Part shown: piece after piece, positions 1 through 64,000 of the stretch
Layout: the number at the start of each line of letters is the position of its first letter
Position numbering within the stretch: the first letter of the stretch is position 1
Assembly: GCA_044225505.1 (NCBI GenBank)
Contig: JBGAIN010000003.1
Span: forward strand, 1 to 64,000
Direction of reading: 5' to 3'
Source of the DNA: Limisphaerales bacterium
Lineage (GTDB): Bacteria > Verrucomicrobiota > Verrucomicrobiia > Limisphaerales > SIBE01
DNA: 64,000 bases
Made by a program: the position numbers and the translations under genes
Notes under the pieces: model-generated
Databases searched by the model: none
Told to the model about the DNA's origin: nothing
The model's input: only the letters and a program-made list of their open reading frames with translations

Positions 1-390
1 CAGAGTGACGGTCGTATCCCCGCTCCGGCCGAGCGGGTAAAGGTAAACTTGCAGCATCGGATCACTCGAATCTGTCCCCCAGGCCCCAGCAGCATTGGTA
101 ACGCTCACGTCGATTGGTGAGAGAGACCCATCCGCCCATCGAAGATCGATCATCTCCCCATCATCCCGCCAATTTGTCGGGCTATCGATGTCACGGCTAT
201 AGAGATTCCAGTAATCACTGGCGGATTCACCAATGGCAGCGGGGCCTTTCTTGACTTTGACGCCTGGAGCAAGGTGCGCTCCGAAATCAATATTCAGGAG
301 CGGGGGAGTTTGCGCCACGGCGATCCAGCAGACCAGCTGGGCAACGATTAATAAGGCGGTTCGCCAGCGGTGGAGACCGAAGCAATTCAT
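1..390 (-). CDS. Secreted protein, 5' part only (runs off the window start)
   Basis: Not in the ORF track; translated manually from ATG at 390 with GGAGG 4 nt upstream: MNCFGLHRWRTALLIVAQLVCWIAVA-QTPPLLNIDFG...GPAAIGESASDYWN...AGAWGTDSSDPMLQVYLYP...TTVTL. The frame is open to base 1 and the N-terminus is signal-peptide-like. Confidence 0.8.
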   Translation of the reverse strand, partial: MNCFGLHRWRTALLIVAQLVCWIAVAQTPPLLNIDFGAHLAPGVKVKKGPAAIGESASDYWNLYSRDIDSPTNWRDDGEMIDLRWADGSLSPIDVSVTNAAGAWGTDSSDPMLQVYLYPLGRSGDTTVTL

Positions 391-452
391 GCAACCTCCA
401 TTCTGTTACAGCATTCTATAAAACCTGCTAGCATTTTTCGCGCAGCTCCGAA

Positions 453-466
453 TTGACCATTGTCAA
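453..466. promoter_or_regulatory. Palindromic operator-like site TTGAC-N4-GTCAA in a divergent intergenic region
   Basis: TTGACCATTGTCAA has perfect 5-bp arms and a 4-nt spacer, the same geometry as the FNR/CRP-family box TTGAT-N4-ATCAA. Confidence 0.4.
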
Positions 467-640
467 CATTGTTCCCAGATAGTGCGGCCGTCGGCCTGCG
501 TCCTTCTGAGTTCGACGTTGCCTGGATTGCCCCCGGGGCCCAGCGCGAAAGGTATTGAAAAACACCCCTTACCAAAGCAGATTGCGTTCCCAGTCCGTCT
601 TCGACCGGCCCGCGCTCGCCGGCGGCTGGCGTTTCAGGTG

Positions 641-1693
641 ATGCCCTCATCCAACAGTGAAATCCTGATTAGCGTTGTCATTCTGAATTACAACGGGGCG
701 CAATGGCTAGGTCGATGCTTGGACTCGCTGCGCGCGCAGACAATCCATGCCCGCCTCGAAATCATTCTGGCGGATAATCGATCCACCGATGGCTCCGACC
801 AGTTGGCGCAGGGACTCGTCCATGGAAGATCCCGGGAACTGTTCCTCCAGCACGGCGAGAATCTCGGGTATTGCGAAGGCAACAATCGGGCTGCTCGGCA
901 AGCCCAAGGACGTTACTTGTTCTTTTTGAATAACGATACATGGCTCGAGCCGGCCTGCCTCGAAACGCTGCTGCGAGAGGTTCAAGCGGCGGATGCCCAT
1001 GCCGCGACGCCGCTCGTCCTCAATTACCACGATTCTTCGTTCCAATCGCTAGGCGCACAAGGCCTCGATCTTTTCGGCCTGACCAGTACGCGCCAACCTT
1101 ACGGAACGACGCGGGCCGTTTTCATGCCGGAGGGCTGCTCCTATCTCATCGAGCGGGAATTGTTCGCCAAGCTGGGCGGATTCGATCCGGTGCTATTCAT
1201 GTTTTCCGACGAACTGGATCTGTCCTGGCGTCTCTGGACGGCCGGGTACAAGGCGGTGGGAGTGCCGAGCGCCATTTTGCATCATCGTGGCGCCGCCAAC
1301 GTCAACCCAAAGGGTGCGAGCGAAGTTGTGGAATTTCGCACGAGCGATACGAAGCGATATTACGCGAATCGGAATGGGCTCCTGGTCGTAGCCAAAAACG
1401 CTCAGCATTTGCTCGTTCTCATGTTATGGGCTCAATTGATCTTGCTGCTGATCGAGGCTCTCGTCGCTTGGGTGCTGATCGGTCGCTGGAGCTTCGTGCG
1501 CCGGGCGTACTGGAATGCTGTGGCGGAGTGGTGGCGCTTGCGCCATCACATTCGGAAGGAGCGTGCTCGCATCGCGCAGCTGCGCCGCCGCTCGGATTGG
1601 TGGATGCTACGCTTCCTACGCTGGCGGCCGAACCGGCTGGATGAAGTTATCCGCATGCGCCGCATGGGTCGGCCCAAAGTGACGGCTCACTAA
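641..1693 (+). CDS. Glycosyltransferase family 2
   Basis: ISVVILNYNG, ADNRSTDGS, ENLGYCEGNN, FLNNDT (DxD-type), GGFD..FMFSDELDLSWR. Start set at ATG 641; the ORF track begins at 482. Confidence 0.92.
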   Translation: MPSSNSEILISVVILNYNGAQWLGRCLDSLRAQTIHARLEIILADNRSTDGSDQLAQGLVHGRSRELFLQHGENLGYCEGNNRAARQAQGRYLFFLNNDTWLEPACLETLLREVQAADAHAATPLVLNYHDSSFQSLGAQGLDLFGLTSTRQPYGTTRAVFMPEGCSYLIERELFAKLGGFDPVLFMFSDELDLSWRLWTAGYKAVGVPSAILHHRGAANVNPKGASEVVEFRTSDTKRYYANRNGLLVVAKNAQHLLVLMLWAQLILLLIEALVAWVLIGRWSFVRRAYWNAVAEWWRLRHHIRKERARIAQLRRRSDWWMLRFLRWRPNRLDEVIRMRRMGRPKVTAH

Positions 1694-1704
1694 CCGCAAG
1701 GAGT

Positions 1705-2409
1705 TCAGCGGGATCTCTGCAGCAAGACCGCACAGTTCCAGGCCAGAAACTCGCGCACGACAGGTAGGGCCATCAAAAAGCTGAACTCGGAGTAGTATCG
1801 CGGCGCCACCTTCACGATGCGGAGGTCTGGCTGCCTCCTCATCAGGCGCAGCACGGGACCGATATGGATCGGGTAGAGTGTAACATACGGCGTGTGAATG
1901 CGCGGACGCTTCACCAGCCGATCAAATAGCCGTGGGCCAAGTCGGGGACCCAAGTAATGAAACGGTGAGAAATCATGGCCGCCCCAGGGCGAGAGCCAAT
2001 TCGTCCAACTTAGATAGAAGTGGCCGCCTGGCCGCAGCATCTTAGGCAGGTTCCGCACGAATTCGTTCGGTTTTGCCAGATGCTCCAGAACGTTTGAACA
2101 AATGACCACGTCGTAAGCGCCCAAACGGGATGGATCATCCTTATCCAGGTTGATTTGCCGGAATGGCGCCGTGGCCATACTCGGAAGGAGATGATTGCTT
2201 TCATCGGCAAAGGTCACTTGGCATCCTAACTTCAACAATTCAGCGCCCATTAGCCCGTGTCCACAACCCAAGTCCAAGACGGAACGTCCGGGACCGAAGG
2301 TAGCGCCATAACGCCGCATCCAGTCGATCGCATCGTTCGTTTGCAGGAGGTAGAAATCCGGGTCGTCCCGATGCCGGAGGTGTTGGGCGATAAGCTTGTG
2401 AATGATCAC
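1705..2409 (-). CDS. Class I SAM-dependent methyltransferase
   Basis: VLDLGCGHG motif I, YDVVICSNVLEHL, LRPGG. Confidence 0.9.
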   Translation of the reverse strand: MIIHKLIAQHLRHRDDPDFYLLQTNDAIDWMRRYGATFGPGRSVLDLGCGHGLMGAELLKLGCQVTFADESNHLLPSMATAPFRQINLDKDDPSRLGAYDVVICSNVLEHLAKPNEFVRNLPKMLRPGGHFYLSWTNWLSPWGGHDFSPFHYLGPRLGPRLFDRLVKRPRIHTPYVTLYPIHIGPVLRLMRRQPDLRIVKVAPRYYSEFSFLMALPVVREFLAWNCAVLLQRSR

Positions 2410-2596
2410 CGGACAAGCAACAGACCAGTTCCGTACCCTGATCGCAATTAGAAATTCACCGGGAACGCCCCGAACCTGCCAAACGGACTGGCTCTGCCAG
2501 GAGGGTGACGTTGGTTATTCCCGGGACTCCAGCAGCCCCGCAGCCCTCCCTCAGCTAGACAACCGTCAGTGTTCCTGCTCAATTCTCGCCGACGGC

Positions 2597-3703
2597 ATGC
2601 GGTTCTTAATGTTAAATTGGCGCGACCCGCACAACCCTTTGTCCGGAGGGGCAGAACGGGTGACGTTGGGATATCTCGCGGCGCTGGCGAAGCGCGGGCA
2701 CGAGGTCTTTTGGTATGCCTATTCGTTTCCGGGCGCGAAACCGAGCGATCGGGTGGACGGCATCGAGATTGTGCGAGGGGGCGGGGTGGGATCAGCGATC
2801 CTTCAGGCACGCCGCTGGTATCGACAGCAGAAGCCTTTCGACCTGGTTGTCGATCAACACCATGGCATCCCTTGGTTTGCACCCTGGTGGTGCCGGACGA
2901 ATTGTGTGGCCTATATTCATGAGGTGCTGGGACCGATTTGGGGAGCATTCTATCGATGGCCGGTGAATCGGATCGGGCCCACGCAAGAACGATGGACCCA
3001 CTGGCTTTACCGCAAGATCCCCTTCTGGACCGCGTGTCCATCGACGAAAACAGCGCTTCACGACGCTGGAGTTCGGGATGTCACCCTGATTCCTTACGGA
3101 GTTCACACGCATGCCTTGCCCATTCTCGAGGAAAAGCCCCTGACCCCGCCCTTGAGGCTGGTGGTGGTCTCCCGGCTCGCCCCGAATAAACGCGTTGATC
3201 ACGCGATTCGGACCGCGCGGCATCTGCTCGATCAGGGAGTAGATACCCGCTTGCAGATCATCGGCAGTGGAGTGGTCGAGGGAGGATTGCGACAGCTCAC
3301 CGCAGAGCTCAGTCTGGAAAAACAGGTCACTTTTGCCGGCCCTCTCTCTGAGCAAGCGAAAGACGAACAATTGCGTCGCGCTCATTGGATCTTGCACACC
3401 TCCATGAGGGAAGGCTGGGGATTGAATGTGATAGAAGCGAACGCCATGGGGACCCCTGGCGCAGTCTACCCTGTGCCAGGATTGATCGAATCGACACTCC
3501 ACGATAAAACGGGAGTGGTCTCCGAAGCGGAAACGCCGGCAGCTCTTTCGGCCACGATTCAACGCGCTCTGAAGCAGCCAGATCGCTACCAGACGTATCG
3601 GGTGCAGGCCTGGGAGCGGTCCAAGACGTTTCATTGGGACGTCGTCCTCCCTCAGGCCTGCACCTGGCTAGAAAAACACGCGAAGCCGGGACGGCGAGGC
3701 TAA
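2597..3703 (+). CDS. Glycosyltransferase family 4
   Basis: MRFLMLNWRD..GGAE, SRLAPNKRVD, EGWGLNVIEANAMGTP (EX7E). Start set at ATG 2597. Confidence 0.92.
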   Translation: MRFLMLNWRDPHNPLSGGAERVTLGYLAALAKRGHEVFWYAYSFPGAKPSDRVDGIEIVRGGGVGSAILQARRWYRQQKPFDLVVDQHHGIPWFAPWWCRTNCVAYIHEVLGPIWGAFYRWPVNRIGPTQERWTHWLYRKIPFWTACPSTKTALHDAGVRDVTLIPYGVHTHALPILEEKPLTPPLRLVVVSRLAPNKRVDHAIRTARHLLDQGVDTRLQIIGSGVVEGGLRQLTAELSLEKQVTFAGPLSEQAKDEQLRRAHWILHTSMREGWGLNVIEANAMGTPGAVYPVPGLIESTLHDKTGVVSEAETPAALSATIQRALKQPDRYQTYRVQAWERSKTFHWDVVLPQACTWLEKHAKPGRRG

Positions 3704-3750
3704 GACCGCGGCAGAAGGGATAAAGCAATTGCCAACGTCGGTCTTCGCGC

Positions 3751-3778
3751 TTGACTGAGGGAGCTCCTCAATTAGTGT
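3751..3778 (+). promoter_or_regulatory. Possible sigma70 promoter with a palindrome in the spacer
   Basis: TTGACT-N16-TAGTGT ends 15 nt before ATG 3794. The inverted repeat TGAGG-GAGCT-CCTCA (3756-3770) lies in the spacer. Confidence 0.35.
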
Positions 3779-3793
3779 GCCCTCTCCTGGCGA

Positions 3794-5059
3794 ATGAAAT
3801 CACTCGAAAATATCTCCGTCTTTGGCTTAGGCAAGCTGGGCGCCTGCATTGCGGCTACGTTGGCAGCACGGGGATTTACCGTGCTTGGAGTCGACATCGA
3901 TCCGGAAAAAGTGCGCCGAGTTAACGAGGGACTGCCCCCAGTCGAAGAGCCACTCTTGGCAGAAACGCTCGCGCAGGGCAGATCTCGCATTCGAGCGACA
4001 ACCCATGTTGTCGATGCCGTCCAGACCGACGCCTCGTTCTTTATCCCACCGTCGCCCAGCCTGCCAGACGGGAGTTTCTCGAACGAGTATTTGCTGCGTG
4101 CGATGCAGCCTTTAGCTAAGTGCCTCCGCCAAGCGGGTAAGAAGGGTCATTTGTTCGTCGTCAGCTCTACCACGACGCCCGGCGCCGTGAGACAAGTCAT
4201 TATACCCACCCTCGAGAAGGAAACCGGTTGGAAGTGCCCGAACGACTTTGGCGTCTGTTACAATCCGGAGTTTATTGCGTTGGGCAACGTGGTGCGTGGA
4301 TTATTGGAGCCGGATATGGTGTTGATCGGAGAGTCTGATCCTGGGAGCGGAGCGTTGTTGGAGGCACTCTATAAGCGCTACAATCAGAATCAACCGAACA
4401 TTGCACGAATGTCGATTACGAGCGCTGAGTTGGCTAAGATCTCCGTCAACGGCTACGTGACGATGAAGATCAGTTTCACCAACCAGTTAAGGCTAATTGC
4501 CGAACGGTTTCCGGACGCGAACATCCACGACATCCTATCGGCGGTGGGCAGCGATTCGCGCATCGGGCCAAAGTACCTTCGCCCTGGCTTGAGTTACGGA
4601 GGTCCTTGCTTTCCTAGAGATAATCGTCTGTTGGCCTACGCCGCTCGCCAAGTCGGGTTAGATGCCCCACTCGCTCAGGCGACCGATCGCGTGAACGAAC
4701 TGACCAAAGATCAGCTCGTCGCCAACGTGCAAGCTTTGGCCAACAAGAACGATGGCGTCGCGATTCTTGGCATGGCTTACAAACCGGACACTTACATCGT
4801 TGAGGAGTCGGCCGGATTAGCGTTGGCTCAGCGATTGAAGCAGCAAGGCTACCGTGTGTTCATTCACGATTTCATCGCTAGCCCGGCTAACAGTCCGGCG
4901 CTAATTCAGTTTGAAATCATCGAAACTCTGAAAGATTTTGCATCCAGAACTGATATCCAAGTGGTTGCCGTCTGCGGCCCTTCGCCACAATATCGGGAAC
5001 TCCGATTGCCGCCGAACGCCAAGCTGTTCGATCCTTGGGGTCTGATCCGTTCAAGGTAA
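3794..5059 (+). CDS. UDP-glucose/GDP-mannose dehydrogenase family nucleotide-sugar dehydrogenase
   Basis: Rossmann GLGKLG, YNPEFIALG, ELAKISVN, catalytic GGPCFPRD, GMAYKP. Confidence 0.93.
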   Translation: MKSLENISVFGLGKLGACIAATLAARGFTVLGVDIDPEKVRRVNEGLPPVEEPLLAETLAQGRSRIRATTHVVDAVQTDASFFIPPSPSLPDGSFSNEYLLRAMQPLAKCLRQAGKKGHLFVVSSTTTPGAVRQVIIPTLEKETGWKCPNDFGVCYNPEFIALGNVVRGLLEPDMVLIGESDPGSGALLEALYKRYNQNQPNIARMSITSAELAKISVNGYVTMKISFTNQLRLIAERFPDANIHDILSAVGSDSRIGPKYLRPGLSYGGPCFPRDNRLLAYAARQVGLDAPLAQATDRVNELTKDQLVANVQALANKNDGVAILGMAYKPDTYIVEESAGLALAQRLKQQGYRVFIHDFIASPANSPALIQFEIIETLKDFASRTDIQVVAVCGPSPQYRELRLPPNAKLFDPWGLIRSR

Positions 5060-5091
5060 CGGTCGCGCCAAGCTGATTGGACCAGACACGA

Positions 5092-5910
5092 ATGAAAGTC
5101 GACTCGGACAGCTCATTAAAAGGAGAGGTAAAACAGTTCTGGGAACAGGGGAGCTGCGACACTGACCAAGCGCGCTCACAAAAGTTTTCCCGCGAGTACT
5201 TCGAAGAGATCGAAGCTTGGCGGTATGAGACTCAGCCTTTCATTCATTCATTTGCACAGTTTACTCGATATCGAGGCAAGAGAGTCCTCGAAGTTGGCTT
5301 CGGCGCTGGAACAGATTTCATCCAATGGCTCCGTGCGGGGGCAGCCGTCTCGGGGATTGATCTTACCCGAGAGGCACTGGAAAACGTGAAGCAACGGATC
5401 GCCATTTATAACCTGCCGCTCCCTGAGAGAATGGAAGTTGGCGATGCGGAGAACCTGCCGTTTTCATCCGACTCCTTTGATCTCGGGTACTCATTTGGCG
5501 TGCTACATCACTCGCCGGACACCGAGCGTGCGGTGAGCGAACTCGTCCGCGTGGTACGCCCAGGAGGCGAAATAAAGATCATGCTTTATAATCGGCATTC
5601 GGTGGGCGTGTTTAATCTATGGGCCAAGTTCGGTTTGCTCCGAGGCCGCCCGTGGAAGAGTTTGCGCTGGGCTCTCTGGAACCACATGGAGAGCATCGGT
5701 ACCAAGGGGTACACGCGTGGAGAACTAAATCGCATGATGTCGCGCTTGCCGCTCCGCGAATGGCACATTCAAACGGAAGCCACGGGTTTGGACCGGGTGG
5801 CACAATCGAAAACTTTTCAACCGTTGAACGTCTTCTATGGCCTGCTCCTGGGCGTCACTCGAAATCGCCTCGGTTTCTTCCACTGCATTCGCGCGGTCAA
5901 ACAGGCGTAG
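5092..5910 (+). CDS. Class I SAM-dependent methyltransferase
   Basis: VLEVGFGAG, GDAENLPF, SFDLGYSFGVLHHSPD, VRPGG. Confidence 0.9.
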   Translation: MKVDSDSSLKGEVKQFWEQGSCDTDQARSQKFSREYFEEIEAWRYETQPFIHSFAQFTRYRGKRVLEVGFGAGTDFIQWLRAGAAVSGIDLTREALENVKQRIAIYNLPLPERMEVGDAENLPFSSDSFDLGYSFGVLHHSPDTERAVSELVRVVRPGGEIKIMLYNRHSVGVFNLWAKFGLLRGRPWKSLRWALWNHMESIGTKGYTRGELNRMMSRLPLREWHIQTEATGLDRVAQSKTFQPLNVFYGLLLGVTRNRLGFFHCIRAVKQA

Positions 5911-5922
5911 TCAGCTGCTCGG

Positions 5923-6783
5923 CTAAAGCTTGTCCAAGCCGATATTGGAAGAAAAGGTGGTTCGATCTTTGACGTGCCGCCGCAGAATCCACCGCGCAGG
6001 GATGAGATCACAAGTCCGGCGGTAGAGCAGTTTTTGGCCTTGGCGGCGCGCGTGCCCGTAAGCGTAAAAGGCCTTGCCAAGAAGTCCGTCCGGGCACCCG
6101 TGCTCGCGCTTGAGCACGAACATTTCACGATCAAAGTTCTGAATAATGCGTTTGTCGAGCGACTGTCCGAATTGGTGATAACGAAAGCACACCAGAAATT
6201 CTGGGATCAACCCGATTCGGCAACCAGCTTTGCCCATGCGAAGGACGAAATCGTAGTCACAGAGATTTTTGAACGCTTTGTGCCGGTAGGCCCCGAGCTT
6301 TTCATAGATGCTCTTGCGGATGAACAATGCCGGATGCGCAATGTAACCAAAGGCAAACCGTAGGGTGTCGTAGTCAAAAAGCGCCTCTTTTCGGTGGTAA
6401 ATCTCTCGACCCTCGCCGTCTACAAATACGACGTCCCCGAAGGCCCCATCCCAGTCCGGATGATCCTCAATGGCGCGGGCTACCTTCTGAAACGCTCCTG
6501 GCAGGTAATAATCGTCGGCATTCAGGATCGCGACCACCTCGCCACTGGCTCGTTCAATCCCTTTGTTCATCGCATGGTAATGCCCTTCGTCTTTACCGCT
6601 CTCCACTTGGAGGTGCGGATACCGCTTGAGAATCTCCAAGGTCCCGTCGGTCGAGCCCCCGTCCATGACAATATGCTCAAAATGGGCATAGTCCTGCTTG
6701 AGGACGGACTCTATCGTTTCCCGGATCGTCTGCGCGCTATTGTAGCACGGTGTGACGACGGAAATCTTCGTTGGGCTCGCCAT
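5923..6783 (-). CDS. Glycosyltransferase family 2
   Basis: ISVVTPCYNS, MDGGSTDGT, AMNKGI, LNADD, HPALF, DYDFVLR. Start set at ATG 6783. Confidence 0.92.
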   Translation of the reverse strand: MASPTKISVVTPCYNSAQTIRETIESVLKQDYAHFEHIVMDGGSTDGTLEILKRYPHLQVESGKDEGHYHAMNKGIERASGEVVAILNADDYYLPGAFQKVARAIEDHPDWDGAFGDVVFVDGEGREIYHRKEALFDYDTLRFAFGYIAHPALFIRKSIYEKLGAYRHKAFKNLCDYDFVLRMGKAGCRIGLIPEFLVCFRYHQFGQSLDKRIIQNFDREMFVLKREHGCPDGLLGKAFYAYGHARRQGQKLLYRRTCDLIPARWILRRHVKDRTTFSSNIGLDKL

Positions 6784-6909
6784 AACTACGGTAAATAAAG
6801 CGGTAATCCGCGCGACTGCAAAACCTTTAATCCATTCTGTTGCGCGATCCAAACGCCAAATCACACCGCGTTCTCGGTGACGTCAGCCTTTTGCCCGCAT
6901 CCTCCGCGA

Positions 6910-7833
6910 TTACGCGCCAATTCGGTCAAGGCGCGCCGCAGGAACGCAAATCACGTTATCCGCATGTTCGTAATCAGAAATCGAACGCATCGGACGGGTC
7001 TCCCCCCAGCCATGCACAATCCGGTAGTACTGGTATTTCCCAAACTGTTCGAGACAGCGCAGCAATTCTTCCGGCGCATAACCAAAGTCTTTGGCGGTGT
7101 GGACATTCATCTCAATGATCCAAATGGGTGGATTGGGCCCAGCCAGGAGCTTTTGTGCACCTCGCAGGACACCCATTTCGGCCCCTTCCACGTCGATCTT
7201 AACAATGTCTACCTCTGGCAGGTTCCGACTCTCCAGATATGCGTCCAACGTAACCATCGGCACCGTTGCCGACGAATAATCATCGCGACCAAGGCGCGAC
7301 ATCGACGAGTGTCCTGAACCGAGCGATCTAAAACTGTAAAGTTCTACCGAGCCCTTATGATTTCCCAAGGCCAGTTGGTTTAGGATCACTCTAGAACCTA
7401 ACTGATTCCGCGCACAGGTCCTGGCCAATCTTTCGTAGACAGCGGGCTGGGGCTCGAACGCGTGACAGACACCTGTGTTCAAGAGTTTCGTGATGATCAC
7501 AGTGAACCATCCGATATTCGCGCCTATATCCAAGACGACGTCCGTCGGCCGGACGAGCTTCTCGAGCATTGTGGTGGTTCCTGTTTCGAATGTGCCCTGG
7601 AAAAGCAGCACTTCCCACGCGCGATCGTCCGGAAACTGCAGTATGAATTCCCCATGATCACCGGTCGCGAGAAATTCGGCAGGCCCAATGGTCTTCAAAA
7701 GGAGCTGTTGCAGTGTGCCCTTGCCGAGCTGCAGCGGCATTGCCTTCGAGTACCAGGACAGGAGCGACAGCAAGCGTTGCGAAGTCCATCCAAGCTGAGT
7801 TTGCATAGGTGCGAGCGAATTAGATCGGGCCAT
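6910..7833 (-). CDS. FkbM family methyltransferase
   Basis: VLDIGANIGWF, HAFEP, VKIDVEGAEMGVLRGA. Start uncertain (7806-7869). Confidence 0.9.
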   Translation of the reverse strand: MARSNSLAPMQTQLGWTSQRLLSLLSWYSKAMPLQLGKGTLQQLLLKTIGPAEFLATGDHGEFILQFPDDRAWEVLLFQGTFETGTTTMLEKLVRPTDVVLDIGANIGWFTVIITKLLNTGVCHAFEPQPAVYERLARTCARNQLGSRVILNQLALGNHKGSVELYSFRSLGSGHSSMSRLGRDDYSSATVPMVTLDAYLESRNLPEVDIVKIDVEGAEMGVLRGAQKLLAGPNPPIWIIEMNVHTAKDFGYAPEELLRCLEQFGKYQYYRIVHGWGETRPMRSISDYEHADNVICVPAARLDRIGA

Positions 7834-8944
7834 CACTGACGGACGCATTGCGTTCCCCTCCGCGAGCACACAGGCGCCAGAGAAAAAAGAAAAGGAACCC
7901 GGCGCGTTTCTTCCAAAAGAACGTAGCCAGAGGCCTGGTCGCGGGACTCAACCATGCCACGGGGTAAACCATCGCAGCCAATACGGTTCCCGCAACCGCC
8001 TTGAAGAACAATCGCGTGGAATGTCGGGCGGCTTGGTCGACCGAAGACTTCAATTCCGAAAGCAGCACGTCCTCTATCAGCCGCTCGCTTTCAGTCCGCT
8101 CGATGATTTCCATCGCGTAATCGTGGGCACGATGGGCCAGCAGAATGACGATGAATCGAGTCAGTAAGAATTCGCGTTCACTGGGTTTCTTCTGACGCAG
8201 GCGAGCGAAGAAACTTCCCGCCGTCAGAAAGTAAACACCATCGCCCCAGACCAGTTGAGGATGCGACACGGGCGACCAAGCGAGATTGCGCCGCATCATT
8301 AGTTCTCGCGACAGACTGAAGAGCTCGAATCCGTGGGCACGGAGAAAGGCGTCAATCTCTCCGAAAAGGGGAGCGCCCAGATGGCGACCGACGAAGCTAA
8401 CTTCGACTCGCAAACCGAGCACCGTACTATCCAGCACACGTTCGCCCCCCTGGAGCACGTCGAGTTCCGCCCCCTCCACATCAATCTTAAGAAACTGCGG
8501 GCTTAGGGCCGGCTGATTCTCAAGACACCCATCTAACGTGACGAGTTCGACGGGCATTTCTCCAGTTTGCTCCAACAGGTCGGCGACGGCGAAGGCGCTC
8601 ATCCGATCGTAGTCGATGGGATAGAGGGATGACGAATCAGCAAATCGGGTGATATGAAGAGTCTGTTTTCCGGGACTGGCACCCAGTGCGACGGCGAAAT
8701 GAGTTACGCTTGAATTCGCATCCGCTGTTCCGGTGCGGGGCTCGAATGTCAACTGGTGAACGCAATGCCCCAGTTCCTTCCAACGTCCGTCGAGGACACC
8801 AGCAGCGCCGACATCGCCAACGATCAGCGGGACTTGGCCCAGACGTTGGACTGCGCCAGGAGAAAGGCGCCAACTTGGCCCCGTGGAGAGCAATCCCTCG
8901 TCAAGAGTTCTCAGGGCACGAACACATCGCGTGAGGAGACTCAT
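7820..8944 (-). CDS. FkbM family methyltransferase with C-terminal helical/TM extension
   Basis: DVGAAG, TFEP, LKIDVEGAELDVLQG, RVEVSF, LVWGDGVY. Confidence 0.88.
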   Translation of the reverse strand: MSLLTRCVRALRTLDEGLLSTGPSWRLSPGAVQRLGQVPLIVGDVGAAGVLDGRWKELGHCVHQLTFEPRTGTADANSSVTHFAVALGASPGKQTLHITRFADSSSLYPIDYDRMSAFAVADLLEQTGEMPVELVTLDGCLENQPALSPQFLKIDVEGAELDVLQGGERVLDSTVLGLRVEVSFVGRHLGAPLFGEIDAFLRAHGFELFSLSRELMMRRNLAWSPVSHPQLVWGDGVYFLTAGSFFARLRQKKPSEREFLLTRFIVILLAHRAHDYAMEIIERTESERLIEDVLLSELKSSVDQAARHSTRLFFKAVAGTVLAAMVYPVAWLSPATRPLATFFWKKRAGFLFFFLWRLCARGGERNASVSDGPI

Positions 8945-9191
8945 GCCTGAACCCTAGACACTCGGTGCGGGCTGGTGAGTGCTCATCAGATACCCCGGAG
9001 CTACTTTGACGTTGAAGCACATGACGACTAATGCTGATGGAGCCGTTTCCAAGGGTCAAGCCTCTCAGACCAAGTTCATCCTTGGCCTGCGCTCGTTTTC
9101 TACTATGTTCCCTGAACGGAATAACATTTCGACCGTGCGCATCCGTGGATCACTGGATTTACGGCCGAAATTGAACCCAGTTTTTTCACGC

Positions 9192-11894
9192 ATGAGCCAA
9201 ACGGGTGAGTCCAACTCAGCCATGAACTTGACGAGACGGCCGTTTCTGACCCTGCTGACCGTCTTGGGTCTTATTCTTTCGGCGCTGTTTTATCGAAGTT
9301 TTGAGCCAAACCAAACGCTTTTTTCGAATGATGGCCCGCTGGGCGCATTAATGGCCTACGCCGATGTTGCCCCTTCGTTTTTCACCGGCAGCTGGCATAC
9401 GTTGAACTGGCTGGGATCTCATGAACCCAGCGCCCTGCCGAACTTGACCTACGGCATGTATCTGATCTGGGGTGCCGTCGCTCATTCGAAGTTCTTTGTC
9501 CCGGTCGCTTTGTTCTTGCTCGGAGCTGGCGCGTGGCTTTTTTTTCGACAACTCGGCTTGGGAACCTTGGCCGCTGTGCTGGGCGGAGCCGCCGCCATGC
9601 TCAACACCGATCCATTTTCCTACGCGTGCTGGGGATTACCGTCACTGACTCTTTGTATGGCAGCGACGTTTTTCGCCCTGGCTGCGGCGGTCGGGCTGCC
9701 GTCTCGCAGGTTGTGGCTCAAGCTGGCCTTGGCCGGGCTGACGTTGGGTATGGCAATCATGGAGGGCTACGATAATGGAGCGATCTTTAGCCTTTACGTG
9801 GCCGCCTTCGTCTTCTTTCAAGCATGGATTTCCGAGCCGTCCGTGGCCAAACGCTGGCTGATTGCTCCACTCCAGGTCTTTATCGTGGCGATCTTCTCGG
9901 CGTTCCTAGCCGCCCACGCATTGTCCACTCTCATCGGCACGCAGATTCAAGGGGTAGTTGGAACCCAGCAGGACACGAAGACCAAGGAACAGCGCTGGGA
10001 TGAAGCTACCGTCTGGAGCCTGCCGAAAATCGAAACCTTGCGAGTGTTCGTGCCCGGTTTGTTTGGATTCAGAATGGACACTCCAGACGGCGGGAACTAT
10101 TGGGGGTCTGTAGGTCAGACGCCTGGGATACCTCAGTCGCGACACTCTGGTTCAGGTGTCTATGGTGGTATCCTTGTGGCACTTCTTGCCGCGTTCGCTT
10201 TGGCTCAAGCCGCGCGAAAAGATCAAGGGCCCTTCTCCGCTCAAGAACGACGGTGGATAGCATTCTGGGCCACAGCTGCGTTGATATCCTTGTTGTTGGC
10301 ATTCGGTCGGCACGCTCCTTTTTACCAGTTGCTTTATCAGCTCCCTTATTTCTCAACGATTCGAAATCCGATCAAGTTCATGCACCCTTTCTCCGTCGCC
10401 CTCGTAACATTGTTTGCCTATGGTCTCGAGGCAGTCCAACGACGTTACCTGCAACAGGACGTTTCCCGATCCCAGTCTGTCGTGGAGAATTTTCGGCGCT
10501 GGTGGAAAGCCGCGGCTGCGTTCGAACGACGATGGACTATTTTCTCGATAGGCGTGCTCGCGGCGGCGGGCCTGACTTATCTCTTGTATGTTGCCTCTCG
10601 TCGCGAACTTGAACAGTACCTTCAAGGCATTGCTTCGGAACGCTATGGGTTTCCTCCAAGCTTGATCCCAGCTGTCTCTCGTTTCAGCGCGACTGAGATT
10701 GGGTGGTCCGTACTATTCCTCGCCATTTCTGTAGCGGCGGTCGCTTTAGTCATGAGTGGCACGTTTTCCGGACGGAAAGCAAAATGGGCGGGCGTTCTCT
10801 TAGGCATGATCCTGCTCACTGACTTTGCCCGGGCCAACGCGCCCTGGATCGTCTACTACGACTATCGAGAAAAATACGCGACCAACCCGATCATCGGCCA
10901 GTTGAGTGAAAACAAACAGGAACGTGTCGCCGCTAGGGTGGGACCACTTTTGGGGAGCTATTTTGTTGCGGGCGAAGCTCAATCGTTGTTCGCCAATGTC
11001 GTCGACCGCGAATGGCTTCAACATCACTTTCAATACTACCGTATCCAGTCGTTGGACATTGTTCAAATGCCGCGCATGCCAGAACTGGACGCCACGTTCT
11101 TGGCGAATTTCGCACCCAGGGATATGAGCCAATTCGCCCGAGTCGGCCGGCTCTGGCAACTGACAAATACCCGCTATGTGATAGGGATGAAGGGCTTCGT
11201 GGATTCGATTAACCAGCAAGTCGACCCGACCAACAAGAGTTTCCGCGTGCAGACCTCGTTCGATTTTGCGCCGCGAAATCCCATCTCGGGCGGCGGCGCT
11301 CGGGCAGAAGACATCACGACGGTGATCCGTCCCGAAGGACAGTTTGCGATTTTCGAGTTTGGGGCCGCACTGCCCCGCGCCAAGCTTTTCAGCGCATGGC
11401 AGGTCATGACCAACGACGATGCCGCGACCCTGGAACGTCTGGCCGATCCGGCGTTTGATCCTCAAAGCACCGTGCTGGTGGCCAGCGGTTTGGGAGCCGC
11501 GCCGCCCGTCACTTTGACCGGCGGCCAAACGGGCGGGGTGCAGATTACCCATTACGAGCCAAAATTGATCCGGCTTAAGGCGGACGCAACCGCACCGAGC
11601 GTCCTGCTGTTAAACGATAAGTATGACCCGAATTGGAAGGTAACTGTCGATGGCAAGCCAGAAGCACTGCTGCGCTGCAATTACATCATGCGTGGGGTCC
11701 AATTGCCGGCCGGAACACATGCTGTCGAGTTCCGCTTCGACCCGCCCCACTGGACGTTTTACGTGAGCCTGGCAGCTTTGGGAGTGGGACTGGTGCTCTG
11801 CGCGCTGGTCACGATCGGCCAACGCCCCACCCTCTCCGAGCCCGGGAAGTCACGTCCAATCGAACCGTTGCCCAACCCCAAAACCAAGGGCTAG
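9192..11894 (+). CDS. YfhO-like polytopic membrane protein (GT-C-fold glycosyltransferase candidate)
   Basis: About 12-14 hydrophobic segments, an SNDG loop after TM1, FSTIRNPIKF, and a C-terminal LLLNDKYDPNWKVTVDGK...NYIMRGVQLPAGTHAVEFRF block typical of YfhO. Start at 9192 or 9222. Confidence 0.8.
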   Translation: MSQTGESNSAMNLTRRPFLTLLTVLGLILSALFYRSFEPNQTLFSNDGPLGALMAYADVAPSFFTGSWHTLNWLGSHEPSALPNLTYGMYLIWGAVAHSKFFVPVALFLLGAGAWLFFRQLGLGTLAAVLGGAAAMLNTDPFSYACWGLPSLTLCMAATFFALAAAVGLPSRRLWLKLALAGLTLGMAIMEGYDNGAIFSLYVAAFVFFQAWISEPSVAKRWLIAPLQVFIVAIFSAFLAAHALSTLIGTQIQGVVGTQQDTKTKEQRWDEATVWSLPKIETLRVFVPGLFGFRMDTPDGGNYWGSVGQTPGIPQSRHSGSGVYGGILVALLAAFALAQAARKDQGPFSAQERRWIAFWATAALISLLLAFGRHAPFYQLLYQLPYFSTIRNPIKFMHPFSVALVTLFAYGLEAVQRRYLQQDVSRSQSVVENFRRWWKAAAAFERRWTIFSIGVLAAAGLTYLLYVASRRELEQYLQGIASERYGFPPSLIPAVSRFSATEIGWSVLFLAISVAAVALVMSGTFSGRKAKWAGVLLGMILLTDFARANAPWIVYYDYREKYATNPIIGQLSENKQERVAARVGPLLGSYFVAGEAQSLFANVVDREWLQHHFQYYRIQSLDIVQMPRMPELDATFLANFAPRDMSQFARVGRLWQLTNTRYVIGMKGFVDSINQQVDPTNKSFRVQTSFDFAPRNPISGGGARAEDITTVIRPEGQFAIFEFGAALPRAKLFSAWQVMTNDDAATLERLADPAFDPQSTVLVASGLGAAPPVTLTGGQTGGVQITHYEPKLIRLKADATAPSVLLLNDKYDPNWKVTVDGKPEALLRCNYIMRGVQLPAGTHAVEFRFDPPHWTFYVSLAALGVGLVLCALVTIGQRPTLSEPGKSRPIEPLPNPKTKG

Positions 11895-11899
11895 CTACC

Positions 11900-12658
11900 A
11901 TGGGACACCAGGAGACCTACCGTCACAACGAAGCTTATGCTGAGTTTCTCGCCAACTGGGACGCTGCCTTTTACTCGAAGTATATCGATACCTTGCGCGC
12001 CCCGCAAAAGGGAGCGCGAGTTCTGGATGTAGGCTGCGGTGCGGGTCAAGTCGTCGGACGCCTGACCGAAGCAGGTTACGAGGCCTACGGAGTGGATGTC
12101 TCGGAACCGAATATCGCGAAGGCGAAGCGGTTCAGCGATCGCTGCCAGTTCTATGATGGCAGGCATTTGCCTTTCCCGGATGGACATTTTGCGAGCGTGG
12201 GCGCTCTTAACGTCGTGGAGCATGTAGAAGAACCTGAGCAGTTCATTCCCGAAGTCGTGCGTGTGGCCCAGCGTGGCGGCCGAGTTGTTATTTCGAGCCC
12301 AAACTTTTTCCGCGTCATCGGGTTCCGCGATTATCATCCAAAGATGCGTGGATTGGCCAATAAATGGAACAATTGGCGTCGTCTGGCGGAGAAACGGCGC
12401 CAGATGAAGACGCAGCCTGGGAGCGTGCGATTTGACCGGATGACTCCCATCGTCAAGGAACCGTTCACGCCGGATGATGACGCGATCATCGCGACCAACG
12501 CGCTGGAGATTGCCTTCTTTCTCAAACAGGCCAATTGCCAGATCGAAAACGTGTTTTGCACCGACCGCTACGTCAAGCGGCCTATCGACTTTCTGCTCAA
12601 CCTCACGCCCCTGCGCTACGGAATGTTCAACGCCTTTGTGGTTGCGACGAAGCGCTAA
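11900..12658 (+). CDS. Class I SAM-dependent methyltransferase
   Basis: VLDVGCGAG, GVDVS, LPFPDGHF, VVEHV, SPN. ATG 11900 lies 5 nt after the YfhO-like stop. Confidence 0.9.
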   Translation: MGHQETYRHNEAYAEFLANWDAAFYSKYIDTLRAPQKGARVLDVGCGAGQVVGRLTEAGYEAYGVDVSEPNIAKAKRFSDRCQFYDGRHLPFPDGHFASVGALNVVEHVEEPEQFIPEVVRVAQRGGRVVISSPNFFRVIGFRDYHPKMRGLANKWNNWRRLAEKRRQMKTQPGSVRFDRMTPIVKEPFTPDDDAIIATNALEIAFFLKQANCQIENVFCTDRYVKRPIDFLLNLTPLRYGMFNAFVVATKR

Positions 12659-12670
12659 GGCTGGTTCCGG

Positions 12671-14347
12671 TCAATAGATTTCCCGGTAGCAGAACGCCAT
12701 AAAGAGGCCCAAGCCAATCACCAGGCCAGGCCACAGCCACGCGGCCAGCCGTTCCGGGCAGAGACGCCTCAAACTCAGCCATCGAGTAACGCCGGCTAAA
12801 AGCCCCAAGCCGCCGAACACAGCGTGTTGCACGTTCACAAGACTGGTTAGTTCTTCGCTCGCTGTAAGCGCAGAATGAGCATGCCCCAAGAGCAGCAGGC
12901 TCCCACAAACCATGAGAACTGGGAGCAGATACCCCAGTGGACGGGCCCATTCCGGACGGTGCCGGTCTCTCCAAGCGAGCCATGCAATCAACAATACCAT
13001 GACACCGCCAACCTGATGCTCAAGCACCTGTGGATCGGCTAGCACTTGCCAGACAGTTACACGGTTGAGCCACCAGACTTCCGGGTCGCTCGCCAAAAGG
13101 ATGAACACCCCGAAAACCATCAGGAACCCAGGCCAGACGCGCTCCGCCCAGCGGCTGACTTCGCGTCGGATCGATTGCAGCAACCAGCAACAGCCGATGA
13201 TGCAGACAGCGACTCCCGACCAGTGGTGCATGAACTCGGAATACTCGCGATCTGCCAAAGTCCGTTCTGGAGCCCCGTAAAACGAAGCGGGATCGACCAG
13301 CCTGGGTGACGGCCAACGCGGCTGGGTCAACACTTGAATTTGAGCGGATGTCAATCGTTGGACACCCGGGTCCCCGGGGGGCGAGATCGACCCTGCGACC
13401 CCGGCGATGGCGATCACGAGCAGTCCCGCCGTCACTTCCAATTCAAGCAATTGCGTAAAACGCAACTGGCACGCGTCATCCGTCCCAGGCGTGTTTGTCA
13501 GACGGCTCCGAATGTCGGCTCCATTCCTGGGCGCGGCACGGGCGCGAAGCGCCGGCCGAATCTTGAGGTGATTCTGCAAGCCGGCGAACAGAGCCACTCC
13601 CAGCAAAATGAACTTGATCGAAAGCGTGAGGCCATAGGCCGAAGTAAAGACCGCGCTCGCCTCGGGTATGAACCGGCAAAACGAAATCAATCCGGAGACG
13701 AATAAGAGTGACACCACGCTGATTGCCCATGGAGAAAAGCGAGTAACGATCTCGGAGAGGAGCTGGAGGGATGCCCGGTCCGTCACGCTCGCGATCGAGT
13801 GCCGCGCCGCGAGGAGATGGACCAGGATTCCCAGCCAGGCGGCCACTCCGGAAATATGCGCCATCTGCGAAATCAAAATTACGGCCCTTCCGGCCGGTTG
13901 CGCAGCGGCATGGCTGACAAGACTCGAAACGATCACGGCCCCCCCCGCGGCGAGCATTACCGGCCACCAGGCCCAACGCGGGCGCCACCGAGCTGCCACG
14001 CCGGCTAGCAAAAGCAGGATAGCGCGAGTCAAGCCTAAGAAACCCGCGTTCGTCTCCCGGGTAAATCGTGCGACCGTGGCAAAATCGACTCCGGCATATA
14101 CCGTTCGTCCCTGGATCTCAGCGGTTTGGACGAACAAGTCGGCAACGGTCGCCCCAGCCGCTGCGAACGCGCCGCACGCAGTCCAACGTACGGCGCTGCG
14201 GTGAAGGGCTGTGGCCAGGGGGTTGGTGGAAGCATCGATACCCAAGGCACGACAAGCGGGAAGCAGTAGTCCCAAGACCAACCAAGCACCACCCAATGCG
14301 ATCGCTAACCCAATCGATTGCAGAGCGTGGAGAAGCGAGTGTTCCAT
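12671..14347 (-). CDS. copD: CopD family copper uptake membrane protein fused to a His-rich C-terminal membrane domain
   Basis: SLVSHAAA, AHISGVAAWLG, RFS, SAYGLTLSIK; adjacent to copC. The extra C-terminal TM block carries MHHW, EHQ, GHAH and QHA. Confidence 0.82.
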   Translation of the reverse strand: MEHSLLHALQSIGLAIALGGAWLVLGLLLPACRALGIDASTNPLATALHRSAVRWTACGAFAAAGATVADLFVQTAEIQGRTVYAGVDFATVARFTRETNAGFLGLTRAILLLLAGVAARWRPRWAWWPVMLAAGGAVIVSSLVSHAAAQPAGRAVILISQMAHISGVAAWLGILVHLLAARHSIASVTDRASLQLLSEIVTRFSPWAISVVSLLFVSGLISFCRFIPEASAVFTSAYGLTLSIKFILLGVALFAGLQNHLKIRPALRARAAPRNGADIRSRLTNTPGTDDACQLRFTQLLELEVTAGLLVIAIAGVAGSISPPGDPGVQRLTSAQIQVLTQPRWPSPRLVDPASFYGAPERTLADREYSEFMHHWSGVAVCIIGCCWLLQSIRREVSRWAERVWPGFLMVFGVFILLASDPEVWWLNRVTVWQVLADPQVLEHQVGGVMVLLIAWLAWRDRHRPEWARPLGYLLPVLMVCGSLLLLGHAHSALTASEELTSLVNVQHAVFGGLGLLAGVTRWLSLRRLCPERLAAWLWPGLVIGLGLFMAFCYREIY

Positions 14348-14371
14348 GCGGATTCCAACGGCCGCCGGAAC

Positions 14372-14944
14372 TTATTTCTGCGCTTTGGGATCGAGCACAC
14401 GAAAGCTGAAGCGGCCTGGCGCGCTGTGGCCATCGCGCGAAAGCACGCGCCATTCAACGACGTAGTCGCCCGGGGAGAGCGATTTAAGCTTTATCGTCAG
14501 GTGGGTCGGGTCTTTGACATCCAGTTTCGGATCGCCCTCGACGAAGTTTGCTCTCTGGCTCGATTGCAGCTGCTCGCGGGCGTAAACACCCAAAGTGTTA
14601 AACCCGGCTTCCAATCGCTCGTTAAACCAGAGCTCGATCTGCCGGGGTGAGGACACAAGCTCGGCTCGATCGACCGGATCGGACCGCACCACACGCGCAT
14701 GAGCCAACACCTGGGAAGGATGAAGGAAGATGCTTAGCAGTATCACCCCTAAGACAACGGACTGTCCCCCCCGACGCCAACCCATTCGGAGTCCGGCAGC
14801 GCGTGGTGTGGGAAGGGCCGTCAGCGCCGTCGGAAACCTTCCGCGGGGCAATGAATCGTGAGCATGCATTTCCGACAAGCTCCTCAACCTGCTATCCATA
14901 AGTGCATAAGTACGACGATGGAGGCACGCCACTTTCTCTGTCAA
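14372..14944 (-). CDS. copC: CopC periplasmic copper-binding protein (true start probably downstream, e.g. 14785 or 14869)
   Basis: Signal peptide ending VLA, then His1 (HARVVRSDP); LWFNE; YVVEWRVLSRDGH. No Met-rich Cu(I) site. Confidence 0.9.
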   Translation of the reverse strand: MTEKVACLHRRTYALMDSRLRSLSEMHAHDSLPRGRFPTALTALPTPRAAGLRMGWRRGGQSVVLGVILLSIFLHPSQVLAHARVVRSDPVDRAELVSSPRQIELWFNERLEAGFNTLGVYAREQLQSSQRANFVEGDPKLDVKDPTHLTIKLKSLSPGDYVVEWRVLSRDGHSAPGRFSFRVLDPKAQK

Positions 14945-15025
14945 CTCGCTTCGGGCCGGCCAGCGGCAGGTATTTCGCGATCTCGTTGGAATGTTATCAA
15001 ACCCGACGTGGCTAGCGCGCGATGG

Positions 15026-15787
15026 CTAAAGTCCGGTGGGGTGATCTAAGAAAACCCACGGAATGGAAAACCGCTCGGACACTTTACGAGCCAGGGCTTT
15101 TACGCCAAACGTTTCGGTTGCGTAATGGCCCGCATAGATAACATTCAACCCAAGCTCTTCTGCCAAGGCGAACGTCCAATGCCTCCCTTCGCCGGTGATG
15201 AAGGTATCGACGCCTTCCTTGGCGGCCTGCACCAGTTCATCCCCCGCTCCCCCGGTAACGACGCCGATTTGCTGACAGGTGGTCGGGCCGCCAGGGAGCA
15301 AAGTTGGCCGCGTGCCCGTCGCACGAGCCACGCGAGCGACGAGACTCTCGCGCGAAATCGACGTGCGACTCTTGAATCCAATGAATTGCCCCTTAGTATA
15401 GAAGAAAGGACGAAGGTTCTTCAGGCGGAGTGCGGCACAGAATTGGGCGTTATTGCCAAGTTGAGGATGCGCATCAAGGGGCAAGTGAGAACTGTAAACG
15501 GCCAAGCGATTATCCAGCAGACATCGAATCAGTTGATAGCGATGGCCGGTCCAGGGATGCGTCTTCGTCCAGAACAGACCGTGGTGGACCAGAAGCAAGT
15601 CCGCCTGATGCGCTGCGGCCAGCCGGGCGGTGGCCAAACTGCCATCGACGGCGGCGGCAATGCGTGTGACAAAACCGGGGTTTTCCACCTGCAATCCGTT
15701 TTGCGCTCCATCCCAGTCTTGGAACTGGTCCGTGCTCAGAATGCGGTCACAGAAAGCGGCTATTTTAGCCAAAGACGCGCTCGGCAT
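15026..15787 (-). CDS. Nif3/YbgI-like dinuclear metal centre hexameric protein
   Basis: NGLQV, LLVHHGLFW, SHLPLDAH, FITGE, GHYATETFGV, DHPTGL. Confidence 0.93.
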   Translation of the reverse strand: MPSASLAKIAAFCDRILSTDQFQDWDGAQNGLQVENPGFVTRIAAAVDGSLATARLAAAHQADLLLVHHGLFWTKTHPWTGHRYQLIRCLLDNRLAVYSSHLPLDAHPQLGNNAQFCAALRLKNLRPFFYTKGQFIGFKSRTSISRESLVARVARATGTRPTLLPGGPTTCQQIGVVTGGAGDELVQAAKEGVDTFITGEGRHWTFALAEELGLNVIYAGHYATETFGVKALARKVSERFSIPWVFLDHPTGL

Positions 15788-15871
15788 GGTCAAATAGAAC
15801 CAAACTTTTTTCAGGACGCATATTGAAATCTCGCTGCGTCTCCTTATAGTGCGCACGACTTAACAGAAAAA

Positions 15872-17809
15872 ATGAGTGATCCTGCCGAGGCTAGCAAGCC
15901 ATGGGACGTCCAGGCTGCCAGGAGCCTGTATAACATTGATCGATGGGGCGCCAGATACTTCGACATCAACGATGCCGGGCATGTGGTCGCCCGACCACTG
16001 GAGGAAGCTGGGGCTGCCGTGGACATCAACGATGTGATCGAGGAAGCTAAAGCTCGCGGGCTCAAGTTCCCTTTGCTGATTCGCTTTCAAGATATCCTTC
16101 GGCATCGCGTCGACTCGATCAATCAAGCGTTTCGCAGTTCCATCACGGAGTTCAACTACCAGGGCAAGTATCGCGGGGTATTCCCGATCAAAGTGAACCA
16201 GTTGCGGGAGGTGGTGGAAGAAATCCTGGATGCGGGCAAGCCTTACGGGTTTGGACTGGAAGTCGGGAGCAAGCCGGAACTGTTTGCAGGTTTAGCGCTG
16301 CAAGATCAGACGGATAGCCTGATCATCTGCAACGGCTACAAGGACTCGACTTTTATCCGAATGGCGCTGATGGGCATCAAGCTCGGCAAGAAGGTGATCA
16401 TGGTGGTTGAGAAGCTGGAGGAATTGAAACAGATCCTTGGCGTCTCCAAACAGGTTGGCGTTGAACCGCTCATCGGCATTCGCACGCGCTTGTTGAGCAA
16501 AGGCATGGGCAAATGGGCAGATAGCGGTGGAGAAAACGCCAAATTCGGGTTGAGCACCGCTGAGCTGCTGGCAGCTACGGACTTGCTCCGAGCGGAGAAT
16601 CTGACCCATTGCTTCCGATTGCTGCACTTCCATATTGGATCGCAGATTCCGGATATTTTGACCGTAAAGAAGGCCGTGCAAGAGGCGGCGCGCTTCTATG
16701 CGAAGCTGCACAAGATGGGTTTTCCCATCGAGTTCCTGGATGTGGGCGGAGGTTTAGGAGTGGACTACGACGGGAGCCGCTCGGCCTTCGACAGTTCCAC
16801 GAATTACAGCTTGCAGGAGTATACCAACGACGTGGTGTATTACATCGGTGATGTTTGCAACGCCGAGAAAGTGCCGCATCCGAACATCATCAGCGAAAGT
16901 GGCCGGGCGATCGTTGCTCACCATAGTGTGCTAGTGGTGGAGGTGTTTGGAGCAATTGGAAAGATCCGCCCTGACCAACAGTTCGAATATGGCGAAACGG
17001 AGCATCCGCTCGTTCGCGAACTTCTCGATATCCGTAAGAACCTCGCGAAGTTGAATAAGCTCGAAGCTTACCATGACGCTTTGGAACGACGCGAAGATGC
17101 GCATAACATGTTCACCCTTGGCCTGATGGAATTGCCGGATAAGGCCAAGATCGAGAATCTCTATTGGGAGATCGGGCAAGCGGTCGTGCAGAGTTTTCTG
17201 GGGCAAGCTTACGTTCCGGAAGAGATCCGGAAGCTCGAAGATAGCTTGGGCGATCAGTACCTCTGCAATTTCTCCGTCTTTCAATCGTTGTTGGATCACT
17301 GGGCCTTGGGTCAGCTCTTTCCGATCATGCCTTTGAGCAAGCTGAACGAACGCCCGACGCGGGAAACGACATTGGTCGATATTACGTGCGACTCGGACGG
17401 CCAAATCAACAAGTTTATCGATCTGCGAGACGTGCGCGATACCTTGCCGCTGCACAAGCTCAATTCAAACGGGACGACCCAAGAACCGTATTACCTGGGG
17501 TTCTTCCTCATGGGCGCGTATCAAGACATCATGGGAGACCTGCACAACTTGTTTGGGCGGGTCAATGAAGTGCACGTCTTTCTCGACCCGGACGAACCGG
17601 CCGGTTATTACATAGAAGAAATTATCGAGGGCAATACGATCGTCCAAGCCCTGGGCGCAGTTCAGTACGATGAGAACGAATTGAAGCGGCAGATGAAAGC
17701 GCAGATTGACAACGCGATCAAGACCGACCGGCTCAAGCCTTCTGAAGCGATGCGTTTGTTGGATGATTACGAACGTGGGCTGAAAGAATACACTTACCTC
17801 ACGATCTAG
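15872..17809 (+). CDS. speA: Biosynthetic arginine decarboxylase
   Basis: FPIKVNQ (PLP Lys), GLEVGSKPEL, ICNGYKD, HFHIGSQ, DVGGGLGVDYDG, ESGRA, DITCDSDG, GAYQDIMGDLHNLFG. Confidence 0.97.
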   Translation: MSDPAEASKPWDVQAARSLYNIDRWGARYFDINDAGHVVARPLEEAGAAVDINDVIEEAKARGLKFPLLIRFQDILRHRVDSINQAFRSSITEFNYQGKYRGVFPIKVNQLREVVEEILDAGKPYGFGLEVGSKPELFAGLALQDQTDSLIICNGYKDSTFIRMALMGIKLGKKVIMVVEKLEELKQILGVSKQVGVEPLIGIRTRLLSKGMGKWADSGGENAKFGLSTAELLAATDLLRAENLTHCFRLLHFHIGSQIPDILTVKKAVQEAARFYAKLHKMGFPIEFLDVGGGLGVDYDGSRSAFDSSTNYSLQEYTNDVVYYIGDVCNAEKVPHPNIISESGRAIVAHHSVLVVEVFGAIGKIRPDQQFEYGETEHPLVRELLDIRKNLAKLNKLEAYHDALERREDAHNMFTLGLMELPDKAKIENLYWEIGQAVVQSFLGQAYVPEEIRKLEDSLGDQYLCNFSVFQSLLDHWALGQLFPIMPLSKLNERPTRETTLVDITCDSDGQINKFIDLRDVRDTLPLHKLNSNGTTQEPYYLGFFLMGAYQDIMGDLHNLFGRVNEVHVFLDPDEPAGYYIEEIIEGNTIVQALGAVQYDENELKRQMKAQIDNAIKTDRLKPSEAMRLLDDYERGLKEYTYLTI

Positions 17810-17815
17810 CTGACG

Positions 17816-18511
17816 ATGTCCGAAACGGCTCCCAAGGCCGAGCTCATGCGGTCCCTCAGGCAGCTTGTTCGGGGGCTCTCCATCCTCTTCTGGGGACTGC
17901 CGCTTACCTTGCTCGTCTGTGTGCGGACGACGTTGAGCGAATGGCTCCGTCCATTGGGCATGCTTCCGCCCATTCTCACAACAATCTTGCTCCTCTATGG
18001 ACTAGTGCAATTAAGCTATTTCCAACGTCAGGAGCGGGTCTGGGTGAATGCCTTGGACCGCGCCAAGCTGCTCGGCATTGTGAATGTCGGGCTTTCGCCG
18101 TTCGTATTCTGGTGGAATCAATTGCCTCACGTGCCGTTCTACCTGCTCGCCATGGGAGTCCTGATGCTCTCTGGCTTATTGTTCTTGTTTAACCTTAACT
18201 TCGTATTGCAGCGACTGGCCGCGATGTTGCCGGACGAAACGTTGCGAATGGAGACGCGCTTCTTTACTTCGTTCAATCTGTATCTCCTGGTCGCCGTCGT
18301 TACGATGTCTGGCATCTTTACGCTTGTGCAACAACTGGACAATCTGCCCTTGATTCTGGTGCACCTAATCCATGCCGTTGATGCCAGTCGTCAATGGCTT
18401 CTTGTCTTTCTCATTCTGCTCCCGTTGGCGATGACCATGACCCTGATCTGGAAAATCAAAGAGGTGGTTTTGGCCAGCGTCTTCGAAGGTGCTGGTCAGG
18501 GGGGAGTTTAG
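17816..18511 (+). CDS. Hypothetical membrane protein (about 6 TM)
   Basis: Starts 6 nt after the speA stop; strongly hydrophobic helices throughout. Confidence 0.8.
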   Translation: MSETAPKAELMRSLRQLVRGLSILFWGLPLTLLVCVRTTLSEWLRPLGMLPPILTTILLLYGLVQLSYFQRQERVWVNALDRAKLLGIVNVGLSPFVFWWNQLPHVPFYLLAMGVLMLSGLLFLFNLNFVLQRLAAMLPDETLRMETRFFTSFNLYLLVAVVTMSGIFTLVQQLDNLPLILVHLIHAVDASRQWLLVFLILLPLAMTMTLIWKIKEVVLASVFEGAGQGGV

Positions 18512-18897
18512 CCCAACGCGCTAACCGCGGAAATTCCCTGGATCTCGCCGAAAAGTCGCTCCATCAACACGCGTTCGAGGAGACTGAAAAGCGGGTCCGG
18601 TCAAAACGGATCCGCTGGTCGCGAACAACGGCTTTGTCGGACGAGGTTTGGCGCTTCAGAAAAGTGGCCTCGAAACTGCTATTGAGATGAAACGCAGGGT
18701 GCGCGCAGGCGGTTTGGCCGGGTGCGTTCGACATGTCATCCCGGCGAGCGGTGCCGCATACTAAGGACGGATTGTTGCAGCGTTCTGGATTGCGGACAAT
18801 CCTCCCAACTTGGTCGCATTGGTTTTCAGAGACGCTGACTGTGGCGCGGTGTTCATTCATGCAGTATTGTGATCGTATGTAAATACGAGGTGAATTT

Positions 18898-19134
18898 GTG
18901 AAACGAGAATCCTTTTCGACTTTCATTGCCCGAAATGCCCGTTTTATTTGGTTGATTCTACTCTTTTTTCCGCCAGCCGCCGCGTTCGGAGCGTATAGCG
19001 TAACCCCGCACGAGGAAATATGGCACGACGTTCTTTATAGTCTGTTCTGTTTGCCGCTCTTCGGTGTTTGGTTACTCGCCTTGTTCAGCTGCATTTTTTC
19101 GTTTCTGGTCCATCGGACGCTGACCCATTCCTGA
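18898..19134 (+). CDS. Small 2-TM membrane protein (78 aa)
   Basis: GAGGTGA SD-like sequence just upstream of GTG 18898; two hydrophobic segments; AT-richer context. Confidence 0.5.
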   Translation: MKRESFSTFIARNARFIWLILLFFPPAAAFGAYSVTPHEEIWHDVLYSLFCLPLFGVWLLALFSCIFSFLVHRTLTHS

Positions 19135-19431
19135 GACTGGGCAGGAGTTCTATCGCTTTTTCGAAGCCCGGGAATGTCTAAGCTTCGCCGCAGGGGATTC
19201 CAAAATCTCCCGGGATCAACGGCTCGGAGGTCTCGGGTCAAGTAATTCATGCCCAGGCCAGCGCCGAAAAATTCAAATCGCTGCAGCCTGGCAGCCTGCT
19301 GAAGAGCTTCCCTCGGTCAGATTCGTTCGTGATTCAGCCTGTCGTGACGGACATTCCCCCGGGCATGGCTTGTTTTGTGGTGTCCCCCCGGTCTACCAGC
19401 TTGGCTCAGAATCACTGGCGCAATCACGGTT

Positions 19432-19468
19432 AAAAAAGAAGAGAGGCTGAGGAAACCCTCAGCCTCTC
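19432..19468 (-). terminator. Rho-independent terminator of the 1433-aa gene
   Basis: On the minus strand: 12-bp perfect stem GAGAGGCTGAGG-GTTT-CCTCAGCCTCTC followed by TTCTTTTTT, about 25 nt after the stop. Confidence 0.9.
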
Positions 19469-19492
19469 ATGAATCAGACTAAAACAGTCTGT

Positions 19493-22400
19493 TTACTGCT
19501 TAACAGCGCGGAAGAACTTCACCGATCCAGTGGCCGTTGCGGTGAACGGACTGGTGGCGCCCTGCACGTTGGTGTAAGGACCGCCAACTTGATCGGCCGA
19601 CTGGAGAACGCCTTGATAGGTGATCACCAGGTTGTTTGCTGTTCCTTTCGCGACCGAGATCGGAGGTCCAGCTGGGGCCGACGAGGGGCTCACCAATTGG
19701 ATCGCGTTAATCGGAGCGCGGAAGGCGGTGCTTCCGAAGCCTTGGCCGCCGCTCGTCGTGGCTTCAATCTGAATCGCCGGGCTGGAAAGTCCGGTGAATA
19801 CGATGTAAGTCCCGATGTTGTTGGTCGAGGTCGGGTCGGCGCTCGGCACTTCGACGAAGCTCGTCGGTTTGGCCGGCGGTTGGGCGCGCAGGTAGCCCTT
19901 GAGCACATTGCCTGCAGCGTCAACGATCCGGTAGCCACCGCCCTTGTTCGCCACTCCACCCAAGACATAGACGTAAACATCATAGCTCTCGGAGGTCAGC
20001 GCGGCGGGCAGTTCAGAGATCGCGACCTTGGTCGTGCTGTTGTCGGTCGTGTCCAAATAACCGGTCATGAGAGTCTTGTCGGCTCCCGTGAGGCTATTGT
20101 TCTCTTCGCCGATTCCAGTGGACGCCCAGGTGTTATTGGAAGTCCAAACCACTTTGACCGTGGTCGATTCGGGAGTGAGACCGTCGGACAACGCCACCAG
20201 GGTGGTGTTGGTTCCATTTTGACCGGACAGGTTGTTCCAGTTGGTCTGAGCGGCGTCATCAGCACCGGCCTTGTCGGTTGCGGCCAGCGACGAATTTGGC
20301 TGATCAGCGCCGAAGTTCAGACCGATCTTGTAGGTGCCATCTCCCTCTGCAGGAGGTGTGACGACGACGGTCGTGACATCTTTGCCAGCTTTGCCAGCGG
20401 TGAACACGCCAGACACTTCGTCTGCGGTCAACGATCGGTTCCAGATCGCGATGTCATCCAAATTGCCGCCCAGGAGGTTCGGCGTCGCGTCGAGTCCGAG
20501 CAACGGAGGAGTCTGTTCGGCATCCACGTTCAAGCGGGCGCCAAACGAGAGATCCTGCACTTCGGGAACGATGAAGTCCGCGAGGTAAGGCGTATTCGCC
20601 ACTTCGACGCCGTTCACGTAGAGCCGGAGTTGAGCTCCGTCCGCAGTGAAGGCCACGTGCTGCCACGAGCCCAAGGTAAAGGCGGTCGGTGAATCCACAG
20701 TGGTGTGGTTCGGACCTGCGGTGATTCCGGCATGCAAGAACAACGCACCGGTATCATTGGCATTCAACACCAGTTCAAACTGCGACGCAGGAGCGCCGTC
20801 CTGAGCCACGCTGATGCCCAAGTTGCCGTGCGCACTGCGGACGAGGGCCACCGAAGAGGCCGTTCCAGCACTGACGTTGACCCAACCAGAAACGCTGAGT
20901 GCTTTGGTCGCTTTGGGATAATTGGGAACGACAACGTAGGTCGAAGCCCCATCGAAGGTCAGGCCATTGGCGATCTGGCCCTTGCCCCATGCGGCGGTTC
21001 CAACGACATCGCCTGCTTGTCCGCCAGTAACCGCGTTGGCTGCTTTCGCGCCGGAGGTTTCATCAAGCTTCCAATACCCGACCAAGGCGTCCTTGATGTC
21101 GAACTTGGAGATGTTCACCGTCGCGTTTTTGCTGACGACACTGCCCGCCGGATTGAACACGGCGGCGTTGTAAACCGCGACATCGGCATCGCTCAACGAG
21201 CTGATCGTCAGCGTGGAAGTCGTGGCGCCACTGACATGGCCACCATCAGGGAGGTTCTTCCCGTTCTTGCGCCATTGGTAGGTGAGGTTCTCACCGGTGG
21301 CTTGAACGCTCAGATGAACCGTGCCGTCGGCTGCTCCGACTGTCGGTTTCGGATCCACAGTGATGGATGGCGGAGCTCCCACCGCCGGGGCGTTGAGGAC
21401 CAATTGCAGAGCGTTGACGCCCGTGTTGTTGGCCTGACCGCCAGTGGCAACCACCGCAAATGTCAGCGTGACATCACCGCTAGCATCCGGGGACACATTG
21501 TCGAAGCGAATGAAGTTCGCGATGCTCGGGTTCTTCGAATCGGTGCTCGTTCCACGATAGAAACCAGGAGCGGGCTTGTATTCGTCCGAGTTCATCACGC
21601 GGATGTAGTATTTCTGTGTTCCAACCGCGTAGCTCAGGGTCTGGAAGTTGAGCGGAGCGGCCACGGCGTAAACCAGCAACGAATGTTTGCCAGCCGGGAC
21701 ATTGTGGAAGGTCATGGTCTGGTCGGTGCCCGTCCCGCCAATACCTGCGATACCGTTCAGCATTCGTTGAGTCGGCGTGTCGAGACCAGTGCCAGCGCCC
21801 CAAGTGCCGGACGTGGTGAATTCGAAGGTGACCGCCGAGGGTTTGCCATCGCTGTCGGTCATGACGGAAGGCAAGGTCGTTTCATCACCGGTGATGCCCG
21901 AGCCGTTGGTCGCAACGTTCCAATAGGCCTGCGGCTGCACGCCCACGATGTCGGCCGGCTTCAGATAGTTCTCGCCGCCCTGAGGTCCTGCGCCGTTCGC
22001 ACCACCGCCCCAGAACTGCACACCAATGCTGGTGGGCGGAGCAGGCTTGAAGATAGATGCATGCACCGGGGTGCTGACTTGGCATCCGACGATTTCGACC
22101 GTGTAAACGTTAGTCGCAATCGCGGCGGTGACTGGAGGCGTCGTGTAGGAGAGCTTCGTCGCGCCAGGAATGGCTTTACCATTGACGGACCATTGCACGG
22201 GCCACGGACCGTTCACGATCGTGAAGAACGTGGCTGGGGTCCCTTCAAGAGCCGGTGTATCGATCGGTTGAAGGACAAATGCGGTCTTGGAGCAATCCAC
22301 CGACGAAGTCACTGCCAAGAGACCGACTTCAGCAATCTGCATGCAGCAGCTATTATCCGTCGCGGTCTTGAGGACTGTCCAGCGGTAGTGCTTGTACGAT

Positions 22401-23794
22401 TTCTTGTTATTGAAATAGAACGTTTGGGTCTCGAAACGGGTCGCGTAGGTCGGCACCGCTTCATTCTTGTAAACCAATTCCCAGGTGCCGCTGTTGAAGT
22501 CAGCGATCGTCTCGTCGTTCGAACCTTCGACCGTGACCGAGAGGGGATCGCGTTCCGGCGCGTCGTTGGCCGATTGCATGGAGAGGCCAATGATCGTCGT
22601 CTCACCGACGGACGGAGTGACAACGAAACCGGCTGGCTTCGAGGGCGCCGCGGAGTCGCGGTTCAAGTATTTGGCTTGAGTGCCGTCGATGGCGTTCGCA
22701 ACGCCTTCCGAGCCAGGGCTGTTGGCAGAGGAAGCGATGATCGGATCGCCCGGCTGGATCACATTCTTGGGAGCGCCGGAACCGAGCAACTGCACTTCGG
22801 CAATCTGCATGCAGCAGCTGTTATCGGTTGCGGTCTTGAGCACAGTCCATCGGTAGTGCTTGTAGGGCTTAACGTTGTCGAACAAGAACGTCAGAGTCTG
22901 GAACCGTGTAGCGAACGTCGGAACCGCTTCGTTCTTATAAACCAACGCCCAGGTACCGCTATTGAAGTCTGCGATCGTGTCATCGTTGGAACCTTCCAAG
23001 GTGACCGAGAGGGGATCTCGCTCCGGAGCGTCATTCGCCGATTGCATGGACAACCCGTTAATCAGCGTCGCGCCGACGGACGGGGTAACCACGAAGCCAG
23101 CGGGTTTCGCTGGGGCCGCGGAGTCACGGTTCAGATATTTCGCCTGGGTTCCGTCAATGGCGTTGGCTACGCCTTCGGAACCAGGGCTATTGGCGGACGA
23201 GGCAATGATCGGATCGCCCGGCTGAACCACGTTCTTGGGCAGCGTCGTTCCAAGCAGTTGCACTTCCGCAATTTGCATACAGCATGAATTATCCGTGGCC
23301 GTTTTCAGAATGGTCCAACGGTAATGCTTGTAAGGCTTGAAGTTGTCGAAGGAGAACGTTTTCGTCTCGAAGCGGGCGGTGTAAACAGGCACCGCTTCGT
23401 TCTTGTAGATCAATTCCCATGTTCCGGAGTTGAAATCAGCAATCGTGTCGTCGTTGGAACCTTCTAGCGTGACCGAAAGCGGATCGCGTTCCGGCGCGTC
23501 GTTGGCCGATTGCATGGCAAGGCCGGTAACCCAGGTCACACCGACGGACGGTGTCACCACAAAGCCAGCGGGCTTCGAGGGGGTAGCGGAGTCGCGGTTG
23601 AGGTATTTCGCCTGGGTTCCGTCGATGGCGTTGGCAACGCCTTCGGAGCCTGGGCTGTTCGCCGAAGAGGCGATGATTGGGTCTCCTGGCTGGACCACGT
23701 TCTTCTGGGCAGTGGATTGAACTGCTCCAGCGACTGCCAGGAAAGACAGCGCCGTGAGGACAGCTGTCAGTCTTGATACTGCAGGTTTTGGCAT
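19493..23794 (-). CDS. Secreted 1433-aa multidomain protein: 3 discoidin/F5-8-like repeats, Ig-like domains, LamG/ConA domain, two copies of an uncharacterised beta domain, C-terminal FFRA domain
   Basis: Signal peptide; 3x (NSPGSEGVANAIDG..KYLN..SANDAPERDP..EGSND..YKHYRW..MQIAEV); Ig motif LTYQWRKNG; LamG motifs GYWKLDE and WQHVAFT..LYVNG..LDDIAIWNRSLT. Confidence 0.88.
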   Translation of the reverse strand: MPKPAVSRLTAVLTALSFLAVAGAVQSTAQKNVVQPGDPIIASSANSPGSEGVANAIDGTQAKYLNRDSATPSKPAGFVVTPSVGVTWVTGLAMQSANDAPERDPLSVTLEGSNDDTIADFNSGTWELIYKNEAVPVYTARFETKTFSFDNFKPYKHYRWTILKTATDNSCCMQIAEVQLLGTTLPKNVVQPGDPIIASSANSPGSEGVANAIDGTQAKYLNRDSAAPAKPAGFVVTPSVGATLINGLSMQSANDAPERDPLSVTLEGSNDDTIADFNSGTWALVYKNEAVPTFATRFQTLTFLFDNVKPYKHYRWTVLKTATDNSCCMQIAEVQLLGSGAPKNVIQPGDPIIASSANSPGSEGVANAIDGTQAKYLNRDSAAPSKPAGFVVTPSVGETTIIGLSMQSANDAPERDPLSVTVEGSNDETIADFNSGTWELVYKNEAVPTYATRFETQTFYFNNKKSYKHYRWTVLKTATDNSCCMQIAEVGLLAVTSSVDCSKTAFVLQPIDTPALEGTPATFFTIVNGPWPVQWSVNGKAIPGATKLSYTTPPVTAAIATNVYTVEIVGCQVSTPVHASIFKPAPPTSIGVQFWGGGANGAGPQGGENYLKPADIVGVQPQAYWNVATNGSGITGDETTLPSVMTDSDGKPSAVTFEFTTSGTWGAGTGLDTPTQRMLNGIAGIGGTGTDQTMTFHNVPAGKHSLLVYAVAAPLNFQTLSYAVGTQKYYIRVMNSDEYKPAPGFYRGTSTDSKNPSIANFIRFDNVSPDASGDVTLTFAVVATGGQANNTGVNALQLVLNAPAVGAPPSITVDPKPTVGAADGTVHLSVQATGENLTYQWRKNGKNLPDGGHVSGATTSTLTISSLSDADVAVYNAAVFNPAGSVVSKNATVNISKFDIKDALVGYWKLDETSGAKAANAVTGGQAGDVVGTAAWGKGQIANGLTFDGASTYVVVPNYPKATKALSVSGWVNVSAGTASSVALVRSAHGNLGISVAQDGAPASQFELVLNANDTGALFLHAGITAGPNHTTVDSPTAFTLGSWQHVAFTADGAQLRLYVNGVEVANTPYLADFIVPEVQDLSFGARLNVDAEQTPPLLGLDATPNLLGGNLDDIAIWNRSLTADEVSGVFTAGKAGKDVTTVVVTPPAEGDGTYKIGLNFGADQPNSSLAATDKAGADDAAQTNWNNLSGQNGTNTTLVALSDGLTPESTTVKVVWTSNNTWASTGIGEENNSLTGADKTLMTGYLDTTDNSTTKVAISELPAALTSESYDVYVYVLGGVANKGGGYRIVDAAGNVLKGYLRAQPPAKPTSFVEVPSADPTSTNNIGTYIVFTGLSSPAIQIEATTSGGQGFGSTAFRAPINAIQLVSPSSAPAGPPISVAKGTANNLVITYQGVLQSADQVGGPYTNVQGATSPFTATATGSVKFFRAVKQ
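22301..23704 (-). repeat. Three tandem 468-bp (156-aa) intragenic repeats
   Basis: KNV(V/I)QPGDP starts at 23704, 23236 and 22768, an exact 468-nt spacing. CC codons at 23279, 22811 and 22343 show the same spacing. Confidence 0.95.
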
Positions 23795-23881
23795 AGCTGA
23801 TTTTTAGTTGGTTCGGGCTTCTACATGCGCGTTGGGTAAACGCGATGTATCGCCAACATACTGCCGTTGGCGACCGGTTGT

Positions 23882-23909
23882 ATTATAGGAACAGGACTGG
23901 TCTATCCAA
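23882..23909 (-). promoter_or_regulatory. Probable sigma70 promoter for the 1433-aa gene
   Basis: Minus strand TTGGAT-N16-TATAAT (perfect -10), about 90 nt upstream of the ATG. Confidence 0.5.
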
Positions 23910-23941
23910 CCGGGCGTAAGCGCGCAAGCAAAAAAGCCAAG

Positions 23942-26900
23942 TTACTGTCCGTGGGATGGATTCAGAATGCGGCCAGTTGGATCAACCGTCAGTTCAGCTG
24001 CTTCCTTTGGTACTGCCGTCTCAGTGGCTCTTCCCCCCGGCCAGCGCACCCAAACCACGTCGGCAGGAATGTCTTTTCCCAGCACGACCACACCGCTATC
24101 CTGCGACCAATATCCAGCGCCCGCATGGATTTCCCGAACCGGCCCACCCACCCCACCCCGGAAGAGTCGCAACGCCGCCCCCACCCCAGTCGGATTCCCA
24201 GCTAGCCCTTTCAGCCGGATCCGGAGCCCAGGTTTTCCGGTCGCGTTCCTGAATATCTTGGTCGCGGCACCATTTTGCGTGACGGCGAGATCGAGGCGAC
24301 CGTCCCGGTCATAGTCGCTGACCGCCGCTCCACGCTGCTCTCCATAAACGGCAATCCCAGACTGTTGGGCGGAGAGGGCCGTGAACTGTCCATGGCCAGT
24401 CCCAAGCAGCAGCAATCCCCGGCCAGCATCAAGTCGAGGGATCTCCAGTGCCGTGGCGAAGAAATTCTGGCTCAAGAAGATGTCTTCAAATCCGTCTCCG
24501 TTGAAATCTGCGATCTCCACGGCAAAGGCTGGCGCCAGTTGAGCTTGTAGCGGCAGTGGGACCGGTTTAAAACTCGCGCCTCTATTAAGGAAGACCATGG
24601 ATTCCAACGTCTTAGCCTCGATTCGCTGACACTTCGAGTAGCTCGGACCCGCCACCATGGCGACCGTTGCCTGGCTGAAGTCTCGCACAGTCGGGAAACG
24701 TCCCATCAAGAATGGGTAAGCCGCCAGCAGCTGGTCCGGTCGTCGCCTGGGGGCATCGTTCGCCGTCACAAGATCGAAGTCAGCTTCCAGCAGGTCAACG
24801 GCCCCCCGGTTCGCCAAGTCGCCAAAATACAAGCGAACGGGCCTGTCCTTGGAGCTCGAGTACTCGGAGTTTAATCCCCAGTTCGCCGCCACAATGTCGA
24901 GGCGGCCGTCGCCGTCCAAGTCCCCCGTGTTAATCCCACTCCACCAACCGGTGAGTGCGTCTAGTCCCAAGTCGGCGGTCTTTTCGGTGAGCTTTCCGCC
25001 CTGGTTGCCGAATACCCGCACTGGGCCCCACTCACACGCCAGCACTAGCTCCGGATAGCCGTCTCCGTCCAAGTCACTCCAGGTTGCCGCGGAAACCAAG
25101 CCGACCTGCCGAAGTGCCGCTGTATTCTCCGTGTCCAATTGGAAGCCAGCAGGCGTTTGGCGCAGAAGAAGCGATGAGGCCGGTTCCGGATAGCGGCCCG
25201 GAAGGCATCGCCCTCCAATAAAAACGTCCAGATCCCCGTCCGCATCGAAATCGGCCAGAGCAATCGGGCCGGTGCTCGAAAGCTGGCCGGGAAGTGAGTC
25301 GTCAAGCCGTTGCCGTGTCAGGTCGTAAAGGCGTGCTGCCGCCCCGGCCGCCAAGCCGTCTTCGTAGTTCGAGGATCCAACAATGAGAAGCGTTTGATTG
25401 CTGCTCGTGGTTAATCCTACGACCGCCGTCTGATCGCGTGTCACCGGGGCATTGAAAGGCGGTTCTAACCTGGGTTTGAAACCACCTTTATGATCGTTCC
25501 TGTAGACGCTCAACTGCCCGCCTCGTCCGGATCCGATAATCAAGTCATCCCACCCATCCCCATCGACATCAAACCAGGCAACTCCAGGGCCACCCTGGCT
25601 CATCTTCTTGGGCAAGAGCGGCTGACGCGCGAAGTCGTCGTACGGCGGGTCGGTATGCTGATGGCCAATCGACGGTGTCAGTTCCACAAATAGAGGCCGG
25701 ACCTCAGCAGCCGCTGGGGTGGCCTCGGGCTTCGCCGCGGATTCATCGATCTCGTAAAGCCGGTTAGCCTTCACCTCTGGAATCGAGCTCACCCGCCCCG
25801 AGCGCCAATGAACTGTGAGACTCAATGGATTGGTCCGGTTGCCCGCGGCCAATACGACGGTCGGCTCGGAACCCGATAAGTATCGCCCGCCAGCAGCCAT
25901 CTCTTCTTGCTGCTGGCAAACAGCACCCCCCAAAAGCTCAATTCGAGCGCCGATACCCTTGGAATTCGGCGGCAGGCCTTTTAGGCGAACGGCCACGCGA
26001 GGGGCGTTCGCGTTGTTGCGATACAAAGCGACAGCGCTATTCAAATTGTTAACGACCAAATCCAAATCACCGTCGCCGTCAAAATCTGCCAAAGCCATGC
26101 TGTGATGCACGCCGGGCTGAGCTGTGCCCCACGAAGCCGTCATTTCTTCAAATTGCAGGTCTCCCCTGTTGCGAAACGCGAAGATGGGGGTGGCCAATGG
26201 CGGGTAGAACCGCATATGCATCATGAGCTCCCGCGTGAACGCCTTTTGACGTTCGACCGCGTTCGTAAACCCCTTCCAGGAATGCTGGCGCGCCCGGATC
26301 TGCCGTTCGGCATCCATGTCCTGAACGTCCCGCGCGTGTCCCGCAGGAATCAACAAATCTGGGTAACCGTCGAGGTCCACATCGAGGAATACGGGCTGCC
26401 AACTCCATTCCGACGCGGCAACGCCGCTGAATGCCGCGATTTCTTCGTAGGTCCCATCTCCACGATTGTGGAAGAGAGTGTTCTGAATGATCTGAGGCCG
26501 AGATTCGATTTGCTCTTTGGCGTCCGGAATGGGCCATCGAGCTGGCGTTTGGCGCTTCCGCAAGCGGAGGTCGCGGCTCAGCATATCGGTGACCATGAAG
26601 TCAAGGTGCCCGTCTCGGTCAATGTCGGCAAAATCAGCACCCATCGCGCTCAAGCTGGTCTGCCGTATGGCCAAACGCGGGATGGCGCGAAACTGCCCTT
26701 TGCCGTTGTTGAGCCAGAGCCGATCGGGCGTCCAATAATCGTTGCAGACGTAAATGTCCGGGGAGCCATCTCCGTTTAGGTCACGGAACGTGGCGGTGAG
26801 CCCCCAATCGAGGGGAGCACTCTGGAGGGGCTTGCCATCTTCGTCGAGGAACGCGCCTCCCGTCCAGGATACCGGTGTAAACTTCCCGGTTCCGTCATTC

Positions 26901-27658
26901 AGCAGCAATTGATCCGGTTGGCCGTATTCGAGCACCTGGCCACTGACCACGAGCAATCGATCTTTCAGCTTGGGAGGCACCACCATTTGACCTTTGACCA
27001 TTTGCAGATCTACCTGACCACGATCGCGGATGTCTTCGCCCCGATAATTCGTGATGTATAAGTCCAGCGTGCCGTTGCCATCGACATCGGCCAGGGTCAT
27101 GGTAACGCTGCCGGACGTAGAGGCAGTGCCGGCATTGGCTGTCGTCTCAACGAACCTCCCGTGACCATCATTCAGAAAGCAAGCGACCCCGTTGGACAGC
27201 GTGGAAACCAGCAAATCTAACCAGCCGTCACCATTCAGATCGGCCAGCACGGCACCGCGGGTGATTCGTCCCGCCAGATTGAGGCCGGCGGTCTGAGTGA
27301 CCTCCCGAAACTGGAAGTTGCCGAGATTGCGATAGAGCGCGCTTTGGCCGGACAAGCTGCAGAGGAAAACGTCCGGAAGGCCGTCGTTGTCGTAATCACC
27401 TGCAGCCAAGCCAGCGCCGTTCATTAAGACTCGATTGGAAGCCCCGGCTAATTCATCCAGAGCGTTGGTAAAGTTCAATCCCGTCCGAGCGGGAAGGAGT
27501 GACGTAAAGCCGTTCCCACCGTTTGTCGTCACCGAGAGTTCCATCCACCGAAACCCTGGCTGTTGTTGCCAGTCAGTGAGTCCAGCCGCCTGCAGGGAGT
27601 CGGATCCCACAACGCAAATAAAGACAATACTGGCGACTAGAGGCCTAATCCGTCTCAT
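23942..27658 (-). CDS. FG-GAP/VCBS-repeat protein with two ASPIC/UnbV domains (CRTAC1-like)
   Basis: Many DxDxDGxxDL motifs (DYDNDGLPD, DLNGDGWLD, DFDGDGDLD). Two NSKGIGARI..GYLS / NPTGVGAAL..GYWSQ..VRWPGG ASPIC-like blocks. Signal peptide MRRIRPLVASIVFICVVG. Confidence 0.9.
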   Translation of the reverse strand: MRRIRPLVASIVFICVVGSDSLQAAGLTDWQQQPGFRWMELSVTTNGGNGFTSLLPARTGLNFTNALDELAGASNRVLMNGAGLAAGDYDNDGLPDVFLCSLSGQSALYRNLGNFQFREVTQTAGLNLAGRITRGAVLADLNGDGWLDLLVSTLSNGVACFLNDGHGRFVETTANAGTASTSGSVTMTLADVDGNGTLDLYITNYRGEDIRDRGQVDLQMVKGQMVVPPKLKDRLLVVSGQVLEYGQPDQLLLNDGTGKFTPVSWTGGAFLDEDGKPLQSAPLDWGLTATFRDLNGDGSPDIYVCNDYWTPDRLWLNNGKGQFRAIPRLAIRQTSLSAMGADFADIDRDGHLDFMVTDMLSRDLRLRKRQTPARWPIPDAKEQIESRPQIIQNTLFHNRGDGTYEEIAAFSGVAASEWSWQPVFLDVDLDGYPDLLIPAGHARDVQDMDAERQIRARQHSWKGFTNAVERQKAFTRELMMHMRFYPPLATPIFAFRNRGDLQFEEMTASWGTAQPGVHHSMALADFDGDGDLDLVVNNLNSAVALYRNNANAPRVAVRLKGLPPNSKGIGARIELLGGAVCQQQEEMAAGGRYLSGSEPTVVLAAGNRTNPLSLTVHWRSGRVSSIPEVKANRLYEIDESAAKPEATPAAAEVRPLFVELTPSIGHQHTDPPYDDFARQPLLPKKMSQGGPGVAWFDVDGDGWDDLIIGSGRGGQLSVYRNDHKGGFKPRLEPPFNAPVTRDQTAVVGLTTSSNQTLLIVGSSNYEDGLAAGAAARLYDLTRQRLDDSLPGQLSSTGPIALADFDADGDLDVFIGGRCLPGRYPEPASSLLLRQTPAGFQLDTENTAALRQVGLVSAATWSDLDGDGYPELVLACEWGPVRVFGNQGGKLTEKTADLGLDALTGWWSGINTGDLDGDGRLDIVAANWGLNSEYSSSKDRPVRLYFGDLANRGAVDLLEADFDLVTANDAPRRRPDQLLAAYPFLMGRFPTVRDFSQATVAMVAGPSYSKCQRIEAKTLESMVFLNRGASFKPVPLPLQAQLAPAFAVEIADFNGDGFEDIFLSQNFFATALEIPRLDAGRGLLLLGTGHGQFTALSAQQSGIAVYGEQRGAAVSDYDRDGRLDLAVTQNGAATKIFRNATGKPGLRIRLKGLAGNPTGVGAALRLFRGGVGGPVREIHAGAGYWSQDSGVVVLGKDIPADVVWVRWPGGRATETAVPKEAAELTVDPTGRILNPSHGQ

Positions 27659-27878
27659 GAATGGGGCCAGAGTAAAGCCATGGAGGGCGATCGTCCAATG
27701 CTTTGACATGCCGTCGCTGTCGACCAATGAGGAAGTCGGCTCCGTCGGCTCACGTCAACTCATCGAATCTCTCGCACGTAAACACGATGTTGTTTATAGT
27801 CTCGAGGCGGGTCCCTGCCCCCTCCTCATGCGGAAGTGTGGAGGAGTGTTCACTCCATGCCTCGGCGCTATGCTTTGT

Positions 27879-28483
27879 CTAGTTCTTGCCTTGGAACAGA
27901 ACGGCGATTTCCCCGGCGATCTCCTCGGTGTAAACACCACGACCCGATTGATTGGCCATGACGATCACGGTCAGTCCGTCATCCAGCCCATGGCGAAAGT
28001 GCGAAGAGAAACCGATGATTCCGCCGTTATGCTGAACCCACTTGTGGAAGGGCGTCTGTCGTATCCCCCAGCCCAGACCGTAATCGGTCACTGATTTGTT
28101 GTTGAGCTGCGTTGGCACCCACATGCGCTCCACGGTGGAACGACGGAGAATCTTGTCTTGGGGAGTCCGGGCAAAAGCGAAACAATCGGTGCTTCCAAAG
28201 CCAGCTTCCCATCGTCGACGAGCTGCATGATGGCTGTAGCCGTGAAGCACTTCGTGATGGAAGCGAGTTGGTAAACCGTTTCCGACGACGCGGGAGCCTT
28301 CAATTCAAGATTGGCGAAGCCATATCCCTGAATCTTGAGAACTTTCCCCTTCTTCAAAACCGCCAGGGAAAGCCCAGGAATCTGCCGCCGTTTCATCTCT
28401 GCACGGACAAGATCATCGACTTTGTCCGCGAGGGTTGAACATTTGATCAGACCTAGAATCAAGAAGGTGGCCACGATTTTCAT
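27879..28483 (-). pseudogene. Serine hydrolase (class C beta-lactamase family) pseudogene with internal deletion and frameshift
   Basis: The N-terminal frame has a signal peptide, IPGLSLAV, GYGFAN and ASITK (SxxK). A different frame resumes at the C-terminal YGLGW..HNGGIIGF..LTVIVMAN. The central LLTHTSG/YxN region is absent; junction at 28151-28160. Confidence 0.88.
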
Positions 28484-28947
28484 GATCTATAGCGGAGGAG
28501 CCGAAGCAGGTTGCGTGCTCGTTTGGCGCGAGCAACAAGCACCCTCTCTCGGTCCTCTTCGGACTTCGACGTGTCCGCGCTCTTCTCTAGGCAGCGTCTG
28601 TGACCGGCAACACGGCGGAGGCAGTCACCTCCCGACGAACGCACGGATCGCCCGGAAGCACGACTGCCGCGGATTCATCGCACTGCCGATCCTATCGCTC
28701 GATTACGGCGATCCCCCCGCCCTATCCTTTCGTCACGGGTGTCTCCCATTCGGCCATTTGCCTAGACGACCGTTGACCGAACTGCCTGGCTCAATCCGAT
28801 CCCGTTGCTGGACCAAACATTTGCTAAAATTTTGCCATAACCATTCGGCATTCTCGGCATAGAACCCGGTAACCCAGATCGAGCCTTTGTCGGACTTAAC
28901 GATCGCAGATGCTCGGGGCCACGTTAACCGTCAGTCACTTAGAAAAT

Positions 28948-31900
28948 GTGAAAACCATTCCCATTCTCAAACTCACCTTGCGCCTCCTCGCGCTGCCGAT
29001 CGCAGCGCAAATGGGCAATCCGGTCAACGCGGACACGGCTCCCGCCGGAGCAGACACTTACATCAACCAAAACCAGCTAACCCAGAATAATGGCCCGGAC
29101 ACGAGCCTCTTTGTTCGAAATTCGGGCGCCGGGGGCCTACGCCAAACTTACTTGCGTTTTGACCTCACGGGTTATCCAGTAACCCCGATTTCGTCGGCTA
29201 CTCTGAGACTCTGGCCAAGGACTGTCGACGAACCGGGTCGTCTTGATTTTTATCTCGTCCAAGGGACCTGGAGCGAGAGCACCCTGACCTTCAACAACAA
29301 GCCTGCGTTGGCAGCCGCTCCGTTCGCAAGTGTCCCGGTCACTGCTGCGTCCGAAGGTATCTTTCTAAACGTGAACCTGACGGCCCAGGTTGCTGGGTGG
29401 CTCAACGGAAGTATCCCCAACTTCGGCATTGCCATCCTGCCTTCTGCAGCCGACCCAGTTCGCGCCGAATTTGATAGCAAGGAAAATGTCAATACTAGCC
29501 ATGGGCCAGAACTGGAAATCTTGATGGCAGGTGTGCCAGGTCCCGCGGGTCCACCCGGACCGCAAGGCCCCGCAGGAACGGTCGGTCCGGTAGGACCAAC
29601 GGGCCCGCCCGGCGCACAAGGGGTCCAAGGGATCCCGGGAGCGACTGGGCTCACGGGCGCCGAAGGGCCACAAGGCCCGCAAGGTGTCCCAGGCGTCGCG
29701 GGAATTCCCGGACCGCAAGGTCCAGCGGGGCCGCAAGGTCCTCCCGGCCCTCCAGGAGCAAGTGTCGTTGAAGGAAGCTGTGCCAACGGCTTTTTCCGAG
29801 GTCACACGCCGGTGCCAGCGGCGCATGGCCTGTTCGCTTCGGTAACAGCATTGGCAGACGGTCGGATTGTCCTGGTTGGGGGAAGGATCTGGCCCGAAGG
29901 AGCCGCGATTGGCGCCATTACACTCTATTCACTCGCAACGGATTCTTTTTCCAGCGCAAGCCTGGTGCACGCACGCTTCGCCCACACAGCGACCTTACTG
30001 ACCAGCGGCCAGCACGCCGGAAAAATTCTGATCGCAGGCGGCACGACCGGTGTCCCCACATCGGATGTCGAATTGTTTGATCCGTCGACCGGCACTTCGT
30101 CCAGTTTCGGCCAGTTACTCCAGCCGCGGATGTACCATACAGCAACGTTGCTGCCGAATGGCAAAATTCTAATTGTGGGCGGCCGCAGTGGATTACCGAT
30201 TTTGGCCGATGCCGAAGAATATGATCCTGCCACGATGACGTCCACCGCGACCGGCAACGCGCCGAGTGTCGCTCGTTACGGCCATGAGGCCATCGCTTTG
30301 CCCAATGGACAAGTCATGGTGGCTGGGGGTTACGGACTTGGCGACCTGGCAATCGCCACCGTGGAGTTCTATGATCCCACAACTCGGACATTCGCGCCGG
30401 GACCGAGTATGATGCGGCCGCGCGGCGATTTTGCCTCCGTGCTATTGAACGACGGTCGAGTGCTTCTCGCTGCCGGAGCAGGACCCGACGCAGGTGGGGC
30501 AAGCCTGTGTCTTACCTCCGAAATATACGATCCCGCTCTGCAGAGTTATCAAGAGGTTCCTCATGTCGTTCCCCGCTCCTTGCCGCAAGCGGTCAAACTA
30601 TTGAACGGAAACGTTCTCGTAGTCGGCGGATTCGATGGTGGCATCCAGCTCAGTGATAGCGAGCTGTTCGTGCCCACCGTCAATGACTTCATTCCCTCCG
30701 GCTCCATGCGAGACACTCGCGGTGGAGCAAAGGCCGCGCTTTTGCTCGACGGGACTGTTTTTGTCGCCGCCGGTTACAACGCCGCTTCGGGTAACTTGAC
30801 CAGCGCAGAAGTGTTTGTTTCCCTGGCGTGCAGTGGTCCTGGACCGCAAGGTCCGGAAGGGCCGGTAGGCCCGCCAGGACCTCCAGGTCCAGCTGGGGCT
30901 CAGGGAATACAGGGAATCGCAGGCCCGCCCGGGGAACCTGGACCGCAAGGCCTACAGGGACTGATCGGCCCTCAGGGCGAACCGGGGCCTCAAGGTTTGC
31001 AGGGGATCCAGGGACCGATCGGCCTCACGGGGGCAACCGGTCTCCAGGGAGATCCAGGTCCACAAGGCATTCCCGGAGTTCCCGGACCTCAAGGGGAAAC
31101 CGGCCCAGCAGGGGCTAAAGGGTTGAACTGGGCAGGTCCTTGGACAGGCACAGCCAGTTATCAAATCGATGACGCGGTCTCGTTCGGTGGCTCCGCGTGG
31201 ATTGCCCTGGCGGCCAACACTAGCTCAACGCCCTCCGTGATTAACGCTGACTGGGATTTGTTAGCGAGCAAAGGCGATTCCGGGGCAAGCGGGCCGTGGC
31301 TCTTGAACGGCTCCGACATGTATTACCTTTCAGGTAACGTCGGTGTGGGAACCTCAACACCTTCCGCCAAGTTGGACGTCGCTGGCATTCTCCGCACTGC
31401 CGAGTTCCAGCTTGGAATCTCAACAATCGCAGGCAACGTCCTGACCGCGGACAGTAATGGGTTGGGCTCTTGGGCTCCACTGCCGCCGCTTCCCGCATCG
31501 CTGCCGCCCAATGGACCCGCTGGCGGTGATCTCACAGGAACCTACCCAAACCCGACCGTCGGCCTTGGAGCCATCACAACCTCAAAGCTTGGCGATGCCC
31601 AAGTTACCGATGCCAAGATTGCCGCAGTGGCTTTTTCCAAAGTCACTGGCGTTCCCGCTTTCCTTACGAACGGCGATGCCGCTGGCGGTAGTCTCACGGG
31701 CACTTACCCGAATCCTGGGATTGCCCCTCAAGCGGTCACCGCGACCGAACTCGCCAATAACTCTGTGACAAGCGCCAAGATTGCGGACGGCACCGTCACT
31801 TCAGGGGACATTGCCGATGCCACGATCGCAGCGTCAGACTTGTCGAACGGTGCTGTAACTGCCTCAAAAATCGCGGGCGGCGCCGTGACCGCGACTGCCC

Positions 31901-33102
31901 TGGCGTTAGAACCGGCGTCGTTGAATCGGGTCTCAGGAGGTGGAATGACCGCGGTAAACAATGGCGTGGGAGGAATCAACATTGGCGTGTCCATTGCCAA
32001 CCCAGGATTCCCTTTCGATGTGGGTTACCCCATGCGCGTTCGCAGCTACGATGGCACCGACGCTGGCGCCTCCGTTTTCTTCTACTCCAAACTCGGCACG
32101 GCGGATCGTGGCCAAGTCGGAATGCCGGATGCCAACCATATCGGATTTGCCGGCGGACCTGGTTTGACCGGCTGGAATCTGTTGATGGATGTCACCAACG
32201 GCCGCGTGGGAGTGAACACGTCCACCCCAACGGACACGCTCCACGTCAACGGCACGCTCCGTGTGGAAGGGCAAAGCATATTCTCGAATCAGCTCAACCT
32301 TGCCCCCGGAGTCAACATCGCTTCGACCGGCGCGTTTCAACTGCAGACCGGAACGACCACGCCGCTCTATTTGAACCCGTTTAGCGGCGGCCAGGTGATT
32401 GTGGGCAGCACGGGCGACGATGTCTCCCTCAGCGTCATCGGAGGCATCAACGCCGCCGGAACGGTCGAGTTGTTCGACGAGGACGGCAGTCCGTCTCTCG
32501 ATTTCCATTACGCCAATACGCTCGCTGACTATAGCGTGCGGTTGATCGCCGACGGCCCCTCGAAACTTACGTTGCAAGGAGATCTCGTGGTGACCGGTTC
32601 CGCCGCAAAACCAGGGGGCGGCAGTTGGGCTGCGACCTCGGATCGCCGGTTGAAAAAGAACATCCTCACACTGCAACCGCCGCTCTCCAAGTTACTGCAG
32701 TTGCGAGGGGTGAACTTTGAATTCATCGATCCCGCCGCCATTGGCGAATTGTCTGGAGTCCACACCGGATTTGTCGCTCAGGAAGTAGAGGCGGTATTCC
32801 CGGAGTGGGTGGGGCAGCGCGCCGATGGCTTCAAAGCTGTCTCCATCTCAGGCTTTGAAGCATTGGCTGTGGAATCTCTGCGGGAACTTAAGAACGAAAA
32901 GGACGCCCAGATTGAGGCGCTGCAAAAGCGCGTCGCTGAGCTCGAACAGCAAAACTACCGAATAGCTGAGGAAGGCCGAGCGCAATCCTCTCGATTGACA
33001 TCACTCGAGCAACGGCTCCACGCGCTGAGCGAAGGCTTCCTGAATAACAAGCCAGCTTCATCAGCAAACGCCTACCGGACGGCGTCACCGACATCGTTCT
33101 AA
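28948..33102 (+). CDS. Secreted fibre-like protein: DNRLRE-type domain, collagen, 7 Kelch repeats, collagen, CBM-like module, repeat shaft, peptidase S74 chaperone, coiled coil
   Basis: [28 protein letters not shown]; 26 and 32 Gly-X-Y triplets; HTATLL..ILI.GG..E.YDP repeats; [15 protein letters not shown] repeat x2; VTSAKIADG repeats; [30 protein letters not shown]. Start set at GTG 28948. Confidence 0.88.
29530..29763 (+). repeat. Collagen Gly-X-Y tract 1 (26 triplets)
   Basis: Uninterrupted from GVP to GAS. Confidence 0.95.
30841..31128 (+). repeat. Collagen Gly-X-Y tract 2 (32 triplets)
   Basis: Uninterrupted from GPQ to GLN. Confidence 0.95.
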
Positions 33103-33122
33103 GGCCAATCTAGCCGGTCAAT

Positions 33123-33182
33123 GCTCCCGCGGACTAAATTGTGGGAGCCTCGAGGCCACCGCCGTCAGGCGGCTGGCCTCGA
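33123..33182. terminator. Two tandem hairpins between convergent genes (terminator or stabiliser)
   Basis: GCTCCCGCGG-ACTAAA-TTGTGGGAGC (with G-U pairs), then TCGAGGCCA-CCGCC-GTCA-GGCGG-C-TGGCCTCGA. No clear U-tract. Confidence 0.45.
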
Positions 33183-33365
33183 TCATTGATATCCCTTGCC
33201 ACTCCGCAGCCTCGTGTCCGGCAAACTCTAATCTTCGGGGGGTTTGTCGGGGGTTTGGGGTCACCGGAGCAAGTCAAGTCAGGCAATAGTCCAACAGCCA
33301 CAGCTCATGCTCCCGCAGGCGTGGGCGCAGCTTGGCCCAAGACGCCTCCCGGTCACACGTCCCGT

Positions 33366-36300
33366 TCAGGGGCCAATCGCTCGATAGTATCGACGCGGCT
33401 GCGCACCCGCAGCGGGGTCCCGTACCACCGTCGGACCGGCAGTGACGACGATGTTGGTGAAGTCCGCCCATGTCCTCAGATCGAAGGATGTCTGGATCCG
33501 GTAGGGTCCCGGTGGGTTGGCGCTCACGCGGAACTCGAACTCGCCGGTGCTCAGCAGCCGCGGCTCTGCCAGACCGAGCTCGGAATAACTGATCGGAAAG
33601 ACTACGATCTGCACGGAGCTGTCCTCGTACCGGGCCAGTAGGCTGGCGCGCAGGCCGGCCTCGGGACAGAGCTGGAGCTGGCTGTAGTAGCCTGTGCGAC
33701 TGGCCGATACTTTGCGTGGTTCGGTAACAAGACTGCCGGTCGCACTGGTGAAGGCACTCCAAATCCCATTCGCGTTGGCGCCTTCGGTCCAGCACAAGAG
33801 GAACAGGGCGTTCCCTTGATTCGAAAGCGCCGCCAGGCTGACCTCGCCCGGCGTCACACCCACGACCGGCCGGCTCAGCTCCTTCCACGCCCCCGAAACG
33901 GTTGACCGCAATAAGCCGATCTCGTCCGAGGCGAACGCGCAGGCAAGCACAAATCCTCCAGCGCCATCGGGAGCGAGACTAAGCCCGGGCGCGGCATTGG
34001 TGGCAATGACTTGGGCGGGCGATACGGCCGTGCCATCCCAATCAAGGGCGCGTATTTCCCCGGACTCTTCGGTGTAGGCGACGACTCCCCTGCCCAAGGC
34101 CGGTCCAGCCGTCCCGGCGGCAGTGAGAGCGGCCAAGGGCCGATCCAGCACCGGGGTGGATAATGGAGACCAGCTTGCGCCGTTCCAGACGGTCAGGCTG
34201 ATGGACTGGGACGCACTCACCGGACCATCCGCACTCCTCCGCAAGGCCAGGCCGGCGTTGGAGCCAAGCGGAATGAGCAGAAGTTGGGAAGCCACGTCCT
34301 CGAGCGACGCGAGAACCGACGGCGTTGACCAGGTAGAGCCGGTAGGATCGGATAAAGAAAACCGCAGCGTGGTAGCGGGAAACGGATTGTCCAGATCTGC
34401 GGCGGCAAGCTCGCTCCAGACGGCCAGCCAACCGGTGGCGAGTGGCAGCAGCGACGAAGCGACCACCCCAGGCGCGACGGCCACGGTGACGGGCTCACGC
34501 CAGCCCGAACCCGATTGAAAGCTGCTCAAGAGCCGCATTTGGCCGGTGGCAGGGTCCGGCGAAACGAAGAGCAGGCCACAACGGCTGCCAGCTCCGCTGG
34601 CAAAGGAGCTGGTCGGCGGGAGATGGTCGACAAGATTAGACTGGGTTGGATTGAATTGGACGAGAGGACCCTGGCCAGGGCGGAGGATTTGACGTGCCAC
34701 TTGGATGGGAATGAGCTGAAAGACCGGTTCGGTGCCGAACTGGAAATCGAATTCAAGGAAGCGCCAGTCCCAGCTTGCGCCCAGGCGGGTGATCCAAAGA
34801 TCCAGGTAAGCGTCCAGATGGGCGTTGAACGCGCCTTGAATCCGCTGAAGAGGCGGCCAGTCCCCGAGCGTGTTGGGCGTCACGCGCACCGATGGTTCCC
34901 CAGCGCAGTCGTTGCCTTCCATGGAGAGGGACCCACTGGCCCCGGCCTTGCCCCCCAGCAGGACCGCGCGCAAGCCCGCCCCAAAATTGAAGCATAGGTC
35001 GAATTGACTCGCCCGTTGGGTCAGCCCTTCTTTCCCCCCAATAAAGTGCCGCCGCAGCACCTGAGGGTCGGGATGGGGCGAAGTGAAATCGCGCACGGGC
35101 GGAAAAGTAGTCTGCCAGGAGAGCGAGCTTTCCAAGCCGACGCCCGCCTTCAGGTCGGCGAAGAATTGCGCGGCGCGAATCTCATCTAAAGTGGCGAAGA
35201 TAGGACCGACATACGGAAGGCGGCTGGTGATCGGCCGCAAGTTGAGCGAAGCCGCGACGTCCACCCGACCGGTCACACCGTGGGTGACTTCAAATTCGAA
35301 CGGCCGAGCGAGGTCAAAATTGCGGATGGAACTGGAGGCGCCTCGAATGAACACCCCCGCTTCCGGCTGGATGCTCTCGCGGAAGGCAAGCGGCAGGAGC
35401 CCGGCAAAGTCAATTTCGTCCTTCGCCAGTTCAGCTCCCAGCGCCAGATAAGCGCGTCCTTGAGAACCATCGAGGCCAAACTGCAAGTCGGCGGCAAAGT
35501 CCATCCCCAGGAAGTTCGGGCCTAACTGGAGCAAGCCGGCCACCGGCGCGTCCATCCCTTCCTTCCACTCGACTTTCATGGTGTAATCGTAGGCCAGAAA
35601 GCCATCCGCATTCGTGCTGATCCGCGCGGTGGGATTGGGCAGCGGGAGGAAGCGGCCGGCCGGGACGATGCTCTTCAACGCATTGGCGGTCGCTTGCGTA
35701 CCCGCCGCCACCCCGAGGAGATCGGATGCGCCGGCCATCCAGGGGGGAAGCCGCACGCCTTCGAGTTGATGCTTGGCCGAAGGATACGTGTAGTTGGTCA
35801 GCACGGAAACAGCACCCCCTTGCGTCACCGCCACGAAAACAGGATCGATGAAGCCCGCGGGCAGTTGCCAAAGCGGGAGCTGATGGGTCGCGCGGACCAC
35901 CGTCGGGTCGGGCGTGGGGCGGAAGGTGGAAACGACCCTATGAAAGACGTTGCTGAGGCTGCGGCTCCGGATGGCCTCAAGCCACGCGTGAAGGGCGGCG
36001 GGCTGATCTGCGGGCGGAACGGTCAGCGGTAATCCTGGGTCATTGTAACTGCTCGAGGCAAACGATCGAGGAACCACCAACCAAATCTCGGAGAGCGCAT
36101 CCGTGTACTGGAGGGGAGGACTGGGCAAAGCAGCGCCTTCCGCCGTGTCGAAGCGCGGCGGCGAATAGTCGTAGGTTTGGAGCTCGATTTCCGCGCTCCA
36201 AGTGAGCGTGAGCGGCGCGCGTTCATCGAAAAAGCCGGCCTTTTTCACTCCAGGCAAGAATAGTCCAAAACGGTCGAACTTTACTTGCCGAATCTGCGGC

Positions 36301-39300
36301 GGCGGCAGTGGATCGAGCCGCGCATCGATGACCAACTCGAGTGCATCCGGATCCCCCTCCGAAGGAATGGCGTCCCCCGGGGTAACCCGCTTGAAGGATG
36401 GAATGAAACCGGGCGCCGTGACTTCGAGGTAGAGGGTTTGGGTGTTGGGCAAGGCCGACGGCGAAGCGAACGTGCCATCCACTTGGTTGGTCAGCTGCCC
36501 AACCAAGCTCCCGAATCGGTCGAAGATACGCACCAAAGCTCCGCGCAACGGCCCGGCCGGCGCGGCGGTGTTGGTGACCGAGCCCCTTAGCCCGAGCCCC
36601 CGCCGCATTTGGGCGGTAAATCGCAGCGTCGGGCTCAGCGGATCGATCAACTCCGTCGCGTAGGAAACGGTCTGCCAGTGCGCATTGAAGGGAGGCCGCG
36701 AGCCGAGCTGATTGGTAATTCCATTGAGGGTTTGGCCGGCCATCGGCACGGTCCCGGCCCCGTTGCCGAGCTCGACAAACGTGCCGGAGACGTTCATGAG
36801 CGGGTCGTCCGCATTGATCGAGACCAGCGTCAGATTGTAGGCCGGGGCGGGCGGCGGCGCATTCGCGTTGTCGTTCGGCCCGCCCACCCAGATCACGGCC
36901 TGCACGTCGCCCGACGCGCCCGCCTGACCGCGATACCATTTGTCATCGAATTGGATCCAGTAATCGAATTCTCCCGGCGGCAAGGGCGGGTGAAACCCGC
37001 GCAGAGGGAGGATCGCTGGATAAGCGAAGAGCTTCGTGCCAGCATAAGCCGGAGAAACAAAGGCAAGGCGGTCGGGCTCGGTGATGATCTCGGGTGGTTC
37101 CACGTACTCTTGCGTGAAGATGCTCAGGGCATGCACCTCCAGCCTTAACGATCGTCCCGAGGTGTCAAACGTGCCAGTCCCGCCGCTTGGATCCTCCGCG
37201 ATCCCTAACGGCGCCACAAAATCCAGCTGGCTTGGATTGGACGACGGCAGCACTCCGGGCGGTTGCCACTCCGGCAGGACGCGGACGAGGGAATGGCGCG
37301 AGTAACTCTGCGTTTCCACATCCCAAAAGCTAAACGTCCTTCGAGGAACCGAAACCGTCAGGGTATTGGTTCCCGGCTTGAGGCCGGCGAATTCGATGAG
37401 CGCGGGATTGAACGGCTGGTCCAACCCAAACGCACGGAGCGGTTGAGTCAGGACGGTGCCATCGCCCGCAAGGAGCGTTGCGCTCGCGCCACCCAGAACG
37501 ATCTCGTCGTAGAATTGGAACGGCACGATTTGGGGATTGCGCTGGTCGAGGCTGAGCACACTCAAGACCAGGTAGCGCGTGGGCATGCTAAGTTCGGAAT
37601 AAAGGAATTGGCGCAAGTAAGCCTGTTGCCGGTGCACGAAGAGATCGAGTTGATACTCGCGCCGCGGCAGCATAACCAACGGCACTCCGCCGTTGGTCGT
37701 GCCGTTGGCCGGAGGCACTCCCCCGTACGGCCAGGCAAACGCAAACGGCCAGCCCTGCGACCGGCCGCTTTTCCCGGTCAAATCGAGCACCTGCACATGA
37801 TTCCCCCAATAATTCGACAGGCCCGGCACCCGCACCCCGTAGCGTGCCGGCACCAGATCGATCGCAAACTGTCCAGCTTCATCGGCCTCAGCGGTCAGGA
37901 TATTCGCATCCAGCGCGAGCAACCCATCCGGGCCGTACTCGATGAACTCAATTCCCGCCTGCTCGCGGGGTCGGTAGATCGGCTTGCGTTCGTTGCGGTT
38001 TCCTTGGCCGACCGGAAGCGCGAAGGCGCCTAACTCCTCCGCAGCCCAAAGCCGGCCCCGCACCCGGGCAGTTCCTGGGTCGAGCGCCAGTTCCGCTTCC
38101 GTCGTGCGGCCCGGGAGGATCTCGAAGTAGTCCGAACCGGAGAATGCTGGCTGGAAGCCGGTTTGGGCGTTGCTCGCGCCCGGGCCGTCCACGGTGACCT
38201 GGTATCGACCCGCAACCAGATTGGTGAAGAGTCGGATATTGGCAGGAGTGCCGTTGGTTAATCTCCGTTCAATCCCTTCAGTCCCGGAATCCCTGAGGCC
38301 GCGCAACCAGACAGGCAAGCCGCTGAACAAGTGCGCCTTCTGGGCTTGGTAGGCCGACACAAGTGTTAGGCGCAGTTCGGCTGGCTCAAAGACAGGCTGG
38401 AGCACGATGGTCTCGCTGGGCAACCGTCCTTCGACATCGGGATAAACAAGTTGCTCGGCTTGGGCATAGCTCAAGCGCTTGCCTTGGAAACGCCACGCAA
38501 TCGCCGGCAACCCGGTGAACGTGATCAAGCCATTCGTATCCGTCACACCGCTGCGGGTGGGTACAAGCGTCCGGGCTGGGTCGGCGGGATCGACACCCGT
38601 CAAATCGACTCCGTAATTCTTCAAAGGCAGAACCGCTTGCGCGACCGGATCGAACCCGATGACTTGCGCGGTGAGGCTTTGCGGAATCGGCTTGAGCAGG
38701 ACATTCGCCAAGTGGTCTTGCTGCAGCAGCCTCTTGTCATCCGGCGTCCCGAGCGTTGTGTACGGATCGTAAAACCCCTTGCTCAGGGCCGCCCCACCCG
38801 CCCGGTTCGCCTCAAATCGATAAAAGCCCGGCCGCATTCCCCGCAGCACCAGGTAGCCCCGCCCGTCCGTGGGCGCGATCGTCGTCTCGGCCGGCATCGC
38901 GTCCGCGACATTCGTAAAAAGCTGCGCCGCGACTGGCACGCCTGCCAACTGCAGCCCAGACGTTACGTCCGCCACTTGCACATAAATGTCGAAACGATTG
39001 GTCGAGCTGGGCTCCAGCAGAAACTTCCGCCGGAGCACGCCGCCCGATGGAATCGAGACCGCACCGCCAAACGGGAGATACGCCGGATGCTCGATCACAA
39101 TCCGATCCACTCCGTTGGTCAGGCCGTCCAACGTGAAAAAACCGAAGGTGGAAGAACTGGTGCGGCCCGCCGATGGCCCACTGATCGTTATCCGGGCGCC
39201 TTCCACCGGCATGCCCGTGAGGGAATCGGCGACATACCCGCGGACGCGCCCGGCCGCAGGGGATCCTGCTTTGCTGACGGCACTCCACCCGTCCAGCACA

Positions 39301-39335
39301 ACGCCGAGCGCCAGAATTATAAAAAGCCGTCCCAT
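33366..39335 (-). CDS. Giant secreted 1989-aa protein with carboxypeptidase-regulatory-like (Cna-B-type) domains and a C-terminal YYRA domain
   Basis: Signal peptide; VRGYVADSLTGMPVEGARITI..GFFTL and LRGSVTN..PLRGALVRI..EVTAPGF; ends YRIQTSFDLRTW..VVRDP..RRYYRAIGP. Confidence 0.8.
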   Translation of the reverse strand: MGRLFIILALGVVLDGWSAVSKAGSPAAGRVRGYVADSLTGMPVEGARITISGPSAGRTSSSTFGFFTLDGLTNGVDRIVIEHPAYLPFGGAVSIPSGGVLRRKFLLEPSSTNRFDIYVQVADVTSGLQLAGVPVAAQLFTNVADAMPAETTIAPTDGRGYLVLRGMRPGFYRFEANRAGGAALSKGFYDPYTTLGTPDDKRLLQQDHLANVLLKPIPQSLTAQVIGFDPVAQAVLPLKNYGVDLTGVDPADPARTLVPTRSGVTDTNGLITFTGLPAIAWRFQGKRLSYAQAEQLVYPDVEGRLPSETIVLQPVFEPAELRLTLVSAYQAQKAHLFSGLPVWLRGLRDSGTEGIERRLTNGTPANIRLFTNLVAGRYQVTVDGPGASNAQTGFQPAFSGSDYFEILPGRTTEAELALDPGTARVRGRLWAAEELGAFALPVGQGNRNERKPIYRPREQAGIEFIEYGPDGLLALDANILTAEADEAGQFAIDLVPARYGVRVPGLSNYWGNHVQVLDLTGKSGRSQGWPFAFAWPYGGVPPANGTTNGGVPLVMLPRREYQLDLFVHRQQAYLRQFLYSELSMPTRYLVLSVLSLDQRNPQIVPFQFYDEIVLGGASATLLAGDGTVLTQPLRAFGLDQPFNPALIEFAGLKPGTNTLTVSVPRRTFSFWDVETQSYSRHSLVRVLPEWQPPGVLPSSNPSQLDFVAPLGIAEDPSGGTGTFDTSGRSLRLEVHALSIFTQEYVEPPEIITEPDRLAFVSPAYAGTKLFAYPAILPLRGFHPPLPPGEFDYWIQFDDKWYRGQAGASGDVQAVIWVGGPNDNANAPPPAPAYNLTLVSINADDPLMNVSGTFVELGNGAGTVPMAGQTLNGITNQLGSRPPFNAHWQTVSYATELIDPLSPTLRFTAQMRRGLGLRGSVTNTAAPAGPLRGALVRIFDRFGSLVGQLTNQVDGTFASPSALPNTQTLYLEVTAPGFIPSFKRVTPGDAIPSEGDPDALELVIDARLDPLPPPQIRQVKFDRFGLFLPGVKKAGFFDERAPLTLTWSAEIELQTYDYSPPRFDTAEGAALPSPPLQYTDALSEIWLVVPRSFASSSYNDPGLPLTVPPADQPAALHAWLEAIRSRSLSNVFHRVVSTFRPTPDPTVVRATHQLPLWQLPAGFIDPVFVAVTQGGAVSVLTNYTYPSAKHQLEGVRLPPWMAGASDLLGVAAGTQATANALKSIVPAGRFLPLPNPTARISTNADGFLAYDYTMKVEWKEGMDAPVAGLLQLGPNFLGMDFAADLQFGLDGSQGRAYLALGAELAKDEIDFAGLLPLAFRESIQPEAGVFIRGASSSIRNFDLARPFEFEVTHGVTGRVDVAASLNLRPITSRLPYVGPIFATLDEIRAAQFFADLKAGVGLESSLSWQTTFPPVRDFTSPHPDPQVLRRHFIGGKEGLTQRASQFDLCFNFGAGLRAVLLGGKAGASGSLSMEGNDCAGEPSVRVTPNTLGDWPPLQRIQGAFNAHLDAYLDLWITRLGASWDWRFLEFDFQFGTEPVFQLIPIQVARQILRPGQGPLVQFNPTQSNLVDHLPPTSSFASGAGSRCGLLFVSPDPATGQMRLLSSFQSGSGWREPVTVAVAPGVVASSLLPLATGWLAVWSELAAADLDNPFPATTLRFSLSDPTGSTWSTPSVLASLEDVASQLLLIPLGSNAGLALRRSADGPVSASQSISLTVWNGASWSPLSTPVLDRPLAALTAAGTAGPALGRGVVAYTEESGEIRALDWDGTAVSPAQVIATNAAPGLSLAPDGAGGFVLACAFASDEIGLLRSTVSGAWKELSRPVVGVTPGEVSLAALSNQGNALFLLCWTEGANANGIWSAFTSATGSLVTEPRKVSASRTGYYSQLQLCPEAGLRASLLARYEDSSVQIVVFPISYSELGLAEPRLLSTGEFEFRVSANPPGPYRIQTSFDLRTWADFTNIVVTAGPTVVRDPAAGAQPRRYYRAIGP

Positions 39336-39380
39336 GCTTTTGTTGCCGGCCTACGTGGAAACCAAAGCAACCTCCTAGCA

Positions 39381-39400
39381 ATTGCCAGGGGAATGTCAAT
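39381..39400 (-). promoter_or_regulatory. Inverted repeat overlapping a perfect -35 hexamer upstream of the 1989-aa gene
   Basis: ATTGCCA-N6-TGTCAAT; minus-strand TTGACA at 39399-39394. The -10 element is weak. Confidence 0.3.
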
Positions 39401-39769
39401 GCGGCAGTTGCTCAACCCGCGAGGCGCATATCACCGTCGCGGGGTCAGGGATGAATCAGTGCATATTTACCGACAACGAACGTGGCCGGCGTTCGCCTCG
39501 CTCTCCTGCCGCTCCGCATTCCCATGATGCCTCCAAATCTTCTCGTCCGTCTAGGCCAGCAACTCAGGGAGGTCTCGTGTCACCCGAGCAAGTTGCTGGC
39601 ATCCTGAATAGTGGCCATTTTACTATCGTTAACGAGGAGGCCATGGCTCGCTTTTGGGGCCCGTTTCTTGACCGCAAGGGAGGCAATGGGGTCGTATCTA
39701 AATAGTTGACATCGTTTGCTGGAGAGCCACGACAAAGCGTTGGCGCTTCGGATCATCGGGCAGCGCCGG

Positions 39770-39905
39770 CGCACAAGGGCGTGCACCTCCAGCCCATAGT
39801 GCTCCGGCAACTCCCCCACCGCGCCCAGAAACCGCTGCCGATCCGCGTCGCCCCAAAAACAACGCTTCTCCTCGATGCCCCCAATCCATGACGTGACACC
39901 ACGCT
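39770..39905 (-). mobile_element. Frameshifted 5' remnant of an IS200-family Y1 / REP-associated tyrosine transposase
   Basis: AWCHVMDWGHRGEALF, then a frameshift to DADRQRFLGAVGELPEHYGLEVHALV. This matches the RAYT-type N-terminus (YHVxxRG..IF..DR..FL...LHAY) and stops just before the HUH motif. Confidence 0.7.
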
Positions 39906-40133
39906 CTAAATGCGCAGGTCTCTCGCAAAAAGCATGAGGTGATCGGATGATTGCCGCTGCACATTAATAGGCTTGTCGCAGCGGCGGTAGAATTGTTAGA
40001 ACACATTCCAGCGAAATTTTGGGCTCTGGGGTCAATGGACGCGCGCCGCATCACGCCAGACTGGGAACCAGTCTTCCCAGTTTATGAGCTACTGGCTCGT
40101 GCGCCCTGACTCTCCTTTAGTATTACGCTGTTT

Positions 40134-41735
40134 ATGAGCTCGCCCTCACCTTCCAACGACGGCATTCGACGGAATTTGCTAGAGCGGTTCGACCACTACG
40201 TGACTGGGTCTCGTCGCCTCTGGCCCAGACGAGTGCAACGTGCAAAAGCGTTCGGCATGGTCCTCACCCTCGCGTGTTCTCTGATGCAAGGAGAGGCCGC
40301 TACTCAGGAGTGGACACAGTTTCGAGGGCCCAATGCTCAGGGTGTCGTTGAAACGGCCGATCCGCCGGTCGAATTTGGCCCCCAGACCAATCTCGTCTGG
40401 AAAGTCGAGATTCCGCCTGGACATTCATCGCCGGTTGTCAGTTCAGGGAAGATCTTCCTGACGAGCTTCACCGACCGGCATCTCTGGACCCACGGTTACG
40501 ACTTGGAAACAGGACGAGAGCTTTGGCGCCAGCGCTGTCCAGCGGAGAATTTTGCCGAGGTGCATGAGTACAATAACCTGGCTGCTTCTACCTTGGTCAC
40601 CGACGGGCACCGAGTCATCCTGTATTCGGGCGATTACGGTGTGCTCGCCTACGACTCCATGGGATCAGAACTTTGGCGGCATCCGCTTCCGTTCGTCACC
40701 AACCGATGGGGTACGGCGAGTTCGCCCATTCTCGCAGAGGATCGCCTGGTCATCGCTCATTTCGGCTTGGGTACTGGTTCCGCATTAGTCGCAATCGAGC
40801 CCCAGACCGGAGCGACTCTCTGGGAAACTCGAAAAGAGTTACCGTCGATGAACCAGTCGACGCCGGTAGTTTGGTTCAAGGATGGACGCAGGCAGATCGT
40901 CGTGTTTGGGGCCGGCCAGCTCATGGGCTTTGACTTCGAGAACGGAAAGGAGCTTTGGTCGGTCGGTGGTTTTCCGCGCATGGTCACGCTGACGCCAGCT
41001 TCCGCCGGGAACCGCATTTTTGTTGGCGCCGCTGGAGTTCTGGGCAATTCGAGCCCCAACTTGCCCACTCCATCGTGGTCCGAGTTGCTGCAAAAATACG
41101 ATCGCGACGGAGACGGTCGCCTGCGTTTGGATGAGTTTCCTCCTGACTTCGAGTTTCTGCAGCGTCCGGATCTCCCGCGAGGAACGTCGGGCCGCGGCGG
41201 GTTTGTCACAGATTGGCTGGGCAAAGATCCGAAGGCTCTCGACGCTTTTTTCGATGCGAAGAAGTACCAAGACATGATCAAAAGCGCAGACTCGTGGAGT
41301 TTGCCCAAGTTTGCTGCGATCGAGCCCGACGGAGGAGGCGAGTTCAGCACGAACGCGGTGCGCTGGACGCTGAATCGGGGTGTGCCAGAAGTTCCGTCGC
41401 CGCTCTATTACCGAGAACGGCTCTACCTCGTTCGGAACGGCGGCTTGCTCAAATGCCTTGACCCGGTGACGGGGCGGCAAGTTTACGACGAGCGTCTTGG
41501 GGCCGGTGGACAATACATCGCCTCTCCCATTGCGGCGGGAGGACGAATCTATTGTTGCTCCGATGCGGGCGTCATTTCGGCTATTGCTGCCGGCGACCAA
41601 CTCTCTACCCTCAGCCGTGTAGATCTAGCGGAACAGCTGACAGCAACGCCGGCTCTGATCGGGAATCGGTTGTGCGTCCGCACCGCGTCTCACCTCTGGC
41701 TCTTCGCCGGATCGACGGTGTCGGCAAGCCGCTAA
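40134..41735 (+). CDS. PQQ-binding-like (BamB-type) beta-propeller protein with EF-hand-like insertion
   Basis: WTQFRGPN, VWKVEIPPGHSSPVV, ASSPIL, QSTPVV, PSPLYY, YIASPI, ATPAL; insertion DRDGDGRLRLDEF. Start possibly 40257. Confidence 0.88.
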   Translation: MSSPSPSNDGIRRNLLERFDHYVTGSRRLWPRRVQRAKAFGMVLTLACSLMQGEAATQEWTQFRGPNAQGVVETADPPVEFGPQTNLVWKVEIPPGHSSPVVSSGKIFLTSFTDRHLWTHGYDLETGRELWRQRCPAENFAEVHEYNNLAASTLVTDGHRVILYSGDYGVLAYDSMGSELWRHPLPFVTNRWGTASSPILAEDRLVIAHFGLGTGSALVAIEPQTGATLWETRKELPSMNQSTPVVWFKDGRRQIVVFGAGQLMGFDFENGKELWSVGGFPRMVTLTPASAGNRIFVGAAGVLGNSSPNLPTPSWSELLQKYDRDGDGRLRLDEFPPDFEFLQRPDLPRGTSGRGGFVTDWLGKDPKALDAFFDAKKYQDMIKSADSWSLPKFAAIEPDGGGEFSTNAVRWTLNRGVPEVPSPLYYRERLYLVRNGGLLKCLDPVTGRQVYDERLGAGGQYIASPIAAGGRIYCCSDAGVISAIAAGDQLSTLSRVDLAEQLTATPALIGNRLCVRTASHLWLFAGSTVSASR

Positions 41736-41763
41736 GCTCGACGGCGACATACCTATTGCATAC

Positions 41764-41950
41764 ATTTTGTTCTTTGGTTCCTGTGTCGCAGAACCAAGCC
41801 ATTCGAGCAAAAGCCTTCACACTCTCCCGAATGGCGGCCATTTCGATTTCTCGGCGTGTTAAAACCACGGGCCAATCCTTCTCCACGAACTCAGCCCTGC
41901 CCACGGCCAAGCTTTCCGCCCAGAGTGCTTCCCGCTTCTGTTCTCTCCAG
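41764..41950 (-). mobile_element. Degenerate 3' remnant of a RAYT-type transposase
   Basis: REALWAESLAVGRAEFVEK..VVLTRREIE resembles the WTESLAVGS.xFVEK C-terminal motif recalled from RAYT-type transposases. No intact upstream frame. Confidence 0.5.
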
Positions 41951-42376
41951 GCAAATCCAGCCCAACCATGTTCCACATTATTCAGCCACAGCCGCTTGTC
42001 TCTGCGACACTGGACTTCGATCAAAAATCACTTCAGCCACCTGAGGTCGCCGGAGCGGGAGCGGCTGATCTCGCCTTTCTATCTGCCGATTTCATTCTCT
42101 CCAGTAAGCCGGGTGGCAAGTTGTCGCACATGCCAGGAGCAAATTGCTCCTGGATTCCTTGGCACCGCCAACGCGTATGGGACGATGCGGCATCCACCAT
42201 CGCCGCGAGGTCGTGAAGGCCACGATGCGGACGGGCGCTACGGCCGTTTCCTTACCAGGCCAACCTTGGGTGCTGTCCCCCAAATTCCGTAAGCTTTCGC
42301 GGCCAGGAGTTTCGCCTCGTCCGCAAGGCGCGAGTGAGGCGCATACCCGTCCCGACAAGCCGGGCATTTGACGCAT

Positions 42377-42403
42377 GGTTTGGGAACGGACCGTTCCCAA
42401 ACC
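42377..42403. repeat. Perfect 13-bp inverted repeat
   Basis: GGTTTGGGAACGG-A-CCGTTCCCAAACC. Confidence 0.9.
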
Positions 42404-42553
42404 GAAGATCGGGTGGTGACAAAAAGTCTCCACGCGCGGCTCGGTGAGCCCGAGCACCGCGGTTCGTGGCTCAAGCTCGAGCTCACCTCTCCTGACCTCA
42501 CGGAAACCCAGGCCGCACTTTTCCATCCGGCACAGCAACTTCATTCGCTGGTA

Positions 42554-42593
42554 ACCCATAGGTGACCCACTGCGGAGTGGGTTACCTGTGGGT
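42554..42593. repeat. REP-like 18-bp hairpin
   Basis: ACCCATAGGTGACCCACT-GCGG-AGTGGGTTACCTGTGGGT; both mismatches are G-U compatible on the + strand. Confidence 0.7.
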
Positions 42594-42801
42594 CAGGTCC
42601 GAATGACGAGGCGATCCAGAGGTAAAGCAGGCCGTCACGCTAATCGGCGAGCATCAGGCCTGTATAAAATCAGCCACAAACACTTTCGCCGACGGCGGAG
42701 CCGCCAATCCATACGGCCGCTCGACCGGTCCCTTGGGTGATAAGTGCAAGCCAATCAAGTTTTCCCTAGTCTTATTTTTGCGAAAAAGGTGTTTTCCTCC
42801 C

Positions 42802-42828
42802 TAAAGATCGTCTCCAGCTAACCGATAC
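42802..42828 (+). promoter_or_regulatory. Sigma-28 (FliA/SigD)-type promoter
   Basis: TAAA(G)-N15-ACCGATAC versus consensus TAAA-N15-GCCGATAA: exact spacing, upstream of a chemosensory operon. Confidence 0.7.
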
Positions 42829-43010
42829 GCATAGTGCCGAGATCCAGAGTTGTGCTGGGTCAGAGCCAGCGTTGTGACGATATTTTTCATCCAGGGGTCA
42901 GCAGGACGTGCGCTTTACGGACATCTCCAGCGGACTGTGTCCGCGCTAGCGGGACTCCTCGGGGGGGCAAACCAGGGACGAAAGGGAATCAATGAGTCAG
43001 GGTTCAATCC

Positions 43011-44126
43011 ATGACCTCTGCTCGACGTTCCCCTCTCGTCTTTGTGGTCGACGATGATGCAATCACGACTTGCATGATCTCGAAGGTGTTACAAAGCGCT
43101 GGGTTTCGGGTCTCGAGTGCGCTGGACGGTGCCAAGGCGATGGCGTGCATTGCGGAGACCGTGCCGGACCTGATCCTTCTGGATGTCAACCTCCCGGATG
43201 CTTGTGGATTGGATATCTGTCGGCGCCTCAAGAGCCAGCCTGGTGCCAGTGAAACCCCCGTCCTTTTCATCTCTTCAAACCATGATACCGCGTCCAAGGT
43301 GAAGGGATTTGAAGCTGGAGCCGTTGATTATATTCCAAAACCGATTGTCGGCGAAGAAGTGATCGCGCGCGTGCGGTCGCATCTGCGCCTGAAGCAGGCT
43401 TACGAAGAGCTCGCGAAACTCCATGCGGAGCGGGTGGAACGTTTGGCCGGAGCTCAAGAAAGTCTCCTGATCACTCCCGAATCGCTTCCCGAAGCGAAGT
43501 TCTCGGTAGCGCTGCGGCAAGTGGTCAAAGCCGGGGGCGATTTCTACGACGTTGTGATCGCAGGGGATCAATTGACGGACTACATCGTGGCCGACGCGAG
43601 CGGCCATGACTGGGGCAGTTCGATCTGGACGGCGGCACTAAAAACGCTGATTGGACAATACGCGACGGCAACCGACTCCCCGTTGACCATCGTCCAGTCG
43701 ATCAACAACGCCCTGCGCCGCATCGTGCCGGAGGGGATCTATTTCACGTTGAGCTACGCACGACTGAACCGGTCGACCGGCCGGCTTCACCTGGTCAACG
43801 CGGGCCACCCGCCAGCGCTGGTGCTGCGCCAAGCAGAGAATCAGACGCTACTGATTGGAGCGGACGGGGATGTGGTCGGGGCCTTTGCCGACGCTTTGTT
43901 TGGAACTTTGGACGTTACGGTCAGGGCTGGAGATCGCGTCTTTTTGCTATCGGATGGATTGATTGAGCTTCACGGATCGCGTGAACAAGGATTGCGGCAA
44001 CTGGAATCGGTTTGCCTACGGCATCGAGATCAGGCTTTGACCGCTGCTGTGGAGGGTACCGTGGAGGTGCTCACCGCCAATACCGAAGTGACGGACGACA
44101 TTCTCCTCATGGGGATTGAGGTATGA
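43011..44126 (+). CDS. Response regulator fused to PP2C/SpoIIE phosphatase (RsbU/RsbY-like)
   Basis: REC: VVDDD, LILLDVNLP, DYIPKP. PP2C: GGDFYD, ADASGH, NAGHPP, LSDGLIE, DDILLM. Confidence 0.93.
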   Translation: MTSARRSPLVFVVDDDAITTCMISKVLQSAGFRVSSALDGAKAMACIAETVPDLILLDVNLPDACGLDICRRLKSQPGASETPVLFISSNHDTASKVKGFEAGAVDYIPKPIVGEEVIARVRSHLRLKQAYEELAKLHAERVERLAGAQESLLITPESLPEAKFSVALRQVVKAGGDFYDVVIAGDQLTDYIVADASGHDWGSSIWTAALKTLIGQYATATDSPLTIVQSINNALRRIVPEGIYFTLSYARLNRSTGRLHLVNAGHPPALVLRQAENQTLLIGADGDVVGAFADALFGTLDVTVRAGDRVFLLSDGLIELHGSREQGLRQLESVCLRHRDQALTAAVEGTVEVLTANTEVTDDILLMGIEV

Positions 44127-44560
44127 AGCGAAGGGCTCCGAAGTATTTTAGCTACGAGCGAACCATCCGGTCGCGCCTGGATGAGGTCCATGGACTCTGC
44201 CTGGAAGTCCGAAAACTGTTGAGCACTAACGAACAGAACGGCGCGAACTTTGGATTCGAATTGGCTGTGCGCGAATGCCTGAACAATGCGGTTCTGCATG
44301 GCAACCTGAATAACCGGCAGAAACACATTTCGTTTGCACTCCGCTCCGGCCGGAAGTGGCTTTGGGTTCAGATTACGGATGAAGGGCCAGGTTTCGATTG
44401 GCGCCGAGCCAACCGCCAACCAGTCGCGGACGAACTCGGAAGCAATGGACGAGGATTAGCCATCATCCGTTCCTATTGTGCGGGGGTCCAATTCAACCGC
44501 CCGGGAAACCGCGTGACGCTGAAACTTCGCCGATCAAAAAGGGAAACAGACAAACCATGA
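44123..44560 (+). CDS. RsbW/SpoIIAB-like anti-sigma factor Ser kinase
   Basis: ECLNNAVLHG, ITDEGPGFD, NGRGLAII; ATGA overlap with the previous gene. Confidence 0.9.
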   Translation: MKRRAPKYFSYERTIRSRLDEVHGLCLEVRKLLSTNEQNGANFGFELAVRECLNNAVLHGNLNNRQKHISFALRSGRKWLWVQITDEGPGFDWRRANRQPVADELGSNGRGLAIIRSYCAGVQFNRPGNRVTLKLRRSKRETDKP

Positions 44561-44877
44561 GCGAATTCACTATTAAGAGAGATACCAAACTTTGCCACGT
44601 CACATTGGCGGACGATCTGACCGCAGTCCAAATTCCGGCGCTCCGGACAGCCCTCAAGGCCGAACTGGATGGCGGTGTCCGGGAGGTCATCGTCGATATG
44701 AACCAGACGGTAATGTTGGACTCCAGTGGCATTGGGTTGCTCATTGCGACGTTTAACACGCTCAACCGCCAACAAGGACGCCTGCGCGTCGTCAATGCGT
44801 CACCGGACATCGTGCAGTTGCTGCAGACGATGCGTTTGGTGAACCGCCTGAACGTGACCGGCCGCGCCAATAATTAA
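44557..44877 (+). CDS. STAS anti-anti-sigma factor (RsbV/SpoIIAA-like)
   Basis: 106 aa from ATG 44557 (ATGA overlap); VIVDM..MLDSSGIGLL with the phospho-Ser site. Confidence 0.92.
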   Translation: MSEFTIKRDTKLCHVTLADDLTAVQIPALRTALKAELDGGVREVIVDMNQTVMLDSSGIGLLIATFNTLNRQQGRLRVVNASPDIVQLLQTMRLVNRLNVTGRANN

Positions 44878-44883
44878 TTGCTT

Positions 44884-47800
44884 ATGGAGGACGAGGTCTT
44901 TAACGAGTTTCTGAACGAGTCCCGCGAGCATCTCGCCAACATCGAGGCTGACCTTCTGGCCATCGAAGAGGCCGGGGCCAATCTCAACGAGGAACTGGTC
45001 AACAAAACGTTCCGCGCCGCTCATTCGATTAAAGGAGGCGCAAGCTTCTTCGGTCTGACCCGGGTCAAAGACCTCGCGCACAAAGCGGAGACCGTGCTCG
45101 ACATGTTGCGTTCCCGGCGCATGACGCCCAACGCCGAGATCACCAATGTGTTGCTGGCCGCGTTTGACCGCTTGCGGGACATGATCAACAACCCGAAGGA
45201 GCGCGAAACAGCGGACATTAGCGAATTGGTGACAAACTTGACAGGGCTAGCTTCCTCCTACTTGCCCGCAGATCAGAAAGCGACCTTAACCCAGACGGTG
45301 ACCCTGTCAGGCGCTAGTGAGGAGCGCCCGGTCAAGGTCAGCCAGGTGGATTTCGATCGCGCTCGGCGTGCGGGTCAGTGTGTCTACGAAATCGATTACG
45401 ACTTAATTCACGACATCGAACAGAAGGGAGCGAACGTTCTCAAGATCTTTCGCGAACTGGAAGAATGCGGCGAGATTCTTGACTGTCAGCTGGACTTGGA
45501 CGCGCTCGGGACTTTAGATGGCCCCATCGGAAAAGAGCTGCCACTGCGGCTGGTTTTCGCTGCCACTCTGGCCCCGGAGAGCGTCCACGAACTGGTGATG
45601 GCTCCGCCCGACCGCATTCAGCTGCTCTTCGACCCGAGCAAGCCCGATTCCCTGCCCCCCGTCTCTACTCCCGAACCCGTCGCCACACCCAGTGCGGAAG
45701 CCGCTCTGGAGACCATCCCGTCGGTCGCACTCGAAACGGACTCCGAACCACCACCGCGATCCGAGTCGGATCCTGAGCCTGCGCCGAGCAACACCGCTTC
45801 AGCGCGGTCCGCTCCGAGTGAGCCAGCGTCGGCCAATGGGACAGCTGGTGCGCCCGCTGCGGCCCAAGAGACGTTGCGTGTCAGCGTCGCCTTGCTCGAG
45901 TCGCTCATGAATCTTGCCGGAGAACTGGTCCTCAGTCGCAATCAACTTTGTGCGTCAACCGCGCAAAAAGATGAGGACGCACTTTCCGCCGCCAGCCAAC
46001 GGATCAATCAGGTGACGTCGGAGCTTCAGGACGCCATCATGCAGACGCGGCTGCAACCGATCGGCAACGTCTTCGCCAAGTTCCCTCGCTTGGTGCGAGA
46101 CATGGCGCAAAGCCTGCAGAAAGAGATCCAACTCGATATTCGCGGCAAAGACGTCGCGCTGGACCGCAGCTTGATCGAGGGTCTTTCCGACCCCCTCACC
46201 CATATGGTGCGCAATGCCGTCGATCATGGCATTGAGCGCCCAGCCGACCGCGTACGCACAGGCAAACCGAGTCTGGGCACGATCCGGCTTGAGGCCCGTC
46301 ACGAGGCCGGTCAGGTCGTCGTCGAAATCGCGGATGACGGCAAGGGAATTGACGTCGCGCGGGTCGCTGATTCGGCCTTGAAAAAGGGACTGGTCACCCA
46401 GGAAAAACTCCGCGCAATGTCAACCCACGACAAATTGGCGCTGATCTTTCTCCCGGGGTTGTCGACGGCAGAAAAGGTGACCGACCTCTCTGGCCGCGGT
46501 GTCGGCATGGATGTGGTGAAGACCAACTTGGAACGTCTCGGCGGGAAGGTTGATATCACCTCCGAGATCGGCAAAGGGTCGCTCTTCCGCATTAAACTAC
46601 CGCTCACGCTAGCCATTATCCCATCCCTAATTGTTTCGGTCGGAAAAGACCGTTTCGCCATTCCTCAGATTAACGTCGAAGAACTCTTGCGGATTCGTCC
46701 CGAAGAGATCCGAAAACGCATCGAAGTGGTCGGTGAAGCGGAGGTGCTGCTGCTCCGGGACAAGATCATTCCGTTGGTTTACCTGGATCGGTTGCTGGCC
46801 GGAAAATCCCAGCCCAATGCCAGTTCGGAAACCACCGCCACCCCAAGCGAATCCACCGCGAACAAAACCCTTGAAGTCGCAGTGGTGACAACTGGCACCA
46901 CCCGCTACGGGCTGGTCGTCAGCACGTTTCACGAAACGGAAGAGATCGTGGTGAAACCGCTCGGCCGCCATTTAAAAGGGCTGCGGGAATATGCGGGCGC
47001 CACCATTCTGGGCGACGGCACAGTCGCCCTCATTCTGGACGTGGCTGGCGTTGCCGGGAAAGCGGAGCTGACCTCCGTCAACCGCCGCACGGACCAGGCC
47101 GCGCATGCCTCCGAAGAAGGCCGCACGGACGAACTTCAGTCACTGCTCCTCTTCCGGAACGCGGTCGATCAAGTCTGCGCTGCGCCGCTGGACAGTGTTT
47201 TACGCATCGAACGCATCACGCCAGATCGGATCGAGACCGTGGGGCAGCGCCGGACCGTTCAGTATCGGGGTGCGTCTCTGCCTCTGGTGACACTCTCGGA
47301 CGCGGCACAAATCCAACCGCTCGCCGACACCCGCGATCTGGCCGTCATTGTCTCCAATGTGCATGGTCGCGAGATCGGGCTCCTGGGCGCGATGCCCGTG
47401 GACGTCGTCGAAAGCCGCGCCGTCGTCGATCGCTCGACGCACCGGCAAACGGGCATTTCAGGCTCGGCTATTATTCGGGATCGCACAACCCTGATCGCGG
47501 ATGTGAGCGAGTTAGTCGCGGCGCTCTATCCTGAGTGGACACAACCCGCGGAACCGGCCACGACATCGGAGACAAGCCCTGGCAGCGTGACCCTTCTCCT
47601 CGCTGAGGATTCGGACTTCTTCCGAGCGCAGATCAAGAAGTACTTAGAGCAAGCTGGCTTCCATGTCCTGGATGCGCCCGACGGTGAAGCCGCTTGGGAT
47701 CTGCTCCTCGATCATGCCAGCCAAGTTCAAGCCGTCGTTACCGATGTGGAAATGCCTCGGCTCACAGGCTTGGAATTAGCGCGCCGCATTCGCGGCGACG

Positions 47801-47976
47801 AACGCGTCTCGAGCCTCCCGGTGATTGCCTTGAGTTCCCTCGCTGGAGAAGAGGATATCGCCAAAGGCAAGGCCGCGGGAGTTGATGATTACTTGGTGAA
47901 GCTCGACCGGGATCAATTGCTCACCAGTGTCAACGCTTTGATCGAACGCAAACCCGCCCTGGAACACGCCCTTTAG
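44884..47976 (+). CDS. cheA: Hybrid CheA (Hpt-P2-like-dimer-HATPase-CheW-CheW-REC)
   Basis: FRAAHSIKG, LMNLAGELVLSRN, HMVRNAVDHG, DDGKGID, SGRGVGMDVV, LPLTLAI, two CheW-like domains, and a REC with AEDS..VTDVEMP..YLVK. Confidence 0.95.
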   Translation: MEDEVFNEFLNESREHLANIEADLLAIEEAGANLNEELVNKTFRAAHSIKGGASFFGLTRVKDLAHKAETVLDMLRSRRMTPNAEITNVLLAAFDRLRDMINNPKERETADISELVTNLTGLASSYLPADQKATLTQTVTLSGASEERPVKVSQVDFDRARRAGQCVYEIDYDLIHDIEQKGANVLKIFRELEECGEILDCQLDLDALGTLDGPIGKELPLRLVFAATLAPESVHELVMAPPDRIQLLFDPSKPDSLPPVSTPEPVATPSAEAALETIPSVALETDSEPPPRSESDPEPAPSNTASARSAPSEPASANGTAGAPAAAQETLRVSVALLESLMNLAGELVLSRNQLCASTAQKDEDALSAASQRINQVTSELQDAIMQTRLQPIGNVFAKFPRLVRDMAQSLQKEIQLDIRGKDVALDRSLIEGLSDPLTHMVRNAVDHGIERPADRVRTGKPSLGTIRLEARHEAGQVVVEIADDGKGIDVARVADSALKKGLVTQEKLRAMSTHDKLALIFLPGLSTAEKVTDLSGRGVGMDVVKTNLERLGGKVDITSEIGKGSLFRIKLPLTLAIIPSLIVSVGKDRFAIPQINVEELLRIRPEEIRKRIEVVGEAEVLLLRDKIIPLVYLDRLLAGKSQPNASSETTATPSESTANKTLEVAVVTTGTTRYGLVVSTFHETEEIVVKPLGRHLKGLREYAGATILGDGTVALILDVAGVAGKAELTSVNRRTDQAAHASEEGRTDELQSLLLFRNAVDQVCAAPLDSVLRIERITPDRIETVGQRRTVQYRGASLPLVTLSDAAQIQPLADTRDLAVIVSNVHGREIGLLGAMPVDVVESRAVVDRSTHRQTGISGSAIIRDRTTLIADVSELVAALYPEWTQPAEPATTSETSPGSVTLLLAEDSDFFRAQIKKYLEQAGFHVLDAPDGEAAWDLLLDHASQVQAVVTDVEMPRLTGLELARRIRGDERVSSLPVIALSSLAGEEDIAKGKAAGVDDYLVKLDRDQLLTSVNALIERKPALEHAL

Positions 47977-48003
47977 AAGATGACTGAAGACTAGATTCGT
48001 ACC

Positions 48004-50277
48004 ATGAACCTGACGACCATTAGATTAGCGAAACGACTGACGATCAGTTTCGGCTCGTTGACCTGCTTAACGATCGCGATGGCGGTGCTCTCGCTGTGGG
48101 GTATTGCCAAAATGCACCGCGCTTCCGAAGAACTTGTCCGGGAGAGCAACCTTAGCCGGCTAGCGTGGGGCGTCATGGACTCAATCGATGGCATTCAGTT
48201 GGAGCTCTTTAAACTCGCTTCGACATCGGACAAAGCCGCTCAGCAACGAGCCCGCGAAGCGATCGAGAAGGCGCGAGCCTCGTACAAATCAGGCATGGAC
48301 TCTCTCCACGCCCAGTCCACCACCGCAACCGGCCGACAACTCGTTGAAGCTATAGCGACCGGAGTGGCGGAAGCTCGCAAAACGAACGATGAGATCATTG
48401 ACCTGGCCACCCATAGCAAGACAACCGAAGCGCTGGCACTTGCCACAGGGCGCGGCAACGAACTGATCGAGAATGTCGACACCAAAATCGAGGCCCTTCT
48501 GCAGTGGCGTGAGAAAGAGATGGCCGAGAAGGTTGCAAAAAACGACGCTTCACTGGTCCAAATGCGCTGGACTCTACTGTCGGCAGCGTTCGCCGTCATT
48601 GCGCTTTCCGGCTTCTTTAGTGTTCTCATTACCCGTAGTATTACTCGACCCATTTCCGCCAATGTCAGCTTGATCGAAACCGTCAGCGGCGGCGATCTTA
48701 CTCACGAAGTGCCCCCCAACTTGCTGCAGCGGCCTGACGAAGCGGGAGATCTATCACGGTCCATTCAAAAGATGATCGAGAATTTCCGCCGACTCCTGCA
48801 CGAAATGTCCGGCGGTGTGCAAACCTTGGCCTCAGCCTCATCCAACCTTTCCGAGGTTTCCAATCAATCGAATACGAGCGTTCGGGCCACATCCGACAAA
48901 GCCTCCACGGTTGCTGCCGCTGCGGAGGAGATGAGCGCCAACGCCACGTCCGTTGCCGCGGGCATGGAACAGGCGACCGCCAACCTGACGACAGTGGCGA
49001 GCGCTACCGAGCAGATGACGTCCACGATCAGCGAGATCGCGACGAATTCAGAGAAAGCCCGTTCCATTACGAGCGAAGCCACGCAGCAAGCCGTTCAAGT
49101 GACACAATCCATGCAGCAGCTCAGCGAAGCAGCGCAAGCGATCGGCATCGTCACCGAAACGATTACCAATATCTCCGATCAAACGAAGCTCCTGGCGTTG
49201 AACGCGACGATTGAAGCGGCTCGAGCGGGCGCCGCTGGCAAAGGTTTCGCCGTGGTCGCGCACGAAATCAAAGAACTGGCGCGACAGACCGCCGAGGCCA
49301 CAGAGGACATCAAATCCAAGGTCGGCGGCATCCAATCATCGACCCAAGGAACCCTGTCGGACCTGAGCCGAATCTCGGACGTCATCAAGCATACCAGCGA
49401 GATCGTGAACACGATCGCGACGGCCATCGAAGAGCAATCGGCCGTCACCAAAGACATCGCGACTAACGTCAGTCAGGCAGCGAGCGGGGTCAAAGACGCC
49501 AACGAACGGGTGGCGCAGATCTCGGTCGTCTCCGGCAGTGTCGCGCGCGACGTGGCCACGGTCAACCAAGCGGCCGGTGATATCGCCACTGGCAGCGAAC
49601 AAGTGATGACGAGCGCGGCAGAATTGTCCCATTTGGCGGAGGGTCTACAAAAGGCCGTCGGTCGATTCCAGCTCCGCTCGGAAGACGTGACTAGCTCACA
49701 ACAAACTCAAGGAACGGTTGCCGAGATGTCCGAGGGAGAATCTGTAATTCCCAGGACAACGCAGCGTCCCTTCATTGAATGGAGCGAAAGCCTGTCCGTG
49801 GGCGTTCCGGCGATGGATAGCCATCACAAGAAGTTGGTGGATCTAATTAACCTGTTGCACACCGCCATGCGCTCAGGACAAGGGCGCCAAGCTGTCGAAC
49901 CAGCCCTGAACGAACTCGGGAAATACGCCGAGTATCATTTTTGCGCCGAAGAGAAGTTAATGAAACAGCACCGCTGCGCCGGTTTGGCAGAGCAGCAAGC
50001 CGCCCATTCCAAACTGGTGGAAACTGTCCGCGACTTGAAACAGAAACTGGCAGCTGGGCAACAAGGGCTCGGCGTGGAAGTGCTCACCATGTTGAAAGAC
50101 TGGCTAGTCAACCACATCCAGAAAAAGGACAAGGGTTGTATGTTGCCGGTTTGCGCTGCCGCCCGGAAGCACTCGGGACCAGGCCGCCATTCTGACCACC
50201 CCGAATCCGGATCCTCTCACCCACAGTCTGTCACCACCCGCTCCACTGCCTCCGAACTTACCCACGTTAACCTATGA
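48004..50277 (+). CDS. Methyl-accepting chemotaxis protein (4-helix-bundle sensor, HAMP) with C-terminal hemerythrin domain
   Basis: 2 TM segments, [61 protein letters not shown]. Confidence 0.93.
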
Positions 50278-52235
50278 TCTCAGGCTTCAACCGCTTAAAC
50301 TTATCCACGCGAATCGTATCCGTCACGGTCGCCATTCTCACGGTCGTTTTGATCGTCAACTACCTGGTATTTATCCGGGGCTACAAGTCTCGTGCCCAAG
50401 ACGCGATGGTGGAGAAGGCCAAAGCCTTCAGCGCCGTCGCCGATGAGGCCAAGAACCATGCGAGCCTTTTGCATCGGGTCGGAGCTTTCAACCAACAAGC
50501 GCTCAGCGACGAATTGACCGCAGATCTGGCCGCGGGCAAGCGCGCGGATGCCACTCGCTTTTTCAAGACCATCCCCGTTGTCGCCGGCTGGACAGCCGCC
50601 CAGGAAGCTGCCAAACGCGAGTCGATCACGTTCCGCATCACGTCCTTTGAATCGCGGAACAAAGAACATGAACCTGCCCCGGGCTCTTTCGATGAAAAGC
50701 TCCTACGCCAACTTACGGCCCAAGTGAGCGCAGGCCAGGGCGAAAGTATTCATGCCGTCGACAGTACGGATAATACGCTTCACTTCATGCGCGCCATTAA
50801 GCTCACCGAAAACTGCCTGAGCTGTCACGGCGTTCCAGGGTCGCAATGGGATCTTGCCAAAACCGGCAAGGATCTGACAGGCCACCCGATGGAAGGATGG
50901 CAAGCGGGCTACATGCACGGCAGCTATCATGTCGTCATGCCACTCGGGCCGGTAGACGCTCAGGTTCGTGCGTTCATTCTCAATGGATTGGCCTGGACGG
51001 TGCCGTTGGGCCTGGGCGCCCTGGCCGCGTTTATCTATTTGATGGGACGCATCATTCGCCGGCCCATCGGCGATCTCATCCACTGTACACAGGCGGTCGC
51101 TAAAGGCGATCTTACCCAGGACGCTCCTCCCGCCCTCCTGGCGCGGCACGATGAACTCGGCGAACTGGCGCGCGCCATGCAGACTATGGCCCAAAGCCTC
51201 CGCAGCCTCCTCCGGGACTTGTCCGGAGGCATTCGCACCATCGCGTCCTCATCGGGCGGTCTATCTCAGGTTTCGGATCAAATGAGCTCCGGCTCCAAGG
51301 AGACGGCTTCGAAGGCCAATACGGTTGCGGCCGCTGCCGAAGAAATGAGCGCCAATTCGGTCTCTGTGGCAGCTGGGATGGAGCAGGCGGCCACCAATTT
51401 GACCACCGTCGCCGGCGCGACCGAAGAAATGACGTCGACCATCTCCGAAATCGCGACCAATTCCGAGCGCGCACGAACGATCACGAGCGAAGCTATGGAA
51501 CAAGCCACTCGCGTTCGCGGACTGACGCAAAAGCTGAGCGAAGCGGCCCAGGCCATCGGCAAGGTCACAGAAACGATTACGACCATTTCAGACCAAACCA
51601 AGCTCCTGGCCCTGAACGCGACCATCGAGGCGGCGCGCGCCGGTGCGGCCGGAAAGGGATTTGCGGTAGTCGCTCATGAGATTAAAGAGCTTGCTCGCCA
51701 AACCGCAGAAGCCACCGAAGACATTAAATCCAAAGTCGGCGGCATTCAGACTTCCACCAGCAGTACGATGGAAGATTTGGAGAAGATTTCTCAAGTCATC
51801 GGGCAGGTGAGCGAAATTGTAAATACCATTGCCTCCGCGATCGAAGAGCAATCCGCGGTCACCAAAGACATCGCACGCAACGTCTCCGAAGCCGCAACCG
51901 GAGTGCAAGAAGCGAATCAACGCGTCGCGCAGATCTCTGTCGTCTCGCAATCGGTGGCCAAGGACGTGGCCACGGTCAATCAAGCCGCGGGAGAAATGGC
52001 CTCCGGAAGTGAAGAAGTCCTATCGAGCGCAGCCCAACTGTCGCAACTGGCAGGCGAACTGCAGCGCCTGGTGAACCAGTTTAGAACCGGGGACCCCGTC
52101 GGCGAAGAGAACACTCCGAGTCAGAGACGCGCGCCATCCTCGGGATCAGGGAACCACAACGGAAATGGCCAAACCAAGGCACGAGGCATGACCCCTATCT
52201 CCCGTCGGATTGCGGCTGAGTCAACGTCGTTATAA
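50274..52235 (+). CDS. Methyl-accepting chemotaxis protein with periplasmic c-type heme (DUF3365/Tll0287-like) sensor
   Basis: 2 TM segments; periplasmic [16 protein letters not shown] (CxxCH at 50814-50828) and GHPMEGW; HAMP; MCP signalling domain. Confidence 0.92.
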
Positions 52236-52295
52236 CCCATCAGGGTCGTTCGTCGAATTGAGGCGCCGGGCCCTCGACCTAGGAAACAGTGGCAT

Positions 52296-52793
52296 ATGAT
52301 TACCACGTCGAATCAAACTCAACTCGGAGATGGGCTGTTGGTCTGCAGCTTCATTTTGGGCGGTGCCGTCTTCGGAATTGACGCACAGGAAGTCCAGGAG
52401 GTAGCGCGAGTCGGTGATATTGCTCCCGTGCACCAATCGGCACCCGAAGTCGTAGGGATCCGAAACTTGCGCGGCCGCATTGTTACCGTTCTGGATTTGC
52501 GGGTCTGCCTGAACTTAGGTCGAGTCGGCCCTTCGGCTGAAAACCGGATTCTCATCGTCAGCTGTCAGGGGGAGCCTGTCGGACTGCTCGTCGATAGCGT
52601 GGCGGATACGGTGGCCGTGGAACCGGGTGGCTTGGCACCGCCGCCGCCCAATCTTCACGGTTTACAGGGTCGGACGCTTCGTGGCGTTTGCCGCGGTGAG
52701 GACCGATTGGTGGCGTTGTTGGATCTGGAAACACTCTTTGGGTCGGATTCCCACGCGGTGCAGACCGCGGATGTCGAATTGCGAAATTCATGA
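52296..52793 (+). CDS. cheW: CheW adaptor
   Basis: FGIDAQEVQEV, GIRNLRGRIVTVLDL, VGLLVDSV. Confidence 0.93.
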   Translation: MITTSNQTQLGDGLLVCSFILGGAVFGIDAQEVQEVARVGDIAPVHQSAPEVVGIRNLRGRIVTVLDLRVCLNLGRVGPSAENRILIVSCQGEPVGLLVDSVADTVAVEPGGLAPPPPNLHGLQGRTLRGVCRGEDRLVALLDLETLFGSDSHAVQTADVELRNS

Positions 52794-53920
52794 AGCTGAG
52801 AGTCCTGGTCGCCGACGATTCAGTGCTCTACCGGCGCGTGCTGGCGGATGTGCTCAGCACGTTGCCCGGCGTCGAAGTCGTCGGCACGGTTGGAAACGGC
52901 AAACTCACGCTCGAGCGGGTGCGAGAATTAAAGCCCGATTTGCTCACTCTCGACATGGAAATGCCCGAGATGGATGGATGGACCGTCTTGGAGAACCTAC
53001 AGAAGGAGCAATCCCCACCGGCCGTCCTTGTGGTCAGTGGCCTGACACGGCGAGGCAGCCAGCTGACCGTGAGAGCTCTGGAAAGGGGTGCGTTTGACTT
53101 CATCACCAAGCCGGAGACAACCAACGCAGACCTCAGTCGCGAAGGCATTCGCCGGGAACTCTCGCCGCGAGTCTGGGCGCTCGCTCAGCGCCTGGAAGTG
53201 CGAGGCATTCTGACCCGTAAAACCGGGTTGACACCAGGCAAGGCCCATGTAGAAGCGAAGCTCGACGACCGCGGACGCAACGGGAACGGAAAGTCAGAAA
53301 AGGTGGCTATTCCGAACCGCTTCACCGCGTCGGTTAAACCTGAGTTCGTCCTGCTGGGCGTCTCTACCGGCGGCCCGAACGCTCTGGCCCGCGTCCTACC
53401 GGCGTTGCCCGCCAATCTGGGGGTTCCCATCCTAATCGTGCAGCACATGCCGCCTATCTTTACCCAAACCCTGGCGGAGAGCCTGGCAGCCAAGTCCTCC
53501 ATTCGGGTGCGCGAAGCAGTGCACAACGAATCTGTTGAGCCGAACACCGCTTATATCGCCCCGGGCGGCAAACAAATGCGCTTAGCTCCCGTGCTCGGCG
53601 CCCGGCCCGTGTTGCAGATCACGGATGATCCTCCCGAGAACAACTGTCGCCCAGCGGTCGATTACCTGTTTCGGTCCGCCGCGAATCATTTTCCCGGCCG
53701 GTCGATGGCTGTCATTCTCACCGGGATGGGCAGCGACGGCACCTTGGGGTTGCGCTTGCTTAAACGGCATGGCTGTACCGTGATTGCGCAGGACGAATCC
53801 AGCTGTGTCGTTTATGGGATGCCCAAGGCCGCGGTCGACGCGGGTGTGACCGACGCTGTACTGCCATTGGACGCCATCGCACGGAGCATCAGCCAAGTGG
53901 TGCGAACCGGCAGCTTATGA
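52790..53920 (+). CDS. cheB: Chemotaxis response-regulator methylesterase CheB
   Basis: REC VADDS..TLDMEMP; esterase GVSTGG, QHMP, RPAVD, ILTGMGSDG. Confidence 0.96.
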   Translation: MKLRVLVADDSVLYRRVLADVLSTLPGVEVVGTVGNGKLTLERVRELKPDLLTLDMEMPEMDGWTVLENLQKEQSPPAVLVVSGLTRRGSQLTVRALERGAFDFITKPETTNADLSREGIRRELSPRVWALAQRLEVRGILTRKTGLTPGKAHVEAKLDDRGRNGNGKSEKVAIPNRFTASVKPEFVLLGVSTGGPNALARVLPALPANLGVPILIVQHMPPIFTQTLAESLAAKSSIRVREAVHNESVEPNTAYIAPGGKQMRLAPVLGARPVLQITDDPPENNCRPAVDYLFRSAANHFPGRSMAVILTGMGSDGTLGLRLLKRHGCTVIAQDESSCVVYGMPKAAVDAGVTDAVLPLDAIARSISQVVRTGSL

Positions 53921-54765
53921 GCGCAGCTGTTCTAACCCGTGATGAGCTGACCGTCTGGTCGCGTTACGTCCACGAGATCTGCGGTATCTTCCTCGACGAT
54001 TCCAAGGGTTACCTTCTCGAGACCCGGTTAAGCGGCTTGTTGCGGGAGACAGCAGCGCGTGGTTTCACGGAGCTTTACCAGAAGGCCAAGGCCGACGGAA
54101 CCCAAACGCTCCGCCGCAAAATCGTGGACGCCATTACCACGAACGAGACGTCGTTCTTTCGCGATTCGACTCCATTTGACCTGCTACGGCATAAGTTGAT
54201 TCCCGAACTGATCGATCGACGGCGGATCGCAGGGACGAAGCCGATTCCGATCCGCATTTGGAGTGCCGCCTGTTCCACAGGACAAGAGGCTTACAGCATC
54301 GGTATCGTTCTCAAAGAATTGCTGGGGGACCTGCGGGCTTATGATATCCGGATTGTCGGGACTGATATCTCAGACCGCGCGGTAGCCCAAGCGAGTTACG
54401 CCTACTTCAGCCGCTTAGAATTGGACCGCGGCATGTCTGCCGACAAGATCACTCGCCACTTCACCGCCGCGGGCGATCGCTGGAAAGTCCGCGATGAAAT
54501 CCGCGCCATGGCCAGTTTTCGCGTGGCCAACCTGTTGCAGCCATTATCATTTCCAGCTCCCTTCGATATCGTCTTTTGCCGGAACGTCGCGATCTACTTT
54601 ACAGAACCGGATAAGGCTCAACTTTTCCGCAATATTGGCAAACACCTTGCCAAAGACGGGACTTTGATTATTGGCTCCACAGAGTCGATCGGAGGGGTAT
54701 GTCCGGAGTTTGAACCCCATCGTCACATGCGTGGGGTGTTCTATCGTCTGAGGAAGTCCCCATGA
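53917..54765 (+). CDS. cheR: Chemotaxis methyltransferase CheR
   Basis: ITTNETSFFRD, IWSAACSTGQEAYS, GTDIS, FDIVFCRNV. Confidence 0.96.
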   Translation: MSAAVLTRDELTVWSRYVHEICGIFLDDSKGYLLETRLSGLLRETAARGFTELYQKAKADGTQTLRRKIVDAITTNETSFFRDSTPFDLLRHKLIPELIDRRRIAGTKPIPIRIWSAACSTGQEAYSIGIVLKELLGDLRAYDIRIVGTDISDRAVAQASYAYFSRLELDRGMSADKITRHFTAAGDRWKVRDEIRAMASFRVANLLQPLSFPAPFDIVFCRNVAIYFTEPDKAQLFRNIGKHLAKDGTLIIGSTESIGGVCPEFEPHRHMRGVFYRLRKSP

Positions 54766-55688
54766 GCAAACTCGCGTCTGCCAGGCATGAATTGCGAACC
54801 CCGCTAAATGCAATTCTTGGTTCAACCCAACTCTTACTCACCGGCGAGCCGCTGCCCGCAACCGCCCGCTGCCAAGTGGATACCATTCACCAATCAGCCG
54901 AGCGCCTTCTCGCGCTGATTGACGACGTCCTGCACGTGTCAGGTGCGGAAGAGTGCGCTCCTCCGGTCAGTCCAGAACGGATCGTCCTGGCCGACGCTAT
55001 CGACGAAGCCGTTGGCGTCATTCGCTCGCAAGCGAAAGCCCAGCAACTGTATTTCCAATGCACTCAAGCGAGTGATTTGCCGGAAAACATCTCCGTTGAT
55101 CCACGCTGCCTACAGCAAGTTCTCGCCAACCTAATCGGGCATGCGATCCAAAGGACCTCGGTCGGGTCCGTCTGCCTCGATGTTAGCCGCAATGGCAGTT
55201 GCGCACGCTTTCTCATCATTGATACCGGAAGTGATCTTTCGCCCGAAGTGCTTGCGATGCTCCTTCAGCCATCCCTTGAACTCGAACCAAAGCACGCCTC
55301 CCTCAGGAGTTCGGAATTTGGTCTTTTGGCCGCGAAGAACATGCTGGAGAGAATGGGAATCGCATTCCAATTCGAGCGCGACGAGGGAGAAGGGTTCACG
55401 TGTTGGTTCGATTTACCGCTGCCATCCGATATCGGCTCATTCCCGCACTCTCTCAATGCCAGCCCAAACGGCGAAGCAGACGCAACGTCCGCAAACGCCG
55501 TCTCCGGCTCCGTCCTGGCTCAACTCAAAGAACTGGCTTCACGGGGCGATATTCTGGGCTTGCGCACGCTCCTGGAGAGCCTTCGCGCAGCCGCCCAGGC
55601 GGATCGCGATGATACCGTCGAGCACCTCCTCAAGCTGACGGTGGAATGCAAAATCCGCGCCGTTCGAGAACAACTGAATGCCCTATGA
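54762..55688 (+). CDS. Sensor-less histidine-kinase-like protein with intact H-box and degenerate ATP-binding domain
   Basis: HELRTPLNAILG at residue 9. N-box reads NLIGHAIQRT, G1 reads DTGSDL, G2 reads SSEFGL. Confidence 0.8.
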   Translation: MSKLASARHELRTPLNAILGSTQLLLTGEPLPATARCQVDTIHQSAERLLALIDDVLHVSGAEECAPPVSPERIVLADAIDEAVGVIRSQAKAQQLYFQCTQASDLPENISVDPRCLQQVLANLIGHAIQRTSVGSVCLDVSRNGSCARFLIIDTGSDLSPEVLAMLLQPSLELEPKHASLRSSEFGLLAAKNMLERMGIAFQFERDEGEGFTCWFDLPLPSDIGSFPHSLNASPNGEADATSANAVSGSVLAQLKELASRGDILGLRTLLESLRAAAQADRDDTVEHLLKLTVECKIRAVREQLNAL

Positions 55689-56821
55689 AAGAGAAGATTC
55701 TCATTGTCGACGACACGCCTGCGAATTTGCAGGTCCTGGTCGGCTTCCTTTCCGGATGCGGCTACCAACTGATGATCGCGGATGACGGTCTGGCGGCGCT
55801 CGAACAACTCTCCCACACGCCCGTCGATCTCATTCTCCTTGACGTGGCCATGCCCGAAATGGACGGATTCGAAACCTGCCGACGGATCAAGCAACTCTCG
55901 AACTCGAAGAATACGCCCGTTCTCTTTCTCACAGCCCGCTCCGAAATCTCCGAGAAGTTGAAGGGGTTTGCCTCGGGAGGAGTTGATTACATTACAAAGC
56001 CCATCCAGAAAGACGAGGTCATCGCGCGCATTCAGGCCCACCTGACGATCGTGCGCCAAGGTCGCCAACTGGAGGAACTTCTCGAACAACGCCAGCGCTT
56101 CATGCGCATCGCAGCGCATGATCTCCGCAACCTCCTGGCTGTCATCGTTGGATTTGCCCAAGTCGGGAAAGAGTGGGACAACCCGGAAACCAAACGGCTG
56201 GCGTTCGACCGGATAGGGACGGCTTGCGAGAACATGCAGGCCATTATCGAGGGATTCTTAAGCTTGCCCAACGCGCGATCCGAGAGTGAACCGCATCAAG
56301 TGTTCGAGTTGCGAGAACTCATTGAGCAAGTCATCGATCAGTCCGCCTTCGGAGCCCAGTGCAAACACATCGCCCTAACCCGTCGCCTGCCAGAGGGTTC
56401 TCTAGCCGCATTCGGCAATCTCGCACACACCCATCAAATCCTCACCAACTACGTCACGAACGCCATTAAATACAGCCCTCGCAATACGCACACCCTGCTT
56501 TCGACGTTCCGGCGGGGTGAGTTCTGGCGAGTCGAAGTCCAAGACCAGGGTCCAGGTGTCCTCCCGGAAGAACGAGAAAACCTTTTTGTTGAATTCGGAT
56601 CGGTCTCAAATAAACCAACAGGCGGTGAATCCAGCACGGGCGTTGGCCTTTCGATCGTAAAATCTCTCGCCGAACGGCAGGGCGGAACTGTCGGAGCCGA
56701 ATTTCCCCCCGACGGAGGCTCGATCTTCTGGTTTGAGATTCCGGCCGCGAACGGCGTGACGGGACGGGTTCCCGCTGTCCAGGCCCTGGCAGCGCCTTCA
56801 CCTCAGTCTCGCTCGGTCTAA
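55685..56821 (+). CDS. Hybrid REC-histidine kinase (cytoplasmic)
   Basis: IVDD..LILLDVAMP..DYITKP; AAHDLRN; TNAIKYS; DQGPGV; STGVGLSIV. ATGA overlap at 55685. Confidence 0.93.
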   Translation: MKEKILIVDDTPANLQVLVGFLSGCGYQLMIADDGLAALEQLSHTPVDLILLDVAMPEMDGFETCRRIKQLSNSKNTPVLFLTARSEISEKLKGFASGGVDYITKPIQKDEVIARIQAHLTIVRQGRQLEELLEQRQRFMRIAAHDLRNLLAVIVGFAQVGKEWDNPETKRLAFDRIGTACENMQAIIEGFLSLPNARSESEPHQVFELRELIEQVIDQSAFGAQCKHIALTRRLPEGSLAAFGNLAHTHQILTNYVTNAIKYSPRNTHTLLSTFRRGEFWRVEVQDQGPGVLPEERENLFVEFGSVSNKPTGGESSTGVGLSIVKSLAERQGGTVGAEFPPDGGSIFWFEIPAANGVTGRVPAVQALAAPSPQSRSV

Positions 56822-57051
56822 TTCACCTGCATACGAAAGGTATGACACTGCCCCGCGATGGCCTACGAGCTCGAAAGAGGGAACCTGACGAGAGCCGCTT
56901 TTCATCTCACTCGGTCAGGGAAACATCGCTTGCCTTTTCGATCATTCTTAGCTCGCTAGCCACCCCAAGGCTCATCGCGCTTATGTTCAAACCTCGAAGA
57001 CCCGTTTCCGCGCGGAGTGGGGCCTGAGGCGTTGTGCTCCGGAGACCTCCC

Positions 57052-60000
57052 ATGGCGATCCCCAGTAACGCTCCTTCCAAGGATAACCTCACGAGCGTGC
57101 CTAGCTGGAACTGGGCTCGGCAGCCAGGCCCCTGGATTTACCTCTTGTCCCTTCTGCTCCTCGGAGGCGGAAGCTGGGCCGTTTGGCAACGTGGCTTGGA
57201 AATCGATAGCCACATGCGCAATCAGTTACTCTCTCAAGCATCGGGCATTGCGCAGACCATTGACTCTGACCGTATCAAGACTCTGTCGTTCTCCCTTGCT
57301 GACAAAACCAATGGAGCGTTCCTCGAAATTCGGCAGCAGATGATTGCCTATGGCAAAGCCATGGGCTTGCGCAGCATCTACAGTCAGGGGTTGCGAAACG
57401 AATCGATTGTCTTCGGTCCAGAAAACCTCAGCGAACAAAGCACGCAGGCATCGCCTCCGGGCACGATCTACCGTCACCCTAGCAAGCAGAACGTCGCCGT
57501 TTTCCGCAATGGCCAACCTTTTACCCAAGGCCCGTTCCACGACGAGTACGGAAACTTCGTCAGCGCGTTTGTGCCCATCCGCGACAGCAGGACGGGCCAA
57601 GTGTTGATGGTCGTCGGTTTGGACAAGGATGCGAAAGACTGGTACCAACAAATCTGGCGCTCCTCGATCGTCCCAACGATTTTTGTCATCGGGCTCTCTC
57701 TCATTCCCGTCCTCGGACGCTCCCTCCTTGGGTGGCGCAACCGCCAGCAAGAGCATGCACCGGCTTGTTTGAACCATGCGGAGACACTGATTACTGGAAC
57801 TTTCGGCCTCATGCTCACGTTGGCCGCAGCGTTTTGGCTCGGTGATCGAGAAGAACGCGGACACAAGAGTATTTTCCACCATATCGCTGACGGCCAAGCT
57901 ACAACCGTTCGCGAAGCAGTCCGCTCCTTGCGTGATTCCTTGCGGATTGGGTTTGAACACGATTTCGGCGTCGAGCCCGATCATGGTCGCGAGCGCTTCC
58001 ATCGCGACGCCGGCCCGTTAATCCGACGCGCCATTCTTACAACTCTGGCATGGGCTCCCGCTGTCCCAGCCGCGGAAAGGATTCGGTTTGAGACCGACCT
58101 CCGGCAAGCTGGAATGACGAATTGGGAAATGTTCGAACGGGACTGGCGCGGGCAGAAAGCGCCGGTCAAAGACCGTCCAATCTACTATCCCACGTTGTTC
58201 GAAGAGCCAGTCGTAGAAAACAGCAGCATCATTGGCAGCGACATGGCAGGCGATCCCTTTCGTTACGCGGCTCTCGAAGAAGCCGCTCGCACCGGACTGC
58301 CAGCAGCGACAGACCCGTTCACACGACAAAATGGAACCGAAAGAACTCGTACTCTCGTTATTGTCTCTCCGCTCTATCGCACAATCCCGTCGTCGGCAAC
58401 CACCCCCCTTCCCGAAGCGCCGACCCGGTTGCCAGCAGGTGTCGTGGCGGCCGAACTCCGTTGTGAAAAGTTCCTCAACGAATTGGTGCCAGCACCGACC
58501 ACCGGCGAGCGGATGCTAAGCGCGCGCTTGTTTCAGCTCGGAACGAGCGAACCGCCCGCATGGCTGGCCTCATGTCCTTCCACCCAGGCTGCCCCGCTCC
58601 GCGCGGCTTCGAACGCTCTGCATGACGGTGCCCATCGATTGGAAGTAGTGCGCCCTATTTTCGCCTTCGGAAAAACCTACGCCCTGGTGATGGAGCCTGG
58701 GCCAGCCTTCCTGGCGGCTCATCCTGCACTTGTCCGTTGGCTATCCGTGACCCTCGGTCTGCCCCTAACAGCAGTCGCTACGGCCGTCGTCCACCTTATT
58801 CGGCGTCGCCAGAAATGGCTGGAATCGGAAGTTCGCGTGCGAACCGAGAAGCTGCGCACGAGCGAGGAATCGTATCGGCGGCAATTCGCCGACAACCAGG
58901 CGGTAATGTTGTTAGTCGATCCACAAACTGGGCGGATTGTCGATGCCAACTCGGCAGCGGCCAAGTTCTACGGGTATACGCGCGACCAACTCCAGACCAT
59001 GTGCATTGCGGAGATCAACGAACTGCCCGAACCGGATGTTCTCCGCGCCTTAGATTCTGTGGTCAAGCAGAGCAACGCCCATTTCGAATTTCAGCATCGC
59101 CTGGCCGATCGGTCCACCCGCAATGTCGAGGTTCACTCCAGCGTCATCAGGATCGAAGGACGTCCCCTCATACACTCCATTGTTCACGATATCACCGAAC
59201 GCAAAGCGGCGGAGAAAGCTTTGGCTACAAGCCAGCGACAGTTGGCCACGGCCATGAGCTTAGCCCGCCTGGCCAATTGGGAGTTCGATGTTACCACGGG
59301 AATGTTCACTTTCAGCGCTTCCTTTTATGCGATCTACGGATCAACCGTAGAAGCGGAGGGAGGGTTGCAGATGTCGGCCGAGGATTATTGCAAACGCTTT
59401 CTTTTCCCAGAAGATCGAACGGTCGTCAGCGAAGGGGTCCGGCGGGCGCTTGAAACGGACGATCCGGCATTTACCTGGCAGATTGAGCATCCCATTCTTC
59501 GTCGAGACGGTGAGATTCGCCAGGTTCTCGTCAAACTGGGCATTACCAAGGATGCATCCGGTCGCACCGTGCAACTCCACGGGGCGAATCAAGACATCAC
59601 TCAGCACAAACGCCTCGAAGCGACCTTGCAGGCGCGCCAAGCCAAACTCGACAGCATCTTGCGGACGGCCCCAGTGGCCATCGGCGTCGCTGTGAACCGG
59701 GTTCTCACCGAGGTCAATCCGGCCATGTGCGCCTTGACTGGCTATGCCCCACTCGAATTAATCGGCCAACCCACCCGCCTCCTCTACGCGAGCGACGTTG
59801 ATTTTCAACGTGTCGCATCCGAGGGTTATAGCACGCTGGGAGAAAACAGCAGCTTTGCGCTCGAAACGCGCTGGAAGTCCAAGTCGGGAGAGATCATAGA
59901 GCTACTCCTGAGCGCATCTCCGATCAGTGCCAACGATCCGTCTCAGGGAATAACCTTTGTGGGACTGGACATCACCGAGCGGAAGCGCTCCGAATTGGCA

Positions 60001-62958
60001 ACGCGTTCAACCGCCGAGCGCCTGCAAATGCTCTGGCAGGCCCTGGAACAAAGTCCCGCGAGCGTTGTCATCACGGATCTCCGTGGAGCGATCGAATATG
60101 TCAATCCCAAGTTTACGGAAGTCTCCGGATATAGTCTGGACGAGGTGCGAGGACAAAACCCACGCGTGCTGCGCGGCGAAGGATTGAATCCCGAAACGTA
60201 CCGGACGCTCTGGGCGACCATATCGGCTGGGCAGAACTGGCGCGGCGATTTCTGCAATCGAAAAAAGAACGGTGAGCTCTTTTGGGAATCAGCCCTGATT
60301 TCGCCGATTCGCGCTAGCTCGGGCGAGGTCACGCGCTACCTGGCCATTAAGGAAGACATCACCGAAAGAAAGCGGGCGGAGCAGGATTTGAAGGAGATGA
60401 ATGGCCAGCTCCAACTTGCCTCCCAACGAGCCAACGAAATGGCCGTCCAGGCCGAGCAAGCCAGTGTGGCCAAGAGCCAGTTCCTTGCGAACATGAGCCA
60501 CGAGATCCGCACGCCGATCAACGGCGTTATCGGAATGACCAGCTTGCTTTTGGACACCTCTCTCAACGAGGAACAACGCGAGTACGCCACCCGGGCTCGG
60601 AGCAGTGGTCAAGCGCTGCTTTCCGTCATCAACGACATTCTGGACTTCTCGAAGATTGAAGCTGGTAAACTCGAACTCGAAGTGCTCGAATTCGACCTGC
60701 GCAAGAGTCTTGAGGAGGTCGTTGATCTCTTAGCCTCGCCCGCCGGAGAGAAGAAGCTAGAACTGGCTTGTTTGATCGAGCCCAACGTTCCACTGCAACT
60801 GTGTGGTGACCCGAGCCGCTTGCGCCAAATCCTTTTGAACCTCGGCGGTAATGCCGTCAAATTCACAACTCGTGGCGAAGTGGTCTTGCACGTTGGCCTC
60901 GAGTCTGAGAATTCGGAGCGCGCAACAGTGCGATTCGCGGTCCGGGATACTGGCATCGGCATCCCCGCCGAACGCCTTCCAGCGCTCTTCTCCCCGTTCA
61001 CGCAAGTCGACGGGTCCACCACGCGCCGATATGGCGGAACAGGATTAGGCTTGGCGATCTGCCGACAGCTAGCTGAACTGATGCAAGGGACAGTTGGCGT
61101 CGAAAGCGAGATCGGGAAAGGGTCGACCTTCTGGTGTACCGTCATTCTGGCCAAACAACCTCGCGATACTGGCCTCCAGAACGGTTCAGATGAAAGGCTG
61201 AAGGGCCTCAAGATCCTGGTCGTGGACGATCACTTGGCCAGCCGTCAGTCGGTCGCACAGCAATTAACTGCGCTCGGATGCCAACCGGTCGAAGCTGCCG
61301 ATGCCATGGCTGCATGCGGAATGATTGCCGAAGCCCATCACGCCGGCCAGCCTTGCCAACTCGCGCTGGTCAGTCGCACGGTCTTCCAGAGCGATCCCAC
61401 GAGAATGACCAGCACCGGAGTGCCTCTTATCAAACTGGCTGGATTGAACCAGCGCGAGAGCGATGCCACACTCCGTCGGCAGGGCGTCGCCGGGAGGCTC
61501 ACCAAACCTTGTCGCATCGCGGATCTGGAACAATGCGTTCTACGCCATATCTTTGAATCACGGAACAGCAGTCTTCGCTTTGATTCGGGCGAAGACGCCA
61601 CCGCCCATTCCTCAAAAGTGCCTCTGCGGATTCTGCTCGCGGAAGACGACACAACCAATCAACTCGTCGCCACAAAGATTTTGGAACGGTTTGGCTACGC
61701 GGTGCAGGTGGTCCCCAATGGTCGAGAAACGCTGAAAGAGCTCGCCGCGCGACCTTATGACCTAGTGCTCATGGACTGCCAGATGCCCGAGATGGATGGG
61801 TTTGAGGCGGCTCGATCAATCCGCAAGGGAGTTGCCGGGAAACCCAACGCGGAAATTCCCATCATCGCGCTCACAGCGAACGCTTTGAACTCGGATCGCC
61901 AGCAATGCCTGGAAGCCGGGATGTCCGACTACATCTCCAAGCCGATCGAATTCCAAACGCTCGCCACCGTGCTCGATCGCTGGGAACGCCAACTCGGAGC
62001 GCCCAGCAAGAATCGGCACGCCACGACTCTCGCTCTTCCCACGTCCAAGCCAGGCACGGCGGCGGAGTCGTGCGTGACCACAAGCGGTGACGTCTCGCAA
62101 CCTTCTTCAGTCGCTCTTGATCCCATCCGTTTCTCCAAAAGGATGCGAGGCGACGCGGTCTTGGCACGTCGCGTCGCGAGTCAGATTCTCGCGGAAATGC
62201 CTGGGCACATTCGATCACTGGAAACGGCCGTCAAGAACCACGACCAATCCGCGCTGGCCCAGAAAGCGCGCCAGGTCGCTGGCGCGGCATCGCTTCTCAG
62301 CGCGGAGTGCCTGGCGGCGGCAGCTCAGGAACTGCTCAAGCTTGCTCAAAAAGCGCCTCCAGTAGACCCGACCGATGCGCTCAAACAGCTTGAATCTGCG
62401 TGGGAAACAGTATTCCAACACCTGGAGGCGTTGACTGGTTTGCGCTCCGAACCCAATGTGCCGGGGCCGGACTCATCCCTCAGCGAGCAATCAGCGCGCA
62501 ATTCTGTTAGCTCTCCGCAGCTAACGGATACGACCGACCCAGCCGCAGTAGCGCCTGCGAGCGCGACCTTGGGTCAGACGGGGAGTCTCTCTCCGAAAAA
62601 CACAGAATCGGATGAGTCTGTTCCACAGATTCATAACTCTGCCGCGTTTCTTCAACGCGTCATGAACGATCGCCAGCTCGCGCAAACTCTCAGCGAGAAA
62701 TTCCTCGCCGAGTTGCCTCAACAAATCTCCGAGATCAAACTTGCGATTGCGAGTGGAGACGCGGAGCGGATCACTCAATTGGCGCACCGTCTGCGCGGTT
62801 CCTCTGGGCTCCTGGGCGGCGAGATACTGCAGAACTTGGCCAGCGAGATTGAAATGACCGGGAAGGCAGGGCGTGTAAAAAGCCTTGAAGGATATGTGCC
62901 GTCGCTGGAAACCGCATCGGCAGCACTCCAAGAGCAGCTCCACAAGTTCTGTGGATAG
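57052..62958 (+). CDS. Giant hybrid sensor kinase: two periplasmic sensors (Cache-like and CHASE), 4 PAS, HisKA, HATPase, 2 REC, 2 Hpt
   Basis: 4 TM segments; CHASE-like [19 protein letters not shown]; four PAS/PAC ends ([28 protein letters not shown]); [50 protein letters not shown] before ATG 57052. Confidence 0.93.
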
Positions 62959-63227
62959 CCACGCGACGTGAGCTCAGCCAGGAATCTCATGGCAAGCCCC
63001 TCGTGGTCGGATCTGTCCGGCTTAGTTCTCGGTCGTGGTAGTGAGCTACCGCGTGGAAAAGCAACCCGGCCCAAGCCTCATTCACCAAATGACCTATTTT
63101 ACGCGATGGGGCTCAACTCCAGTGGTATGATGCCAAACCATCAGCCGTCATTCGCCGTTTTGTCGTGGCTTGCACCGTCGGGAACAACGAGTGTAGCCTG
63201 GGGAATCGCGCAAAACCCTAAAACGTC

Positions 63228-64000
63228 GTGAACGAACAAACTGCGGCGCTAAACGGTCCCTGCACATCTTCCAGTGAAGCGCGTCTCCGGTTGGCCATGA
63301 CGGACGCTGGAATTGGGACGTGGTATCGAGACTTGGTCACCCAGCAGCTGAGCTGGTCAGACGCGTGCCTAAGCCTGTTCGGCTTCCCGGTGGGAACGGA
63401 ATTGACTTACGCGAGGTTTTTGGACGCCTTGCATCCGGACGACCGAAGCCGGATCAATGAGACTGTCAAACGAGCGATCACCTCGCGCGAGCCTTACGAC
63501 GTGGAGTATCGCACGATTTGGCCAGACAGATCAGTCCACTGGGTCGCGGCGAAGGGGCGAGCTTGCTATTCTTCGGAAGGACATCCTCTCGTTTTTCAGG
63601 GGATCGCTCGAGACATCACCCGAGAGAGGCGGATGGACGACGTTCTGCGGGAAAAATCGCAACAACTCGAGCACAGCCTGAGTGAACTTCGGCTGGCTTT
63701 GACGTTTGGACGCTCCGGGACGTTCGATTTGGATATCAAGACCGGCGTGGGTGCAATGTCACCAGAAATGGAAGCCCTCTATGGCGTGGCGCCCGGTACT
63801 TTTAGTGGGACACTCTCCGAATGGGAATCGTGGATTGTTCCGGAAGACCTCGACATTGTGCGCGGAGCAATCGGCCAAACCCTGCGCGACGGCGAAGGTA
63901 TTTCCACATTTCGGATCCACCGACGCGATAACTATGAACTGCGCTGGATCGAGGCCCGGGCTCAGGTTTCCTATGACGATTCGGGCCGCCCCTTCCGTAT
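63228..64000 (+). CDS. Multi-PAS signalling protein, 5' part (runs off the window end)
   Basis: Translated manually from GTG 63228: RLRLAMTDAGIGTW..WSD..LHPDD..EYRTIWPDRSVHWV..RDIT, then a second PAS (GTFDLD..RWIEAR). Frame open to the end. Confidence 0.85.
   Translation, partial: MNEQTAALNGPCTSSSEARLRLAMTDAGIGTWYRDLVTQQLSWSDACLSLFGFPVGTELTYARFLDALHPDDRSRINETVKRAITSREPYDVEYRTIWPDRSVHWVAAKGRACYSSEGHPLVFQGIARDITRERRMDDVLREKSQQLEHSLSELRLALTFGRSGTFDLDIKTGVGAMSPEMEALYGVAPGTFSGTLSEWESWIVPEDLDIVRGAIGQTLRDGEGISTFRIHRRDNYELRWIEARAQVSYDDSGRPFR

Follow-up and report, generated by a model that had tools for sequence, protein, structure and literature searches.

Many che operons carry STAS genes, whose role is mostly obscure and which are usually assumed to provide a route to a sigma factor. 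A chemotaxis-like locus is also linked to the HmpUVW partner switch. In Shewanella oneidensis (Che1-CrsR/CrsA) and in the ancestral (stage 1/2) F7 systems, che genes, an anti-sigma antagonist and Ser phosphatase/kinase functions lie in one locus, as they do in the operon described here; according to the available parts of these reports, they belong to class F7, have 36H receptors, CheY and CheD, and CrsR bears an anti-sigma domain with RpoS as the target (PMC9855816, PMC7184735). The present operon is instead of class F5 and has separate kinase and phosphatase genes, which are fused into one gene at a single related locus (L103). With che-plus-partner-switch loci (Shewanella Che1/CrsRA, ancestral F7) already published, the suggestion of the first-pass annotation that such a system is possibly undescribed in this lineage is not supported.

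Other known systems share parts of the design. In the Pseudomonas HptB-HsbR(PA3346)-HsbA(PA3347) pathway, a hybrid kinase acts through a REC-gated phosphatase on Ser56 of a STAS protein and there is a link to σ28, but as outlined in the available text, HsbR/HsbA is FlgM-mediated, not coupled to an array and based on a bifunctional HsbR, whereas the operon here has separate enzymes (PMC8256260). The cyanobacterial Nostoc HmpUVW is likewise a non-canonical partner switch in motility with a STAS target that is not known, as far as the same text describes it (PMC8256260). The Sinorhizobium meliloti CheS, a STAS-only protein encoded in a che operon, binds CheA and alters the handling of CheY; the available portion of the review mentions neither a Ser kinase nor a phosphatase dedicated to it, and the CheA is of another class (PMC12654446). 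By analogy, our STAS protein is a candidate CheA ligand. An action of a STAS protein on chemoreceptors has also been suggested, to judge from the accessible part of PMC9239204. In the Geobacter alpha and beta cluster types, as presented in the available parts of PMC2577667 and PMC8235581, the phosphatase/kinase/STAS trio has no match.

Organization of the operon and class of CheA

The operon, which lies in a window of 64,000 nucleotides from a Limisphaerales bacterium, consists of eleven genes, all on the plus strand (43011..56821), and seven ATGA stop/start overlaps (44123, 44557, 50274, 52790, 53917, 54762, 55685) connect them. The STAS stop is separated from the cheA ATG (44884) by 6 nt, and the remaining non-overlapping junctions are 27 nt and 60 nt long. 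All the coordinates initially assigned were reproduced, Pfam agreed on the domains, and the operon indeed lacks a stand-alone cheY. The contigs of a public run (X2), which may be the source sample, span the operon with few differences and with genes free of gaps; a further run (X1), the RNA type of which is a guess, gave eight short contigs that do not count as evidence of expression.

The first three genes encode a REC-PP2C Ser phosphatase of the SpoIIE/RsbU type (43011..44126; REC and SpoIIE in Pfam) with Asp53 and the four metal-binding Asp residues intact, an RsbW/SpoIIAB-type Ser kinase (44123..44560; HATPase_c_2) with intact N, G1 and G2 boxes, and an RsbV/SpoIIAA-like STAS protein (44557..44877; STAS) with the predicted phosphorylation site Ser56, which is proposed below as a CheS-like ligand of CheA. 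Judged by sequence, all the hallmarks of an RsbU/V/W-type switch (PP2C metal-binding Asp, GHKL Ser kinase and predicted STAS phospho-Ser) thus appear to be present. The kinase gave the best HATPase_c_2 match, and no other stand-alone RsbW-like protein was found in the genome; its PDB matches to SpoIIAB and RsbW were weak (E 0.03–0.14). The best PDB matches of the STAS protein were TM1442, RsbV and SpoIIAA.

The fourth gene encodes CheA (44884..47976) with the order Hpt(His47)-P2-like-dimerization-kinase-CheW-CheW-REC(Asp954), in which Pfam recognized all the domains except the P2-like insert (45286..45648, about residues 135–255). Two chemoreceptors with two TM segments follow. The first (48004..50277; 4HB-HAMP-MCP-hemerythrin) has a 4HB sensor and a C-terminal DcrH-like hemerythrin domain in which one iron ligand His is replaced by Gln, and the periplasmic domain of the second (50274..52235; Tll0287-HAMP-MCP) resembles Tll0287 and bears a CxxCH c-heme motif at residue 181; redox-type receptor domains, as originally noted, are present. 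Downstream lie the genes for CheW (52296..52793; Pfam), CheB (52790..53920; REC-CheB, with REC Asp55 and Ser192/His219/Asp316), CheR (53917..54765; Pfam), a pseudo-histidine kinase (54762..55688; HisKA-HATPase) and a REC-HisKA-HATPase kinase with intact boxes (55685..56821), which is a lineage-specific addition absent in the relative G004. The pseudokinase has degenerate N, G1, F and G2 boxes, as its first description implied, but it is in addition truncated, retains its H-box His9 and is not conserved. On the same strand, 212 nt past the operon end, a 1974-aa CHASE-3xPAS hybrid kinase with two REC and two Hpt domains, one of them with His, is encoded (57034..62958); it could supply or relay phosphoryl groups to REC-PP2C. 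This kinase, the P2-like insert, the σ28-like promoter and the details of the pseudokinase had escaped the first-pass annotation.

In a CheA core tree (quick IQ-TREE, 48 rows), the operon CheA fell into a 29-row clade with the A. brasilense Sp7 and Microvirga proteins (SH-aLRT 100), which by sequence assigns it to the flagellar class F5 together with Azospirillum brasilense Che1. Its two CheW domains and C-terminal REC are a trait of this class (PMC10542144), and both they and the A-(M)-W-B-R order are shared with Che1 of A. brasilense and R. centenum. In contrast to Che1, the operon lacks the cheY of the A-W-Y-B-R arrangement, which is present in the A. brasilense locus (L202), and has the P2-like insert, the trio upstream and longer receptors. 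Alphaproteobacterial F5 receptors are of the 38H type, and ACF-class CheA proteins often have several Hpt domains and a single CheW. Neither description fits: the receptors have the 42-heptad length and CheA has one Hpt and two CheW domains within the F5 clade (in a tree that contained no named ACF reference), so that the alternative-function class originally suggested is not borne out. The distance from the HAMP motif to the tip is 165 aa in the operon MCPs, versus 158 (6s18) and 144 (3zx6), and the C-terminal arm is 147 in relatives versus 153 (2ch7), which fits 42 heptads; among 59 MCPs at loci of the CheA family, 36 measured 165, one measured 151 and 22 were not measurable. Class F9, with its DosM double-signalling receptor and triple CheW (PMC9321776), was rejected along with 44H receptors, since neither F9 feature was found in the operon and the arm lengths correspond to 42 heptads.

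Conservation of the trio and its link to CheA

The trio is present in all five close same-order orthologues and, together with F5-type CheA, in Syntrophobacteraceae, Acidobacteria, deltaproteobacterial and many metagenome loci. Its co-conservation with CheA thus extends over several phyla, though unevenly. Asp53 and the metal-binding Asp residues of REC-PP2C are kept in 22–23 of 23 homologues, and Ser56 of STAS is retained in all 28 proteins accompanied by the kinase and in 12/17 without it, where Asn67 and Arg93 are kept in 13 and 12, respectively. Where the upstream sequence extended to 2.6 kb or more (40 loci), STAS directly precedes cheA with both enzymes present in 22, with one in 2 and with both missing in 16, and neither enzyme was seen without STAS. 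At three loci (L121, L122 and L126), a CheX and REC-REC pair replaces the enzymes; the same pair precedes fliG in the genome studied here. Overall, a STAS-only gene adjoins cheA in 53 of 94 family loci, and it tracks cheA with the P2-like insert more closely than it tracks the trio enzymes.

The insert sits between Hpt and the dimerization domain, as P2 would. Its predicted structure (pLDDT 87) has a ferredoxin-like fold and aligns with P2 of Thermotoga maritima CheA (1u0s; Z 6.3, rmsd 2.6, 67 aligned), although Z is below 8 and ACT domains score equally. Foldseek gave nothing at E ≤ 0.001 and Pfam found no P2 in 47 family members. At the 94 loci with two-CheW CheA, 50 had both STAS and the insert, 11 the insert only, 3 STAS only and 30 neither. 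In favour of a link, loci that lack both have nested positions in the tree, for example L022 and the Desulfobulbaceae/Desulfocapsaceae clade. The association was not significant after tree correction (median p 0.125, or 0.0625 with the first labels, from seven independent pairs, of which 3.8 were same, 0.2 opposite and 3.0 unchanged). Divergent inserts escape the P2 profile, as in L054 and L040, where they were recognized by eye, so the labels are imperfect. One locus (L136) has cleanly lost the insert and retained STAS. A search for longer or fused STAS relatives, itself weak, gave none at E ≤ 1e-15 among 7994 candidates and no natural STAS–CheA fusion.

Possible targets of the switch

On the sequence-level basis of intact catalytic residues, F5 placement, P2-like insert and co-conservation, the explanation we favour, at somewhat under even confidence and by analogy with CheS, is that STAS binds the P2-like domain of CheA and that the Ser switch tunes the kinase rather than freeing a sigma factor. 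FliA would transcribe the operon along with flagellin and other che genes, and the receptors of 42-heptad length (c-heme and hemerythrin, plus two orphan receptors) would control CheA, with CheR/CheB serving adaptation and CheA's own REC acting as a sink. RsbW would phosphorylate Ser56, and REC-PP2C would remove this phosphate after receiving a phosphoryl group from the adjacent hybrid kinase, from CheA or from both. Unphosphorylated STAS may then, like CheS with S. meliloti CheA, dock on P2 and shift the phosphoryl flow to receivers elsewhere; the top motor-side candidate would be a REC-REC-STAS-like regulator encoded beside fliG/fliM. In favour of this explanation, the genome encodes flagellar genes, and FliG occurs in 9/10 genomes of the phylum with this type of CheA versus 51/401 overall. 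The insert could equally be a dock for REC-PP2C or CheB instead of STAS. The favoured explanation is also opposed by the canonical anti-anti-sigma character of STAS, as read from its sequence, and by the modest rank of the predicted σ28 site.

This σ28 (FliA)-like promoter, TAAA-N15-ACCGATAC (42802..42828, plus strand), is located 209 nt ahead of the first ATG and ranked 88 among 3412 operon heads (leave-one-out PWM, top 2.6%). The orthologues in three relatives (G004, G576 and G540) are preceded by stronger sites, whereas clear sites were found at 8/90 distant homologues versus 7/359 controls and most had none. Scans for σ70 promoters and terminators remained at the chance level (3 vs 4.4 and 14 vs 16.5, respectively).

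A doubtful but still sizeable possibility is that the array signals to REC-PP2C, directly or from CheA through the hybrid-kinase REC and Hpt, and that dephosphorylated STAS captures RsbW or an anti-sigma factor, whereby a sigma factor (FliA or group 2) is set free; given the σ28 promoter, flagellar transcription would then be under feedback. The available descriptions of CrsR/CrsA acting on RpoS at the Shewanella che1 locus (PMC9855816) and of PA3347–FlgM in Pseudomonas (PMC8256260) are precedents. In 8/11 trio loci, there is no conserved output-type receiver other than REC-PP2C, and a His kinase flanks 9/12 trio loci. The genome encodes group-2-like sigmas and FliA, which was found in 10/10 genomes checked (above the cut-off in nine, split over two contigs in this one). 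On the other hand, SigB, SigF or SigG exceeded the cut-off in 0/5 genomes, and no sigma gene was recognized at the loci examined by reading gene annotations alone. FlgM was found in the two genomes tested from other phyla (G413 and G414) but not in this genome (95% complete) by Pfam, NCBIfam or tblastn (four FlgM-like queries, best E 0.23), although the models are insensitive in the phylum (one weak match among 401 genomes) and a divergent FlgM is easily overlooked. Moreover, STAS stays with cheA without the enzymes, sometimes then losing Ser56. The absence of CheY, from which the partner switch had been deduced to be the output, does not make it so, since a lone receiver is missing in 42/50 well-flanked family loci irrespective of the trio and is present in 3/11 trio loci. 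From the original proposal of signalling through REC-PP2C to transcription, the co-conserved trio with intact catalytic residues remains, whereas the argument from CheY and the sigma target find no support; transcription may still be an output.

It is rather improbable that the operon joins, by co-transcription but without biochemical contact, an F5 array acting on the motor via the CheX/REC-REC regulator and a second module, in which the hybrid kinase acts through the trio on another target such as a c-di-GMP enzyme (cf. SiaABCD). Many family members function without any trio gene, motor genes and the REC-REC regulator exist, and hybrid kinases go with the trio rather than with che genes alone (9/12 vs 2/31 loci). 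The latter association, however, rests on three independent pairs in the tree (p 0.5, not significant), and the neighbouring hybrid kinases do not stand out as orthologues (cores 56–65% identical, similar to an unrelated paralogue in the same genome at 63%). STAS adjoins cheA even where the enzymes are missing and seldom (3/53 STAS loci) occurs without the P2-like insert, and no shared c-di-GMP gene was noticed at trio loci with a profile set lacking GGDEF/EAL.

A ChpT-like transfer from CheA-REC to REC-PP2C or the REC-kinase by the pseudokinase, which has an intact H-box and no ATP-binding boxes and is translationally coupled to cheR and the REC-kinase, is most improbable: the protein is absent from G004 and every other annotated locus, looks like a truncated remnant because the kinases nearest to it are intact and carry an N-terminal sensor of ~200 aa, and found generic kinases only in an Atlas search.

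Returning to the tuning of CheA by STAS, we tentatively picture a widespread sub-lineage of F5 whose receptors have 42 heptads and where, inside the σ28 regulon, a Ser kinase/phosphatase pair gated by two-component signalling may determine whether STAS occupies the CheA P2 domain. The natural series of loci with the trio, with STAS only and with neither, together with the optional P2-like domain, makes the direction of signalling testable with four small proteins. If a sigma factor were the target after all, the Shewanella design would extend to F5 systems in uncultured phyla. If STAS docks on CheA, the 'partner' of this partner switch would be the chemotaxis kinase and the receptor array would be under the control of Ser phosphorylation; should the binding to P2 depend on Ser56, this would be a third layer of array control beside methylation and His-Asp transfer.

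Composition of the operon and class of its CheA

All eleven genes of the operon (43011..56821, plus strand) were confirmed as described in the first-pass annotation, together with their domain make-up and the seven ATGA overlaps, and a stand-alone CheY is indeed missing. Active-site residues are intact in RsbW, CheB and CheA (His47, REC Asp954), and the REC-PP2C phosphatase carries Asp53 and the four metal Asp residues, each kept in 22–23 of 23 homologues. A CHASE-PAS hybrid kinase (1974 aa) is encoded 212 nt 3' of the operon on the same strand, followed by a second multi-PAS hybrid kinase of 1030 aa (L010:329-3418, window 63228 onward, same strand). Several large surface-protein-like ORFs lie upstream, among them a secreted-looking protein of 1989 aa (33366-39335, minus strand).

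The alternative-function (ACF) class proposed earlier was not borne out. Two CheW domains plus REC constitute the F5 architecture, according to excerpts of PMC10542144. In a quick tree of 48 rows, the CheA fell into one 29-row clade (SH-aLRT 100) with that of A. brasilense Sp7, its best full-length match in the plasmid collection (40%), whose che locus has the order A-W-Y-B-R. Judged by this architecture and shared clade, the window CheA is a flagellar-class (F5) kinase and not an ACF one. The F9 class was rejected, since the hallmarks named in the consulted part of PMC9321776 are absent.

From HAMP motif to tip the operon receptors span 165 aa (6s18, 158; Tsr chimera 3zx6, 144), and those of relatives end 147 aa past the tip, compared with 153 in TM1143; their sequences thus indicate the 42-heptad length. 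The same length was found in 36 of 59 MCPs of loci with relatives of this CheA (CheA-family loci; one differs, 22 not measurable), and the own genome encodes two orphan MCPs that share it. The suggested redox input is plausible from the DcrH-like hemerythrin at the C-terminus of MCP1 (one ligand His replaced by Gln, likewise in L211 and L212) and the CxxCH motif of MCP2, but receptors differ among loci and the cluster of the same-order genome G004 has none.

Distribution of the cassette

At E<=1e-40, the second-CheW/REC region had 7222 relatives (7998 scored). The loci compared were the best 80 of 601 from GTDB (2 of 64 parts scanned) and the best 80 of 536 from metagenomes (8 of 64 parts), with kin loci added, all annotated by profiles built from the window and its own genome. 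Within these best-80 sets, the full cassette also occurs in Syntrophobacteraceae, Acidobacteria, deltaproteobacteria and metagenomes, and partial forms in Fibrobacterota and Cloacimonadota. Among kin it is patchy: the window CheA type was found in 2 of 12 genomes of the taxonomic family (one with the REC-PP2C/RsbW/STAS trio), 7 of 200 of the order (trio read in six: five close matches with it, a divergent sixth without) and 9 of 400 of the phylum. The trio thus accompanies this CheA in 5/5 close order relatives and in other phyla, and the che plus partner-switch cassette is real and conserved. FliG is encoded in 9 of 10 phylum carriers, own genome included.

Several loci showed variant genes. 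In G004, the orthologous cheA is spread over three frames (L019:12596-15682, G004:C35), and the cluster lies ~20-25 kb from a flagellar region on the same contig. RsbW and STAS share one open frame in L115:1-786, L117:6497-7252 and L120:3952-4692 (apparent fusions), and a CrsR/HsbR-like REC-PP2C-RsbW fusion heads a CheA-family locus in genome G407 (L103:5395). The deltaproteobacterial loci L025, L038 and L169, and L026 and L144, have a gene for a HEAT-repeat-REC protein (~550 aa) or a REC protein of ~190 aa next to the cluster, a possible alternative output.

Excerpts of the respective papers describe che loci with partner-switch genes in Shewanella (Che1/CrsRA; PMC9855816) and as stage-1 F7 clusters (PMC7184735), review HsbA-FlgM and HmpUVW (PMC8256260) and suggest STAS action on chemoreceptors in Campylobacterota (PMC9239204). 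No description of an F5 che plus trio arrangement was found in the open literature (subscription journals and supplements lay outside its scope). The F5/42-heptad assignment, the σ28-like site and the apparent STAS-P2 dependence are results of the present analysis.

Promoter, sigma factors and flagellar context

A σ28-like site lies 209 nt upstream of the operon. The strict σ28 consensus, a generally known pattern, matched 14 times in the genome against 6.2 expected. When the pattern was relaxed, which was done after the sites had been inspected, it picked out 7 heads among 3412 operons; six of these belong to flagellin genes, che genes or receiver genes adjacent to che. A PWM trained without the window site places it no higher than 88th among the 3412 heads; with this PWM, 7 of 24 REC-PP2C heads exceed the 95th percentile. 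Near-consensus sites occur in G004, G576 and G540 and weak ones in the other three same-order loci; 8 of 90 CheA-family loci scored compared with 7 of 359 controls. FliA control is likely in the window's order and at most possible outside it.

The own genome, estimated as 95% complete and verrucomicrobial in the look of its gene content, encodes flagellins, FliG, three CheA systems and a FliA split across two contig ends. That the switch acts on a sigma factor is possible but rather unlikely: no SigB/F/G scored above cut-off in five of five genomes, and FlgM was not found in the own genome. The latter may reflect model insensitivity, because the FlgM model gave one weak match (a 105-aa orphan in G165, L206:3708-4022) in 401 phylum genomes, 51 of them with FliG; FlgM is either very divergent in the phylum or often lost.

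CheX followed by a REC-REC gene stands before fliG/fliM (L007:6497-8161, G000:C317) and again at the end of the C150 che cluster (L004:14157-15763, G000:C150). The REC-REC proteins (372-375 aa) have STAS-like C-terminal parts (STAS-profile E 9e-6 and 3e-7), and the pair may be a CheY substitute in this lineage. The fliG of L007 (8256-9297, G000:C317) occupies two reading frames (N-terminal part 8256-8654, remainder 8473-9297), reflecting either a frameshift or an assembly error. A third che cluster (L005, G000:C82:11200-21000) encodes REC, CheA (a long branch), CheW, MCP, CheR, CheB, CheY, CheC and a His kinase; no σ28-like site was found at it.

The STAS protein, CheA and the switch

The first-pass annotation had taken the missing CheY to mark the switch as the output. 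This does not hold, because a lone receiver is missing with or without the trio, in 42 of 50 well-flanked CheA-family loci (8/11 with the trio, 14/14 with STAS only, 20/25 without STAS).

The presence of STAS tends to go with a ~120-aa insert after the Hpt domain of CheA (about residues 135-255), which has no Pfam match. Its model is confident (pLDDT 87) and resembles T. maritima CheA P2 (Z 6.3, tied with ACT domains); Foldseek returned nothing significant. The upstream stretch was 500 nt or longer in 94 of 97 two-CheW CheA loci, so that L039, L046 and L062 were dropped; G004, with its frameshifted CheA, and the later L208-L213 were left out of the count. Of the 94, 50 had both, 11 the insert only, 3 STAS only and 30 neither, kin among them being non-independent and some loci near-duplicates. 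Independent pairs gave a median p of 0.125 (0.0625 with the first labels). The insert profile misses divergent inserts; L136 has STAS and no insert.

The enzymes in turn followed STAS: of the 40 loci that have STAS and a long enough upstream stretch, 22 had both, 16 neither and two one, and no enzyme without STAS was found among CheA-family loci. The predicted phospho-site Ser56 is kept in 28/28 STAS proteins with the kinase, 12/17 without and 5/8 of undetermined kinase status. A flanking His kinase is present at 9 of 12 loci with the trio and at 2 of 31 others, an association reduced to three independent pairs (p 0.5); it fits either a phosphatase input or a relay from CheA. That array and switch are separate modules is improbable. 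A relay role of the pseudokinase is very hard to credit. Of its motifs His9 is retained and the N, G1, F and G2 boxes are lost; because its closest relatives are complete kinases that also have a sensor at the N-terminus, and no related locus has a counterpart, its sequence marks it as a local remnant.

Read most simply, a hierarchy that runs from CheA-P2 through STAS to the enzymes would make CheA the primary partner of STAS, for which S. meliloti CheS, a STAS-only protein, provides the precedent in the consulted part of a review (PMC12654446). We tentatively predict that STAS mainly partners CheA in a CheS-like manner and that RsbW and REC-PP2C would form an optional on/off switch, fed by the hybrid kinase and/or CheA.
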